Assembly (NCBI RefSeq): GCF_021869535.1 | Contig: NW_026262690.1 | Location: forward strand, 52,948,001 to 53,012,000 | Origin: Mytilus californianus | Taxonomy: Eukaryota | DNA: 64,000 nucleotides | Direction: 5' to 3' | Shown here: in pieces, positions 1-64,000 of the stretch | Layout: the number at the start of each line of letters is the position of its first letter | Numbering within the stretch: the first letter of the stretch is position 1 | Notes under the pieces: model-generated | Seen by the model: only the letters and a program-made list of their open reading frames with translations | Told to the model about the DNA's origin: nothing | Databases searched by the model: none | Made by a program: the position numbers and the translations under genes

Positions 1-1005
1 ACCAACAGCAATGTCTTGCTTTTGGTTTGTTAAGAGTGTGCAAGGATTTATTCTTACGAATAATTAGGCATTATTTATTCTTCAAAATATAGAAATAAGA
101 ATAATCTATAATAGACCAGACATTTTCCTGGGAACGAGACAAAAGAGGATCTGTTCATTTCACGCTTTAGAAATGAGAATGTTTCAGACAATATGTCCAG
201 AAAAACTGCAGAATTTTATATTCATTTCATTATACCATCTGTACGTACCAGCATGTCAATTTTAGCTGAATGGAGAAAAAAAAAGAATATAGTTCTGATG
301 TTTTATGGAACAATGTGCAAATGCATTATACATAAAGACACAAAATCATCAACATACTCCAGAAACACCACATTCATCTCGGTAATTGATGGCAGGTCTA
401 CAACGGTGACTTAAAAACAGTCAGAACATAACAATGATCCCATGAGAAGATCTAATTTTGGTTATGTATCAACAATCGCTTCGAAAGTGCATATTCTATA
501 TCAAAATTAAACGACAACATTTAAAAAAATCCAACTCGTACAAATATTAAATATAAACACAGGAATAGAAATATTAAACAAAATTGTGTGGCATTTTGGC
601 AACCTAAATGGTAAAAATAAAATAATTTATAACAAATGCGTCATCTATGAATTACAAATGTGCAACCCATCTATTATATATTGTCATCAATTTGAATGTT
701 CTGTTCCTGATTGTAAATTATAGATCATTAAAACACTTCAGCAGTTAACAAAAAGAGGTGGAAGATAGAAGAAAGGTCAACCAAAACTAATAAGTCGAAG
801 ATATCGGCACAAAAAAACAAGGAGCTTTTAACACTTTCAAAATCTCAGAACGATAATGGGAAATTTAAATCATCTTTTTTATTCTTTCAATGATAGCAGC
901 ACTAAGTAATACCATATGTGAAAATTTTTTATGTTTTAGTTGGATATGGGCTTTACCGATATACGTTTAATTGCTTTGATATCAATTATAATAATGTATT
1001 TACAG

Positions 1006-3992
1006 AATTTAAAGAAGCATTTAAGAACTTCGATAAAAATGGGGATGGGAAAATATCTTGTAAAGAACTAAGGACGTTTCTGAAATCTGTAGGACAAGAT
1101 TCATCTGATGCTGAAGTACAAAGAATAATGATCAGGGTAGATCACGATAGTATGTATAAATTGTTAGAAAAATGAACACAAAACATTTTTTAACGTGTAA
1201 AAGATCTTTTCAGAGTACCTACAGCGTATCAAAGTATGCTCATTTAGTGCGAGGAAAAAGCTACATATGTTTAAAACAGAAAGAGCAAGTATTTTATGAA
1301 CATAACAATATACATGTAATATAAAAAATCTTACTCTGAAGTAGATGAAAACTCAAGTACATTTTTAAAATGACAGATATAATAATACTAAGATTTCAAT
1401 TTCAATGTATTTTGCAGGTAATGTTACCAAAACATAAGATAATTTGATTCTAGGCGAACAGATTTGTGTAATAAAATAATTATCCACTTATTTATTTTTG
1501 GGGGAGGGAGTAACGTTTAGTGACCTTTTGTATCGGCCATTTTGAACCGTACATTATAACTGTAGGTGATTATAGAAACCGAAAATCACTTTGTACAGTT
1601 GTATGCTGTTACAGTTTCATAGTCAGCTTTTGAAATAAAATTCATATAATATTTGAGGAAAAAAACATTATTACGATAAAAAAAAAAGAGGACAATAAAA
1701 TAAGTTTAACAATGTAAGACAGCACTATGGTCTAAAGACTACAGGCAACATCCAACAAAAACTCAACATAGAGTATAAAAGACTGAGCAATTGGAATCAG
1801 ACCAACTATCGAGGGTTAGCTCGTATACTCTGGTTGCTACACTCTTGCCATTGGTCGTGCTACTAGATAAATTCGATTATTTCATAAATGCTATAAAAAA
1901 AAGGCACCTCCGAAGAATGAACAAAAGGGAAAGTTTTGACGAATATACATAGTTATAAGTCAGTAATATATAAGGATAGAAAACAAACTACGACTTATGA
2001 AAAAAAACCCAGACATTTTGAATATAACAAAACTGAAAACTAAACCAAAAGGAACGTGAACCCCCATACAATGGTGGGTAATACTTACGCACCGAAATTG
2101 TAAACAGTTCCTGCTCTTCTAATGGAACCTGTTGTGTTACACATAACAGGTAAAATTCCGGTGACCAAACCGAATTGGCGATAAGTTATAAAATAGGCAA
2201 TGATAATCAGACTTATAGCCACGACACATAAATGGTACAAATATAACAAAGATCATATTGGACACAGATATTCCGTAGCGATTAATTGAGTCATGACGAC
2301 GTAAACTTAAAACGATTGGCTTATTGGGAAGTTTAATGCAACCCACTGCACATATTGCATAATTGTATATGCGTGTAAAATTTGTAACTGGAACCGTTGA
2401 TGAATTGATTGTCACTGTATTTAAGTGTTAAGCTATAAATGACCTTGTTCATTCTGAATATATTTCATAATTACCAATATATTTGTACAATTGATGACAA
2501 AGCTAAAGTATAAGTTACAGAAAGTTTTACATTGTTTTCGGTTTTGAAAAGTAAAAATACATTTCGTAGAGAATTCAATTGTAATCAGATGTCTTAATTA
2601 TTCCAACTTGTATTGTTTTACAAATAAAAATTGAGTATAACTTAATACAAATACGTTTTTTAAAGATAGTGGTTCCATAGAATTTCAAGAGTTCTTGACA
2701 ATGATGTCGACGGAAGAAACAGAAAAATCCCCAGCAACAACCGATCAATTCCGTGACGCATTTCGAGAATTTGACAAGGATGGCAATGGAGTTATAACTA
2801 TGAAAGAATTTAAGAAAGCTATGGCTAAAGTAGGAAATAAACTATCGGATAAACAAATCAAACAAATGATCAAAGAAGTTGATCTTGATGGTGATGGTGA
2901 AATCAATTATAAAGGTATATGATCAATGGGAATTTAATATGATCATAACATCATATTCAATTTTCACATCTATATAAAAAGTTGGACTTTTTACCAATCC
3001 CTCGACAATAACAATTTACAGGTTAATACGCCTGCAAATTAAAATTTTTCCAATGAAATATGATTACATTTGTAGTAGGGCTAAACACTTAACAATTTCA
3101 TTTTCTAATTACGGAGATGACTTCCATGTGTGTTTGGGTTGTGGACTGGACTTTTAATTACATATACATGTAGATGTCAACCCCCTCTTTACTTGAACCT
3201 CGGTCGGTATACTACCCACAGGTACACACAAGAACATGCAATAAAATCCGTACAGGTGAAGCACTAAATTCAAACCACGGTATAATAAAAGTTAGCATAT
3301 TCAAACTCAAATACAAACATTATAAACAATCTACATAAAATCGTAAGAATGCTCGATGTTATTGAAAGTAAGCTCTAAGCACTTAATCTGTTGATACGAA
3401 TTTATGCTAACCTACACTAAACATTTTTTAATATAAATTCATCAGTATCAAATTGTTTGAATGTTCTCCATTCAATATATGGTCCACGTGTTCGTTGCCC
3501 CGCCCCCTTAGTTTAAAAAGGGATCAATATATGGTCCACGTGTTCGTTGCCCCGCCCCCTTTGTTTAAAAAGGGAAGAATATACCAAGAGGGCAATAAAA
3601 ACACGAGTCGTACAAAACAGAAAACTGAAGAAAAAATGATGAAAAAAAAATAAATATTGAGCAGCATACATGAGGAACGATTATGTGTTAAACAGCAATC
3701 AATCCATTCGACATTTAAATATACACTAACACATACACCCTTAGTAATGTGTACATCATTACGTGTGTGCATATCCAAATGCATATATCAATCTGAGTAA
3801 TTTTCTACGAATATATTAGAAATATTATCAACTGACAATTGATATATATATACTATCATGATTATCATATTCAAACTCGAATACCATCTACTTGGCAAAT
3901 GGAACTATTTTTGAGTTTATTTCTACTCGAAAATGTAACTTAATCATCATGTTATCTTAATTTCAGAATTCGTCCAAATGATGTCAAAGTAA
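1006..3992 (+). CDS. Calmodulin-like EF-hand gene 1, 5'-partial; exons 1006-1149, 2666-2914, 3967-3992
   Basis: AG/GT-bounded phase-1 exons (tacag|1006, 1149|gtatgt, aaag|2666, 2914|gtatat, tttcag|3967) join in frame. Product: (E)FKEAFKNFDKNGDGKISCKELRTFLKSVGQDSSDAEVQRIMIRVDHDNSGSIEFQEFLTMMSTEETEKSPATTDQFRDAFREFDKDGNGVITMKEFKKAMAKVGNKLSDKQIKQMIKEVDLDGDGEINYKEFVQMMSK*. Four EF loops; the 144-nt exon matches the calmodulin exon size. Start exon(s) not recognised in the window. Confidence 0.9.
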
Positions 3993-5018
3993 ACTGCGAC
4001 CAAGTTGCTGTTGAGAGATTAGCTCATAAGTAATGACATTTACCATATGCCCTACGAGGTGTGTTGTATTCAGCATTTGTAAACCATAATTAGTGTTTTA
4101 TTTTGCTTTGCATAAGACTACGTAAATGGAATTTAAATGCAAGAAGTGGTTCATTTACATGCCACTATAGTATAGTTTAAATATGTACTTATCTAAAATA
4201 TGCGCATTCAAGGATACAGATTAGTAAAAGTACATGTAGGTCATTAATGTAATCTCAAAAGCATATGTTTTATATAAAATGCATATGGAGAAAAAAATAA
4301 GACAATTGTAAACAATTTGTAGTCTTAGACCTTGTACACATATATTTTACTTTTTTATTTTACACATGTTGTTCTAAACAGGTTGTACTTTGAGGCATTA
4401 GCATCAGTATCATAAAGCGTATACATGTATATGTTACATTGCCTACTACTGTTAAATACAAATATAAAAACCAATGTGTATTTCCAAATAAATACCAAAA
4501 ATGCAGTTGTTCAGTTATTTACGCACGTACCGAGTCTGAAAGACACACATGATTTACCAGCAGAACAGATTTGTAATATAAAAAGATTTTAACAATCAAT
4601 GTACATGTTATCCTCCATATTGACAAACACTAGAAAGTAATGATACAGCTTTATAAAAAACCTCAATGCACCATGAACACTACATTGACTAAAATGTTTA
4701 TAACTTTAAAAGTTCAAAAAGAGATAGGCTGTCCATAAGATATGATAAATTAACAAAGTTCAAGAAGCCTTAATTTTTGTAATAAAACATTACTAAGATA
4801 AGATATTAAGATAATTTTATTGGTTCAAAATCCAAAATTATAGGATTGTTACCAAGACAATAAACATTGACTATACATAAACATACAAACATAATCTGAC
4901 CACATTTATAAACATTATATATATAACTGTATATCCCCTCCATTATTAAAAGAAAATATTGTTAAAATAATAAATGAATGTATATAATCTCTGCTGAGGA
5001 GGTGGTACCACAAAGTTA

Positions 5019-5255
5019 TTAAGTACTCAATAAAGCATTTCTAGAATTACACATGGTGCTTATGAATTTTACAATAATTTTAATTATATCAGTCTCACCA
5101 CAGGTATACAAAAATTTAAATCTTGCTTCATTAGTCATATTTAAAAAAGAGGGAACTATTTCACTAATTTTGGAAAATAATTGTTCTCTAATTGTATTTA
5201 GTTTTGTACATATTATAGTGAAATGAAATTCATTACTAAGAAAAACAAGTTCTGG
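5019..5255 (-). mobile_element. 3' fragment of a non-LTR retrotransposon ORF2 (RTE-X/CR1-like C-terminus)
   Basis: NEFHFTIICTKLNTIREQLFSKI resembles the E-x-E-x-HF-x2-C-x5-R C-terminal motif of LINE ORF2 proteins. Confidence 0.55.
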
Positions 5256-5931
5256 CAATATGTACCATCTGTTTATATCTATGCTATGCCTGTTATTCAG
5301 TGGAAGTCGTGTGTTGCTATATATATCATATTTGTTTTTTCGTTTATTATCTAGTACATAAATCGGGTCGTTAGTTTTCTTGTTTGAATTGTTTTACATT
5401 TTGTCGAGTCCCTTCATAGCTTCCTATGTGGAGGTATGGGTTTGATTAATTGTTGAAGCCCGTACGGTCCCCTATAGTTTCTTACTTTTACGTCATTTTG
5501 GTCTTTAGTGGAGAATTGTCTCATTGCCAATCATACCACATTTTTCTTGTTTTTATATCAGAACATAAAAAAGATTTTGCTGGAATATCGTAAGAAGAGT
5601 TAACGGTAACGCATTAGTAGGCAAACGATTTGTCTTTTAATCAAGTTCCACATAAACAAAAGTTCCATAGTTCTTAATTGACATTTTTAATGCTGAAGAT
5701 TGTACTAAAAATACAGCTTTATAAAATATTAACTTAAATAAATCGCATCATACTAATACGTATAGGTCAGACAAATGAATACTTGGCTACGCCTTGGGTT
5801 TTAATATTCATAAAACATGACCAAGTATTGACTAACCTATACCTATAAAAGGTTTATTATTATCTCCACTCAGTAGCGATCTAATAGTTTTAAAACATAT
5901 CATCAATGAAATGTTTATTATATTTTATTGT

Positions 5932-6416
5932 GTTTCCTATCATGATTTCCTTGATAGAGGATTGCTGCTCACAAGGAAGCTATTAAACCAAGAGTTCCGA
6001 ATGGTGAGGTTGAAGTCATCCCTTCGTAAATTTTACGGACGCCATCACGAGTTGGTTGACCGTTATGGAATAACCGTTTCACAGATGATATCGGATATGT
6101 TCCTTATGTCGTAACTACAATACCCTCCCTTTTCACGAATGTGACTTACCGAATTAGACTATTTACCGGATTTGTAATAAAATAAGCAACACGACGGGTG
6201 CCGCATGTGGAGCAGGATCTGCTTACCCTTCCGGAGCACCTGAGATCACCCCCAGTTTTTGGTGGGGTTCGTGTTGCTTAGTCTTTGGTTTTCTATGTTC
6301 TGTCATCTGTACTATTATTTGTCTGTTTGTCTTTTTATTTTTGGCCATGGCGTTGTCAGTTTGTTCTCGATCTATGAGTTTGACTGTCCCTCTGGTATCT
6401 TTCGTCCCTCTTTTAT
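5932..6416 (+). mobile_element. Penelope-like retroelement 3' fragment (RT C-terminus plus 3' tail)
   Basis: YHDFLDRGLLLTRKLLNQEFRMVRLKSSLRKFYGRHHELVDRYG, followed by the tail gcttacccttccggagcacctgag...ttcgtccctctttt. The tail recurs at ~13940-14150, ~17320-17520, and in reverse at ~12130-12290 and ~32030-32230. Confidence 0.7.
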
Positions 6417-6925
6417 ACAATAAATGACTATGTTAATAAAATGTACAACATAGGGCGTTATAAAATACATTTATTAGCATTCTTTGAAGTAATAGAATGA
6501 ATCACCATTCCGTTTTTAAATGATTTTAATATGAAAGGATATTGTCCGAGATTACTCTGACGTCCAACGGCTGTTTTGTCAGACAAGCTATGGCCGTGGG
6601 TCCGGCCCCATCTTGTCTGGCAAAACAGCCGTTGGACGTTAGAGTAATCTCGGACTAGAAAGGAAAATGTGTAAGAAGATACCAAGGGTACAATACATAG
6701 ACAATAAATAGGATTATCGCACCGCGGGTAAATTATTACGTTGTGACTGGTTTAACGCCGTCACGTGGTGACCCCCTATGGATCCGTAGGGGGTTAGTAA
6801 ATTTCATAGTGGGTTCATGACGTCATGTCTACTGTTAATGGTGACGTCATGTATTGATGTTGTTGTATTTCATTGTTTATTTTTCTACAAAACGCTGCAG
6901 AAAAAGTCTCGCGTACGATAAATTC

Positions 6926-7064
6926 GTTATACGGTTCACTACTGACCCCCTACGGACCATAGAGGGTGAATAAAATCCACAGGGGATTCGGCCTTCGGCC
7001 TCACCCCCTATGGATTTTACTCACCCTCTATGGATCCGTAGGGGGTCAGTAGCGAACCATATAA
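6926..7064. mobile_element. ~140-bp palindromic (hairpin) element
   Basis: Arms gttatacggttcactactgaccccctacgg.../...ccgtagggggtcagtagcgaaccatataac; centre GGCCTTCGGCC. Confidence 0.7.
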
Positions 7065-7294
7065 CTTATAATAGTGAGCACAATCATCAATTAATTATAG
7101 ATTTTTCATATCTGATCAAAACGGTTAAAAACAGTTGTTGGTGATAATGTTTATCCCCATTCCTTCAAATCTTATGGCGACAAGATGATCTAAGAATGTT
7201 TCCACTCCCCTAGGTTTTGCTTAGAGAAACTGTCTTTCGCATTAACTTCGAAATTACTTTTTTCACAAGTGTTGTGATGTTTGTAGTTTCTCAA

Positions 7295-8106
7295 TGTCAC
7301 AGTGCTCCAATCGTTTCAAATCAATGGCTGTTTTTTGTCAGTAAGTTGACAGGCAATTTTGACCATGTGTTTTGTACCTACCTATCTTTGATTATTGGAT
7401 GCAGTACTAATTGTAAGGTATGTTTTTGCAAGATATTTGGCAGTTTTTTATTTCTTTAATTATAAAAAAATGAAAACAACACATTATAAATAATTGAAAA
7501 ATCAATATTGCTTAAAAGAGGACATTTTTTTCTGCAAGATACGTGTTTGGCACTACAAAATGAGAATTCTTCATTTACAACGAGCGTGAATACTCCAAAA
7601 GAGGGACAAAAGATACCAAATGGACATTCAAACTCATAAGTCGAAATGCGCCACGGATTGTAGTAGTGAACCTTCATTTATGACGTATTACATATTGACT
7701 TGTCACAGTGCTCCAATCGTTTCAAATCAATGGCTGTTTTTTGTCAGTAAGTTGACAGGCAATTTTGACCATGTGTTTTGTACCTACCTATCTTTGATTA
7801 TTGGATGCAGTACTAATTGTAAGGTATGTTTTTGCAAGATATTTGGCAGTTTTTTATTTCTTTAATTATAAAAAAATGAAAACAACACATTATAAATAAT
7901 TGAAAAATCAATATTGCTTAAAAGAGGACATTTTTTCTGCAAGATACGTGTTTGGCACTACGAAATGAGAATTCTTCATTTACAACGAGCGTGAATACTC
8001 CAAAAGAGGGACGAAAGATACCAAATGGACATTCAAACTCATAAGTCGAAATATGCCACGGATTGTAGTAGTGAACCTTCATTTATGACGTATTACATAT
8101 TGACTT
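7295..8106. repeat. Near-perfect 406-bp tandem duplication (7295-7700 / 7701-8106)
   Basis: The copies differ by about 4 substitutions and one T in a T-run. Confidence 0.95.
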
Positions 8107-9127
8107 GGTTCTGTTGCTTGTAGCCTAGCACGTTTAACCTCCTATACGTGTCGGTTTAGTACCGAAGCAGGATATAATCTTAGGATATTTATAACCTTAT
8201 CATTGTCCTCAGTATTCATTCAATATTCGACACTCCACTTTAATCAAGTCAGGAATATGACAGTTGTTTTCCATTCGTTTGATGTGTTTGAGCTTTTGAT
8301 TTTGCCATTTGATAAGGGACTTTCCGTTTTGAATTTTCCTTGGAGTTCGGTATTTTTGTTATTTTACTTTTTACACAGCCAACAAACACACAAAATAAAA
8401 AAGAAACTTATGCAAAATTATGAGGATACTGACTTTGCAAATATACTTTGAAATTCTGATATTTTCAATAAAATATTACAAAATACATCAGCACTTCCTA
8501 TGGTCACTTTATTTTCAAGATAAACATTAAACATTTTCTAATTCGTTTTGAATAGATTGTTTTATACAATTGAAAAAGGGTGACCATAGAGCATATTAGG
8601 CTGGTGGTAACGAGTGTTACATTGTATACATGTAGGCATTTTCATTCGTATAAATAACATAGTTACATTTTCAATATGTTAAATAACTACAGAAAGTTGG
8701 GATGAAAAGGGAGGGGTTGTTTTGTTGTTGCTCACAGCAAAATTAATATGGACATTCAAATATCGAAGAGTGTAGCATAAGGGCTAAATGGGTCATCGGC
8801 AGAGTATTACATTCGCAAATATAATGCCCCTAATATACTAAAGTGCACAGCATTGGTTTCATTTAAAAGCCTTGATGATCTAATATGAATAAAAGGTGAT
8901 GTGGGAAATTACGTCAATGAGACAACAATCCAACAAAATAAAAACGAAAAGGCATCTAAATATTTGTAAAAACATTTTTGATTAAAGGTGCTTTTGGTGC
9001 CATGTAGCTTTTATCTTAGTGAAGGTGTTCCGTAAAAATCGGCACATTATGTTGCTTATGATAAAAATATTTCATTTTCATCATGAAATAACTCAGTTGT
9101 TATGAATGTTCTTCCGTGTACCCGCAC

Positions 9128-9316
9128 GTTTGACATCCATTGACACGAATGTGGAACATGGAGCACCATAACTGTTTGACATCCATTGACACGAATGTGG
9201 AACATGGAGCACCATAACTGTTTGACATCCATTGACACGAATGTGGAACATGGAGCACCATAACTGTTTGACATCCATTGACACGAATGTGGAACATGGA
9301 ACACCATAACTGTTTG
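9128..9316. repeat. 46-bp tandem repeat, 4 copies
   Basis: Unit gtttgacatccattgacacgaatgtggaacatggagcaccataact. Confidence 0.95.
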
Positions 9317-10165
9317 CTTCTGATAGAGTGATAGTGAATTAAAAAAAACCCACATAGTTTTTTTTCATAGAATCTTCACACATGTTGAGGATAAAATATG
9401 ATTTACTGGTAATTAATTTTCGTTCGGAATACGTATGAAATATTTGCCACTGAACGCTATCAAACAACAATCAATCATTGTAAAATCTCCCGAATCGGGC
9501 TTTTTGCTTCGAAAATGTAATTATCTATAACTCCTTTATTTATCAGTCAGAGGATTGCTCTTATTGTCAAAATATTAGGTCTGAAACCAGCAGGTAAACA
9601 TCAATTACGTGTGTATAGTCTCGTTCGTCTGATCCTGTCTAGAATTGAGCCTATCAAGTTTATTTCTTCACTTGAAGTGCAACATTTTACAACAAAAGAA
9701 AGTTAAATCAATATGGAATCAAGCATAAAATAAGTTTTAAACAAACGTTGCTTTTGTGTCTAAAATGATATTTTGAGTTTAAATTCTGCATTATTATCAA
9801 TACACTATTGATCATATGCATGCATATAAGACTTGCTCACATTTTCCAATACTTATAAATATATTTATATACATATCACTTTCTTGTATCACATGAATTC
9901 TACTTCAATTATTCAGGACTAAGTCAATTCCGGGTGAAATAACAACCCGTAGAATATAAGACTCCATTCAACATTAGGACAATTGCTTCAACTGGAAAAG
10001 ATGGATTATGTCTCCCGTTTCCATAGTCATAAAAATACAATACCCGATCTACATTTAGTTAATTGCTTTACCTGAGAAAATATAACCTAGAAACTGAAGT
10101 AAATGTTTACTGTATGTAGGAAATCGTAGGTGCTTTCTTTGATATTTTATTCAGTTTCGTTGTAG

Positions 10166-10240
10166 ATAGAGAAGTTAAAGAATACAGTATATAACCGGAT
10201 CGATACTGTTCTAGCAAGACTCGGAAATACAGCTAAACAG
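10166..10240 (+). other. Candidate upstream exon of calmodulin-like gene 2 (5'UTR exon or 75-nt phase-0 coding exon)
   Basis: Good donor CAG|gtatgt at 10240/10241. Preceded by an acceptor-like tttcgttgtag|10166, but also contains TATATAA at 10188-10194. Confidence 0.45.
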
Positions 10241-10966
10241 GTATGTGATAATAGAAGTGTTGCATGTATTTCAATTAATTAAGGGAGGTCGGTAGGGGCG
10301 GGATGATTCAAGAATGATAAAAAGAGGAACTCATAATTTTTGTTTATATTTGAAAGTCTTTTAAAAAACAATTTTAAAACATTTTTATGTACACTCAGAA
10401 GGTGTCCCCCACCCCTCATAGGAAAACAAACTCAAGTGAATGAAACTTTAAGAGTAACTCCGCTTGCGTAGAACCCACTGTTCAAGAGAGAGCGAACGAA
10501 TCCAAATTATAAAATAAGGGTTTTGTAATCGAGTGTCTAGCATGTCTCATGAAACTAGAGAAGGATGCGTTATTAGCATGATGATTCTATCAACCCAGCC
10601 TTTTTGTAGATATCGTAATTGGTCACTTGAAAATCAGCCACATCAATTGGGCATTGTTAACAAATGTCTTAATTTGTGCCAATCTTACAATATATCTAAA
10701 CACTTGGTAGTTTTGGAAATAGTTTAGATTAACAAACATCAAACCACTAATGAATTAAGAAATTATTGTAAATTCGGTTATTGTAATGTTTGACTCGAAT
10801 CTTTATGTCAGTGCAGGAAGACAAAAACAAATAAATAAATATATGTATAAGCATTTTACCTGATTTTGATGTCCAATCAACTAAATGATTGAGACATATT
10901 ATCATCGGATAAATAGGATGTCACTAGTCGAGCAGGGTTTAATAACCCTTCTAAATTTGAATGCAG

Positions 10967-11280
10967 AACAGAAAGTCAACAGGACAAAAAGTCACAAACA
11001 AAAAAGTCACGGACAAAAAGTTACGGACAAAAAGTCAAGGGACAAAAAGTCACAATTCAGTGTGAGATTATTTTTCTTTGAATAAAAAAATTTTATTTAA
11101 AAAAAAAAACATTTTTGGAATTTTCTTGAACTATTATATATAAAACAACTTTGTAGACAAAATGTATTCTAAATAAAATCAATAATGATCAAACTAATAA
11201 ACGAATTATTTGTGAGTTTTTTGTCCAATTAATTTTTGACTTTCGGTGCTGTGACTTTTTGTCCTGTGACTTTCTGTCCG
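10967..11280. mobile_element. MITE-like element with tandem GGACAAAAAGTCAC subrepeats in inverted orientation
   Basis: Left arm has repeated ggacaaaaagtcac; right arm has repeated gtgactttttgtcc. Confidence 0.6.
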
Positions 11281-13516
11281 CTTACCCCGAAATTTCATTC
11301 TTGTTTTTGGCGGGGTTTCTAATCGTTTATGTAGTGTTTCGTAGACTGTTGTTTGTTTGTTTGTCTGTTGGTTCTGGCATTGTCGATATTCCCTCTTGGT
11401 ATTATGATTTTTCATATAGCGATTTGGGAGCATCAGTAGAACATATGTTACCTCATACTTTCACATTTGTGTGTGAATCATGGTTACAATTGCTTGATTG
11501 TTGTTGTTTACTTATCGTTCAGTGGCAAATATTTCATGCATATTCAGGACGAGAACATATTAACAATAACTTCAATAGTTTGATTTTGCATAATGGGTCG
11601 ACCGGGATTAATGACAGGAATTTCGAGTGCCAATGGAAAATGAGGGTTCCTTGGATACAAACAGAAATTTTGCCTTGCAGCATGCCTCTTATAGACCCCT
11701 CAAAGAGTTGTTACAAGGGTTCTAAAATTGGCATGCAGACATTGTAATATTATATACACGAGGCATCGAATTTAACACCATAATTCAGACAAGACGTGGC
11801 TGCATATTTATTCATCCCCCAGTCAAACGGATATCCCACATTAACAGCCATGGGTTTACGATCGGATTTTGGTAGTCCAGTCATGGCCATATTTGTATAC
11901 CCCAATCAACAATTGTGGCTCCAACGCTAAAAAATTTCAATGGATTGAAAACAAAAATAAGAGTGGCGTTTATAGTGGCATTTGCTACATTTGTAATTCA
12001 TATAGACGATGACTGACAAACGTATTTAAAATTGTACACATATATTAGTGAGGCGCCGTCCCTGTATCGTGTTAAAAAGATAACTACAGGACTTAGAAAC
12101 GGAGAGCTACTAAGGGGTAATCAAAATCTTAGGCGAAAAACCATAGGCGAAGATACAAAGACAACACAATGGTCAAAATAAAAGTGAAGAACAGACAACC
12201 AATAGTCCACTAAACATCACACAGAAAACTAAAGACTGAGCATCACGCGAACCCCACACAAACCGGGAGGTGTCAGGGGCTCCAAGTGTTAATATGGTGT
12301 TATGAAGCAAGATATGCTTAATTGGGTAGCGTTGAACGCTGGTGAAATTCAGAAAAAGGTCGGTGAAGAATGAGTAAGAAATAGTATATAACAACACCAG
12401 TTTTTATAAGTAAATGTATAATGATACCGTATTATCATATGGGCCCATTTAAAAAAAAAGTTCGCTTAAGTATTATAAAGTCGACAATTATATATTACAC
12501 GAATATTTGTAGATTTAAAAAACACAAATATTGTCACAAGTAGAAAGAAAGAAGTATTATGATAAATAGCAACAGTTGTTAAGATGATTGTTAGAATATT
12601 CAAATTCTTTTTTTAATTATAATTTTAAATGGTAAACTACAGAAAGTTTTGACATGAACTTATACTTAAGTGATTAAAGTTTATCAATCGATGACACGGG
12701 TATCATAATATAAGGTAGGATTTATAACATTAAAGAATTATTTTTCTTGGAATAAATATATAATTCGATCCAATAATAATTACAATGATGCTTTGTTAAA
12801 ACCATTACATATTGTATTTTACAGACTGAGAGCATAATTTGGGACGCTTAAACTGCAAACACAATTAACGAAAATGGTAAGTTCTGTTTTTAGATTGTAT
12901 TGAACTTGTATGCGACTTGTTAATATTGAGTGAGATAAATTTTGAAATTGTATTAAGCTTGAAATTTGAATAACCCATAGCCATTACGACAACTTTGATA
13001 CATATTTCATAAATGACTTTGCAGTGTATCTGGTTTTTTGTTTTATTTTTTTTTTTGGTTTTGTATATACCTGTTGGCATATTCCATTGCACAGTCCGAC
13101 TAGATATATATGTCCAAATGATCCAAATTTAATATATTTTGGCACAAGCAATTTATTACTTTTTGTGTGAATTAAAGACATATTAACGCTGAATGTAAAT
13201 TGTGTATACAATGAACACGTAAATTTTAGTTATATACAAGCTTATATGTAAACGGCTAGCAAGTTCAGCTACATTGAGTTAATTCGTTAAGTTGATTTTT
13301 TGTAGACCTCTTAAATTCTTGACAATTTGTCAAAACTCAATCGATTTGAAGCTGGCATATGATAGAAGCACTTGACTGTCACTGAAGGCCACAAAATGTC
13401 TTTTAGATGTTCATATTATTGTTTTATATTTTTTTTTTATGTCATTGACGTTTATCCAATGTTAACCAGTATATTCATTGTATAATTTAAATCAACTTTC
13501 ATCTGGATTTTAGGCA

Positions 13517-16500
13517 ATGACAGAAGATCAGCTAAAGGGTAAGATACGTTTATTAGATCTAGACTGAAAGATATTATTAGTGAAAAAAGCGACTGAGATA
13601 AATGTACTACAGTTGCGAATATGAATATTTGTTGACCTTTTATGATATAAAAATAGCCTACTTATCCCTTAAGTTAACACAGTAATGTAAGTACAAATAT
13701 TTCTCTTTCAGATAAGCGAGTTTAAATATTAATTTCTTTTATATTTTACTATTCAAAATTCATGGAGGCTAGTTTGACTTTCGACATCACTAAGCCGTAG
13801 CAAACTTATTTTATTTTTAAGTTCTATTGATTGTTAAAAGAATGTAATAAGAAAGATAATTTAGTCACAGAACCTCGTTAGACGAGATATTATATGCATA
13901 CTGTTTTCCCTATTTCCACTATCATCGTTTGTGACATTTACGGGTGCCACATGTGGAGCAGGATCTGCTTACCCTGAGATCACCCCCGGTTTTAGGTGGG
14001 GTTCGTGTTCCTCAATCTTTAGTTTTCTATGTTATGTTTTGTGTACTATTCTTTGTCTGTTTGTCTTTTTCTGTTTTAGCCATAGCGTTGTCAGTTTATT
14101 TTCGACTTATGTGTTTGAATGCCCCTTTGGTATCTTTCGCCTCTCTTTACATATGGTTATGATCTCATTTCCAAACGTTATTACTTTCCATAACAAAATT
14201 TTGAGTTCATTTGCCATAATATTCTGCCAAAAGGAGGGAGTAAACATCACATTTTTTCTAAATAAATCCTTTCCTCTGATCCTTTACAAGAATATAAAAA
14301 CAATATGCGCTTTCTCTTATTTTCCGGCTTAATTGCATCGTATTGTCTGTATTTATATTCGTGGGTATATCAGGATTTACATATATAAGGTATAGATAAG
14401 ACCATACGAACTGAAGGCAAAGATAAGAGCCAACAGAATATACATATAAAGATCATTATATTGATAAGAACCCACTCTATTTAATCCTATGTAATGTTGA
14501 GAAAGACAATTATTGCACCACTTTCTCGAAATAAAAAGATCTGAAAAAAGTAAATAAATGTACGTTAGAAGCATAGCCGACTTAGTAAGAACAATGATAT
14601 ATTTTGTGTCTCTTTCAGTTGTAATAAATTGTTGAACAATTAAAACTTTGTACACAAGTCGTCTAACCATTGACTATGATAAATGAATACAACAAATAAA
14701 TAGCGAATACTGCTCCTATTTCATTAATTCAACATGCATATATACATGCAAGTGTGATTCAGGAATTACCAATGTGAGATACATTGTAACTTGCGATGTT
14801 TAACCCAAATCCCAAAATCTTTTTTGCATGGATTCCAGTGAAATGAATTTAACAGATAGAAGAAAACTATTTAACTTTCCCGTGAAAGTATTAAATAAGA
14901 GAGAAGACACAAAGGGGACAATCAAAAACCTTAAGTCTAACAAAAAAAATAGCAAATGAAGAAGATAGAAATACGAAAGGACACACAACAGAAGTACGAG
15001 TTAGAAAAATGTGTTGTATACCTTTAGAAACAGATGAATTATGGAAACATTTATGGTTCTAAATCTTTATGGTAATATTTATCTTGAAACAGAATTAGAA
15101 GATACATTCTTACTTTTTGACAAAACTGGTGACCAGGAACTCGATATTGAAGAAGCAGGAAAAATGTGGAGATCAACAGGATTAAATCCGACCAAATCAG
15201 AAATACAAGAGATGTTCAACGAAATTGACCAAGATGGTAAGTTCAAAATTACAAAAAAATAAATAAATTATTGTGTCCTTTGCATTTTAGACAAATACAT
15301 TTTTTGTAGATGCACATGTTTTTGTTCTGGTAATGAATAACAAACAAAAATAGTGTTAGCCTAATATCGTGCATAGTTAAGACCATATGCCGTATAGCTA
15401 TGTACTCTTTAACAAATCTAGAGGTCACCACATATACAACTGTTTCCATAAAAAGACAAAATAATAATTGAGGTATAACTTCATGTATTTTTTCCATGAA
15501 AAAATATATATTCTTGAAACAAATTAAAATGACAGCTGGAGCGGTATAATGTAAAATCTTATATTGTTGACCTGTCAAGCTCACATGGAGTTACTGACCA
15601 ATAGGCGGGCATAGTTAAAAAAAATCTGATTGACAGAAATATGACAGACCAAGATGTTCCGTGAACTATTGCTCACAAGTGATACCTCCGCTATAAGTAT
15701 TCGGTAAACAAGCAATTGCAACAGGCAGTACTAACATTGCCTTTATGTGTAAGAATATATAAAAATGTAAACAGGAAATTGATGACCGATGGATGTAAAG
15801 GCATCAGGCGGTAAAGCATACGCAAAGAAAAATTGATATCAAATTTCAGAAATCTCTGATTTGTCCTTTCTTGGAAAAATGCGACAAAAACAATTCATGC
15901 GGAGAACTTATTGATTGACCGACAGAGGTATAGCTGTATACCACCCTCCGTCGATGTTGGGTTATAACAACAATATGAATTGCATGAATTCAAATCTGAA
16001 TGAGAATATGAAAACCACCAGTGTAAGCATTTTCTGTGCAAGCATCACCTGATATAACATTTTAAAGTTTTATCCGATAGTAAGGTTCACAGGAATTATA
16101 AAAATATAAGACAGTTACAACCCAACAACCACTTACAACCGACTAGCTTCACCGAGGAAATTAATATACAATATGAAAATAAGGAGCTGTGGTATGATTG
16201 CCCCCAAGACAACTTTCACCAGACACCAAAGAGCGAGGATCTTAGCAACTAAATGTCTCCATACGACCTTCCAAAACGACCAAATCCCATACCATATAGT
16301 AAGCTATAAAAAGCCCCGGCATATACAGATTTGGAACAATTCAAACTGGAAAGCCAACGGTCTGATTTATTCTAAAACAATAATCGAAAAAACAAAAAAA
16401 GACAAACAGCAACCAACAACAACCACTCTGAATTACGGACTCCTGCCTAGAGACACACATCAAGAATGTTTCGGGGTTTAATACGCTCAACCCTCTCCTT

Positions 16501-18775
16501 ACCTGGTTTAGTGGTATAACATGGTTGTGTATTACATGTAGTTGAAAAGGTCAGTACTCATAGATCGGTAGTTTACGTCTATTGTCTATTCCCCAATTAT
16601 TGTCACGTTATCCAATTATGTCCTTTTGGGTTGCTCACAAAATTTTGTCAAAATAACGGAACTTTAAACAACTGTCATACATGTTGAAGGTCTAGCTAGC
16701 TATACAACCAGGTTTAACCCACCATTTTCTTCAGAAAATGCCTGTACCAAGTACTGTATGGAAAATGAGTTGTTTTCCATTCGTTCCGTTGGTTTTTATA
16801 GTGGAGCGTTTATATTAAGCGCATCTATTTCATCGAAATAGAAATGCATGATACTAATACCACAGACACAGTAGTCTGCTTCATATCTTGACTTTCACAT
16901 AAAAATTGACAATGGGGATCGGTCAAAAGCTAAACTTTACGGCAAGAGAATTATTTCAGCTTTCCGATTGTGAATTTCCATGCATATGTAGAGTGCCTGG
17001 ATGTGGAGTTGATTACTCAAAGTTGATACACTATTCCAGAGCTAACATTTACTTTCCTATCATGATTTTTTGACAACGGATTGCTGTTTATAATTAACGA
17101 AGTTATTGAACCAAGGGTTCAGACTGGTAAAGAAGTTGAATTTCATCCATTCTAAAGGTTTATCGACGCTATTATAATTTGATTGACCATTATGGAATAT
17201 CTGTGTCACAGATGACCACAGATATTTTCTAATTGTCGATGCCATAATCCCGTCCTCTTTATCTCAAATATGACATCATTGAATGCAACTTATCAATGAA
17301 TTTTACTTGCCATGAACAGCACGACGGTTGCCACTAGTGGAGCAGGATTTGCTTACCCTTCTGGTGTTCACCCCGATTTTTTGTGGGTTTCGTGTAGCTC
17401 AGTCCTAAGTGTTCTGTGATGTGTTTTGTAGACTGTTGTTTGTCCTTTTGTCGTTTTTCTTTTTATCATGGTATAATTGTCTGTTTTTCTTCCAACTTAT
17501 GACATTTGGTATATTCTGTGATGGTAGCATCTATAGGTCATTGTCTGTTATGTCTTCTATCAAAGTTTCAATGATATCATATTTATACATATAGGTCGTG
17601 GAACGATCGACTGCAAAGAATTTATATCATGGATGTCAACAAATGGAAACAAGAATTTTGTTGATAACTTGGAGGAAGAAATGAGAGAAGCATTCAAAGT
17701 ATTTGATAGAAATGGTGACGGTTTCATAGATAGAAAAGAATTCAAACGTATCATGACTGAACTTGGAGACGAACCCTTGACCTCTGAAGAATTAGAAAAG
17801 CTGATGGGAAAATACGACGAAGATGGAGACGACAAAATAAGCTATGAAGGTAAACGATATAAATAATGTTACATGTGTTATATTAAAATTTTCATGTAAC
17901 AGGGGCAAAACTGTACAGATATCATATATAGACTCTTTGTAATAAGAAGTTATGTATAACACCTATTTAAACATCAGTGTGGTTATTTAGTTAGACAGTG
18001 CTTTTGTTTAAAACTTACTTATACACATATTATGCATTTTTATACCATATCGAAGCCATGAGCTTTCCTGAAAATATTCAAAACCTTATTTTGATAATGA
18101 TAAGTTATTATGAAGGAGTTTATTTATGTGTTAATTCGGCCGACTCACTAAGGCACAAACTGAATCAAGTCCTAATTAATGATAATTTTGTGCGTGAAAG
18201 GCAAAATTAAAAGATAAATTAACTACGTAAAATAACATTGTTACTTATTTATTCCAATGAAAGGTAATACCACTTATATCCAAATAGAAAATATACCAAT
18301 TACACTTACAGAAATATTTCGCCCGTGTAGGAATTCATACTCGTGACGCCAGTGGTTGCCGTGGCACTATTTAAGTTTATAAATGAAAAATACATGTGTA
18401 TCAACAATAACTATATGTATCATACAACAGTGGATCACTGGAATGTGATAAAAGCTTTTCTTTAATGCAGGAAGTTCTTTTAAAATAAGCACAAATATAT
18501 TAAAGAGGACTGACTTTTGTTAAAGGCCAAACGTGTTTGTAATATTGACCATCGTGCACTTATATTATAAGTGCAACTTATTCTATATCTATTCAAAACC
18601 GATTTTGTTGAAGAGTTATTTATACTTTCACAAATAAATAAAATTTCAGGTTCTATATTTATTACCTCCTCTTTTTGCAGAATTCATACCAGGTTTTGTT
18701 GAAATGGCGCGAATCAGAGATGCATTTGAAGTAAAAGAAGATGACGAACAAACAAACAATGAAAATGAATACTAA
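13517..18775 (+). CDS. Calmodulin-like EF-hand gene 2 with acidic C-terminal extension (171 aa from ATG 13517); exons 13514/13517-13538, 15093-15236, 17595-17849, 18681-18775
   Basis: Splice sites tttag|gcaATG...AAGG|gtaag, acag|15093...15236|gtaag, atag|17595...17849|gtaaac, ttgcag|18681...TAA join in frame. Product: [171 protein letters not shown]. Confidence 0.9.
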
Positions 18776-19221
18776 ACATCATAATTCATAATAGACTGAA
18801 ATGTTAAACATTTGTATTTGTTTTAGTTATTAGTGCAATATATTCTCATCAAGCTTCATTATTATCAATTTACACAGTTTTAGTTTGCTCTTGTCTTGCT
18901 TTTTTGGCATATACGCTGTTGTTAGCACTCAGTTTTTGTGGTCGTCCCGATAGGCAGCAACAGCGATGTTTTCACTTCAAAAAACAAAGATTATAAAAGT
19001 AAGCTTGTCAGAAATATTCGAAAGGTATACCGCAACTTCTCTGCGGAACATATTATTCTGCTGCGGATTGCCTACTTAACTTAATAAATATTCACTCGTT
19101 AGACTCAATCGCAAATACATCTGAATTATATCTATGCACATTATAGATTTAAAACAATATGTTAAAATATAAACAAAACCCATTAAATCGATGACAGTTG
19201 AATATGTAAACAGTAACTGTC

Positions 19222-19440
19222 TTTGGTTAGGTAAATATGTGGTTTTATTTCTCATTATGACGGTGACAGTTGACTATTTATACACTTATTGTCTTATGGT
19301 TAGGTAAATATGTGGTTTTATTTCTCATTATGACGGTGACAGTTGACTATTTATACACTTATTGTCTTATGGTTAGGTAAATATGTGGTTTTATTTCTCA
19401 TTATGACGGTGACAGTTGAATATTTATACAGTTACTGTCT
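19222..19440. repeat. 72-bp tandem repeat, ~3 copies, downstream of gene 2
   Basis: ggttaggtaaatatgtgg recurs at 72-bp spacing. Confidence 0.9.
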
Positions 19441-20819
19441 TTTGGTGTTTTATTTCTGTCACTGGACCCCACCAATTGCAGTTCATTTAAAATTCTTAGC
19501 AAATTGCAATTTGTTTTTTCAAACCAAACTGTTCAACTTGTCAGAAATTTCAACCAACTTATGTAGAAAACCACAGTCAAGTCATACAGGTGCAAAGGGA
19601 GAAAATAAAAACAAATTGCAAATCGTGTTTACTCATTGTAAAAGGATATATATATGTTATGTAAGTCAACATCTTTTAATGGTAGTAATATAAATTTGTG
19701 CTTCAATGATGCATTATGGGTATCAGCATGTCCTCAGGAAAAAGAGAACATTATTGGTGTTAAAAAAGTCTAGTGAACAGGTCAGAATTCTGAATCATCA
19801 GAAATCATGAACGCTATGTTAATAATTTATATTTGACTACAGTTTTATCATAATTCCTGTTGCTTGGAATTAATCAATTCATGGTACGTCAAACTTTTTG
19901 TGCATTAATATTCTATTTCACAATAAAAAAGATCAGTCCTTCGAACAAGGACATGCTTTGTAAACCATCTTACCTTGGGTACTATATAATTAAAAGGTCA
20001 GAATTTTGAATAAACTGCAATAGTTGGAGGGCAACAGTCAAGTCACAGTACATTTAGGAAAAAACCTGATATTCAATAAGGCCAACTATCGTAGTTAGTA
20101 TCAGTTTTTTATATTAAAGTTAATAAACCACATGTTTACCGAAATAAAAGACAATAGTTGTTTTATTCTATTTCCGAAAGAAAAAATATGGTAAAATGTA
20201 TGGTAAAATAATTGTCATTAAATATGTTTTTCTCGGAATATGGAATAAAACAATTATAATTGTCTTTTGTTTGGTAAAATATGCGGTTTAACTGACTTTT
20301 ATAAAAAAATATTCACTTTGGCCGTCAATAAAAACACAAAGACACAGGTATGACATAAATACTACTAAATAGTTCTTAAAAAGGAAATTTTAAATTCTAC
20401 ATTCAGACCCGTGCGCTCAAAGATGAGTCAAATAGTAAACAATCATATCATTACCACATATCAGATTAAGGCATTTTTGAACACTTGAAAGTCCCTAGTA
20501 TGTATTGGTTAACTAAATTACGCCAAAAAAACCCCTAAATATTGTTTCATCTCGGCCTCTAATAAGTGTTCTTCAACTAACCGCTCCGTGTTTTAACTAC
20601 AGGTTCCCAACTATTATCAAAGAAGTTATCATTAACTTTTGTAGTATGGCATAAGTAAATAATGAAGAGTAAAAAAAAATAAATGTTTTAGGTAAATTTC
20701 GTGCTTTTGATGGTCGACAGTTTTTACTTTTCGTCTCTCTATACTACACTTCCATACAATTTTTCAAACAAAAGTTTTCTATTTAAATAAATGGTCGTTT
20801 GAACAATCTCAGTGCAACA

Positions 20820-21530
20820 TTTGCTACATGTACAACTCATTATATCTTCTATAATGAAAAAGGCAAATATGCTAGACATACCTACTGGAAATGTGATGAG
20901 AGTGATTAAAGCTATAAATTTTCCCCTTACCAACATCTATGTACGTTTTGGCAATACAGATTATCGACAGGTTGCAGGTATTCATATGGGCATTAATTGC
21001 GCCCCTTTGATAGAAAACTTGTTCCTGTATTGTAACATCCACAGTTTATGGCAAAACTCAGTAAAGATCCGTCTCAGTTCCATTTAATTACTAAATTCAA
21101 CAACACTTACCGTTAAATAATCAAGAGTTCTGTAAATATACTGCCAAAATCTACCCAAAGAAACTTACTTTTAAATAAATAAATCATATATTAACAGCAA
21201 TAATTATCCTTTCCCAGATTCATTTATTTCAGTTGCAAACGGGAAAAACTTTACACAAATTTTCGTCAAAAGGGACGATTTTTCGTTCTCTATTGTTATT
21301 TTTTCCTTTTTTGGACGTAGATGTTTCTTTGTCTTTATCTTAAGATGTTTATATAGTTCACATTATTTGGTTCGGAATTTTGGTTGCACCTGCAGAAAAA
21401 CGTATTACAAACAGCATATCACATCCTATTTTTACGGCAATGTTGTTTATAGAGGACCGTAAATTTAGAGATTATTCTTGGAAGTTTATCGACCCTTAAA
21501 TAGACTTCATCTAAAAATATCAATTTAACT
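20820..21530 (+). mobile_element. Degenerate Penelope-like reverse-transcriptase fragment
   Basis: NIYVRFGNTDYRQVAGIHMGINCAPLIENLFLY resembles the RT motif RQxxGIPMGTNCAPLxADLFLY; stops and frameshifts follow. Confidence 0.7.
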
Positions 21531-22121
21531 CAGTATAATTGAGTGTAATAAATTTTTTGAATACTGTTTAATCGGTACAAACATTGATTTTGTTACTTAA
21601 TTAAGTAGTATTACTATACAGCTATGAACATTAACGATACTACATTCTGTCGATACTTATATTTTGACTTTGCATAAGATCGTGTTTTTCTCTGACTGTT
21701 TATGACGATTTAAATTAAATCCTTTGCATGTGTACCTTATTGATATTTTAGTGTTGAATAGATAATTTTTTATTAGATGTAATTAACTTTGAACTAGCTT
21801 TCAAAGTCTTTCTTCTGTTGTTTTTTTTTTGGTATTTTTGTTGGTTTTTATAGTTTTATATTATGTCACATTCTGCATGTGCCCATCCAAAGTGATCAGA
21901 AGCCTGTAATTTCAGTGGTTGTCGTTTGATGTTGTATATCAAATTTGTTTTTCGTTTATTATCTTGTACATAAATCAGACAGTTAGTTTTCTTGTTTAAA
22001 TTGTTTTACATTTGTCTTGTCGTGGCCTTCTATAGCTAGCTATGCAGTATGGGTTTTGCTCATTGTTAGAGGAAGTACGGTGACCTATAAATGATAGATT
22101 TTCCGTCATTTGGTGGAAATC

Positions 22122-22922
22122 TTTTATCAGCTCATTTGGCTCGAAGAGGCAGTGTGAGCTTTTGCCGACAAACATTGCCGACATGGCTAAAAAATAGAAC
22201 ATAGGGGTAAAATGCAGTTTTTGTCAATTGTCTTGAAAACTACAATTATAGATAAAGAAAATATGACAGCATCAAAAATGTTTAAAATGATGAGATCTAC
22301 TTTCTGTCTATTAACATCAAAACTGTCAGACGACTTCTTATAGAAGTTATTGCCCTTGAATGACGATTTTCCCCATTTTTAGGCTATTTTGCCAATCATA
22401 TAGAAAACTATAATAGATAAATAGAAACTTTTAATAGAAAAAATGATCAGCAAGACAAAATCTACAAATAGGTGTATGAATCGTTAGTCGATCCTTTTTG
22501 AAGTTATTGCCGTTTAATGGTTATTTTCTTCAATTTTTTGCACTTTTATCTATTATCGTAAAACTACAACATATATATAGAAATTTCAATAAAAAAAATT
22601 ACCAGCAAGACGAGATCTACAAATAAGTCATCTTGCCGAAATCTTCAGTCGACTCATTATTAGAGTTACTGCCCTTTAATATTAATTTTTACCATTTTTT
22701 AGAGGTTTTTTTTTTGCCTATTAACATGGAAACAATAATAGATAAATATAAACTTTGAATACGAAAAAAGATCAGCAGAATAAGGTCCACAAATAAATCA
22801 ACATGACTGAAATTGTCAGTTAACTCTTAATAGAAATATTTTCCTTTAATGATGATTTTTACTAAAAATTGGTCATTGTTGAATATACAGGTGAGTAACA
22901 CAGACTCTTTAGAGCCTCTAGT
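22122..22922 (-). mobile_element. HINE-like element, same family as 26325-27000, opposite orientation
   Basis: Ends match the reverse complement of AACAAGAGGCTC...GCTCACC and of the ...GGCCCGAAGGGCC...GAGCTAAAA terminus. Internal units share atggctaaaaatagaacatagg. Confidence 0.6.
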
Positions 22923-24307
22923 TTTTGTCGAGCCTGCGACTTTTGTCGCAGAAAGCTCGACATAGGGATAGTGATCCGGCGGCGGCGGCGGCGGCGTTAG
23001 CTAACTTCTTAAAAGCTTTATATTTTAGAAGATGGAAGACCTGGATGCTTCATACTTTGTATATGGATGCCTCATGTTACGAAGTTTCCGTCAGTCACAT
23101 GTCCAATGTCCTTGACCTCATTTTCATGGTTCAGTGACTACTTGAAAAAAAAGTTCAGATTTTTTGTAATGTTAAATTCTCTCTTATTATAAGTAATAGG
23201 ATAACTATATTTGGTATGTGCGTACCTTGCAAGGTCCTCATGCCCGTCAGACAGTTTTTACTTGACCTCGACCTCATTTCATGGATCAGTGAACAAGGTT
23301 AAGTTTTCGTGGTCAAGTCCATATCTCAGATACTATAAGCAATCATAGGTCTAGTACATTCGGTGTATGGAAGGACTGTAAGGTGAACATGTCCAACTGG
23401 CAGGTGTCATCTGACCTTGACCTCACTTTCATGGTTCAGTGGTTATAGTTAAGTTTTGTGTTTTGGTCTGTTTTTCTTATACTGTATGCAATAGGTCTAC
23501 TATATTTGGTGTATGGAATGATTGTAAGGTGTACATATCTAGCTGGCAGGTGTCATCTGACCTTGACCTCATTTTCATGGTTCAGTGGTTATAGTTAAGT
23601 TTTTGTGTTTTGGTCTGTTTTTCTTATTCTGTATGCAATAGGTCTACTATATTTGGTGTATGGAATGATTATAAGGTGTACATGTCTAGCTGGCAGGTGT
23701 CATCTGACCTTGACCTCATCTTCATGGTTCAGTGGTCAAAGTTAAGTTTTTGAGTTTTGGTCTTTTTTTCTAATACTGCATGCAATAGGTCAGCTATATT
23801 TGGTGTATGGAATGATTGTAAGGTGTACATGTCTAGCTTGCAGGTGTCATCTTACCTTGACCTCATTTTCATGGTTCAGTGGTCAAAGTTAAGTTTTTGA
23901 GTTTTGGTCTTTTTTTCTAATACTATATGCAATAGTTCAACTATATTTGGTGTATGGAAATATTTTATGATCTATATGTCAGTCACGCAGGTTTTATTTG
24001 ACCTTGACCTCATTTTCAAGGTTCATTGCTCAGTGTTAAGTTTTTGTGTTTTCGTCTGTTTTTCTTAAACTATAAGCAATAGGTCAACTATATTTGTTGT
24101 ATGGAAGAATTGTTAGCTGTACATGCCTGCCTAGCATGGTTCATCTGACCTTGACCTCATTTTCATGGTTCATTGGTCAATGTTTAGTTTACTTGGTTAA
24201 TGTTAAGTTTATCTGACAGTTGTAATAAAGCTTTATATTTAGGACTATCAACATAATATCAATGATTAGTAAAGAAGGCGAGACATTTCAGCGTGTGCAC
24301 TCTTGTT
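22923..24307 (-). mobile_element. HINE-like element carrying ~148-bp satellite-like tandem repeats
   Basis: Palindrome ctgcgacttttgtcgcag, a (GGC)n microsatellite, ~7 units containing gaccttgacctcattttcatggttcagtg, and a ...cactcttgtt end. Confidence 0.7.
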
Positions 24308-26056
24308 ATACATATTTATATGTAGAACTGGATTATAAATGTATATGCAGCCAGCTTTTTAGACACAGTATTATAAAGATACAGTGTATTGAAATACCAG
24401 TCCATGAAATAATATCAGCATTGTGGTTTCATGTGAAAGTGGTATTCCACTAAATAAGTAAAAAAGTAAGGTAATACCAGAGTGACAATTAAAAACATAA
24501 AGTCTAGGGAAATAATCGCCAAAGAACTATCCATAGGATACTATAGATTAAGCAAAATGGTCCCCACCAAAAACGGGAGTGAACTGTCCACCAGTGACTC
24601 CTGTTGATTTGCTCTTTTACAATTCTGGTTATAACTCGTATTAGAGATTTCCAATAAAATGACATACGTACGTAACTCGACGTACGAACCTAATGGGACT
24701 GGTTATTGCCAACCATTGAATTTGATTAAATACGTCGCTCAAGTTTAAACAAAGTATTCCAAGACTTCTAAAATCACACACTGGACTTTTCGTCCATATA
24801 AAATAATTTTATCATGACGAAAAATGATAGAAATCTTGCATTTTTATTTATCACGTGGTTTTCCAGATTCCCGCCTTTATTTTCACTGACATAAGATCAC
24901 GTATAAACACGCTTATCTCATACCTATCGTACGATTTGAGTTATCTTTCATGGTTTTGATTATGACAATTATTTTCCAATATACTTTGCAGATGAACGCC
25001 CCATTATGCTTTTTTTCTGTCTTTCTTTATAGTTTATCTATCTTTTTATTATATTTGTTGCGGGGAAAATATTTAGGATATTTTTCTGACAATTTCAGAA
25101 ATATCGAAACCTGAGTTTGTCAGAATCTGTCTCTTTATTAAAGTTGAAAATTGAGATAAAACTATCGCTTTCATTTAATTTCTAAACAAAAGTATTTTTC
25201 ATTTATTATAAAATGTATTGATAAAAAAAATCCCTATATATGTTGTTTTTAAGAATTAAAGTGTGTTCGATTAGGGATTGTTCTGTATTAATTTGTTTAA
25301 CGGGAATGCTATCGGAGTCCAAATACAAAAGACATTTCCAGGCATTTTTTTTATACCCCTTGAAGTAAATTAACTTATAGTATTTTATCTATTTTATTGA
25401 TAAACAATTAAAAGGGGTCACCGAATTCATTTTACTGAATAAATCATTAATGGAAATGTGTAAGGTAAGTAACATTGAACAACAGAATATAATAAGATTT
25501 CGTTGCCAGATGCGGATCCAGGATTTTAAAAAGGGGGGGGGGGGGGGGGGGGGGTATAGGCAATGTTAGAAGTGGAACAAAAAATAGAAGTATTAATAGG
25601 ATGTAAGGCCATATATATATAAGTGTTCGTTGCATATGCATATTTAGGACGTGAAGATGTATATAAACAAGACTTTGTATTATACCGCAGAAAGACATGT
25701 CATCCTACCCGGACACATGATTTCTACCCCGGACCGACCAATCTTTGCTCTAATTCCTAAATATTGCTTGCTTGGCAGAGAGGCAGCCAATCTTCGATTT
25801 GAAACGGGCAAGGATCGAGCCCAAGACTTCCCGCACTCGAGCAGTGGTGTAGCTTTCATTGACGCAATGAGGCAACCGCCTCGCCAAATTTTTGACCATT
25901 AAAACAGAGAGATAAAGAGAACTATATACCACGTACGTTATAGTATAAAGTATACTGAGTGACGACTGTTCAAAACATTGACTGCTTTACTCTTTACTCA
26001 CTCATTCCTCATTATTAACGTCTTGAAAACTTTCTTTCATAAAATGAACAAGACAG

Positions 26057-26290
26057 ATGCAAATATCTTTTTTAAGTAACAGAAAAAGTATACCTCGCAA
26101 AAAACTGATTCAAACAAGAGGTCATAACTGTGAAACTGATATGATGATTGATATTTTTTTTGACAATGAACTTGTTACTTTTGGTGGAAAAAGTTTTCAA
26201 CAGACACTTGGTATCCCTACATTTTATGTAGTACTCATCTACCTTGGTTAATATAAGCAAGACTTCATAGTTCACCCAGTAATTATCATC
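26057..26290 (+). mobile_element. Short Penelope-like RT fragment
   Basis: DIFFDNELVTFGGKSFQQTLGIP motif. Confidence 0.55.
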
Positions 26291-26324
26291 CATACATTTT
26301 GACCAAAGCTAAACGTACAAAGTT

Positions 26325-27000
26325 AACAAGAGGCTCTCAAGAGCCTGAATCGCTCACCTGTATTTCAGAGGAGACGATTTTTAAATGTAAGCAAACTTGA
26401 TGAACAAATTGTGTAAAATTGTCTTTAAAGGGCAATAACTCCTTAAGAGGTCAATTGACAATTATGGTCATATTAACTTTTTTGTAGATCTTACTTTGCT
26501 GAACATTATTGCTGCTTACAGTTTATATATATCTATAATATTCAAAATAATAACAAAAAACTGCAAAATTTTGTTAAAACTACCAATTCGGTGGCAGCAA
26601 CCCAACAATGGGTTGTTCGATTCGTCTGACAATTTCAGAGCTGTTAGATCTTGACCAATTGAACAATTTTACCCCATGTCAGATTTGCTCTAAAAGCTTT
26701 AGTTTTTGAGATATAAGCCAAAAACTGCATTTGATCCCTATGTTCTATTTTTAGCCATGGTGGCCATGTTTGTCGATGGATCAAAACTTCGGATACAATT
26801 TATAAACTAGATACCCTAAGGAACATTTAGTTAAAGTTTGAAGGTATTTGGCCCAGTAGTTTCAGAGGAGAAGATTTTTGAAATAGTTTACGACGACAGA
26901 CGACAACAGACGACGACAGACGACGACGACGGACGACGACGGACGCCAAGTGATGGCATAAGTTCACATGGGGCCCTTCGGGCCCCGGTGAGCTAAAAAA
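26325..27000 (+). mobile_element. HINE-like element
   Basis: 5' AACAAGAGGCTCTCAAGAGCCT hairpin, (GAC)n/(GACA) microsatellite ~26892-26945, 3' hairpin GGGCCCTTCGGGCCC, then GGTGAGCTAAAAAA. Confidence 0.7.
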
Positions 27001-27311
27001 CATAGTGGATCTTAAACTTAATATCCCCAAATCTGTACAAAAGCATTTTAGAGGAGGTCATACATACAATTCTGTCAATTATTTTTGTTTTGATCAGGAC
27101 CTGTCTGTAATTGAATACTGAGAATTAAACCTTTAAGCAGCAGTTTATTGAAATATATTGATTTAATGCGCACTATAAATATTATATCATGATAAAATTC
27201 CACAAATCTGGATTTTTCATAGATAGGATCTTTTTGCCAGTGTGTGACCTATCAAGAGTATGATCAATACATCTATTTTGCGATTCATATTTTCAATTAA
27301 CCGTCCACTCC

Positions 27312-30300
27312 TACGGAAGCCGATAAGGGCCATTAAAAAAAAAAAATTATGTCGTAATTACGACATAGCATGTCGTAATTTCGACATAACATGTCGTTAT
27401 AACGACATCGCTATGTCGTAATTTCGACATAACATGTCGTTATAACGACATCGCTATGTCGTAATTTCGACATAACATGTCGTTATTTCGATATCACTAT
27501 GTCGTAATAACGACATAGCTATGTCGTAATAACGACATCGCTATATATATATATAAGAATATGTATTATGATTGCCAAGAGACTTAATGACACAGAAATT
27601 AACAACTATAAGTCATCATAATGCCCTCAATAATGAGAAAAGCCCCCGCATAGTCAGCTATAAAAGAGGGACTAAAGATACCAGAGGGAGAGTCCCCGAC
27701 ATGACAGCTGTTTAACAATTTAATTCAAACGAGTGAAAATAACGGTTTTAATAATGTACAAACAAAGACCGGAAAACGAATATGTAACACAGCAACAAAT
27801 GACAACCACTGAATTACAGACTCCTGACCGCTATGTGATAATAACGGCAACCTTATAGTTAAACTTTTCACTTTTTGATGCGATAGGCATTTCAAAATGG
27901 TTGTCAGTAAAGGCAAAGTTTGTAGCGGAAACAAATTTATCTTTTCTTTTTTTTTAGAATAATGAACACTATATGCAATCAAGCTTAATTAAAGTTATTC
28001 ACTTGCACCTCAGACTTGCACATACTAGAACTTTATTTATAATCAAGTCAAATGAGACCCAGTTGAATAGGGGAGCAATTCAAGCTCCTTGGAGCCTCTT
28101 ATTATGTTTGGCATGTACAGATTTGTGTAAATTATGAAGTCCTGCATTTCCATTGCAGGTTCTGAATAAGATGAATTTTAAGCTTTTCCCAATAAAGACT
28201 ATGTTAAACTTTGGACTCATAGTGCTCAGACCCACGGATCTCTGTACCTTCATTTGTACACACTTGAATCTTAATGTACAGTAACTCCTGAGGCTTGATG
28301 CAAATTATTACTGCATTGCTATTGTTGGTTCTTAATGAGATTCTTCAAGCGTCCTCCCCATTGAAGCCCTATTAAAACTTTGTACCCCAAGTTCTTTTAA
28401 CCACTTTTCCCCAGGGCAACTATTCCTACAAACTTAAGGGGAGGGTTAGGATCCCGCTAACATGTTTAACCCCGCCACATTCTTTATGTATGTGTATGTC
28501 CCAAGTCTTTAATTTACATATTTGTTTTTCGTTTATTTTTGTACATAAATTAGACCGCTAGTTTTTCTCGTTTGAATTGTATTACATTTGTCATTTCGGA
28601 GACTTTTATAGCTGAATATGCGGTATGGGCTGTGATCATTGTTGAAGGCCGTACGGTGACTTTAATTGTAAATTTCTGTGTCATTTGGTTTCTTGTTGAG
28701 AGTTGCGTTTTTGAACAAACCAGCGTATCCCAAGGCCTTGATAACCTCTGTAGGCCCCAAATAAGACGAAAAAAACATCAAAATTGGAGAGAAAACTGAA
28801 AAAAATGGTTTCTAACCTCAGGGATATTAACCCTTGGCTATCTTAGATTTAATGCAATCAGTATGCATCAGCATCAGCATCAGCATTTGCATATCATTTG
28901 CATATTTTTACAAATACACGAAATTTAGACAATTTCTGATAACAATTCAGCATGCCAAGGGTTAATATCCCTGAGGTTAGAAACCATTTATTTTCAGTTT
29001 TCTCTCCAATTTTGATGTTTTTTCGTCTTATTTGGGGCCTACAGAGGTTATCAAGGCTTTGGGATACGCTGGTTTGTTCATAAACGCAACTCTCCACAAG
29101 AAACAAAATGACACAGAAATTAACAATTATAGGTAACCGTACGGCCTTCAACAATGATCACAGCCCATACCGCATAGTCAGCTATAAAAGGCCCCGAAAT
29201 GACAAATGTAATACAATTCAAACGAGAAAAACTAGCGGCCTATTTCATGTACAAAAATAAACGAAAAACAAATATGTAAATTAAAGACTTGGGACAGACA
29301 CATAAATTAAGAATGTGGCGGGGTTAAACATGTTAGCGGGATCCCAACACTCCCTCTAAGTTTGTAGAAATAGTTGTCCTGGGGAACAGTGGTTAAAAGA
29401 ACTTGGGGTACAAAGTTTAAATAGGGCTTCAATGGGGAGGACGCTTGAAGAATCTCATTAAGAACAAACAATAGCAATGCAGTTATAATTTGCATCAAGC
29501 CTCAGTAGTACATTAAGATTCAAGTGATTACAAATGAAGGTGCAGAGATCCGTGGGTCTGAGCACTATGAGTCCAAAGTTTAACATAGTCTTTATTGGGA
29601 AAAGCTTAAAATTCATCTTATTCAGAACCTGCAATGCCAAACATAATTAGAGGCTCCAGGGAGCTTGAATTGCTCCCCTATTCAACTGGGTCTCATTTGA
29701 CTTGATTATAAATAAAGTTCTAGTATGTGCAAGTCTGAGGTGCTAGTGAATAACTTTAATTAAGCTTGATTGCATAAAGTGTTCAATATTCTCAAAAAAA
29801 AAAGATGAATTTATTTACGATACAAACTTTGCCTTTACTGGCGACCATTTTGAAATTCCTATCGCTTCAAAAAGTGAAAAGTTAAACTATAAGGTTGTCG
29901 TTATTATCACATAGCGGTCAGGAGTCTGTAATTTAGTGGTTGTCATTTGTTGCTGTGTTACATATTCGTGTTTCGGTCTTTATTTGTACATTATTAAAAC
30001 CGTTATTTTCACTCGTTTGAATTAAATTGTTAAACAGCTGTCATTTCGGGGACTCTCCCTCTTGTATCTTTCGTCCCTCTTTTATAGATGACTATGCGGG
30101 GGCTTTTCTCATTATTGAGGGCATTATGATGACTTATAGTTGTTAATTTCTGTGTCATTTAGTCTCTTGGCAATCATAATACATATTCTTTTATATATAT
30201 AGCGATGTCGTTATTACGACATAGCTATGTCGTAATTACGACATAGTGTTGTCGTAATTACGACTTGTTATGTCGAAATTACGACATAGCGATGTCGTTA

Positions 30301-30495
30301 TAACGACATGTTATGTCGAAATTACGACATAGCGATGTCGTTATAACGACATGTTATGTCGAAATTACGACATAGCGATGTCGTAATAACGACATGTTAT
30401 GTCGAAATTACGACATAGTGATGTCGTTATTACGTCATGTTATGTCGTAATTACGACATAAAATTTTTTTTGAATGGCCCTTATCGGCTTCCGTA
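27312..30495. mobile_element. Fold-back non-autonomous DNA transposon, IS3EU-like ends, 3184 bp; arms 27312-28838 and 28954-30495, 115-bp spacer
   Basis: Ends TACGGAAGCCGATAAGGGCC...GGCCCTTATCGGCTTCCGTA. Direct repeat CACTCC at 27306-27311 and 30496-30501 (6-bp TSD). The arms are reverse complements along their length; no coding capacity seen. Confidence 0.85.
27347..27545. repeat. Subterminal tandem array of palindromic TGTCGTAATTACGACA-type units (left arm; mirrored at ~30200-30460)
   Basis: About 43-bp repeats made of two self-complementary 16-mers; more copies in the right arm than in the left. Confidence 0.85.
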
Positions 30496-33400
30496 CACTC
30501 CCTATTGGCATTGACGTCTTTTAATCAAGGTGGGGCTTTGACTGCCAAGATTCAAATCATTTGCCTCACCAGAAATAAAATTTAAGTTACGCTACTGTCG
30601 ATTGATTGATAGTTGGTTGCTTAACGTCCAGTGGCAAATATTTCATGCATAATTAACGTGTAGAGAGCGTGACATTCTCTCTACAAGAGGCATCCGATTT
30701 AACGTCCCCACTCTGACCGAACGGGACTGTGTACTTGTACATCCCGCACAACCAAACGGACTCCCCACTTTGGCAATGGTTTAACTGCCGATCGGAACAA
30801 GACCAATAGTGACTATATTTTTATTCCCCCGATCACCTTTGAGTGGTTACTGTCGAGGCGAGCGCGCGACCAAAGAGACAGTTATGAATATGGAAGATAC
30901 ATGTACATGTACGTGTATTAATCAAAACATTTGCAACAAGAATGTGTGGCCTTAAGACACCGTGCCCCTTCACATGATCATATTTCCATGTTCAGTGCAC
31001 CACTTAATCCGGGTCAAACTCTAATTTGGTATATAATTTTAAACGTTTTATATTTTGAACAAAACAGAAGAACGGACGGATGCACAGACCAGTAAATATA
31101 ATATCCCCTTGCTATCATTCATAAGTTGGTCCTAAAACTAAAATGATCATCCTACTTAACAAAACTTCAATCAAATATTCCGTACATATCCGTTTTTCAT
31201 ACGTATTTGTATAAGTTAAACGCCAAACATTTTAGAATAACAATTTAAGAGCACTGACGTTAAATTACGCATACGTTTTTACGGGCTCTTCCTAGAATCC
31301 ATGCATCATTATAATTAAAGACAAGATATAACAAAAAATTAACTGATTCAGTAAAGTGTAATCATATTTTTTCTTGAAGATGCTTCCTCATAAATTCCAT
31401 TTGATAAAATTCTACGGAAAGGTGACAAAGTACTATCAGAAAGATGCATCAGTGATCTGAATTTTTACCTTTGACAAAAGTATCTTGAAATAAATTATAG
31501 AAGTATGCTATGAAAAAAAAGAAGAAAGTCGTGTACACCTTTTAACTTCCGGCATGTTTGAAACTCTTGTTTTAATCTTATATCTTTTAAATCAAAAATG
31601 AGAATATGATCTCGCTTCAGATTCCATTATTTTTATTTTTTCAAAATTCATTTTGATTTAGTATCTTTTAGAATTCATCGTTTGAGGGATAAGTATATGG
31701 GTCAAGTGAAATGACGAAGTAATGATCGGTGCATTTGATTACCGGTAACTGTAATGAATTATGAATTAATTATTCCCTTTAAAGGTTGTTGTCAATGAAA
31801 TAATCCCAAATTTAATAACAAAATATGTAAAGAATTGAAAAAGTAGTTGGTGCTAATTTCTAAATAGCATCGATTCCAACAAAGTATGTGTATTCAACGA
31901 GCCAAAAATTCATGCAGTTTATGCTCCCCTCCGTCATCCTTCAATGCAATAGGCCGAGATACGGTCAGATAGGTTGGTTATGTCGAGTAATGTCATTTTA
32001 TTGGAAATCTCTATTAGGTTATAAATGTATCGCAAAAAGAGGTAGAAGATAGCAAAGGGCAATCAACACTCATAAATTAAGACAAATTGACAACGTCATG
32101 GCAAAAAAGAAAGACCACGAAAAGATTAACAAGTTAACAAAAATAAAAATTAAACTGAGCATCACGACCCCCACCAAAAACGTGGGGGATCTCTGGTGAA
32201 CCGGATGGGTAGGTAAATCCTGTTCTGCTAGTGGGACCCGCCGCGTTACTTATGGTAAGTACAATCCATGAAAAGAATACGGAATTGTGCGATAGAGGAA
32301 AACAGTGCAGGCATGTGACTACGAAAAGAGACACTACAAGCCCTGAAATATCGTATCAACTGGAAATATAATTGAAGGTTCTATAGGCAAAAACAAAGAG
32401 GGAACAGATACTAAGGAAGCGATCGAAAATCGTACGTCGAAAAAATAACACACAACATCATAACAAAAATGAAAATTGAAGAGAGAAAAACAATTGCCCA
32501 CACTACACAGAATTAAAAGACTGAGCAACACGAACCAAACCAAACAGGGGGATGAACACATAAATGTTGATTCAAATACTTAAAACTATTACTTACTTTT
32601 AGAATTTTGAACTTGGCAAATTACTGAAGTTTATTCAAGCAATTTTTTTTTCTGAATCTGTGTTTGCTCTACTTACATCTTGACTTCTTAGTCTGTTAGA
32701 AATACACATCTGCTGAAGAAAATTAAAGTCAATAATTCATTTCACGTTTCTATCATATTTTTATGAAAACTGAATATTTAGTACAGTGGAGTTTTCATGT
32801 TTGTATTTCCTTCCCTTTTATATATATAAAACTGAGGGGGTGGACAGCTTTTGAGGGAGGTGGGAGGGGGGCGGGAGGTGGGAGACAAAAAATAGGTGGG
32901 GGAGAAAAAAATATTCTAAAAGTGGGAGGTGAGAGATAGGGGCGGGAGGTGGGAGAAGGGTACCCCCTGTCCACCCCCTCATAACTATCTCAATCATCTA
33001 TATAACAGTAACGGTGCCAATTTTCTGCACCAGATGCGCAGTTCGACAATAAATATCTCTTCAGTGATGCTCGAGTCTAAACTATTTGAAAATCAAAAAC
33101 TTATTGAAAAAAAGAAGAGCTTATAAATGACAAAAAGTAAAACCAAAGCCGGCCAAGGAACCAAAGCCGGCCAAGGAACCAAAGCTTTACATGAGAGAGA
33201 TACACTTAATTAAAATATTCCTTAATTTCAAAATAATTTTCACAAAATTTTGTAACAGAAACGTTTGTATGTTGTGTTAAATTTTATGCAAATTATAATT
33301 TGTGCAGATTCTTTGCACGAGTTTTAAGTATTTTGCGAACCTCTTATTTTGGTTTCACTTGTGTCATATGTGCATGACTACACAATACGGTCTCGCACAT

Positions 33401-36400
33401 AACACCGATCCAAAGTTTTTATAAGAAATGATAACATATTTTGGGGACACAGAATCTGATATAAGTAAAACAAATGTAAATAGAATTTAACCCAATTTTG
33501 TCCTCATGTGTAGCTTTTATTCAATAGAACACAATTCTCAATGAAGATTGAAGTAAACAAATTTGAGAATAAAACACCAGGCTACTGGTTACTGATATAT
33601 TGTACAAAAAAATGGTACAAATTATACGTTTTACATTTGTTTTAACTTCTACTTAATATGTATAGACTGTTGTTTGTCGTTCCGTTCTAGAAAATCAAGT
33701 GTGTTTCACCCCCTCCCGAAGCGAATGACGATAGATATGTGCTATTGAGTGAATAAAATAATTTTGCATTTTTAAAAATATTACGAAGGGCCATGAAAAT
33801 TGAAAAAAAAAGTTAGATTATAGATTTAACAGCATTTAGCTTTTCACGGACTTTCCAAAATATTTTTCTGAAAATAAAATGGGAGGACAAACATATTACT
33901 TCTCCCACATGTATAGACACATTTGAAGGTACATGTATGCAATTTCTCAAACATATCATAATAACAAAAATTCTGTCTGTTTCTTTATTTTTCTAATTAT
34001 TATCTTACATGTATGTTAAAAAATCGATACTATTGATTGGCTAGAAGCATTCACGAGGCATTTCAATATCAAATTATATTTCTCCATAAAATTCAACATT
34101 CATGACAGCGCGTGCTTCTCATGACAGCGTCACAACAATGCATAGAAAAACAAACGAAAAATTAGCTATAAATCGTAATTTGATGGTTGTATACGTAAAC
34201 ATTAACTAAAAGAATTAAATGCTGCTTTTTACAAAGGATGACCTTCAGGTCATTCCGATGTATTGCTATCGCCTAAATTTCCATTATGCAAATTAGTTTT
34301 GGGATTTCAACCGATCTATAAAAATTATAGATCCGCGGTCATTACAAGGGAAAAAAGTGCATTTTTATACCTGCGATTCCGTTTTCCGTTCGTACGATGT
34401 TTCATCAAAAAATGGAATCATTTCAGTTGTTGATTTAGTACTGAAAATTTTACTGAATTATCTCCTTTTAAATACGGTTTTATATGTTTAATTGGTGTTT
34501 AAGAAAGAGGTCAGGTGCTCATGTTCATTCATAAAATTATCGTTCATTCATTCATGAATTTATCGTAAAATCAAAATCACTACACAGGTCACACAGGTTG
34601 TATACGTAATGTCAAATGATTACTACCTGTAATCTAAAAATAAACAAACTTAACTGACACCCCTTACTATAGTGTGTGATAACATTTTGTGAGGAAATTC
34701 GATGTTTGCTATACCACTGTTCATTTCAACGCACTTTATGACGATACCACTTTATCAATATGAATGAAATTTTTTGCAGTGTTTTAAGAAATAATTTTAC
34801 TTTAAAATCGCGTATCATTTGTGAACTATTAAATGTTTTACAAGGACGAATTTTCTGTATAAAGTCAATAATTGTGTGAACTTTTGAAGCCCAAACTTTT
34901 TATAGCCTTAAATACGCTAATGAAAGATCCGAAAACTATACCCATACAGAACGACATGTTTTTGAAATTGTAGCAAAACTTTTGGTTGACAAATTTTAAT
35001 TCGTTATTGCATAAATATTAACTTGAAATATCTGTCATTTTCTCCCTAACAAGTTTACCCCTATTACTCATTATGATGTGGACTGGACATTGTTATTGAA
35101 TCTTATGCAATTTGATTGGATTAAGTTATTATTAGATTACCTTCAAACTGTTCATGCTTTTTCGTACGAGTATATCGATTAAATCAGAGCGTGCATGAAT
35201 GTGTACAGTAAATTAAATGACCTGCAAACTGGACACTGGACCAGTCCATATTACGTTTTATCAATGAATAGATTTTTTTTTTTGTATTTTCCAAATTACA
35301 GGGCCCATAAAGGGCATAAAATCAGATACAATTGATTTACATAATTGGTAACAACAACAATAATAGCGGTATATGAATGAAACTTAAGGTATGAAAGGTA
35401 ACAATTGCCACTTTTTATCTTTTCACATAATTTTCCACATACACATTAGATAAATTATTTTTGATAGCCTATTGCGGAGAAAAAAGAGAAAGTTTACTGT
35501 ATTAACGTTCTATTCCATTAAATACGCCATTTTTCGCAGAAAAACATTTTATGCACGGCTACGCCAGGTAAAATTGTTGTTTATCCTAACAAAAAAATAC
35601 AATTTTCAGTTTCATTAGAATATTATAATAATAATAAATCCCAAATTTATGTAGTCATTAGATAAAGTCCTTATATGTCCGATCTGCCTATTTTTGGACA
35701 TCAAAAGACAATACGATCGTTTTAAGGTCAATTTCGTCTACCTCACACAATCTTGTTAGGCACTATAATGAAATGGACCTGAAATTTATTTCACATGTTT
35801 CCTGAAAATTGATAAAAATCAAAGCAACATAGAGCTGTTTGTTCTAGTTCGTATAATGACAATTTAATGTCATGTTTGTTTGTGATGACCCCCCTTTTCG
35901 GGATTGCATCAGAATTATAGTTATCTCGTATCGCATGAGGATGACACATATCAACTGAGCAATTATGTTTGGGACTTAGTTTTAAGAAATGATGTCAAAG
36001 TAACATTATGAAAATATTTTTAGTAAGCTGAAATGTATATTTATTTTTTACATGTTTATATGTCTTGTAAGATATTTTATTTCTTGCCCGTTTTTCAACA
36101 TTTGCGTCTGGAAAGTTGAAATGTTTTAACTGAATGGTTAAATTAAATTAATTATGAAAATTGTTAAAATTAAATCAATAAAGGAAATTATTGCCCAGTT
36201 ACAAACACTACCAGGGGTCAATCCATATTGATTTTTTTTTTAGTTATATGTTTCAGCACATGTATAATTAACCCCAACTTTAGCCTTGTAAACTTGTTGT
36301 CTCCTTGTGAAATATAAAACATATTTAAAATGATTTCCTGCTAAAGTCTTTTATTGATATAAAGTTAAAACCGTCTTGCTTCTCACTAGTCAACACTCCT

Positions 36401-37539
36401 GTCCTGTCAGGTTTAATTCTTATATATATGGATGAAAAATAAAAGTCCACAAAGCATTAACATGGCAGCAATTGCTTTTACAGCCTTTAAGGCTTTGATT
36501 TTTTTTACAGAAGAGTGTCCACCATGCACTTGCACTGCACTATAATAATAGTAGAATAGAATGATATACAAATAGATGAAAATTATATATACATGCAACC
36601 GTAATATTAATATAATATATAACAAACCAGTGTATTCTCTGGAACTATTATTATATTAGTATAATAGTCTAAGGTATACTGATTTGTATCACTACAATAT
36701 AATAGCTATTACGGTGAGGTTGAATTTCCTGTCATTTATTCATCATCCAAGCAGGAACTTGTATCAGAAAAAAAAATCTCTGTAAATTAACCTCAGTTTC
36801 AGGTATAGAGATGTGATCTGTTTCTGTGACATGTGCTTTTGACCATACACAAGAACCTGCGGTCATCCGATGTTCAGTACTTCAGTACTTTGATTGTAAT
36901 TTTATAGTGTTGTTTTAAAAGCGTTGATCGTGCGCACATTTTAAATATGAATTCATACAAAATGTTCTTCGGTCAACGCTTTTACAATCCAATAAAATTA
37001 TAAACATGTTTAATTCTTAAATATATATGCTATATTTAAATGAATCCGGTAAACATTGGACATGCATAAAAGCTGAGAGTTTAATTATAATATAACACTT
37101 AAAACTGATAAAATACGTTTATCTATTAAGTGTTTGTGTGTATGCGTGTTCAAATTGAGATATTTATTAATTCATAATAATGATTATCGGTTTATCGATT
37201 TGTCGTTCTTTAGAGGGTTTTTAAATTTTCAACATTATTGCCGTTAAATGTAAACGACCGAGTAAGAATGGTTATTGAAATTCGATCGACACTAATTGTC
37301 TAGCAATCATAGCTAGATAATTCTATCAAACATTTAAATAACTGGACCGAATTAAGGTACATAAATGGGGGGAACACTTATATCATCACTTTGATATTTC
37401 TACTAGCATTTCCCGCAAGATATATTGCACTGAAAATAAGATAAAATTAATTGTCTGAAATTATTTAAACCATTTCTTGTTGAGAAAAAACAAATAATAA
37501 TTCATAAATGGTTGTATATTGAACGTGTAAACGTGCAGC

Positions 37540-37597
37540 GCCTCGTCCAATGGTATATGAATGTTTAAACGTTGTTTTTGACAACAAAGCGGAAGTA
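37540..37597 (+). promoter_or_regulatory. Putative proximal promoter of gene 3 (CCAAT box and ETS-like GCGGAAGT)
   Basis: gtccaatgg at ~37546 and gcggaagt at ~37589 lie within 90 nt upstream of the ATG mini-exon. Motif match only. Confidence 0.35.
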
Positions 37598-37627
37598 GTT
37601 TTTTTTTTTTGAGTTTAGGGCATCAAC

Positions 37628-40600
37628 ATGGTAAGTGTCAATTTACTTAAATCGGTAATTAGAAATTAGACAGTATATTAATTCATTAAATATCATATTT
37701 TCCCCAAAATAAGACAATTTGTTTGCAACTTGAGGAAATCGCTACATGTTTAATCTCATTCATTTCACATTTTTATTACACACATTCCGAGAGGTCAGAT
37801 TTCTTGTGCATGATATTGCATTTCCTTAACACAATAGCATTTTGATCTTTTCTTCGAAAAATCAAGTGTCACAGCTTTACGGGTCGAAAAGACGATATCG
37901 AGATTATATGTTTACACAAAACATGTTTTCACAAAACATGTTTTACCCCGCCGCATTTTTGTGCCTGTCCCAAGTCAGGAACATCTGCGACTCTTTTCTC
38001 AAAAAATCTTACGATTAAAATTGATCATAAGTTATACTGAAATGTATATGACTTACGAGTATTTTTACTCTTAAGATTTTTGTGAAAAGATCAGCAGGCC
38101 TTTGTTAGTCTTGTATGTTTTTTTAATTTTGGATATGTTTCGAAGTATAGCGTGACGTCCATTCTCGCTGAACTAGTATACGTTATTGTTTAGGGGTCAG
38201 CTAAAGCCCGCTTTAGGATGCGGGATTTTCTCGCTGTGTTGAAGACCCATTGGTGGCCTTGGGCTTTTTCTGCTTTTTGGTCGTGTTGTTGTCTCTTTGA
38301 CACATTTCCGGTTTCCATTTTTAATTTAATGTTGTTTGAAGTTAGATTGTTTTGACCTTGCTGTATCAATACAATTATCGACGCGTATAACACGTATCTC
38401 TCTCTCTCTTTCTTTATCTTCCTCTCCATCCCGTAAAAACATCATATATATTTCACAAAACCTCTGTTTATATTTCAATAATTTTATTGTATTGCAGGAC
38501 ATTGTCTTTAAAAAAACCAAAGAAAAACAAAACAATTATGAAACAGAGTTATGAATATCCTTTATTTTAATGACAAATTTCAGACATTCAGTTTGCGACG
38601 AATATATGTTATAGTTATTGAACAAGCAAATCGGTATATGTCATTTAATCTGCACGCCTCGGGTGACCCAACTTGACCTGAACGACGTGGGAGTTTGGGC
38701 TAAAGGGTCATCCCGACCGTGTATATTAAATGACATAACCGATATTGTATTACTAGTTGTCTGGAGGAGTGGGAAGAAATTGTAGTGCATTGAATTACAA
38801 ATATACATTAATAATCCATTCCAAGAGACAAAGGAGTTACATATTATACTCTTCTATAGAGAAAAAAATAAACAGATAAATGTAAAGCTACTACCTCCAT
38901 CCCAGCAATATTTAAGTGGGGACTCAGTATCTATACTGCATCGTTACACTGGCCGAAATTGACAGACGTATGACTCCCCCGTTTTATTTGATTTGGCAAA
39001 TTCTACTAAATAATATCAATGAAAGTGCTTTAACTTATTTAACGATTTTTTTTTGTAAAGGGCTTATATTTAAAATGCTTTCTGCGAATGAAATTGATTA
39101 TTTTTATTATTTTATGATGTATGTATTGTATATATATAGATCTATAATTGAAAATATCAATTTTCTCTGTAACTATGACATGTAGTTTTATGAGAATAAA
39201 GTTTATTCAACATAGATATCTTACATTATGTTTGTTTGATACTGGACTTCCTTTCGTCATATGTGTCGTTATGTTGCTATCTAATTGACAGTTACCCCAC
39301 ATATACCTTTAATCGTATTAATAGTCATATTCGTAGAAGTCAAAGGCGCAAATGATTAAGAGAGTCGTATACCGGGTCAAATTAGTGTTCACATGTTTGA
39401 ATATTGTATATAGTCGTTATAAGCAATGGACAAAGGTTCGTCGTCTTCTATAAAATTTGGTGTTGGTTGCATATCTTTGGCAGTCTCTGTTCAATAATTC
39501 ACAATTTCAAACGATTTTGGTTACACTTTCCATAATTGAAAATAAATATTTGGTTTTTTTTTCTTACATAAGAGCAAAGCATTCGATAGAGTTTGACATT
39601 AAGGTCTTAATCATAAATTATAAAAAGTAGGAATATCTGGTTCAATATTGAATTGGTTCCAAAACTGTTTATTTGAAAATGTCTACTGTGTGCATACACA
39701 GTAGTTGATTGTGGTTCCTCTGATATTTTTGTTCTTTATAAATTATATATCGACAACTTGTATATCAAAATTGAATTGTTTGCTGATGATACTTCTTTGT
39801 ACTTTGTTGTAGATTATCGCATGGAAGCTGCTATCACCCGTTTTTCTCATCAATAATAATATTTTACTTTGAAATTCAGTTAATTAACATCCATTCCGCG
39901 CACACCTACACACACACACCTACACACACACGCAAATTTTCTAATGGTCAACATTAAATTTTCACATGCTTAATTTCTATTGCAGAGCAACCTTTCGGAG
40001 GAAACTATTGCAGGTAAAAGCAATTATTAATAAACATATAATTAACAAGACTATCTAATATAAAACTGGGATTTAATATTTGTTCAGTACTTATAGAAAT
40101 GCAATCATATTGAAATGAAATGAAAAAAAGAATTAATGAATTAATTTTATAAATACAATACAATACATAAATCTTTGACAAATGAAATAGAATACATATT
40201 CGCTTGAAGTTTTACAAGGTAAATATTGTTTGTTATTGTTAAAAACTTATATTATAGAATTTAAAGAAGCTTTTGGTTTGTTTGACAAAGACAATAATGG
40301 CCAGATTACGAGTTCGGAACTTGGAACAGTAATGAGATCTTTAGGGCAAAATCCAACGAATGCTGACATTACAGATATGATAAATGAAGTAGATAGTGAC
40401 GGTAAGGTTCTGAACAACAGTACTGTTCAATGTTCTATAGTCCCAAACAGGTATACTGTGTAATGTTCTATAGTCCCAAACAAGTAAACTGTGTAATGTT
40501 ATATAGTCCGAAACAAATATACTGTTTAATGTTCTATAGTCCAAAACAAATATACTGTGTACTGTTCTATATTCCCAAACAAGCATACTGTGTAATGTTC

Positions 40601-43600
40601 TATTATAGTCCCAAACAAGCATACTGTGTAATGTTCTATAGTCCCAAACAAGCATACTGTTTCATGTTCTATAGTCCCAAACAAGCATACTGTGTAATGT
40701 TCTATAGTCCCAAACAAGCATACTGTTTCATGTTCTATAGTCCCAAACAAGTATACTGTGTAATGTTCTATAGTCCCAAACAAGCATACTGTTGCATGTT
40801 CCATTGTCCAAAACAAGTATACTGTGTAATGTTCTATAGTCCCAAACAAGCATACTGTTTCATGTTCTATAGTCCCAAACAAGAATACTGTGTAATGTTC
40901 TATAGTCCCAAACAAGCATACTGTGTATTGTTCTATAGTCCGAAACAAATATACTGTTTCATGTTCTATAGTCCAAAACAAATATACTGTTTAATGTTCT
41001 ATAGTCCAAAACAAGAATACTGTGTAATGTTCTATAGTCCCAAACAAGCATACTGTGTATTGTTCTATAGTCCGAAACAAATATACTGTTTCATGTTCTA
41101 TAGTCCAAAACAAATATACTGTTTAATGTTCTATAGTCCAAAACAAGAATACTGTGTAATGTTCTATAGTCCCAAACAAGCATACTGTGTAATGTTCTAT
41201 AGTCCCAAACAAGCATACTGTGTAATGTTCTATAGTCCAAAACAAATATACTGTTTCATGTTCTATAGTCCGAAACAAATATACTGTTTCATGTTCTATA
41301 GTCCAAAACAAATATACTGTTTAATGTTCTATAGTCCAAAACAAGAATACTGTGTAATGTTCTATAGTCCCAAACAAGCAAACTGTGTAATGTTCTATAG
41401 TCCCAAACAAGCATACTGTGTAATGTTCTATAGTCCAAAACAAATATACTGTTTAATGTTCTATAGTCCCAAATAAGTATACAGTGTAATGTTATATAGT
41501 CCGAAACAAATATACTGTTTCATGTTCAATAGTCCAAAACAAGAATACTGTGTAATGTTCTAGTGAATCTAGTCCCAAACAAGTATAATGTATAATGCTC
41601 TATAGTCCAAAACAAGTAAACTGTGTAATGTTCTAGTCCCAAACATGTATAATGTTTAATGCTCTATAGTCCAAAACAAGCAAACTGTGTAATGTTCTAT
41701 ACTCCCAAACAAGTATGCTGTGAAATGTCCTTTAGTCCCAAACAAGTATACTGTGTAATGTCCTTTAGTCCCAAACAAGTAAACTGTGTAATGTTCTATA
41801 TTCCCAAAAAAGCATACTGTGTAATGTTCTATAGTCCCAAACAAGCATACTGTTTCATGTTCTATAGTCCGAAACAAATATACTGTTTCATGTTCTATAG
41901 TCCAAAACAAATATACTGTTTAATGTTCTATAGTCCAAAACAAGAATACTGTGTAATGTTCTATAGTCCCAAACAAGCATACTGTGTATTGTTCTATAGT
42001 CCCAAACAAATATACTGTTTCATGTTCTATAGTCCGAAACAAATATACTGTTTCATGTTCTATAGTCCAAAACAAATATACTGTTTAATGTTCTATAGTC
42101 CAAAACAAGAATACTGTGTAATGTTCTATAGTCCCAAACAAGCATACTGTGTATTGTTCTATAGTCCGAAACAAATATACTGTTTCATGTTCTATAGTCC
42201 AAAACAAATATACTGTTTAATGTTCTATGGTCCAAAACAAGAATACTGTGTAATGTTCTATAGTCCCAAACAAGCATACTGTGTAATGTTCTATAGACCC
42301 AAACAATTATACTGTTTAATGTTTTATAGTCCCAAACAAGCATACTGTGTAATGTTATATAGTCCGAAACAAATATACTGTTTCATGTTCAATAGTCCAA
42401 AACAAGAATACTGTGTAATGTTCTAGTGAATCTAGTCCCAAACAAGTATAATGTATAATGCTCTATAGTCCAAAACAAGTAAACTGTGTAATGTTCTAGT
42501 CCCAAACAAGTATACTGTTTAATGCTCTATAGTCCAAAACAAGCAAACTGTGTAATGTTCTATACTCCCAAACAAGTATGCTGTGAAATGTCCTTTAGTC
42601 CCAAACAAGTATACTGTGAAATGTCCTTTAGTCCCAAACAAGTAAACTGTGTAATGTTCTATAGTCCGAAACAAATATACTGTTTCATGTTCTATAGTCC
42701 AAAACAAGAATACTGTGTAATGTTCTTTAGTACCAAACAAGTATGCTGTGAAATGTCCTTTAGTCCCAAACAAGTATGCTGTGAAATGTCCTTTAGTCCC
42801 AAACAAATATACTGTGTAATGTTCTATAGACCCAAACAAGCATACTGTGTAATGTTCTATAGTCCCAAACAAGTATACTGTGTACTGTTCTATAGTCCTA
42901 AACATATATACAGACCAGTTTTTGGTATGATACGGTTTATGTTATTCTCGTGTATTTTATGATGGTATGATTCTAAACCCCTAACGGGAGGGATTGTGCT
43001 TGATTTTCATATGATGAAGACATAATCTTTCAATCAGTTTAATTGAGGTCTGGAGCTGGCATGTCAGTAACTGCTAGTAGTCTTTTGTTAATTTATGTTT
43101 ATCATTGTCATTTTGCTTAGTTTTTCTGTTACCTCTTCTAACATCGGACTCGGACTTCTTTTTAACTGAATTTTACTGTGCGTTTTGCTGTGGATTTATT
43201 TATTCTACATTGGCTAGAGGTATAGGGGGAGGGTTGAGATCTCACTAAACATGTTTAACCCCGCCGCATTTTTGCGCCGGTCCCAATTCAGGAACCTCTG
43301 GCCTTTGTTAGTCCTGTATGTTTTTTTTAAATTTTGGTTCATTTATGTTTTTGGAGTTTAGTGTGACGTCCATTTTCTCTGAACTATAGTACACATTTTT
43401 GTTAAGGGGCCAACTGAAACCCGCCTCCGGCAGTGGGATTTTCTCGCTGTGTTGAAGACCCATTGGTGGCCTTGGGCTGTTTTCTGCTCTTTGGTCGGGT
43501 TGTTGTCTCTTTGACACATTACCGGTTTCTATTCTCAATTTTATACTGTTTAATGTGTCATAGTCCAAATGAAGTGTACTGTTTAATGTTCTATAGTCCC

Positions 43601-46182
43601 AAACAGGTATATACATGTATTAATGTTCTTTTGTTCCAAACTAGTATACTGTGTAATGTTCTGATGTCACAAACAAGTATACGGTAGCTGTTGAATGTTC
43701 TATAGTCTCAAATAAGTATACAGTAACTGCTGAATGTTCTTTAATCCCAAACCAGTTAACTGTTTAATTTACGTATACTGTGTTTAATGTTCCTCAGTCC
43801 CAAGCTAGTATAAAAGTATTATTGCATGAATATTTGTGAATACTATCCATATTGCAATATAAAAATAACACGGAACAATTTTCACCAATATCGCTATTTT
43901 TTGTTACTTTTTGTTGACTTTATCAAATTTAAAGTTAATAACAAAAAAAAGAAAAGGATATTTTCCCGAGGCCCGCCTAAAAATAACCTTTCAAGATTTA
44001 ATGATTAAATAATATCAACTTTTAATGAAGATCATACTGAACTAAATATGGGATTTTGTTTCTTTTGTTGCATTTTTTGTGTTTTAAGAGTCTTTTTATG
44101 GTTATATATTTTCTATGTCTAGATCAGACCTGCAACCGAATCTTCCGGCTACTGCAGTTTTTACCAGACGACAGCTTCTTATTATTTCGACTTTCACTAG
44201 CGCTCCAAATTTAAAAGGGGTATTTTCACTACGTGCAATTTTCCAAACATTTTTTTTAATTCAATAATGAAAGTGTTAATATATTAATATTTTATCTTTG
44301 GCAATAGTTGTTAAAATAGTAAAATTATGAATTGCCAAAGATAAAATTTTAATATAACAAAAGTATAATAATAAATTATATGGACGTTATACAGGTACCA
44401 AACAAATCCATAACCACGAACATAGTATACAATAATATTACAAAAGTACAAATATATTGCATGTTAACTCCAATGACAACAAATAGACAATGTGCTATGC
44501 AAATTATACTGGTACAGAAATAATGCATTTCCACGATAATAAACAGACATTGTGTAAATAACTACAGCTACCAACAATAATCAATTATGCATAAAACCAA
44601 TAATGATAAATCGGTACAGTGTTATCTAGATAACACGTCTTATAATGATAAATCGATAATGTGTTAACCAGATAACACAAATAATGATAAATCGATTTCG
44701 TGTTATCCAGATACCACCACAATAATAATAAATTTATAATACTGCATTTGAACAAGCGTGAAAATAATCATAGCTACGATAAATTGAATAAAATCGATAC
44801 TGTGTTATACAGGTAGTGGAACAATTAATTTTACCGAGTTTACAAATATGATGGGGAAAAAGATGGAAAACAGTAATCCAGTAGAAGATCTCAGAGAAGC
44901 ATTCAAAATTTTTGACAAAAACAATGATGGTAAAATAGATACTAATGAACTTAAAAAGGTGATGGTCAATATTGGTGAAAAATTGACTGATGAAGAAGCT
45001 AATGAGATGATTAAAGAGGCAGATGTCGACGGAGATGGAAAGGTTAATTACGAAGGTTTGTATAAGAATTGTAACTTATAGATATTTGGTGCGTTATGCC
45101 TAAAATCAATTTAAAAGTGTCTATTAATTGGAAAAATCCATCCAGACTAATTGTCGATGAATGTGTCAAAATGATCAATAAAAATAATATTAATCTGAAA
45201 ACTTATCGATACAAATAAAGGTGTATAAATGTATGCTATGTTACCTGGTTTCCTGTATCTGGTAATATACGTTAACAGTAACATTGACATCGCTCTGTAT
45301 GCCACATTAGATTCTAGCTCTCAATCATGTCTAAACAATGCTAAAATACAATATTAAACAGAGTATGGCACGATTGCTAATGAGAGAACTATCCACTTTA
45401 GACCAAACGGTGTAGATGTTAGCAACTTTAGGTCACCGTAAGGTCTTCAACAATGAGAAAAATACATACCGTGTAGACCGTATATAAAGCACCGACATGA
45501 AAATTGTGAAACAGTTCAAACAAAACAAATAACGGCCGAAGTTATTTGACAATCATAGCAAATTTCTTATTTCTATACTGACTTATCAGATCGATACAAG
45601 GCAAAGTTTAACAAACCATTACTTTTAAAGATGCTTAATAGAATAAAAATGAAAATGTGGGCTATGATTTGTTTTTATTTGATTTTAGATTTTGTATATC
45701 GTTTTATAATGCTTATTAAAAAACATTTTGATAACACCATATACCTTCTTAACTACATTTCCTATATGATTAATAGTAGACATGGGGTAATCATTAACAA
45801 GACAGCAACCCAACGACAAATATAATCAAGGGACATCTAGTATATTACGGTTGGTTATCTCAACTACATCCAAACAAGATCAGAATAAAAAAGTATAAAA
45901 TTTTACCACATAATTTATAAGAAAGTCTTGTGAAGGCAAACTGTTATCAAACTATTGACAACTAATGCCTTAGGCTAAATGGCCTAGATTATGCCTAATA
46001 ATGGTAAATTCTCAGAGCACAACCGTTATTGAACGTTAAAAAATGAGAAGAAAAAATCAAACAATCTAAAAAAATCTTGCTGCAAAGTGACAGTTACTAC
46101 TTAAAATTAACTATCATTTTATAATATTGTGATTTTATTTTCAGAGTTTGTAAAAATGATGACAAGTAAAACAGTTGTGTGA
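37628..46182 (+). CDS. Calmodulin-like gene 3 (151 aa, the most CaM-like of the cluster); exons 37628-37630 (ATG), 39986-40013, 40258-40401, 44813-45055, 46145-46182
   Basis: ATG|gtaagt mini-exon, then 28-, 144-, 243- and 38-nt exons with AG/GT ends. Product: [151 protein letters not shown]. Four canonical 12-residue EF loops; GEKLT (CaM Lys115 context) retained. Confidence 0.93.
38630..38743. mobile_element. ~115-bp palindromic element in intron 1 of gene 3
   Basis: atcggtatatgtcatttaat...attaaatgacataaccgat arms. Confidence 0.6.
40424..42905. repeat. 33-bp minisatellite (~75 units, consensus atgttctatagtcccaaacaagcatactgtgta) in intron 3 of gene 3; diverged units continue at ~43545-43810
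   Basis: Direct reading; explains the [11 protein letters not shown] and [11 protein letters not shown] repeat ORFs in the track. Confidence 0.97.
42913..43532 (+). repeat. Dispersed repeat family A copy, interrupting the minisatellite; other copies ~60832-61455, ~37925-38335 (partial), ~48590-48790 (reverse, partial)
   Basis: Near-identical blocks (cccctaacgggagggattgtgc..., tttaaccccgccgcatttttgcg..., gaagacccattggtggcc) at several positions. Confidence 0.8.
44596..44812 (+). repeat. ~40-bp degenerate tandem repeat whose last unit is the splice acceptor of gene 3 exon 4
   Basis: Units aaatcgrtwn.gtgtta.cyag end at 44629, 44671, 44710 and at the true acceptor 44812. Confidence 0.7.
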
Positions 46183-46311
46183 ACAGACAATGATATGACA
46201 TACATTTTCACTTTTTGCTGCTACAAGTAAAAAGTTTTCTGTAGTTGTATTTACAAAATGCTGAAAGATTCTAAGTGGAAAACCAAGAAAACAGTTCATA
46301 AGATAGCATAA

Positions 46312-46317
46312 AATAAA
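46312..46317 (+). terminator. Candidate polyadenylation signal of gene 3
   Basis: AATAAA ~130 nt after the stop; AT-rich context weakens the evidence. Confidence 0.3.
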
Positions 46318-47441
46318 TTGATAATATTACATTATAACCCCTAGCTTTGATTTACATAAAATATGTCACAATACAATGTTTTTGTAGGAGCATAGGTGTC
46401 GTACTTTTATTTGCAAATAATTGTTTGGAATATAAATAAATATATATATATATATAAGAGCAGCCTAACACAAAACGGGAAACATATCACAGTATTAAAA
46501 AGGAGACAAAAAAAAAACAAAAAAAACACCAAGAGCACCCGAAACTCAATCAACAAACCGAGAAAGAAAAAAAATCAGGCAAAGGAAACATAAACTGCTG
46601 ACAAAGAGATTTGTCTCGCCTGTATGTAATTTAGATATAAAATCGCAAACGTTGAAAGTAAAACAGCAAAACTTTAACATGTATATTATGCAAAATGTTG
46701 AAGAGTCGGTAAACCCTGACTGAAGGTAAAGGGCCAAATGATTTCCATTGAAATAGAATATGCTAATGTTAATACAACTGCATACCAAATATCACTTAGT
46801 TATCTTAAGTGGTTCAAACTGAACGTATAACAAACCTTAACAAATTGTTGACGCCACAGCGGTCGCCGAACAGAAAACCTAAGTCTCGCTTTTTCACTTC
46901 ATCAAGGCGAGACAAAAATTATTCAAATAAAGTAAAATTAAGAAGAAAAAAAAAATGCAACAAAACACAGATAAAATAAAAAAGAAATACAAAAAAGTAG
47001 AATAAGATGGAAAACACGCTTTGCATTTCAATGTGACATCCTTGTATCTGCAGCAACAACAAAAAATATCACCACCAGTTATTATAACTCATGTTATAAA
47101 TACATTGGAGAGACTAGTTAGTTATTTTAGCTTTAGTTACTTAATCAAGCAATATTATCTACAAATTGGTGCTATTTCTGTATCTGTACCATCTTTGATT
47201 AAAATGTATACTTGAAATATAATTTATTAGCACACCTCAAGCAATGTGAAAGTAAATTGTACTAAAATTGGCAAGATTGTAAATGACATATTTTGTTTGA
47301 AAATTTCCAGTTTATAATTTTGGGGTTGCTTTTCGTCTATAACAATGTAATTATAGATGCTTTCGAAAACGCCTGGCCTATATATACAGCTTAGAATGGA
47401 TTTCATAACAGCGTGGACATAGACACATAGTAATTAAATGT

Positions 47442-49724
47442 TATCGTGTGCACAACTGACTGTCGACAACAAAAACTTCACGCAATTACAGTATGTCAGG
47501 GGCCTCTCAATGGGGATATAAAAGTTTTTGCATGAAAGTTTATAGGAATTCGTTTTGAATATATTTATATACTCAAAAAAAAAAGTTTCTTTGGACAGAA
47601 TGAATATATTCAGAGGTGATATCACCAATCACCAAGTAATCGAGAAAAAAAACGTTATGTTTTTTTCTTGCACAAACGTTCTGTGGCTCCTTAAAAATAT
47701 AAGAAAACATTTATATCGAACGAGTTGATATAGAGTAACCTATGATCAGATTTCATACAAAGATTATTTTTGTTGGTAATACGAACCCCGGACCTTCATA
47801 AAAAATCAGTTTAGTCCTCTGGGCTGCATAATGTTTTGCACGGAACAAATTTGAATTCCCATCGAAGACTCCAACGATCAGATTTTCGTGAACATTTAAA
47901 TATCATTCTAACAAAAAATAACTCGTGAAAATATCAAGAAGCATATGAATCCGGTCTTATGTGCAAAATTTACGTTGATTGGAGTCAGAGTAGCTTTTGT
48001 GGAAACATTGATATTTATTTTAGATTTTTTTTTATACCTGAACACGTAAAAAAAAAATTACGGGATCTATATTCTTTTGCTTCAAATTAAGCAGGTAATT
48101 TCAATGAATTTGATCATTACGTAATGTTAAAATCATATAAAGAATAGGCAAATCATCATTACAAAATAACAAAACCACATCATGTAATGAAACAACTACA
48201 TAACGTTAAGTCACATTCACATCAAGAATTGTTAAACCACATTGATTAAAGACACAACCACATTAAATAGTGGTGAAACCACATCGAGTAATGACAAAAC
48301 CATATTGAGTAATGACAAAACTATATCAAGTCAATACGAAACCATATCGTGTAATATCGAAATATCATTAAGTAATGACTATTCCATATTGAGTTATATC
48401 AAAACATCATTACGTAATGTCAAAACCATATTAAGTAAAGACAAAATATCATCAAGTAATAATAAAACAACATAAAGTAATATCAGTTTTCCACATAAGA
48501 CAGCTGTGGCGTTCCATACATGCATTGTGCGTGTTGAGTTATTTAAAGGAAAAGAATGTCAACATTGAAAGTGAAACAAAGGTAAATCATTTGATTAAAA
48601 TTGAGAATGGAAATGGGGAATGTGTCAAAGAGACAACAACCCGACCACAGAACAGACAACAGCAGAAGGCCACCAACAGGTCTTCAATGCAGCGAGAAAT
48701 TCCCGCACCCGGAGGCGTCCTTCAGCTGGCCCCTAAACAAATATATATACTAGTTCAGTGATAATGAACGCCATACTAAACTTAATTGACTGATTCGATT
48801 CACAAAATATCATTCTTATACAGGTAAAAACGATGATTAACATATATATTTTTAATCTATAATATGAAATTAAACAGACCTAGAAAAATCCAAATGCACG
48901 AGTTCGTTTCTATTTATATCTATATTTATGTTTATATTGCTTTTATGGCCATCGGAGGTCAACTCGATAGTTAATTAGATAGCGTCTAGACTAAAATACA
49001 CACGAAACAAAGTTACATATTCTCGAGCCCATGCCCTGTAAATTGTTTGTTTTAGACTTTTCATAATGTGGATAAATGTTTTACATTGTTATAAATGAAA
49101 TATGAGAATTTTAGTCAAATCGGTGAACATGAATTTGACAGCTAGTGCCCCTTTAATCAGGAATGGTCGCTCCCTTACAATTTGAAATTGTACTCACTTC
49201 TTTTTCGGTTTCTGTGTTTCAATATATATCCATGAATTTAATGATATGTTCACAATACATCTGTTTTTGAATAATAAATCATGTGCAGTGTAATAATAAC
49301 CTTTAAACTGGGTGAACTCGTTTAATTATTCTAGAATAAAAGGTATTGTAAACATATTTAATTCATGGATAAATACTGAAACACAAATTAAAAAAAGTTA
49401 AGTACAGTTCTAAATTAAATCGCTGTGATCCGTCCATTCGTTTTTCAAATCAACAGAACAGCTGCATTCAACAGGTAGGACACATTTCCTTATACGGATT
49501 ACTTGGTGATATCACCTATGCATATACTCATTCTTTCAAAAGAAACTTTTTGCTGTGAGTATACATATATTAAAAAGAAATTCCTATAAACTTTCATGCA
49601 AAAAAAATAATTCTATGAAAGGACATGTGTAAAATAGTAATAATGTATATCCCCATTGAGAGGCCCCTGACATACTGCAATTGCGTGAAGTCTTTGTTGT
49701 CGACGGCCAGTGACCGACACGATA
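47442..49724. mobile_element. Degenerate ~2.3-kb DNA transposon with ~200-bp imperfect TIRs
   Basis: 47442-47640 is the reverse complement of ~49495-49724 (e.g. gtatgtcaggggcctctcaatggggatata). No clear TSD; no transposase seen. Confidence 0.65.
48240..48480. repeat. Degenerate ~21-bp tandem repeat
   Basis: Recurrent aaaaccatattgagtaatgac-like units. Confidence 0.6.
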
Positions 49725-49730
49725 TTATAT

Positions 49731-49870
49731 AAATAACACATAGCTGAGAGGGTGATAGAGCAGATTGTTACCCCGAAAAAACATTGTCAACTGAGGCGAA
49801 GCCAAGTTTGACAATGTCTTTTCGAGGGGTAACAATCTGCTCTATCACCCTCTCAGATATGTGTTATTTA
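49731..49870. mobile_element. 140-bp palindromic element, followed by a 73-bp tandem duplication (49966-50105)
   Basis: Arms aaataacacat.gctgagagggtgatagagcagattgttacccc / reverse complement; centre GGCGAAGCC. Confidence 0.75.
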
Positions 49871-50545
49871 ATTTATTATACTGAATGTTCTGTTATAACT
49901 GTCGATTAAATTTCAAATTCAAAGTAATAAACTATGACGTCTTGTACATAACAACCATCCGTATGTAATAAAGCGCACACTTGATCAAGCGTCTCCGTGA
50001 AGGGTAATAGAGTATTTGCCATAGGATAGAGTCGGATTTAATAAAGCGCACACTTGATCAAGCGTCTCCGTGAAGGGTAATAGAGTATTTACCATAGAAT
50101 AGAGTAAATTGTCTCACTCGTATTAACCAATTAAAATCTGGAATTTTGACATGAAGTATAAATACATTTAAATATCAGGTGTCCATGTCCACACTGTTAT
50201 ATTCTATATGGTGCAGCTTATTCTGGGAAAAAACGGTGGTGAGCACAGATGTCGGAATCATACCAATCTAATTAAATTAAATCTCCGCACTTGCTCCTCG
50301 TTGTTTATATGTCGCGCGTGGGAGATCTAACTACAGCCGCTTGAGGGTCATGTCTAGGGTCAAATTTGCAGTAGCCAATCAGCGAAGGTGCTACAAACTG
50401 TTAGGGTATTGGACTGGCATAGGAGTCTTAGTAGCGTCTAGAGGTCTTCCGAATGTATATAAACAAAAATGGCAGCCCCATGCGAAAAAAGTTTCGTAAC
50501 ATACAACTGTAATAATAGTTTGTATTATTGCCTTCCGAGGTTAAA

Positions 50546-51179
50546 ATGGCATCAAGTGAAGTATGCACCCAAAGGAAAATATCAGGAAGAACAAACATTT
50601 GTGTTTTATGCGGTTTTTCTTTCATCCAGATAGAAATCTCAACGGGAGAACGTGTTGAAAAAAAAACTGTTCAAACTGAAACTTCAGCAGAACTCAGAGA
50701 ATCGCAATAATTTCTAGTGTTGTTACTGGTTTTGAAGTAAACGCCGAAGTAGACAAGGACAATGGCGTCTGTATTAAATGTTTTAGAAAAGTCCAACAGT
50801 CAATCAAATTAAAAAAAGATGCATTAAAAATGCAAGAAGAACTAAGTGACTAACTTCGGGTGTCTTACCACCTGACCAATCAGAAAGATTAATTGTTAAT
50901 AGATTTGTAAATCTGCAAGGTGGAACAAACAATAATATAAGCTTAGATGAATACTTAGAGATGTTGAACAAGGATACAAAAGTAACATGTTCAGGACATC
51001 AGACAAAGGAAAGTATCCTTCAACACTCTAAAGAGTATCCTCACCTAGTTAATTTTGCAAGCCATTTTGATAACATTACCAATTTAACAGGAAAGAAGGG
51101 GTTCCCCCATATACCGTCATACCAAGCTGATGTTCAGAAAATTGCAAAAGACCTACTACACTACAAGAACATGTACTAA
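50546..51179 (+). pseudogene. Academ-type transposase remnant: N-terminal C2-C2 zinc-finger piece next to the C-terminal segment, catalytic core apparently deleted
   Basis: ATG 50546 MASSEVC...NICVLCGFSF..., then after frameshifts ...GVCIKCFRKV...; next 50850-51179 reads GVLPPDQSERLIVNRFVNLQGGTNNNISLDEYLEMLNKDTKVTCSGHQTKES.... This resembles the NRFVN-x2-G-x4-NI-x-D-x3-E-x2-N-x3-K motif I recognise from Academ/DUF6589-type transposases. Confidence 0.7.
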
Positions 51180-51935
51180 CATATAAAACTTCAAGAATAA
51201 TTAAGTGCAAGGAGCTAAAAAAAGACAAAAACCCATTTGACAGTGCATTTATAGGACTTCGTACATTGATTCATTGACATCAACCAACAGTCCCCTTCCA
51301 TCACCTTCGAAACCCACGTATTTGAAAAATATTGCTTGGAAATAAATTATTGTGAATAAAGTGTGCAGGTTTAATTTTCTCTTAAGTCATAACCTTAATT
51401 AGCTGGTACTTTTTTTAGTAGTTTGTTGCTGATATTAAAAAAAATGTGTGTCATAAGTCAATGAGACATCAACCCAACAACAAAGTAATGAAATACTTTC
51501 AGTTTAGTGGCAGAATATCATGGTCATTTTGATTAGGCAGCATAACTACCTACAAAAACATGTTTATAAAAATGTGGCATGATTTCTAACGAGACAACTA
51601 TTCAAAAGGGACCAACCTATTTTTCTGTTCACAGTTCCACCTCTGACTTTGAGTAAAACCTATAGCAAGCTATAAAAAGGCCGGAAATAACTTTATGAAA
51701 ACATCAAGCATGTTTGTACAAAACAACAATGAGATAAAAACCAAACTTTTACAGATTTGTTCACAAGGCGACCAGCATGCGGATATTTACCCTATATGTA
51801 CATGTAAAGAGCTGTTGATAAAACTTATACAAGGTGGTGTTGGTTAAATGTGCTTTCCTGACTGATGGAGTTATTAGTGCACATTATTTGGTTCAATTTC
51901 TATCTAAGTCAAATTAAACACAGTAACTTAATATA

Positions 51936-52912
51936 ATAAAATGCTCCGCTGGGCGCAGCTTGATACGACCGCAGAGGTCGAACCCTGAACAGTTGGGGCA
52001 AGTATGGACACAACATTCAAGCTTGATACAGCACTGAATTTGGATTGTGATTAAATATTTGACACTGCATAGGTTTCTGACACAGAATGAATGTGGTCTA
52101 AGAACTTATAAATTTTAAATTTACCTATTCAAACCATATCATTATTATTTGGTTTTATATATAAATCAGAAATAACAAATTTAAAATGGAAAATTTTAAA
52201 GAAAAAAAGGGAAAAAAAATCCCTCCCACCCAAATTTTGAACCCCCTTATGATTCATCACCCCCAAACTCAATCCCAGCCTTCCCTTTGTGGTATGGTAC
52301 CTTGCTGTACAAATTCTGAGAGATCCATACACTTGAACACAAGTTATTGACTGGAAACTAGAAAAATGCTTGTTTTTTGGCCCCTTTTTGGTTTAAAATT
52401 TCTAAACATTTAGGGAAATTACCCCCAAACTCAAACCCAGCTTTCCCTTTGTGATATGGAACCTTGTAGTACAATTTCAGAAAGATCCATACACTTACAC
52501 ACAAGTTATTGCCATGAAACTGAGAAATGCTTGTTTTTTGCCCCTTTTTTTACCCCTAATTACTAAAATTTTGAGGCAATTACCCCCAAAATCAATCCCA
52601 GCCTTCCCTTTGTGATATGGAACCTTGTGGTACAATGTCAGAGAGATCCATACACTTACACACAAGTAATGTCTGGAAGTTACAAAAATGCTTATTTTTG
52701 GCCCCTAATTCCTGAACTGTTGGTACCATAACCCCCAAAATCAATCCCCACCTGCCTTTTGTGGTATTGAACCTTATGGTAAAATTTCATGGAGATCCAT
52801 TCACTCAAACTAAAGTTAGAGTGCGAAAACCAATGTGTCTTCGGAGGACGACGACAACGCCAACGTCATACCAATATACGACCGCAAATTTTTTTTGTGG
52901 TCGTATAAAAAA
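51936..52912 (+). mobile_element. HINE-like element with ~160-bp internal tandem repeats, nested in the Academ element
   Basis: About 4 tandem units (ccccaaa.tcaatcccagccttccctttgtg...), a GAC microsatellite, a 3' palindrome tatacgaccgc...gtggtcgtata and an A-run end. Confidence 0.6.
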
Positions 52913-53344
52913 GAAGATGTGGTATTAAGTCTATATTTGACGGTTTTCTTGATGAACACATTGGTCTTGAACAAAGTTGTAAGTAAGATATAGTCCCACT
53001 GCTTGTTATTGTCTTGAATATGCATGAAATATTTGCCACTGAAACCCAAGTGAAGAAATCAATAATCAATCAACCTGTCAATGTTTATTTTGAGCAAAAT
53101 AATCATCCTCTGTATACTGTTGGCTACACCAAGTTAAATACAATGAGTTTGCTATATAGAACAAATATAACATCAAGAACAATGAACAAAAAGGTCAAAG
53201 TCATACATGTCATATGAACCATGCCAAAATTTAGCACAAAAGGACATACATCAATAGCAATAATTCTGTACAGTAATACACCAAAGATAGTTGACTTGTT
53301 GATCAATAAACCATGAAAAGTCAAGGTCAGAAACCAACCAGACT

Positions 53345-53740
53345 GATTTTTATAGTTCGTTCCTGTGTTGTACTGTTACACCACTGTCCCAGGTAAGGAT
53401 CCTGCTAACATGTTAAACCCCGCCACATTCTGTATGTATGTGCACGTGCCTGTCCTAAGTCAGGAGCCTGTAATTCAGTGGTTGTCGTTTGTTTATGTGT
53501 TACATATTTGTTTTTCGTTCATTTTTTGTACATAAATTAGGCCGTTAGTTTTCTTGCTTGAATTGTTTTACAATTGTCATTTCAGGGCCTTTTAGAGCCG
53601 ACTATGCGGTATCGGCTTTGCTCATTGTTGAAGGCCGTACAGTGACCTATAGTTGTTAATTTCTGTTTCATTTGGTCTCTTGTGGAGAGTTGTCTCATCA
53701 TGCTCATTGGCTATCATACCACATCTTCTTTTTTATATAG
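53345..53740 (+). repeat. Dispersed repeat family B copy; others at ~5270-5560, 16170-16490 (reverse), 21890-22110, 28440-28710, 45370-45540 (reverse), 55720-56075, 56680-56840
   Basis: Shared core gaaggccgtacggtgacctatagttgttaatttctgtgtcatttggtctcttgtggagagttgtctcattggcaatcatacc. Confidence 0.8.
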
Positions 53741-54297
53741 CATGTACATCTTACAATAATTCCACTCCAAATATATTTTTCTGTTTGTTTATCATGTTTA
53801 TAGTAATCGAGATGCAGACTTGACCCCGAATATATGCTTGTTTCATGAAATGAGGTCAAAATTAGGCGAATCTGCAACCATATCTGACAGACATGGTTTT
53901 CTCTTTTGAATTTTTTTCATATTTTTCTGGTCGGGGCCTTTTGTAGCCGACTAAAGGCATGGGTTTTTCTCGTTGTACTACAATTGCTTATATCAAGTTA
54001 TTGAAAAGTCTGGAGGGTAGTTGTCTGATTGGCAATCATACCGCATCTCTTTATTTTTAAGATGAAAAATAGTAAATATCTTATGATGTGTGTCATTCAG
54101 TTACTGTCTCATTTGTTTTCATACGCTACATCTCTTTTTAGTCACATTGACAGCTGCAGGCATGACATGACCCAGATCTAGAGTGGCAATACAGCAATTG
54201 TAAGGGGGTTAAAAGTCAAAAAAATTTGAAGAGTCTTAAGTTGAATAAGTTACAGCAACCAGATACTGAAAAATTAAATAAATAAATATCAACTGTT

Positions 54298-57200
54298 TTA
54301 ATCATCTTGTACTTCTAATAAAGCCATATCAAGATCTTCGAAGTATTCATAGGCAGACAAATTGTAGTCTTCAGTATTTCTATCTGATACAGCAGAATCT
54401 TCTTGCTCCTCAACAACTTGTTCTGACAGAAATAACTTCTCAAGAGGTAACATATCACAGGATTCACAATTACAAGACTTAGCACACAAGTCACAGCATG
54501 AATGTTTCCTGCTTTCTTTCTTCATCAAATCATCCAAGTCTGAATTTCTGAGGAAATTACACATCAGATCCTTTCTCCTACAATCTTTAGCTTTAAGAAT
54601 TGCCTTAACTTCCGGTTTCAACTTCTGCAAGTGGTATCCATTGTATAGGATAATGGCAACTGATGGATTTCCATCACTCCCCACTCGCCCTATTTCTTGC
54701 AGCAAATCTACCAGATTATTTTGAGGTCCAAATAATACCACTCCACTACACAAACCCATTCCCAGGGCACTGGTTGACAAAATAAGTCTCAAAACACTAC
54801 TTTCCTCCTTCAATGCATTAATTATAATGTTTTTGTTAACATCTGGAGTTTCAGAATGGAACATCTCAATATACTTGGCACAATGTGGCAAATCTGTTAC
54901 AATGTATTTATAAGGTTTGGAAGTGTCATTTATCGATGAATAATACAAAAGTGTACGTGGGAAGTCCTGTCTTTTTTCCTCTTATGCATCTACTGACCAT
55001 GTCATTCCCATTTCAATTTCATTTTTAATTTTGGAAGATACTAGTTTAATATTAGACTTGTTTGGTGATAAATTAATTTCTGTTGTGTCCTCCCCTAGCT
55101 GTAATATTTTCATGAGTTTTTTCCTAAAGCTTACATTGCAAGTTGCACTTAAAGCCAATACTGTAGCATCGGGAAAGAGGGATCTTAGTTCACCTACATT
55201 TGAAAACCATTTTCGGAAAGCCTCTTTTCTGTCTCCTTCATCTTGGCCCCTGAAAGAAAAATAGAAATAAGTACATCTATAAAAACTTTTATAAAAGGTA
55301 AATATCAGCACCTCTTGCCTAGTTTGTTAATTCTTATGGCAAAACAAAAATAAATACATGTATGTGCATGTCCATATTGTTATGTAACAGCCTATCATTC
55401 AGTGGTTGTTGTTGGTTGCTGTCTAGCACATTTGTTTATGGTGTTATTTTTCATACATTCTTATAATTACATTGTAATGGTTCAACATTTTGCAAGTAGT
55501 GGTCTTAAAAGAGCTTACTTTTTAGTATTAGGTTATCTCGTTCTTGAAAGCTGTACAGTTCTGTACCAGTGGTCTTAATTTTTTACTTCTATATTTTTGA
55601 AAATCTAAAATTCATAAAAATGGGAAGGGAGTACACATCAATATATAGAAACAATTCATCAAAGTTTCATGCAAATTCGTTGAATAGTTTTTGAGTTACT
55701 GTCTGACATGTTGACGATTGACAGACAGTCACAGGTTAGGGGAGGGTTGGGATCCCGCTAACATGTTTAACCCTGCCACATTCTGTATAGTGCCTGTCCC
55801 AAGTCAGGAGCCTGTAATTCAGTAGTTGTCATTTGTTTATGTGTTACATATTTGTTTTTCATTCATTTTTTGTGCATAAATAAGGCCGTTTGTTTTCTCG
55901 TTTGAATTGTTTTACATTGTCATTTTGGGGCCTTTGATAGCTGACTGTGCGGTATGGGCTTTGCTCATTGTTGAAGGCCGTACGGTGACCTATTATAGTT
56001 ATTTATTTCTGTGTCATTTGGTCTCTTGTGGAGAGTTGTCTCATTGGCAATCCTACCACTATTCTTTTTTATATAGACAACGGTATACCATAATACGTCC
56101 TGTAGATGTGCGAATAGAAATGAACATGGGGAATAAACATTGTATCCACTTACCAAATTGCTATTGTGTGAAACTCATCAATTACAATCAACTTAATGTT
56201 CAACTTCTTTAAACAAGTTCTCCAATAGGGATCACCAACCAATGTTTCTGGAGATGCAAAAATGACATCTATCAACCCCTCTTTGATTCGATCGTCACTC
56301 TGGGGGGGATGATCCTAAAATGCAAAAAAAAATGTAGGTGGGCAGTCTCCAAAAAGACATATTTCTATGATAACTTCTATAATTTAAATGTACACAAAAA
56401 TGTACACTGTACAAATACCCTTTATCCATTTCACTGCGTTTGATTCAAGATTGAAATCCAATGAAATAATTCTTATTGTTGTAAAGTCCAATACAGAAAT
56501 GAATCTAGCTGAGATTTCAATGAATGCATGGCATATTTTCTCGATTTTGAGATGTTTCTGCCAATTTACCTGTTTGGCCATCCAACAAGGTCATTTAGAC
56601 TGCACTTTTTCATATTTTTCTTTTATTTTTTCATTGTTTAACACAGATAACAATCTAATTTAAAAATTAAGTTTCCCGCACGTTTCTGGGCCATGTAAAG
56701 CTGACTATGCTGTATGATTTTGCTCATTGTTGAAGGTCAGATGGTGACCTATCGTTGTAAACTTTGTCATTTGTTGTCTGGTGGAGAGTCGAGTTGGCAA
56801 TTATAGTCTTGTACATGTACGACATCTTCTTATTTTTATATGCATGTATATTTGTTTTGAGATAGATTATTAGTACATGTAATTAACAACATTTCCCTTG
56901 GACTCTGGTGCTTCATTAATACAACATGTAGTATATATCTTTATACAAAGTATGAAGAACTAGCATTATGGCCAAAACGACTGTAAAATACTGGCAATAT
57001 GACCGATACAATCTGTTCTCGGTGAAATGAGACAAATTTATGTGCTACCATGGCTACGATCTACTGCTTCTGCAGTTTTTTTTAACTTTGCTCATGTATA
57101 TCTAAGTTTCATATTACTGCTTTGTTACTGTTAGTCATGTGTATGTGTTGATATACTGAAGTTTAAATGTATGTTCCTGCAAATAAATTTTATTTTATTT

Positions 57201-58450
57201 GATAAGGCATACATGTACATCTTTGCCTGGTCAGATGCGGATCCAGGGCTATGGAAAAGGGGGCCCTGTGTGGGAATAACGTCTTAAGATAGAGTCATTG
57301 CATTAATTATATAAGTAGCTCAAACAGCATAGGTGGATCCAGGGGGGCCTGTGCCCCCCTTTTGTGGGAAAAATTTAGTTGATTATATAGGGAATCACTG
57401 AAGCATGACTGGAGCGGGCCCCCTCTTAGGTCAGTCAGTGGGCCCCCCTTACAAAAAGTTCTGGATCCTCCACTGTACAGGGGGATAACATGTCACCCCC
57501 TAAATGATTTCTCAGGTGTTATAAACATCTTTATTATACAACACTGCCAACATAATAATTATAATATAAATTAGGTGTTTAATGGCATTAAATACTATAC
57601 ATGTAGTATAGACTATTCCATTTATTGAAGCCTTACTACCACTGCATGCTTAAAGTTATACTAACCTTTGTATGTAGCAGTACTATTTCCAATGTGCGAG
57701 AGTTTTTCCACCTGGTCCTGCATCAGAGCTACTAAGGAACAACAGACTAAAACTTTCCAGTCAGAACTGTTTTCAATAACCTCCCGGACAACTGGAAGGT
57801 ACAGTTGAAACGGCAGTGACTTGCCAAAACCAGTCGGGAGTACAGCCACGCAGTTCTTCTTGTTAACAAAACACTCTAAAATTTCCTTTTGCTCCTTCTT
57901 TATATCATTTATAAGGGGACGAAGTCCCCTATTACAGTAGAAAAATCAATAAAAAAAAAAAAAAAAAAAAATCGGGAAAATTTCCCGAAATTTTCATTGT
58001 ACTAATGAACTCAAAATCGTTAACTTTTTTTTTGTAACTTTTTTAAATTCCCGCATTTGCGCAGAAATCTACTTCCTTTTTCCGGTCTCGTTTGTCATGA
58101 GACTTTGAGTGAAATATATATTTATCAGTCCAGTACATTATAGGAAGGAACACAATAACAATTTCATTTCTAATTATTCTTTGATATGAAAAAACGTTAC
58201 CTGATGATAGCGTCTTTGTTTACATTGAATATGACGTCATAATTAAAATAACGTCACAACTAAAATCCCTAACAACAGAACCAAAATCGGAAACGTTACG
58301 GTATTTCCGTTTCTTTTTTAACAGATTTAGAACTTTTAAAAAATATGTTTGAATTAAAAAAAAATAATTGATATAGACTTCGTCCCCTTTCACAGGTAAT
58401 GCCTGCCTCATATTAAGGGGACGAAGTCCCCTATTACGGTAGAAAAATCA

Positions 58451-58483
<33 letters not shown>

Positions 58484-58983
58484 GGGAAAATTTCCCGAAA
58501 TTTTCATTCTACTAATGAACTCAAAATCGTTAACTTTTTTATTTTCAGACTTTTTTATTTTCCCGCATTTGCGCAGAAATCTACTTCCTTTTTCCGGTCT
58601 CGTTTGCATGAGTCTTTGAGTAAAATATATATTTATCAGTCTAGTAAAATATAGGAAGGAACGCAATACCAATTCCATTTTTAATAATTTCTTGAATGGC
58701 TTGATATGAAAAAAACGTTACCTGATAGCGTTTCTTTGTTTACATTGAATATGACGTCATAACATAAATAACGTCACAACTAAAATTCCGAACAACAGAA
58801 CCGAAATCGGAAACGTAAGGGTATTTCCGTTTCTTTTTGAACAGATTTTGAAGTTAAAATATGTTTGAATTAAAAAAAATAATTCATACAGACTTCGTCC
58901 CCTTTCACAGGTAACGCCTGCCTCATATTACCAAATTTTGGCAAAACTTTTGTCAAAACGTTGTCCAAACTGGGCGCATCCAT
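54298..58983 (-). pseudogene. RecQ-like SF2 helicase pseudogene of the transposon; exons 58983-58930 + 57912-57666 (split by an insertion), 56314-56154, 55249-54298
   Basis: Motif I LPTGFGKS; DEFH box (LIVIDEFHTIAIW|GQD); motif III ALSAT; STSALGMG; motif VI QEIGRVG; zinc module CRR...HSCCDLC. GT-AG introns. Lesions: +1 C in a C-run near 56302-56308, in-frame TAA at 54984-54982, 1-kb insertion in exon 1. Confidence 0.88.
57913..58929 (+). mobile_element. Head-to-tail dimer of a ~500-bp HINE/DINE-1-like non-autonomous Helentron (copies 57913-58414 and 58415-58929)
   Basis: Each copy starts with hairpin AGGGGAC-GAA-GTCCCCT, carries the subterminal inverted repeat GACTTCGTCCCCTT near its 3' end, then a small hairpin (CAGG-taayg-CCTG). 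Removing 57913-58929 restores the helicase frame (KFG|INDIKKEQ). Confidence 0.7.
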
Positions 58984-60362
58984 ATTTTTTAACGATTCGA
59001 TAATGATATACAAGCCCGTCGCTGATTGGTTAATCGAAATTGATTTTCTGCACGCTGATTGGTCGGTCAAAGTTCACCAAATTTGACCCTAGTCATGACC
59101 CTCAAGCGGCTGTTGTTAGATCTCTCACGCGCGACATATAAACAACGAGGAGCAAGTGCGGAGATTTAATTTTAATTAGATTGGTATCATACGTTTTTAA
59201 TACTGCTATTGTGTTATTATATACATATTACATCGGCATTTTTAGCGATACACGTTACAGAGTTATTTACTATTGAACCATAAAATTTGGAGACTCTTCA
59301 TAATTATTTCCTGCTCTCGTTGGACTTTTTAAAAAAAGGTTTGTTAGTCACTCTTTATATTCACTTCAAAATATATATAAAGTAAACAAAATGATGACGT
59401 ATTTAAACTACAAATGCAGCAACTATGACTAGTTTGTCATAGTTCGTTTGCATTTAATTTACAATTTTAATCTGTTCACTTTAAATGTTTTTAAAGGCAA
59501 ACTGATTATAATTTATTGCATTTACATTTTTATAAAACAAACAACCTACTTAGTGAAACAGATGAGTGTTGAGATTTAAGATCTCCAGCGCTTGACTTTA
59601 AACCAACAGGGCACCGTAGTATTGTGATCACTGTGTCTTTAGTACTAAATTGATATTTCGATAGTTTTTTTAATGAAATTGATTTTTTTACTGTGTTATA
59701 GCAAATATAGGTTGATGACTTGCTTATACCCCAACCATCCTTGATTCATATCCACAATTCTCGTTAAACCATTATTTGATGGAAATTGAATTTTAATAAA
59801 TAGATTGGTCAGTAGTCAAGAGTGCACTCTTTTTATTACATTGTGATACTCTAATTATTTTGGGGTTTACAAAGTAAAACATGGACCGTGGCATATCTAC
59901 ATGCATAAAAATGAAAGGCGCGATAGTATGAAATTGAAGATACTTCTCGAAAATTTTCTAGTTGAATAAAAAACATAGTTAGGGCACTTACTTAAACTTT
60001 CAATTATCAAATAGTACCTGAACGAGTCATAAACTCATTTTAAATATTTACAGAAACGACCCAGTTTTCACCCTCAGAGATACCATAAATTTCAATATCG
60101 GTTGATAAGACTGAATCCCAAATTACCACTTATGTACATACGATTTCGTAACTTCGTAAACAAGTTCAGTTAATAGCAACGTCCATATCAACAATGACCT
60201 ATACATGTTTAAATGCACACAAATAACTTCTTCTAAGCTAATCTGTCGATGTATATTATATTGTGTGTGTGAAATCTTACTTATTTGAGTGATAATGTTA
60301 CTGGTTCATTTTAAATACTTTACAATTGATTACTAGTATTGAAATTGATACAACTTTAAGAC

Positions 60363-63174
60363 ATGGTAAGTCGTTTAATTATTATTATTCATAACATAAT
60401 AATTGATAAAACCACGTACGAGATATATATTAAATTCATGTGTTAATATTTTGTTGCATGTAAATTATTCAAACTTCTGACCAACAATGACCAACATGAC
60501 CAACAATGACCAAAGACCTCTTTTGTTATTATATGTTCTTATAGTTAAATTGCTTGTTTTATATGTACAAGGACATCATTCGTAAATATGAATCAACATG
60601 CAGACACCTTATACGTTCAGGTATTTCACATTCCATTTTTTATGGTAATATTCTATAAAAAGCACAAAAATGTCGACATTCACCTCAAAAGCTAACCAAA
60701 CCTTTAAACAGACTTATTCAGAAGGGATATTGTTATGATACTGTTGTCAGTTCATTAAAGATGGCATATTTTGGTATTAATATTGATTCACTCATAGGGT
60801 CTTTGCATCGCAAATAAACACATTTATTCTAAAACCAGTTGTTGGCATGATACGGGTTATGTTCTTCTCATATATTTTCTGATGGTATGATACTTAACCC
60901 CTAACGGGAGGGATTGTGCTTGATTTTCATATGATGAAGACATAATCTTTCAATCAGTTTAATCGAGGTCTGGAGCTGGCATGTCAGTAACTGCTAGTAG
61001 TCCTTTGTTAATTTATGTATCATTGTCATTTTGCTTAGTTTCTTAAGTTACCTTTTATGACATCGGACTCGGACTTCTTCTAAACTGAGTTTTACTGTGC
61101 GTGTTACTGTGTGTTTGTTTATTCTACATTGGCTAGAGGTATAGGGGGGAGTTTGAGATCTCACAAAACATGTTTAACCCCGCCGCATTTTTGCGCTTGT
61201 CCCACGTCAGGAGCCTCTGGTCTTTGTTAGTCTTGTATGTTTTTTAATTCTAGTTCATTTATATGTTTTAGAGTTTAGTGTGACGTCCATTTTCATTGAA
61301 CTAATACACATTTTGTTTAGGGGCTAGCTGAAGCCCTCCTCCGGGTGCGGGATTTTCTCGCTGTGTTGAAGACCCATTGGTGGCCGTCGGCTGTTTTCTG
61401 CTGTTTGGTCGGGTTGTTGTCTCTTTGACACATTCCCCATTTCCATTCTCAATTTTATTCTCTTCCTTATTCTCATTTTTTTTTCATCTTTTTATTCAAG
61501 TCACATATTCGTGCTATGTCACCTTACACCAACTTTCTTTCTAAAACAAAACCCCAATGTTATCCTTTTTTACTACCGATATATTTTGATTCAAGTAAAG
61601 ACCTCTTAGTTTGATTTAAATTTTACTTTGATATGTAACACCCACCTATATACACATGTATGTATGTATGTTGGATTAGAAAACTATAGAAGTGAAAAGG
61701 TGACAATTGGAAAGTTGAAATCATCACGTTTGTCATAGATTCTAGTTTGAAGTCGTCTATCTGTATCAATATCGAGGAAAGATCAATATATGAAGCATAT
61801 CTTCTTCTTTTAAGTTCACTGGGATGTATGAGATGTAAGCACACTTTGAAATCTGTGCTAGTGAGTGACAGAATATTATCAATATATCTGAAAATGAAAT
61901 TAAAAACATTGCAAGATGCTTTTCTTTTAGGCTTTGAAGAGGTTCTGTATGAATTCTTTTTGAACCGACCATGCAAAACTCTCACAGGTAATTAAGGTAA
62001 TTGAATACCTCGTAGTAGTATTTTGAATTATGCTTCAAATTAGTACAATAACATGCCGACAAATGTGTTGCACAATTAGTACCCATTTGAAATACCGACC
62101 AAAATTAACAAATATGTTGTCAAGCAATAAGTCCAGTATTGTGATGGTATCATATTCGGCGTGTTTGTTGTGGGAATCAGTGAGGTTTCTCACAAAGTCA
62201 GATTTTTCATTACCTAAAACAAGGAATTTGTATCTACATTTCCCTTTTTTTTTGTAGAAATGGCTATGTTTAATGAGACGAATATCTTGACGACCCCGGT
62301 ATTTTATATATATATCATTCTTTATAAAGATTTCTGTAAAGTCTATGTATCCAGTATTAAGATGGGATATTTTCATCGTCCTTTTTATACAAAAGGAGAG
62401 AAGGACGCATTTAAGATTTTCTGAATGATGTAGGGGTATATGTGGGATTCTAAGTTTTGCAGATTTTCTAAAATCTCTTTTTCGGAAATGATGTAGTGGT
62501 ATTTGTGGGATTCTCAGTTTTACTTGAAGTATTTAGAAAGCTACATTGCTTAAGCTCGCAGTTTATATTAAAAGATGCATTTAGTTCCAGTTTTTCGAAA
62601 AACATCTATAAAGCGTACGTAAAGAGAATATCTGATTAATGTGATAACAGGAAGACAAACCAATAGCGCATGTATCAAATAAAACATACACCAAAATAAA
62701 TCTGATTTCTTTATATAAAATTGAAAAAACTACAGTAATTACCTAATGAATGTTCTGTTAGACATTAAAATTGCATCATAGATGGAAACCCAATACGTAA
62801 ATAAAGTACAAGTTAAGTCGCGTAATTATCATGAAGTGTTTAGATACATGTAGCTTTGTTTTGTAGGCGGAACAAGGATTGACAGAAGATCAATGTGAAC
62901 GTAAGTTATTTATTCAGGTTTCTTATTTTCGATCATTTTAAACACATGATTATATTATCGACATACAGCCTAGATAATTTCCGTACATTAATGGCTGGAA
63001 TTAATATTGACTCTTAAAGTTTCCTTGTAGATATTACCGGTGTGTTCAATTGGTTTGATAAAAATGGCGATGGAAAAATCGACGCCAAAGAATTGGGATT
63101 GGCTCTACGATTAGAGGGATTAAACCCAACAGAAAAAGAAATAACAGAAATGATTCAAAAAGTAGATATTGATG
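60363..63174 (+). CDS. Calmodulin-like gene 4, 3'-partial; exons 60363-60365 (ATG), 62867-62900, 63031-63174; continues beyond the window
   Basis: acATG|gtaagt, ttgtag|62867...62900|gtaagt and ttgtag|63031...63174|gtaag join in frame. Product so far: MAEQGLTEDQCEHITGVFNWFDKNGDGKIDAKELGLALRLEGLNPTEKEITEMIQKVDIDG...; 144-nt exon as in the other paralogues. Confidence 0.88.
61623..62380 (-). mobile_element. Degenerate Penelope-like RT fragment in intron 1 of gene 4
   Basis: Broken ORFs with LLLDNIFVNFG and FNFIFRYIDNILSL (RYIDD-like catalytic motif). Confidence 0.7.
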
Positions 63175-64000
63175 GTAAGACAAAAAACATCCAAATTTGT
63201 ATGAAAAAAACTATTACCCAAACGTTTAGAATTGATTCACAATAACTATTGTATTTTATTTGCGATACACTATAAGAAGGCATTCGACTTCATATAGCAT
63301 TGTCCTATCCCTGTTTAAATGACTTTCTTGGAGTCAAATATTATGTTATTTTTGCTGTCATTTTTTTTACCATTGTTCATGATCCCTGAATTCGCCACGA
63401 AAAGCATGCGTACCCAATGTGGTTTCTTTCGTGCCGACCGACCAACAAATGGAGAATAAAATTGGTCTAGTTATGTCCAAAAATATAAAATTTTGTAAAT
63501 TCTGCATTTCCCCGCACCGTGATAAATCGATTTATTGCTGTTTGCTGAACGTCCAGTTGCAGATATTTCATGCACATTCAAAACGAGAACAAACTAATAA
63601 TTAATTGACGAAGGCGTCTAATGGATTCAATTACAATGTCATTTTGAAACCAAAACCAGAGACTGACAAAAAATATAAAGCATTATATACATGTCAGATT
63701 AAATTTTTAGACCATAATGCTGTATGATATAAAAAGGGCAACAGCTATAACATCGATGTCATATTATAATTTAAAAAGTTATTAGCAAATCAGAAGAGGG
63801 TGTGGTACATGTCAATGAGATAGCATCCAAACTACAAAAAAAAATCAATATTTACAATGTAAGAATTGAATGCTTCTTTTTGTACATTTATTGGGGTGTA
63901 AAAGCGTTGACCGAAGTACGTTTTGTATGAAGCGCGGAAGCGCTTTATTTTAAAAATATGCGCACGGTCAACACTTTTACAACCCTATAAGAATACTTAA

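Follow-up and report, generated by a model that had tools for sequence, protein, structure and literature searches.

A fold-back non-autonomous IS3EU family in Mytilus and a candidate autonomous partner with identical ends

Introduction

A near-perfect palindrome of 3 kb lies in a 64,000-nt stretch of Mytilus californianus DNA (hereafter the window, which is free of N). It raises the questions of what kind of element this is, how its two arms came to mirror each other, and which enzyme could move such a structure. Its ends point to IS3EU. Few DNA transposon superfamilies of eukaryotes have been studied so little, and a paper of 2025 calls the structure and function of IS3EU largely unexplored (PMC11934779). 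For IS3EU, termini of the TA..TA type and a duplication that usually measures 6 bp have been described (PMC10045372); GingerRoot elements end in TA..TA, duplicate 6 bp of target and have captured fragments of genes (PMC6839031).

The element of the window encodes nothing and is one copy of a fold-back, non-autonomous IS3EU (IS3EU/GingerRoot) family. Taken as a whole, the data are best explained by a fold-back IS3EU family which is mobilised in trans by a partner with the same ends, and whose arms were duplicated once in a founder element (probability of about 0.85). It belongs to a known part of the transposon world, the IS3EU group, and is a tidy example of it, not a new kind of thing.

Structure of the element

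The element proper was delimited to positions 27312–30495 of the window (3184 bp), with ends TAC...GTA (Table 1). The sequence-only reading had reported a palindrome of nearly full length with these termini and a CACTCC duplication, and all of these features are present. Its span of 27306–30501 is wider than the element because the two CACTCC copies were counted in. The left arm (27312–28838, 1527 bp) and the right arm (28954–30495, 1542 bp) enclose a spacer of 115 bp, and the inverted repeat, at 1.5 kb per arm, occupies about 96% of the element. The terminal 23 bp match perfectly between both ends. Alignment of one arm against the other in the window copy gave two blocks with 94.9% and 94.5% identity. 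A block of about 40 bp, said earlier to be missing from the right arm, was measured at 36–37 bp and is found in the left arm only.

Table 1. Features of the fold-back element and its insertion site, in window coordinates
Feature	Position	Strand	Remarks
Host repeat receiving the insertion	27090–27305, resumes 30502–30600		296 + 239 first-look candidates; uninterrupted in at least 15 paralogs
Left target-site duplication CACTCC	27306–27311		exactly 6-bp overlap in paralogous empty sites
Left 23-bp terminal inverted repeat TACGGAAGCCGATAAGGGCCATT	27312–27334	+	249 forward + 253 reverse genome matches; control pattern 0
Left subterminal array, 18-bp palindromic motif ATGTCG-N6-CGACAT x9	27348–27544		period ~21.5 bp (43-bp double unit)
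M1, outer fragment of a very abundant dispersed repeat	27559–27830	-	high depth there
Family-specific arm core, with left-arm-only block 28115–28150	27831–28434		462 first-look candidates, ~2 per family copy
M2, inner fragment of the dispersed repeat of M1	28435–28705	+	inverted relative to M1; 3' end truncated
Left arm, innermost portion	28706–28838		133 bp, specific to the fold-back family
115-bp asymmetric spacer with short CATCAG run	28839–28953	+	arm-spacer junction x124 in genome
Right arm interior	28954–30198		mirrors 27545–28838 minus the 37-bp block; M2' 29087–29359, M1' 29917–30169
Right subterminal array, 18-bp palindromic motif x12	30199–30460		43-bp unit repeated 6.1 times
Right 23-bp terminal inverted repeat	30473–30495	-	genome pattern matches
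Right target-site duplication CACTCC	30496–30501		paired with the left CACTCC copy

Family members and insertion sites

The terminal pattern was detected at 502 positions of the 1.65-Gb Mytilus genome, and a control pattern at none. The fold-back family thus comprises about 250 copies. The search for further copies with the same ends, which the sequence-only reading had called for, revealed perfect 6-bp duplications at 28 of 32 end pairs (20/23 in a first set and 8/9 in a second). Each of the 28 duplicated hexamers has a distinct sequence, and together they are AT-rich (29% GC). Nearly all end pairs examined display TAC...GTA ends, the last base being altered in copies L002 (GTG) and L003 (GTT). 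At least 15 paralogous empty sites were identified, each with exactly one hexamer. DNA contigs from two organisms also join 27305 directly to 30496 with an overlap of 6 letters; these joints may stem from paralogs and not alleles.

Identity of the copies to the family consensus ranges from 98.0 to 98.9%. Two pairs of copies are 99.7% identical to each other, yet their flanks differ; some fold-back copies have spread very recently. One member of 2557 bp is an internal deletion.

Long palindromes are a known artefact of long-read data in general, and an assembly error or chimeric read might have produced the one described here. However, the arms of the window copy are 5% apart and carry indels, the same arm-spacer junction occurs at about 124 loci, and independent copies have distinct 6-bp duplications. 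Moreover, the spacer with adjoining arm sequence is present in contigs from other samples and organisms. The probability of an artefact is therefore negligible. The fold-back family explains a set of long inverted repeats in mussel assemblies, together with derivatives of these that have suffered deletions, and shows that this set is real and not a product of assembly errors.

Contents of the arms

The arms had been described as fragments of common dispersed repeats. This description is accurate for two mirrored modules per arm, M1 and M2, which derive from one common dispersed repeat (5918 first-look candidates in the genome) and account for about one third of each arm. It does not apply to the 604 bp between M1 and M2 and the inner 133 bp, a total of about 740 bp that is specific to the fold-back family. 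A loose-end consensus was observed in the read data at 29087, at the edge of M2'.

No open reading frame longer than 86 aa and no tRNA gene were found in the element. Candidate RNA genes were rejected, as all Rfam matches remained far below the gathering scores and were hairpin look-alikes of the motif array. The proposal that the palindrome is a source of long dsRNA is so far without support, because the family-specific segments collected no RNA reads in the one RNA-seq run analysed.

Age and origin of the palindrome

The fold-back structure is not a particularity of this locus. It is ancestral to the whole family and originated a single time, ahead of the family's expansion. Identity between the consensus arms is 96.0% and 97.1%, corresponding to 3–4% divergence, and the arms differ by the 37-bp block. 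Over 20 copies, 29 arm-diagnostic substitutions were scored, and both states were kept in 479 of 580 cells (83%). The 37-bp block occurs once per copy in 19 of the 20 copies, L029 giving no match. Block and spacer have a fixed orientation across copies, that of the spacer relative to the arms being identical in all of them. A flip-flop inversion of the centre was considered and rejected: the apparent swap of block and spacer was due to the orientation reported by the search tool, and the four arm segments flip together.

The likeness of the arms could also be maintained in each copy by ongoing arm-to-arm gene conversion (concerted evolution); the sequence-only reading had named arm-to-arm conversion as one way in which the inverted repeats were extended. 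Contiguous tracts of the expected kind were detected in L029 (18 sites), L006 (9 sites), L004 and L019. Clear tracts are nevertheless limited to these approximately 4 of 20 copies, and the persistence of both arm-specific states in most diagnostic cells argues against conversion as a general process. Furthermore, arm identity inside single copies (92–96%) is lower than between the consensus arms (96–97%), which fits independent decay of the arms. Maintenance by conversion is accordingly improbable.

Another scenario concerns the founder itself, which may have been a head-to-head fusion of two already diverged, non-palindromic precursor copies of about 1.6 kb, of which the outer ends were then used by the transposase. 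Such a fusion would account for consensus arms which already show 3–4% divergence, the 37-bp block on one side only and unequal counts of array units, and inverted copies lying side by side do occur in the Mytilus genome. The centre of the element, however, has neither inner termini nor motif arrays. A 1573-bp element with a single arm, the only one of its kind examined, was rejected as a non-palindromic precursor: at 23 of 26 diagnostic sites it has the state of the right arm, and hence it reads as a deletion derivative of that arm. A founder by fusion is thus considered unlikely.

The preferred origin is a single inverted duplication in the founder. A half-element made of a terminus, a motif array and unrelated DNA of about 1.3 kb, in which the two dispersed-repeat fragments were already present, would have been duplicated once in inverted orientation and given the 1.5-kb arms. 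The arms then diverged by 3–4%, and the family expanded to its approximately 250 copies afterwards. Template switching, named in the sequence-only reading, would be one conceivable mechanism of the duplication. Fold-back inversions and inverted duplications that originate where DNA is broken or at replication forks (PMC7467729, PMC10766183) have a similar geometry, an inverted duplication around a short asymmetric spacer, here of 115 bp. The founder may have arisen by a comparable mechanism, for which these events are only an analogy; no short priming repeat for the inversion is recognisable now.

A partner element with identical ends

A 10,070-bp element with identical 23-bp ends was identified on another chromosome (C13:17932515 to 17942584), flanked by the duplication TCGGTG/TCGATG. 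Its left end harbours 18 copies of the ATGTCG-N6-CGACAT motif, in a subterminal array that is only about 78% like that of the fold-back element. Comparison with 8.5 kb of the partner (the right 1.57 kb lying outside) revealed no homology to the interior of the fold-back arms, and the two elements have nothing in common beyond the 23-bp ends and the motif arrays. The arm interior is therefore foreign to this part of the partner, in agreement with the earlier suggestion that the arms contain captured DNA. Besides the transposase, no recognisable gene was found in the same 8.5 kb.

The transposase gene consists of two exons with GT/AG splice sites and encodes 378 aa without a stop codon. Stop and identity counts were obtained by in-script translation of the joined two-exon coding sequence, while exon 1 and P0001, an uncharacterized protein of Mytilus edulis identical to the partner protein at 369 of 378 residues, were used for the searches. 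The integrase core PF24764 (Pfam) was matched, and D132, D191 and E224 are invariant. The core motifs VWH.D.YDKLK, GTEN and NQRIE are common to the partner and to Repbase IS3EU-1_DR and IS3EU-1_CGi (PMC10045372 supplement), and the protein is 51% identical to P0099 from Danio. Upstream of the first catalytic D at residue 132, only one H and one C that are nearly invariant (H80, C83) are found, together with a weak helix-turn-helix match. Solved structures, searched by sequence, gave no match. Related transposase copies with 87% and 75% identity also exist and could be the true source of the mobilising enzyme.

Assignment to IS3EU

Membership of the fold-back family in IS3EU is supported by sequence comparison, because the partner with the same ends encodes a transposase matching the curated IS3EU cores. 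The termini are of the TA...TA type, the 6-bp duplication is the rule, and the 378-aa partner protein is a DDE transposase. In the latter, the HHCC zinc-binding motif is absent upstream and the first D lies within 100–300 residues of the N-terminus, as expected for IS3EU/GingerRoot. The signature of ends and 6-bp duplications on which the sequence-only reading had relied fits as well.

Two other groups, Ginger2/TDD and Polinton, also generate duplications of about 6 bp, with termini TG..CA and AG..TC, respectively (PMC6839031). Membership in either is very improbable: the termini are TA..TA here, and the core of the partner transposase matches the printed IS3EU cores. For Polinton/Maverick, a length of 15–20 kb and a DNA polymerase gene would be expected, whereas the partner measures 10 kb and the fold-back element has no polymerase or other Polinton gene. 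With 3184 bp, the element is also outside the size range of MITEs (below about 800 bp).

The closest known systems are the IS3EU/GingerRoot elements (2019; Kojima and Bao 2023), which are alike in their TA..TA termini, 6-bp duplication and terminal inverted repeats. Their autonomous members encode an integrase-like DDE transposase lacking the N-terminal HHCC motif, as the partner does, and GingerRoot elements carry foreign DNA in the form of gene fragments, as the fold-back arms carry theirs. In contrast, the inverted repeats reported for GingerRoot measure 100–150 bp, against 1.5 kb per arm here, and the duplicated hexamers of GingerRoot are GC-rich, those of the fold-back family AT-rich. In the IS3EU literature searched, no description was found of a fold-back non-autonomous family or of palindromic 18-mer subterminal arrays.

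Drosophila FB and Galileo (P superfamily) likewise have inverted arms of great length and tandem repeats near their ends; most of their copies are non-coding, and they are mobilised in trans. Both depend on other transposase superfamilies and produce 7–9-bp duplications; Drosophila-type FB has arms of tandem repeats, a duplication of about 9 bp and a MULE-related partner. FB and Galileo arms are long tandem arrays, whereas the arms described here are mostly unique DNA with fragments of another repeat and a tandem array of about 200–260 bp each. With its 6-bp duplication and IS3EU partner, the element is FB-like in shape and lies outside FB membership.

Proposed mobilisation

Since the two elements have identical 23-bp ends and both carry the motif arrays, the DDE transposase of the 10,070-bp relative most likely moves the fold-back element in trans. 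The enzyme would probably recognise the ends together with the adjacent ATGTCG-N6-CGACAT arrays, to which it may bind, and insertion would proceed via a 6-bp staggered cut. The locus thereby leads to a clean pair provided by nature, an autonomous element that seems intact and about 250 young non-autonomous copies, and what the pair has in common indicates the likely binding sites of the transposase. It also suggests that an IS3EU-type enzyme can propagate a palindrome of this size. It is only tentatively proposed that two components, the fold-back family and the one intact partner, make up an IS3EU system which is active in Mytilus today, with a 23-bp end and phased arrays of the 18-bp palindromic site as the sole cis-sequences in common. 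If true, the cis-requirements would be defined for a superfamily whose mechanism is not known to have been studied, and a natural substrate would be available for a first transposition assay.

A junction of abutted ends, 3 bp apart, was found once genome-wide. Abutted ends were rejected as a general trait of the family on account of this single genomic instance; the lone junction hints at an IS3-like end-to-end intermediate.

Structure of the fold-back copy

The structure was checked by inverted-repeat search, direct reading and self-BLAST, which confirmed the near-full-length palindrome, the arm lengths, the spacer and the CACTCC duplication described in the sequence-only reading. The element starts with TACGGAAGCCGATAAGGGCCATT and ends with the exact reverse complement of it. 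Comparison of the arms gave two aligned blocks of 94.9% and 94.5% identity, separated by a stretch of 36–37 bp present in the left arm only (28115-28150), as had been noticed before for a block of about 40 bp. Just inside each end, an A-run is followed by a tandem array with a unit of 43 bp (2 × 21.5 bp), every half-unit of which contains the 18-bp palindrome ATGTCG-N6-CGACAT (left array, 9 copies; right array, 12 copies). Only three loose matches to this motif were found in the remaining 60.8 kb of the window, about the number expected by chance. The element has no ORF longer than 86 aa, no tRNA was found in it, its Rfam matches were only hairpin look-alikes far below threshold, and no stretch of N was met.

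Features of the fold-back copy, its surroundings and related loci (plain numbers, window positions; G000, genome of the window; C, its contigs; L, loci fetched from it; L061, first 8.5 kb of the autonomous partner)
Feature	Position	Length	Remark
Target-site duplication	27306-27311 and 30496-30501		CACTCC
Fold-back element proper	27312-30495	3184 bp	between CACTCC copies
Left arm	27312-28838	1527 bp	
Central spacer	28839-28953	115 bp	
Right arm	28954-30495	1542 bp	
Repeat fragments of the arm, outer and inner	27559-27830, 28435-28705		mutually inverted
Other window copies of the dispersed repeat	53390-53692, 55736-56038, 21896-22114, 5327-5518		repeat of ~300 bp
Host repeat holding the insertion	27090-27305 and 30502-30600		
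Partner exon 1	3673-4482 (L061)		donor GTAAGT
Partner exon 2	6298-6624 (L061)		after acceptor TTTCAG
Inverted pair L008	G000:C88:109.07 Mb		
Inverted pair L013/L030	G000:C24:7.13 Mb		
Inverted pair L014/L026	G000:C35:18.67 Mb		
Inverted pair L018/L024	G000:C88:118.89 Mb		

Copies, target-site duplications and empty sites

The window's own genome (1.65 Gb, 175 contigs) was searched for the 23-bp terminus, giving 249 forward and 253 reverse matches, and none for a control pattern. In the first 100 listed places, end pairs in plus/minus orientation were mostly (about two thirds) spaced by 3.0–3.5 kb, with about a quarter at 1.6–2.7 kb and one at 10,070 bp. The junction of left arm and spacer had 124 genomic matches, about equally divided between the strands. 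A perfect 6-bp duplication was present at 20 of the 23 end pairs in 30 fetched loci and at 8 of 9 further pairs in loci fetched around termini; the 28 duplicated hexamers are all different and AT-rich, most strongly at the four central positions. The sequence-only reading had considered that the inversion could be an assembly artefact or that the 6-bp flanks of other copies might not match, and the perfect duplications at most end pairs speak against both.

The DNA flanking the window copy is itself a repeat with a few hundred copies, 92–96% alike. In at least 15 of them the matches to the left and right flanks have an overlap of exactly 6 bp; these copies are paralogous empty sites, uninterrupted and with a single hexamer. 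The joint 27305→30496 was also detected in DNA contigs of two organisms, with six letters fitting both sides, and contigs of a third organism contained the spacer with adjacent arm sequence at 96–98% identity, depending on whether gaps were counted or ignored. Because the flank is repeated, the contigs bearing the joint may be paralogs and not alleles, and therefore no insertion polymorphism at the window locus is claimed. The fold-back element is thus a genuine family and not an assembly artefact, and the whole 3.2 kb is inserted as one unit, with duplication of 6 bp.

The autonomous partner and assignment to IS3EU

The end pair spaced by 10,070 bp (G000:C13:17932515-17942584) delimits an autonomous partner that is identical to the fold-back element in its 23-bp ends, A-run and first motif; an array of 18 motif copies over about 410 bp follows. 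A pattern search with the right terminus joined to the hexamer of the left flank had one genomic match, located exactly where expected and differing at a single position (TCGGTG versus TCGATG). Beyond ends and arrays, the fold-back interior showed no similarity to the first 8.5 kb of the partner, and within this comparison the two elements appear to share ends and motif arrays only.

The two joined exons of the partner, used for the stop and identity counts only, amount to 378 codons with no internal stop, and 369 of the 378 residues are identical in an uncharacterized Mytilus edulis protein (P0001). The protein contains the integrase core domain PF24764 (Pfam, E = 6e-31) and a weak N-terminal helix-turn-helix match. 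Bivalves, fishes, beetles and a sea urchin have homologues; D132, D191 and E224 are conserved in all twelve that were aligned. The blocks VWHIDGYDKLKP..., GTEN and NQRIE are common to the partner protein and the curated cores of Repbase IS3EU-1_DR and IS3EU-1_CGi, as printed by Kojima and Bao (2023; PMC10045372) in their supplement. Compared by eye, the IS3EU-1_DR core also agrees in these blocks with P0099, the Danio homologue, which has 51% identity to the query. TA..TA termini are constant in complete IS3EU families, in which the duplications are usually of 6 bp, and IS3EU forms one lineage with GingerRoot (PMC10045372), for which the same end and duplication rule and captured gene fragments have been reported (PMC6839031). 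Since core blocks, ends and duplications match, the fold-back family is filed under IS3EU on sequence criteria, as the sequence-only reading had proposed from ends and duplication. The feature is real and well explained; the family is of known kinds (non-autonomous IS3EU element, fold-back transposon), not categorically new, and is a good example from a superfamily that has been neglected.

At 97% identity, only one copy of the partner transposase exists in the genome, with relatives at 87% and 75%. This transposase or a close relative would bind the palindromic 18-mers through its N-terminal helix-turn-helix, the spacing of about two turns placing the sites on one helix face; it would then cleave the TA ends and integrate the element with a 6-bp stagger.

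Many more distant IS3EU-like lineages are also present, 35–52% identical to the partner protein (e.g. C57:15332347, C99:31137214, C165:6357205). Several have open frames of about 290–400 aa and near-identical copies, which suggests that more IS3EU families exist and may be active. In its intron and 3′ region (L061 5250-5312, 7428-7831, 8235-8365), the partner contains pieces of other dispersed repeats that recur in the window at about 38.1–38.3, 42.9–43.5, 48.6–48.8 and 60.9–61.5 kb; together they account for little of its 10 kb.

Content, age and origin of the arms

The arms had been described as composed of common dispersed repeats. This holds for the two fragments of one repeat in each arm, which are 80–92% like its other window copies; the repeat gave 5918 first-look candidates, had very high depth in all DNA runs and is far commoner than the family. 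The inner fragment is shortened relative to genomic copies (loose-end consensus at 29087). The description does not hold for the 604-bp stretch that separates the fragments (462 candidates, roughly two for each family copy) and the inner 133 bp, which, like the spacer, appear to exist only in the fold-back family. The arm interior is probably captured host DNA, although no donor locus for it came to light. Raw reads from about 6% of one RNA-seq run were practically absent from the family-specific segments and covered both strands of the abundant repeat fragments; these long-RNA data give no support to the long dsRNA suggested earlier.

Twenty full copies, oriented by arm-specific differences before comparison, shared 98.0–98.9% identity with their consensus and 97.6% among themselves. 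The pairs L014/L016 and L010/L011 are 99.7% identical with different flanks and duplications, so the family moved recently. What looked like a central flip between copies was rejected as an artefact of locus orientation. The consensus already holds the 37-bp left-only block, and its arms are 96.0% (outer part) and 97.1% (inner part) alike, compared with 92–96% within single copies. At 29 arm-diagnostic substitutions, 479 of 580 cells keep both arm-specific states. As the consensus arms differ and these states are kept, the palindrome was present in the founder and its arms had diverged by 3–4% before the spread; since then they decayed mostly independently. Arm-to-arm conversion, proposed earlier, does happen but is not the rule, since clear contiguous tracts of one arm in the states of the other were limited to L029 (18 sites), L006 (9 sites), L004 and L019.

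The most likely origin of the founder is a half-element duplicated in inverted orientation around a short loop, by analogy with fold-back priming at a break or with the switching of templates at a fork (PMC7467729, PMC10766183). The main rival is a fusion of two head-to-head copies that had already diverged. A palindrome of this kind would be prone to extrusion as a hairpin or cruciform and to deletion, which the many shortened derivatives fit. The shorter elements examined are deletion derivatives: one of 2557 bp is without the inner left arm, and one of 1573 bp consists of one arm and the opposite end, with right-arm states at 23 of 26 diagnostic sites.

Unusual junctions and local arrangements

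At L015 (4779-4800; G000:C88:4681974-4682002), two termini of the family meet as CCGTA-TTC-TACGG, a junction that occurs nowhere else in the genome. It joins a 3286-bp copy to a 674-bp copy; to the left of this composite lies GAAAGA, to the right GTA+GAAAGA. The junction recalls the end-to-end junctions of IS3 type, as a single case. In L027, too, an extra GTA separates the right end from a duplication matching at 5 of 6 positions. At four loci, inverted fold-back copies lie side by side in pairs. In L008 and L013 the flank adjoining a terminus is the CCAAGA hexamer of an outer repeat module, with sequence like that of M1 (the outer repeat fragment of the arm), which could reflect a preference for nested insertion or local hopping. 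L062 (G000:C1:104253000-104260300) contains a complete fold-back element flanked by TTGATC and, 5.1 kb further on, an extra single arm ending in the same TTGATC, with reverse-transcriptase ORF fragments in between; it is a local rearrangement or duplication involving the fold-back element.

What the first reader, a model, noticed from the sequence alone, without database searches (positions are those of the whole stretch)
50258..59189. Helicase-carrying Academ element whose target-site duplication looks 3 bp, not 9-10 bp
Seen: 108/109-bp TIRs about 96% identical, TA...TA ends, a spliced RecQ-like helicase gene (-) converging on a transposase remnant (+), and TCA directly outside both TIRs (50258-50260, 59187-59189). 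The flanks share no 9- or 10-bp repeat (tcggaatca vs tcatacgtt). Established: AcademH (helicase) families are described with 9-10-bp TSDs, and 3-4-bp TSDs are described for Academ families lacking the helicase. Inference: this could be a helicase-bearing lineage with the short-TSD chemistry. Caveats: a 3-bp match can arise by chance, and a 5-bp ATCAT reading with ACC...GGT ends is also possible.
Basis: partly seen in the sequence, partly recalled or inferred. Interest (0 to 1): 0.75.

Follow-up and report, generated by a model that had tools for sequence, protein, structure and literature searches.

The report
Defective helicase transposon with 9-bp duplication
This is an ordinary, non-autonomous copy of a helicase-carrying (AcademH-type) DNA transposon of bivalves; once its ends are placed correctly it has the expected 9-bp target-site duplication, not the unusual 3-bp one.

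Summary
The inverted repeats, the spliced RecQ-like helicase gene (-) and the transposase remnant (+) are real. The element's ends were set 3 bp too far out.

Across about 30 other ends of the same family in this genome, conservation starts at CAATCTAATTAAA. The element therefore spans 50264-59183. Its flanks are GAATCATAC (50255-50263) and GTATCATAC (59184-59192), an 8/9 match.

Of 15 end-pairs of the family, 12 have perfect 9-bp duplications, 2 match 8/9, and 1 rearranged copy has none. Intact relatives in Pecten and Ostrea share the terminal motif CA(A/G)TCT(A/G)ATTAAAAT and also have 9-bp duplications.

These relatives encode a DUF6589 protein and a convergent RecQ-like helicase. The DUF6589 protein is predicted to have the fold of a DDE transposase with an insertion domain.

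The window's family has lost the catalytic core of the transposase, and its helicase is broken, so it must be moved in trans. Two copies are 100% identical over 7,745 bp at different sites, so the family moved very recently.

Everything tested fits AcademH (9-10 bp duplications). I could not compare the transposase directly with curated Academ transposases. The short-duplication hypothesis is refuted. Interest is low.

The parts
50255..50263 (.). Left copy of the 9-bp target-site duplication, GAATCATAC
   Evidence: It matches the right copy at 8 of 9 positions in the register set by the family-wide terminus CAATC.
50264..50368 (+). Left terminal inverted repeat. It starts CAATCTAATTAAA and carries a 1-bp deletion (one A) relative to the family.
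   Evidence: Contigs of four public runs carry the extra A at 50273. The TIR is 106 nt and perfect in copy L031.
50375..50384 (+). CCAATCAGCG motif just inside the left TIR, pointing inward. It may be a CCAAT-box promoter element for the transposase gene (inference).
   Evidence: 3 matches in the window against 0.01 expected, all three in the sub-terminal regions of this element.
50546..50877 (+). N-terminal zinc-finger (zf-AD-like) part of the transposase gene
   Evidence: tblastn of the Mytilus coruscus protein P0072, residues 1-113. The equivalent exon of copy L031 gives a weak Pfam zf-AD hit, E 1e-4, below the curated cut-off.
50850..51322 (+). C-terminal ~155 residues of a DUF6589 transposase, with a frameshift and a stop. 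The ~380 residues between the zinc finger and this piece are deleted; they hold the invariant GDNWD, GGDRLTDE and EDFH motifs and a C2H2 finger.
   Evidence: tblastn of P0024 residues 496-651 and P0069 residues 422-551. DUF6589 hits on intact relatives. Lesions.
52259..52705 (.). Internal 161-bp minisatellite. The window copy has about one unit more than the 7.7-kb copies.
54301..55284 (-). Helicase exon 3. It holds motif III (LALSAT), the Helicase_C domain, a RecQ-like CRRK..NFL motif and a CCDLC...C..C cysteine cluster. It is broken by a stop and a 4-residue deletion.
   Evidence: Sequence matches in the PDB include RecQ and WRN.
56153..56332 (-). Helicase exon 2 (IFASPETLVGD ... VIDEFHTIAIW, i.e. 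motif II in its DEFH form)
57664..57912 (-). Main part of helicase exon 1 (motif I LPTGFGKSLP; motif Ia LVALMQDQV)
   Evidence: tblastn with exon 1 of the Pecten helicase, E 4e-28.
57914..58928 (.). Nested insertion of 1,015 bp, made of two tandem ~510-bp units that each contain an A-run. It splits helicase exon 1 and is absent from all other copies.
58929..58983 (-). Start of helicase exon 1, cut off from the rest by the nested insertion. The ATG lies at about 58983-58981.
   Evidence: Reading against the L033 alignment, which begins NMDAPSLDNVLTKVLPKFG.
59020..59062 (-). Two CCAATCAGCG motifs just inside the right TIR, pointing inward, about 40-80 bp upstream of the helicase ATG
59079..59183 (-). 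Right terminal inverted repeat, ending ...TTTAATTAGATTG
59184..59192 (.). Right copy of the 9-bp target-site duplication, GTATCATAC

Best explanation
Window 50264-59183 is an old copy (about 94% identical to its relatives) of a bivalve DNA transposon family. The family has 106-nt terminal inverted repeats and about 70-110 copies in this genome.

The family derives from a two-gene element of the AcademH type. In that element a DDE transposase (Pfam DUF6589) is read inward from one end, and a three-exon RecQ-like SF2 helicase is read inward from the other.

Integration makes staggered cuts 9 bp apart in the target, which produces 9-bp target-site duplications (shown here).

This family has lost the catalytic core of the transposase. 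Its younger subfamily carries shared stop codons in the helicase. The copies are therefore non-autonomous and must be mobilised in trans by a related autonomous element that recognises the shared ends (inferred).

The window copy has decayed further: one substitution in its duplication, a 1-bp deletion in the left TIR, a stop and a deletion in the helicase, and a nested 1-kb insertion in helicase exon 1.
For: Ends and duplication:
- Conservation among about 30 family ends begins at CAATCTAATTAAA.
- Of 15 end-pairs, 12 are perfect 9/9, 2 are 8/9 and 1 rearranged copy has no match.

Copy number: 220 TIR candidates, 94 candidates for the transposase-remnant exon, and many helicase matches.

Coding content:
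- Only the zinc-finger exon and the last ~155 residues of the transposase remain.
- The catalytic exon has only 5 matches in the genome, none in a copy of this family.
- The helicase has RecQ-type motifs in three exons.
- The younger subfamily shares stops at exon 1 position 92 and exon 3 position 91.

Recent mobility: L031 and L032 differ at 0 of 7,745 bp but have unrelated flanks and different duplications.

Intact relatives:
- Pecten L066 is 9,882 bp with 84-nt TIRs, a perfect 9-bp duplication, a 793-aa DUF6589 gene and a convergent 473-aa DEAD+Helicase_C gene.
- Ostrea L065 has the same layout and an 8/9 duplication.
- Mytilus trossulus L059 has the same gene pair.
- The terminal motif CA(A/G)TCT(A/G)ATTAAAAT is shared.

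Genome-wide association: by my own comparison of the coordinate lists, about 30 DUF6589 loci in this genome have a related helicase within about 10 kb, nearly all convergent.

Fold: the AlphaFold2 model of P0103 (pLDDT 86, pTM 0.85) has DDE transposases or recombinases as its top 21 PDB neighbours. These include P element (Z 8.0), ISCth4 (6.9), Hermes (6.6) and RAG1 (5.8).

Literature: AcademH makes 9-10-bp duplications and AcademX 3-4-bp ones (PMC10045372). Academ is expanded in bivalves (PMC10294476).
Against: - No curated Academ/AcademH transposase sequence (Repbase/Dfam) was available, and Kojima 2020 could not be read. The name 'Academ' for the DUF6589 transposase therefore rests on published diagnostic features, not on a phylogeny.
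- A 9-bp duplication and ~100-nt TIRs are also typical of Mutator-like elements.
- The structural Z-scores (8 or lower) show the fold class, not the superfamily.
- No autonomous copy with this family's exact TIR was found in the assembly. The closest coding relative (contig C121) shares about 81-86% amino-acid identity with the window copy's remnant (about 68-86% with other copies), and its ends could not be fetched.
Confidence: 0.85

Rival explanations
1. One reading: a helicase-bearing Academ lineage that integrates with a 3-bp stagger (duplication TCA, ends TA...TA).
For: TCA does occur at 50258-50260 and 59187-59189, and the inverted repeat appears to run on to TA...TA in this one copy.
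Against: The three bases outside CAATC vary in every other copy, so they are flank. Twelve of 15 pairs have perfect 9-bp repeats in the CAATC register. A 3-bp match has a 1/64 chance. The extra TIR bases are explained by GTA/TAC complementarity within the 9-mer.
Confidence: 0.01
2. One reading: a 5-bp duplication ATCAT with ACC...GGT ends.
For: ATCAT is present on both sides of this copy.
Against: It is simply the middle of the 9-mer G(A/T)ATCATAC. AC/GT are not conserved at the ends of other copies. In one search no copy reaches 5/5 in the true CAATC register.
Confidence: 0.01
3. The family is a Mutator-like element (MULE), or belongs to an unnamed superfamily that happens to carry a helicase, rather than to Academ.
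For: MULEs typically have 9-11-bp duplications and ~100-200-nt TIRs. The IS256-family transposase ISCth4 is the second-best structural neighbour (Z 6.9). Direct comparison with curated Academ transposases was not possible.
Against: A Pfam scan at E<=10 finds only DUF6589 and a C2H2 finger, with no MULE, Transposase_mut, hAT or P-element domain. The best structural neighbour is the P element transposase, and Hermes and RAG1 score similarly, so the fold search does not favour MULE. A transposase gene paired with a separate RecQ-like helicase gene and 9-10-bp duplications is the published AcademH signature. Academ is a bivalve-expanded superfamily.
Confidence: 0.08
4. The window copy, or its family, is autonomous and encodes working proteins.
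For: All three helicase exons are present. Motif I is intact in the window copy. Some copies are 100% identical to each other.
Against: The transposase lacks about 380 residues that include the invariant GDNWD and GGDRLTDE motifs. The window helicase has a stop, a deletion and a 1-kb insertion in exon 1. The younger copies share two helicase stops.
Confidence: 0.02

Closest known systems
AcademH (helicase-encoding lineage of the Academ superfamily; Kojima 2020, Mob DNA 11:15, as cited in PMC10045372)
   Same: A TIR-bounded cut-and-paste element with 9-bp target-site duplications. A transposase gene is paired with a separate SF2 (RecQ-like) helicase gene, and there is no XPG nuclease. It occurs in animals and is abundant in bivalves.
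   Different: This family is an internal-deletion derivative: the transposase core is gone and the helicase is broken in the copies examined. Homology of the DUF6589 transposase to curated AcademH transposases could not be tested here.
AcademX (Academ lineage that encodes a transposase fused to an XPG nuclease)
   Same: Presumably a related transposase; same superfamily, if the assignment is right.
   Different: AcademX makes 3-4-bp duplications and carries XPG rather than a helicase. Here the duplication is 9 bp, a helicase is present, and the genome's only 3 XPG_I matches lie far from any DUF6589 locus.
Mutator-like elements (MULE/MuDR)
   Same: 9-11-bp duplications, TIRs of about 100 nt or more, and many non-autonomous derivatives moved in trans.
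   Different: No MULE or Transposase_mut domain was found. MULEs do not characteristically carry a RecQ-like helicase gene.
KolobokH (helicase-encoding Kolobok, mentioned in PMC10799480)
   Same: A DDE TIR transposon that also carries a helicase.
   Different: Kolobok duplicates TTAA (4 bp; from my own knowledge). Here the duplications are 9 bp with no TTAA preference.

Membership tests
AcademH | Target-site duplication of 9 or 10 bp (PMC10045372, citing Kojima 2020) | tested here: met
   Of 15 end-pairs, 12 are perfect 9 bp and 2 are 8/9, including the window copy. Pecten is 9/9 and Ostrea 8/9.
AcademH | Bounded by terminal inverted repeats | tested here: met
   The TIR is 106 nt and perfect in copy L031. 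The window copy matches at 101 of 105 positions.
AcademH | Encodes a helicase in addition to the transposase | tested here: met
   A three-exon RecQ-like SF2 helicase is present. It is broken in the window copy and intact (473 and 489 aa, DEAD + Helicase_C) in the Pecten and Ostrea relatives. About 30 DUF6589-helicase pairs occur in this genome.
AcademH | Transposase is a DDD/E enzyme | tested here: met
   Tested on relatives only. The AlphaFold2 model of P0103 (pLDDT 86) has P element, ISCth4, Hermes and RAG1 as best neighbours, Z 5.8-8.0. GDNWD, GGDRLTDE and LDEY are invariant or nearly so. The window copy keeps only the part around LDEY.
AcademH | Transposase groups with curated Academ transposases in a phylogeny | not testable with these tools
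   No Repbase or Dfam Academ protein was available. Kojima 2020 and Yuan & Wessler 2011 are not held. The supplement labelled as the class II library in PMC10294476 actually holds SINEs.
AcademX | 3-4-bp target-site duplication | tested here: not met
   The duplication is 9 bp.
AcademX | XPG nuclease domain | tested here: not met
   No XPG hit on the element's ORFs. The genome's 3 XPG_I matches are not near any DUF6589 locus.
MULE (Mutator) | MULE or Transposase_mut catalytic domain | tested here: not met
   A Pfam scan of four full-length relatives at E<=10 finds only DUF6589 and zinc fingers.
KolobokH | TTAA target-site duplication (from my own knowledge) | tested here: not met
   The 14 observed duplications are 9 bp long, varied in sequence, and none is TTAA.
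hAT / P | 8-bp (hAT) or 7-8-bp (P) duplication, and family-specific Pfam domains | tested here: not met
   The duplication is 9 bp, and there is no hAT dimerisation or P-element domain. The fold is similar only at the level of the class.

The most novel reading that the evidence does not exclude
A helicase-carrying AcademH-type derivative is still jumping: two insertions differ at 0 of 7,745 bp, and a third differs at 1 of 2,598 bp. Yet its transposase core is deleted and its helicase carries shared stop codons. If so, these ends can be mobilised wholly in trans, the helicase is not needed in cis, and Pfam DUF6589 is the catalytic domain of this transposase lineage. The 15-nt terminal motif and the inward CCAAT boxes are conserved across three bivalve orders.
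Probability: 0.55. Interest if true: 0.3.

Novelty: new member of a known kind. Interest (0 to 1): 0.15.

Why it matters
Had a helicase-bearing Academ lineage used a 3-bp duplication, it would have broken the reported link between the accessory enzyme (helicase or XPG nuclease) and the spacing of the integration cuts. It does not. This family follows the published rule, which adds independent support from Mytilus, Pecten and Ostrea elements.

Three by-products may be useful:
- a practical signature for annotating these elements in bivalves: the ends CA(A/G)TCT(A/G)ATTAAAAT, a 9-bp duplication, and a DUF6589 gene converging on a RecQ-like helicase gene;
- a structural argument that DUF6589 is a DDE transposase;
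- evidence that a doubly defective derivative moved very recently.

Tried and rejected
- Reading Kojima 2020 (by DOI and by PMC7165386) and Yuan & Wessler 2011: neither is held.
- The PMC10294476 supplement labelled as the class II library: the stored text is SINE consensus sequences.
- Profile search of the transposase alignment against PDB sequences: only zinc-finger noise.
- ESM Atlas: only molluscan DUF6589 clusters, and nothing once DUF6589 was skipped.
- XPG_I co-location test as a link to AcademX: 3 host-like hits, uninformative.
- TIR search in the Mytilus trossulus locus L059: none found.
- Public runs for an empty allele: all runs are kept as contigs, the left flank is itself high-copy repeat, and no contig bridges position 50263/50264. 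All three duplication readings predict the same empty site in any case.
- The large representative-protein search was not run. Its best 150 hits would be unnamed molluscan paralogues and could not settle the superfamily name.
- Exons were searched one at a time by reference.
Full report
**Observation**

The region holds a long inverted repeat (arms 50274-50368 and 59078-59172, 95 nt, 97% complementary). The terminal ~10 nt are offset by a 1-bp indel.

**True ends**

A search of the window's own genome (1.65 Gb, 175 contigs) with the left arm gave 220 candidates; 40 were scored, at 97-100% identity. I lined up 30 of these ends. Every copy is identical from CAATCTAATTAAA inward, and the bases just outside differ from copy to copy. 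The element therefore starts at 50264 and ends at 59183, a length of 8,920 bp.

**Target-site duplication**

I measured from the conserved terminus in 11 complete copies. Nine have a perfect 9-bp direct repeat, and no other length from 3 to 12 bp gives a full match. Two, including the window copy, match 8/9. Four more end-pairs gave three perfect 9-mers and one mismatch, the mismatch in a visibly rearranged copy. The tally is 12 perfect, 2 at 8/9 and 1 with no match, out of 15.

The window's 9-mers are GAATCATAC (50255-50263) and GTATCATAC (59184-59192). An 8/9 match in a fixed register has a chance of about 1e-4. The TIR looked 3 bp longer because GTA and TAC are reverse complements.

**Coding content**

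Pfam finds Helicase_C on the minus-strand ORFs. I compared the element, exon by exon, with an intact Pecten helicase gene. This shows three exons:
- exon 1, with motif I (LPTGFGKSLP) and motif Ia (LVALMQDQV);
- exon 2, with motif II (VIDEFHTIAIW);
- exon 3, with LALSAT, the Helicase_C domain, CRRK..NFL and a CCDLC..C..C cysteine cluster.

This is the RecQ motif arrangement. RecQ and WRN are among the best PDB sequence matches, alongside DEAD-box proteins.

On the plus strand only two pieces of the transposase remain: an N-terminal zinc-finger exon and the last ~155 residues. Intact relatives are 750-800-aa molluscan proteins whose only Pfam domain is DUF6589. The missing ~380 residues hold the invariant GDNWD, GGDRLTDE and EDFH motifs and a C2H2 finger.

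**Is DUF6589 a transposase?**

An AlphaFold2 model of the Mytilus trossulus protein P0103 was built from 29 aligned relatives (pLDDT 86, pTM 0.85). Its top 21 PDB neighbours by VIA-align are all DDE transposases or recombinases. The best are those whose RNase H-like core is interrupted by a helical insertion domain:
- P element, Z 8.0 with 370 residues aligned;
- ISCth4, Z 6.9;
- Hermes, Z 6.6;
- RAG1, Z 5.8.

Foldseek also ranks Hermes at the top, with probability up to 0.97. These scores establish the fold class, not the superfamily.

**Intact relatives and the module**

In Pecten maximus (L066), Ostrea edulis (L065) and Mytilus trossulus (L059), the DUF6589 gene is followed by a convergent helicase gene. 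The Pecten and Ostrea helicases are 473 and 489 aa with DEAD + Helicase_C.

The Pecten element is 9,882 bp with 84-nt TIRs and a perfect 9-bp duplication, ACATTATTG. The Ostrea element is 12,678 bp with an 8/9 duplication. All three genera share the terminal motif CA(A/G)TCT(A/G)ATTAAAAT.

In the window's genome I compared the coordinate lists by eye. About 30 DUF6589 loci have a related helicase within about 10 kb, nearly all convergent, and this includes lineages whose helicase is only ~30% identical to the query.

**Family history**

The canonical copy is about 7.7 kb. The catalytic exon has only 5 matches in the genome, none inside a copy of this family, so the family is non-autonomous.

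A younger subfamily is 96-100% identical among its members and shares two helicase stop codons. Two of its copies, 190 kb apart, differ at 0 of 7,745 bp yet have unrelated flanks and different duplications. A third copy differs at 1 of 2,598 bp. That indicates very recent mobilisation in trans.

The window copy belongs to an older layer, about 94% identical to all others. It has private lesions: a helicase stop, a 4-residue deletion, and a 1,015-bp nested insertion that splits helicase exon 1.

Contigs from public runs labelled as three different organisms carry the element's sequence nearly unchanged.

**Comparison with known families**

PMC10045372, citing Kojima 2020, states that AcademH makes 9-10-bp duplications and AcademX 3-4-bp ones, and links the difference to the helicase or the nuclease. 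PMC10294476 reports Academ as a bivalve-expanded superfamily.

Every diagnostic feature I could test fits AcademH: TIRs, a 9-bp duplication, a transposase plus a separate helicase, and no XPG. MULE, hAT, P and Kolobok each fail on Pfam domains or on duplication length. The one feature I could not test is phylogenetic grouping with curated Academ transposases.

**Limits**

- Exons were searched singly by reference.

**Verdict**

The sequence features are real. The unusual inference is not: this is an ordinary non-autonomous AcademH-type element with the expected 9-bp duplication.

Noticed in passing
window 57914-58928: A nested 1,015-bp insertion made of two tandem ~510-bp units. Each unit starts AGGGGACGAAGTCCCC and contains a 20-30-nt A-run. 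It sits between ...TTTATA and CCAAAT..., and the uninterrupted site is visible in copy L033 at 7826/7827. The element type was not identified.
   Followed up: partly
window 50375-50384, 59020-59029, 59053-59062; also L066 and L065 about 92-118 nt from each end: CCAATCAGCG occurs 3 times in the window against 0.01 expected, all just inside the TIRs and pointing inward, upstream of the two genes' start codons. A CCAAT lies at a similar distance from both ends of the Pecten and Ostrea elements. These may be promoter CCAAT boxes.
   Followed up: partly
G000:C1:45108687-45116432 (L031) and G000:C1:45298366-45306113 (L032): Two copies of the family with 0 differences over 7,745 bp, unrelated flanks and different 9-bp duplications (GACATACAT and ATGAATTAT), 190 kb apart. 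This is evidence of very recent, possibly local, transposition of a doubly defective element.
   Followed up: yes
G000:C121:20435567-20458863 (L055, L060, L061): The closest coding relative has open transposase exons and an open 334-aa helicase exon. It lies in an inverted duplication that is 99.94% identical over at least 3.4 kb, with a second helicase copy 14.5 kb away. This could be a real palindrome or an assembly artefact. Its ends were not found.
   Followed up: partly
G000:C165:31550688-31551728 and G000:C143:72016368-72017321: DUF6589 matches that lie inside very long open frames (1,372 and 2,172 aa). They may be fusion or domesticated proteins. Not examined.
   Followed up: no
window 48764-49183 and 49688-50191: The left flank of the element is itself high-copy repeat. 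It includes a 52-nt hairpin-like inverted repeat at 49730-49870 and a 73-bp tandem duplication at 49960-50105. Word depths in public contigs are hundreds of times higher than in neighbouring stretches.
   Followed up: no
window 53434-53700, 55358-55451, 55778-56044, 56719-56789: Several copies of a ~270-bp interspersed repeat sit in the helicase introns and the spacer. Related sequence occurs in the introns of other DUF6589/helicase loci (L055-L057), so it is probably a separate SINE- or MITE-like family.
   Followed up: no
L065 (Ostrea edulis) 6474-19151: The intact Ostrea element lies inside the span of a host short-chain dehydrogenase gene model (2914 to beyond 24941), presumably in an intron.
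   Followed up: no
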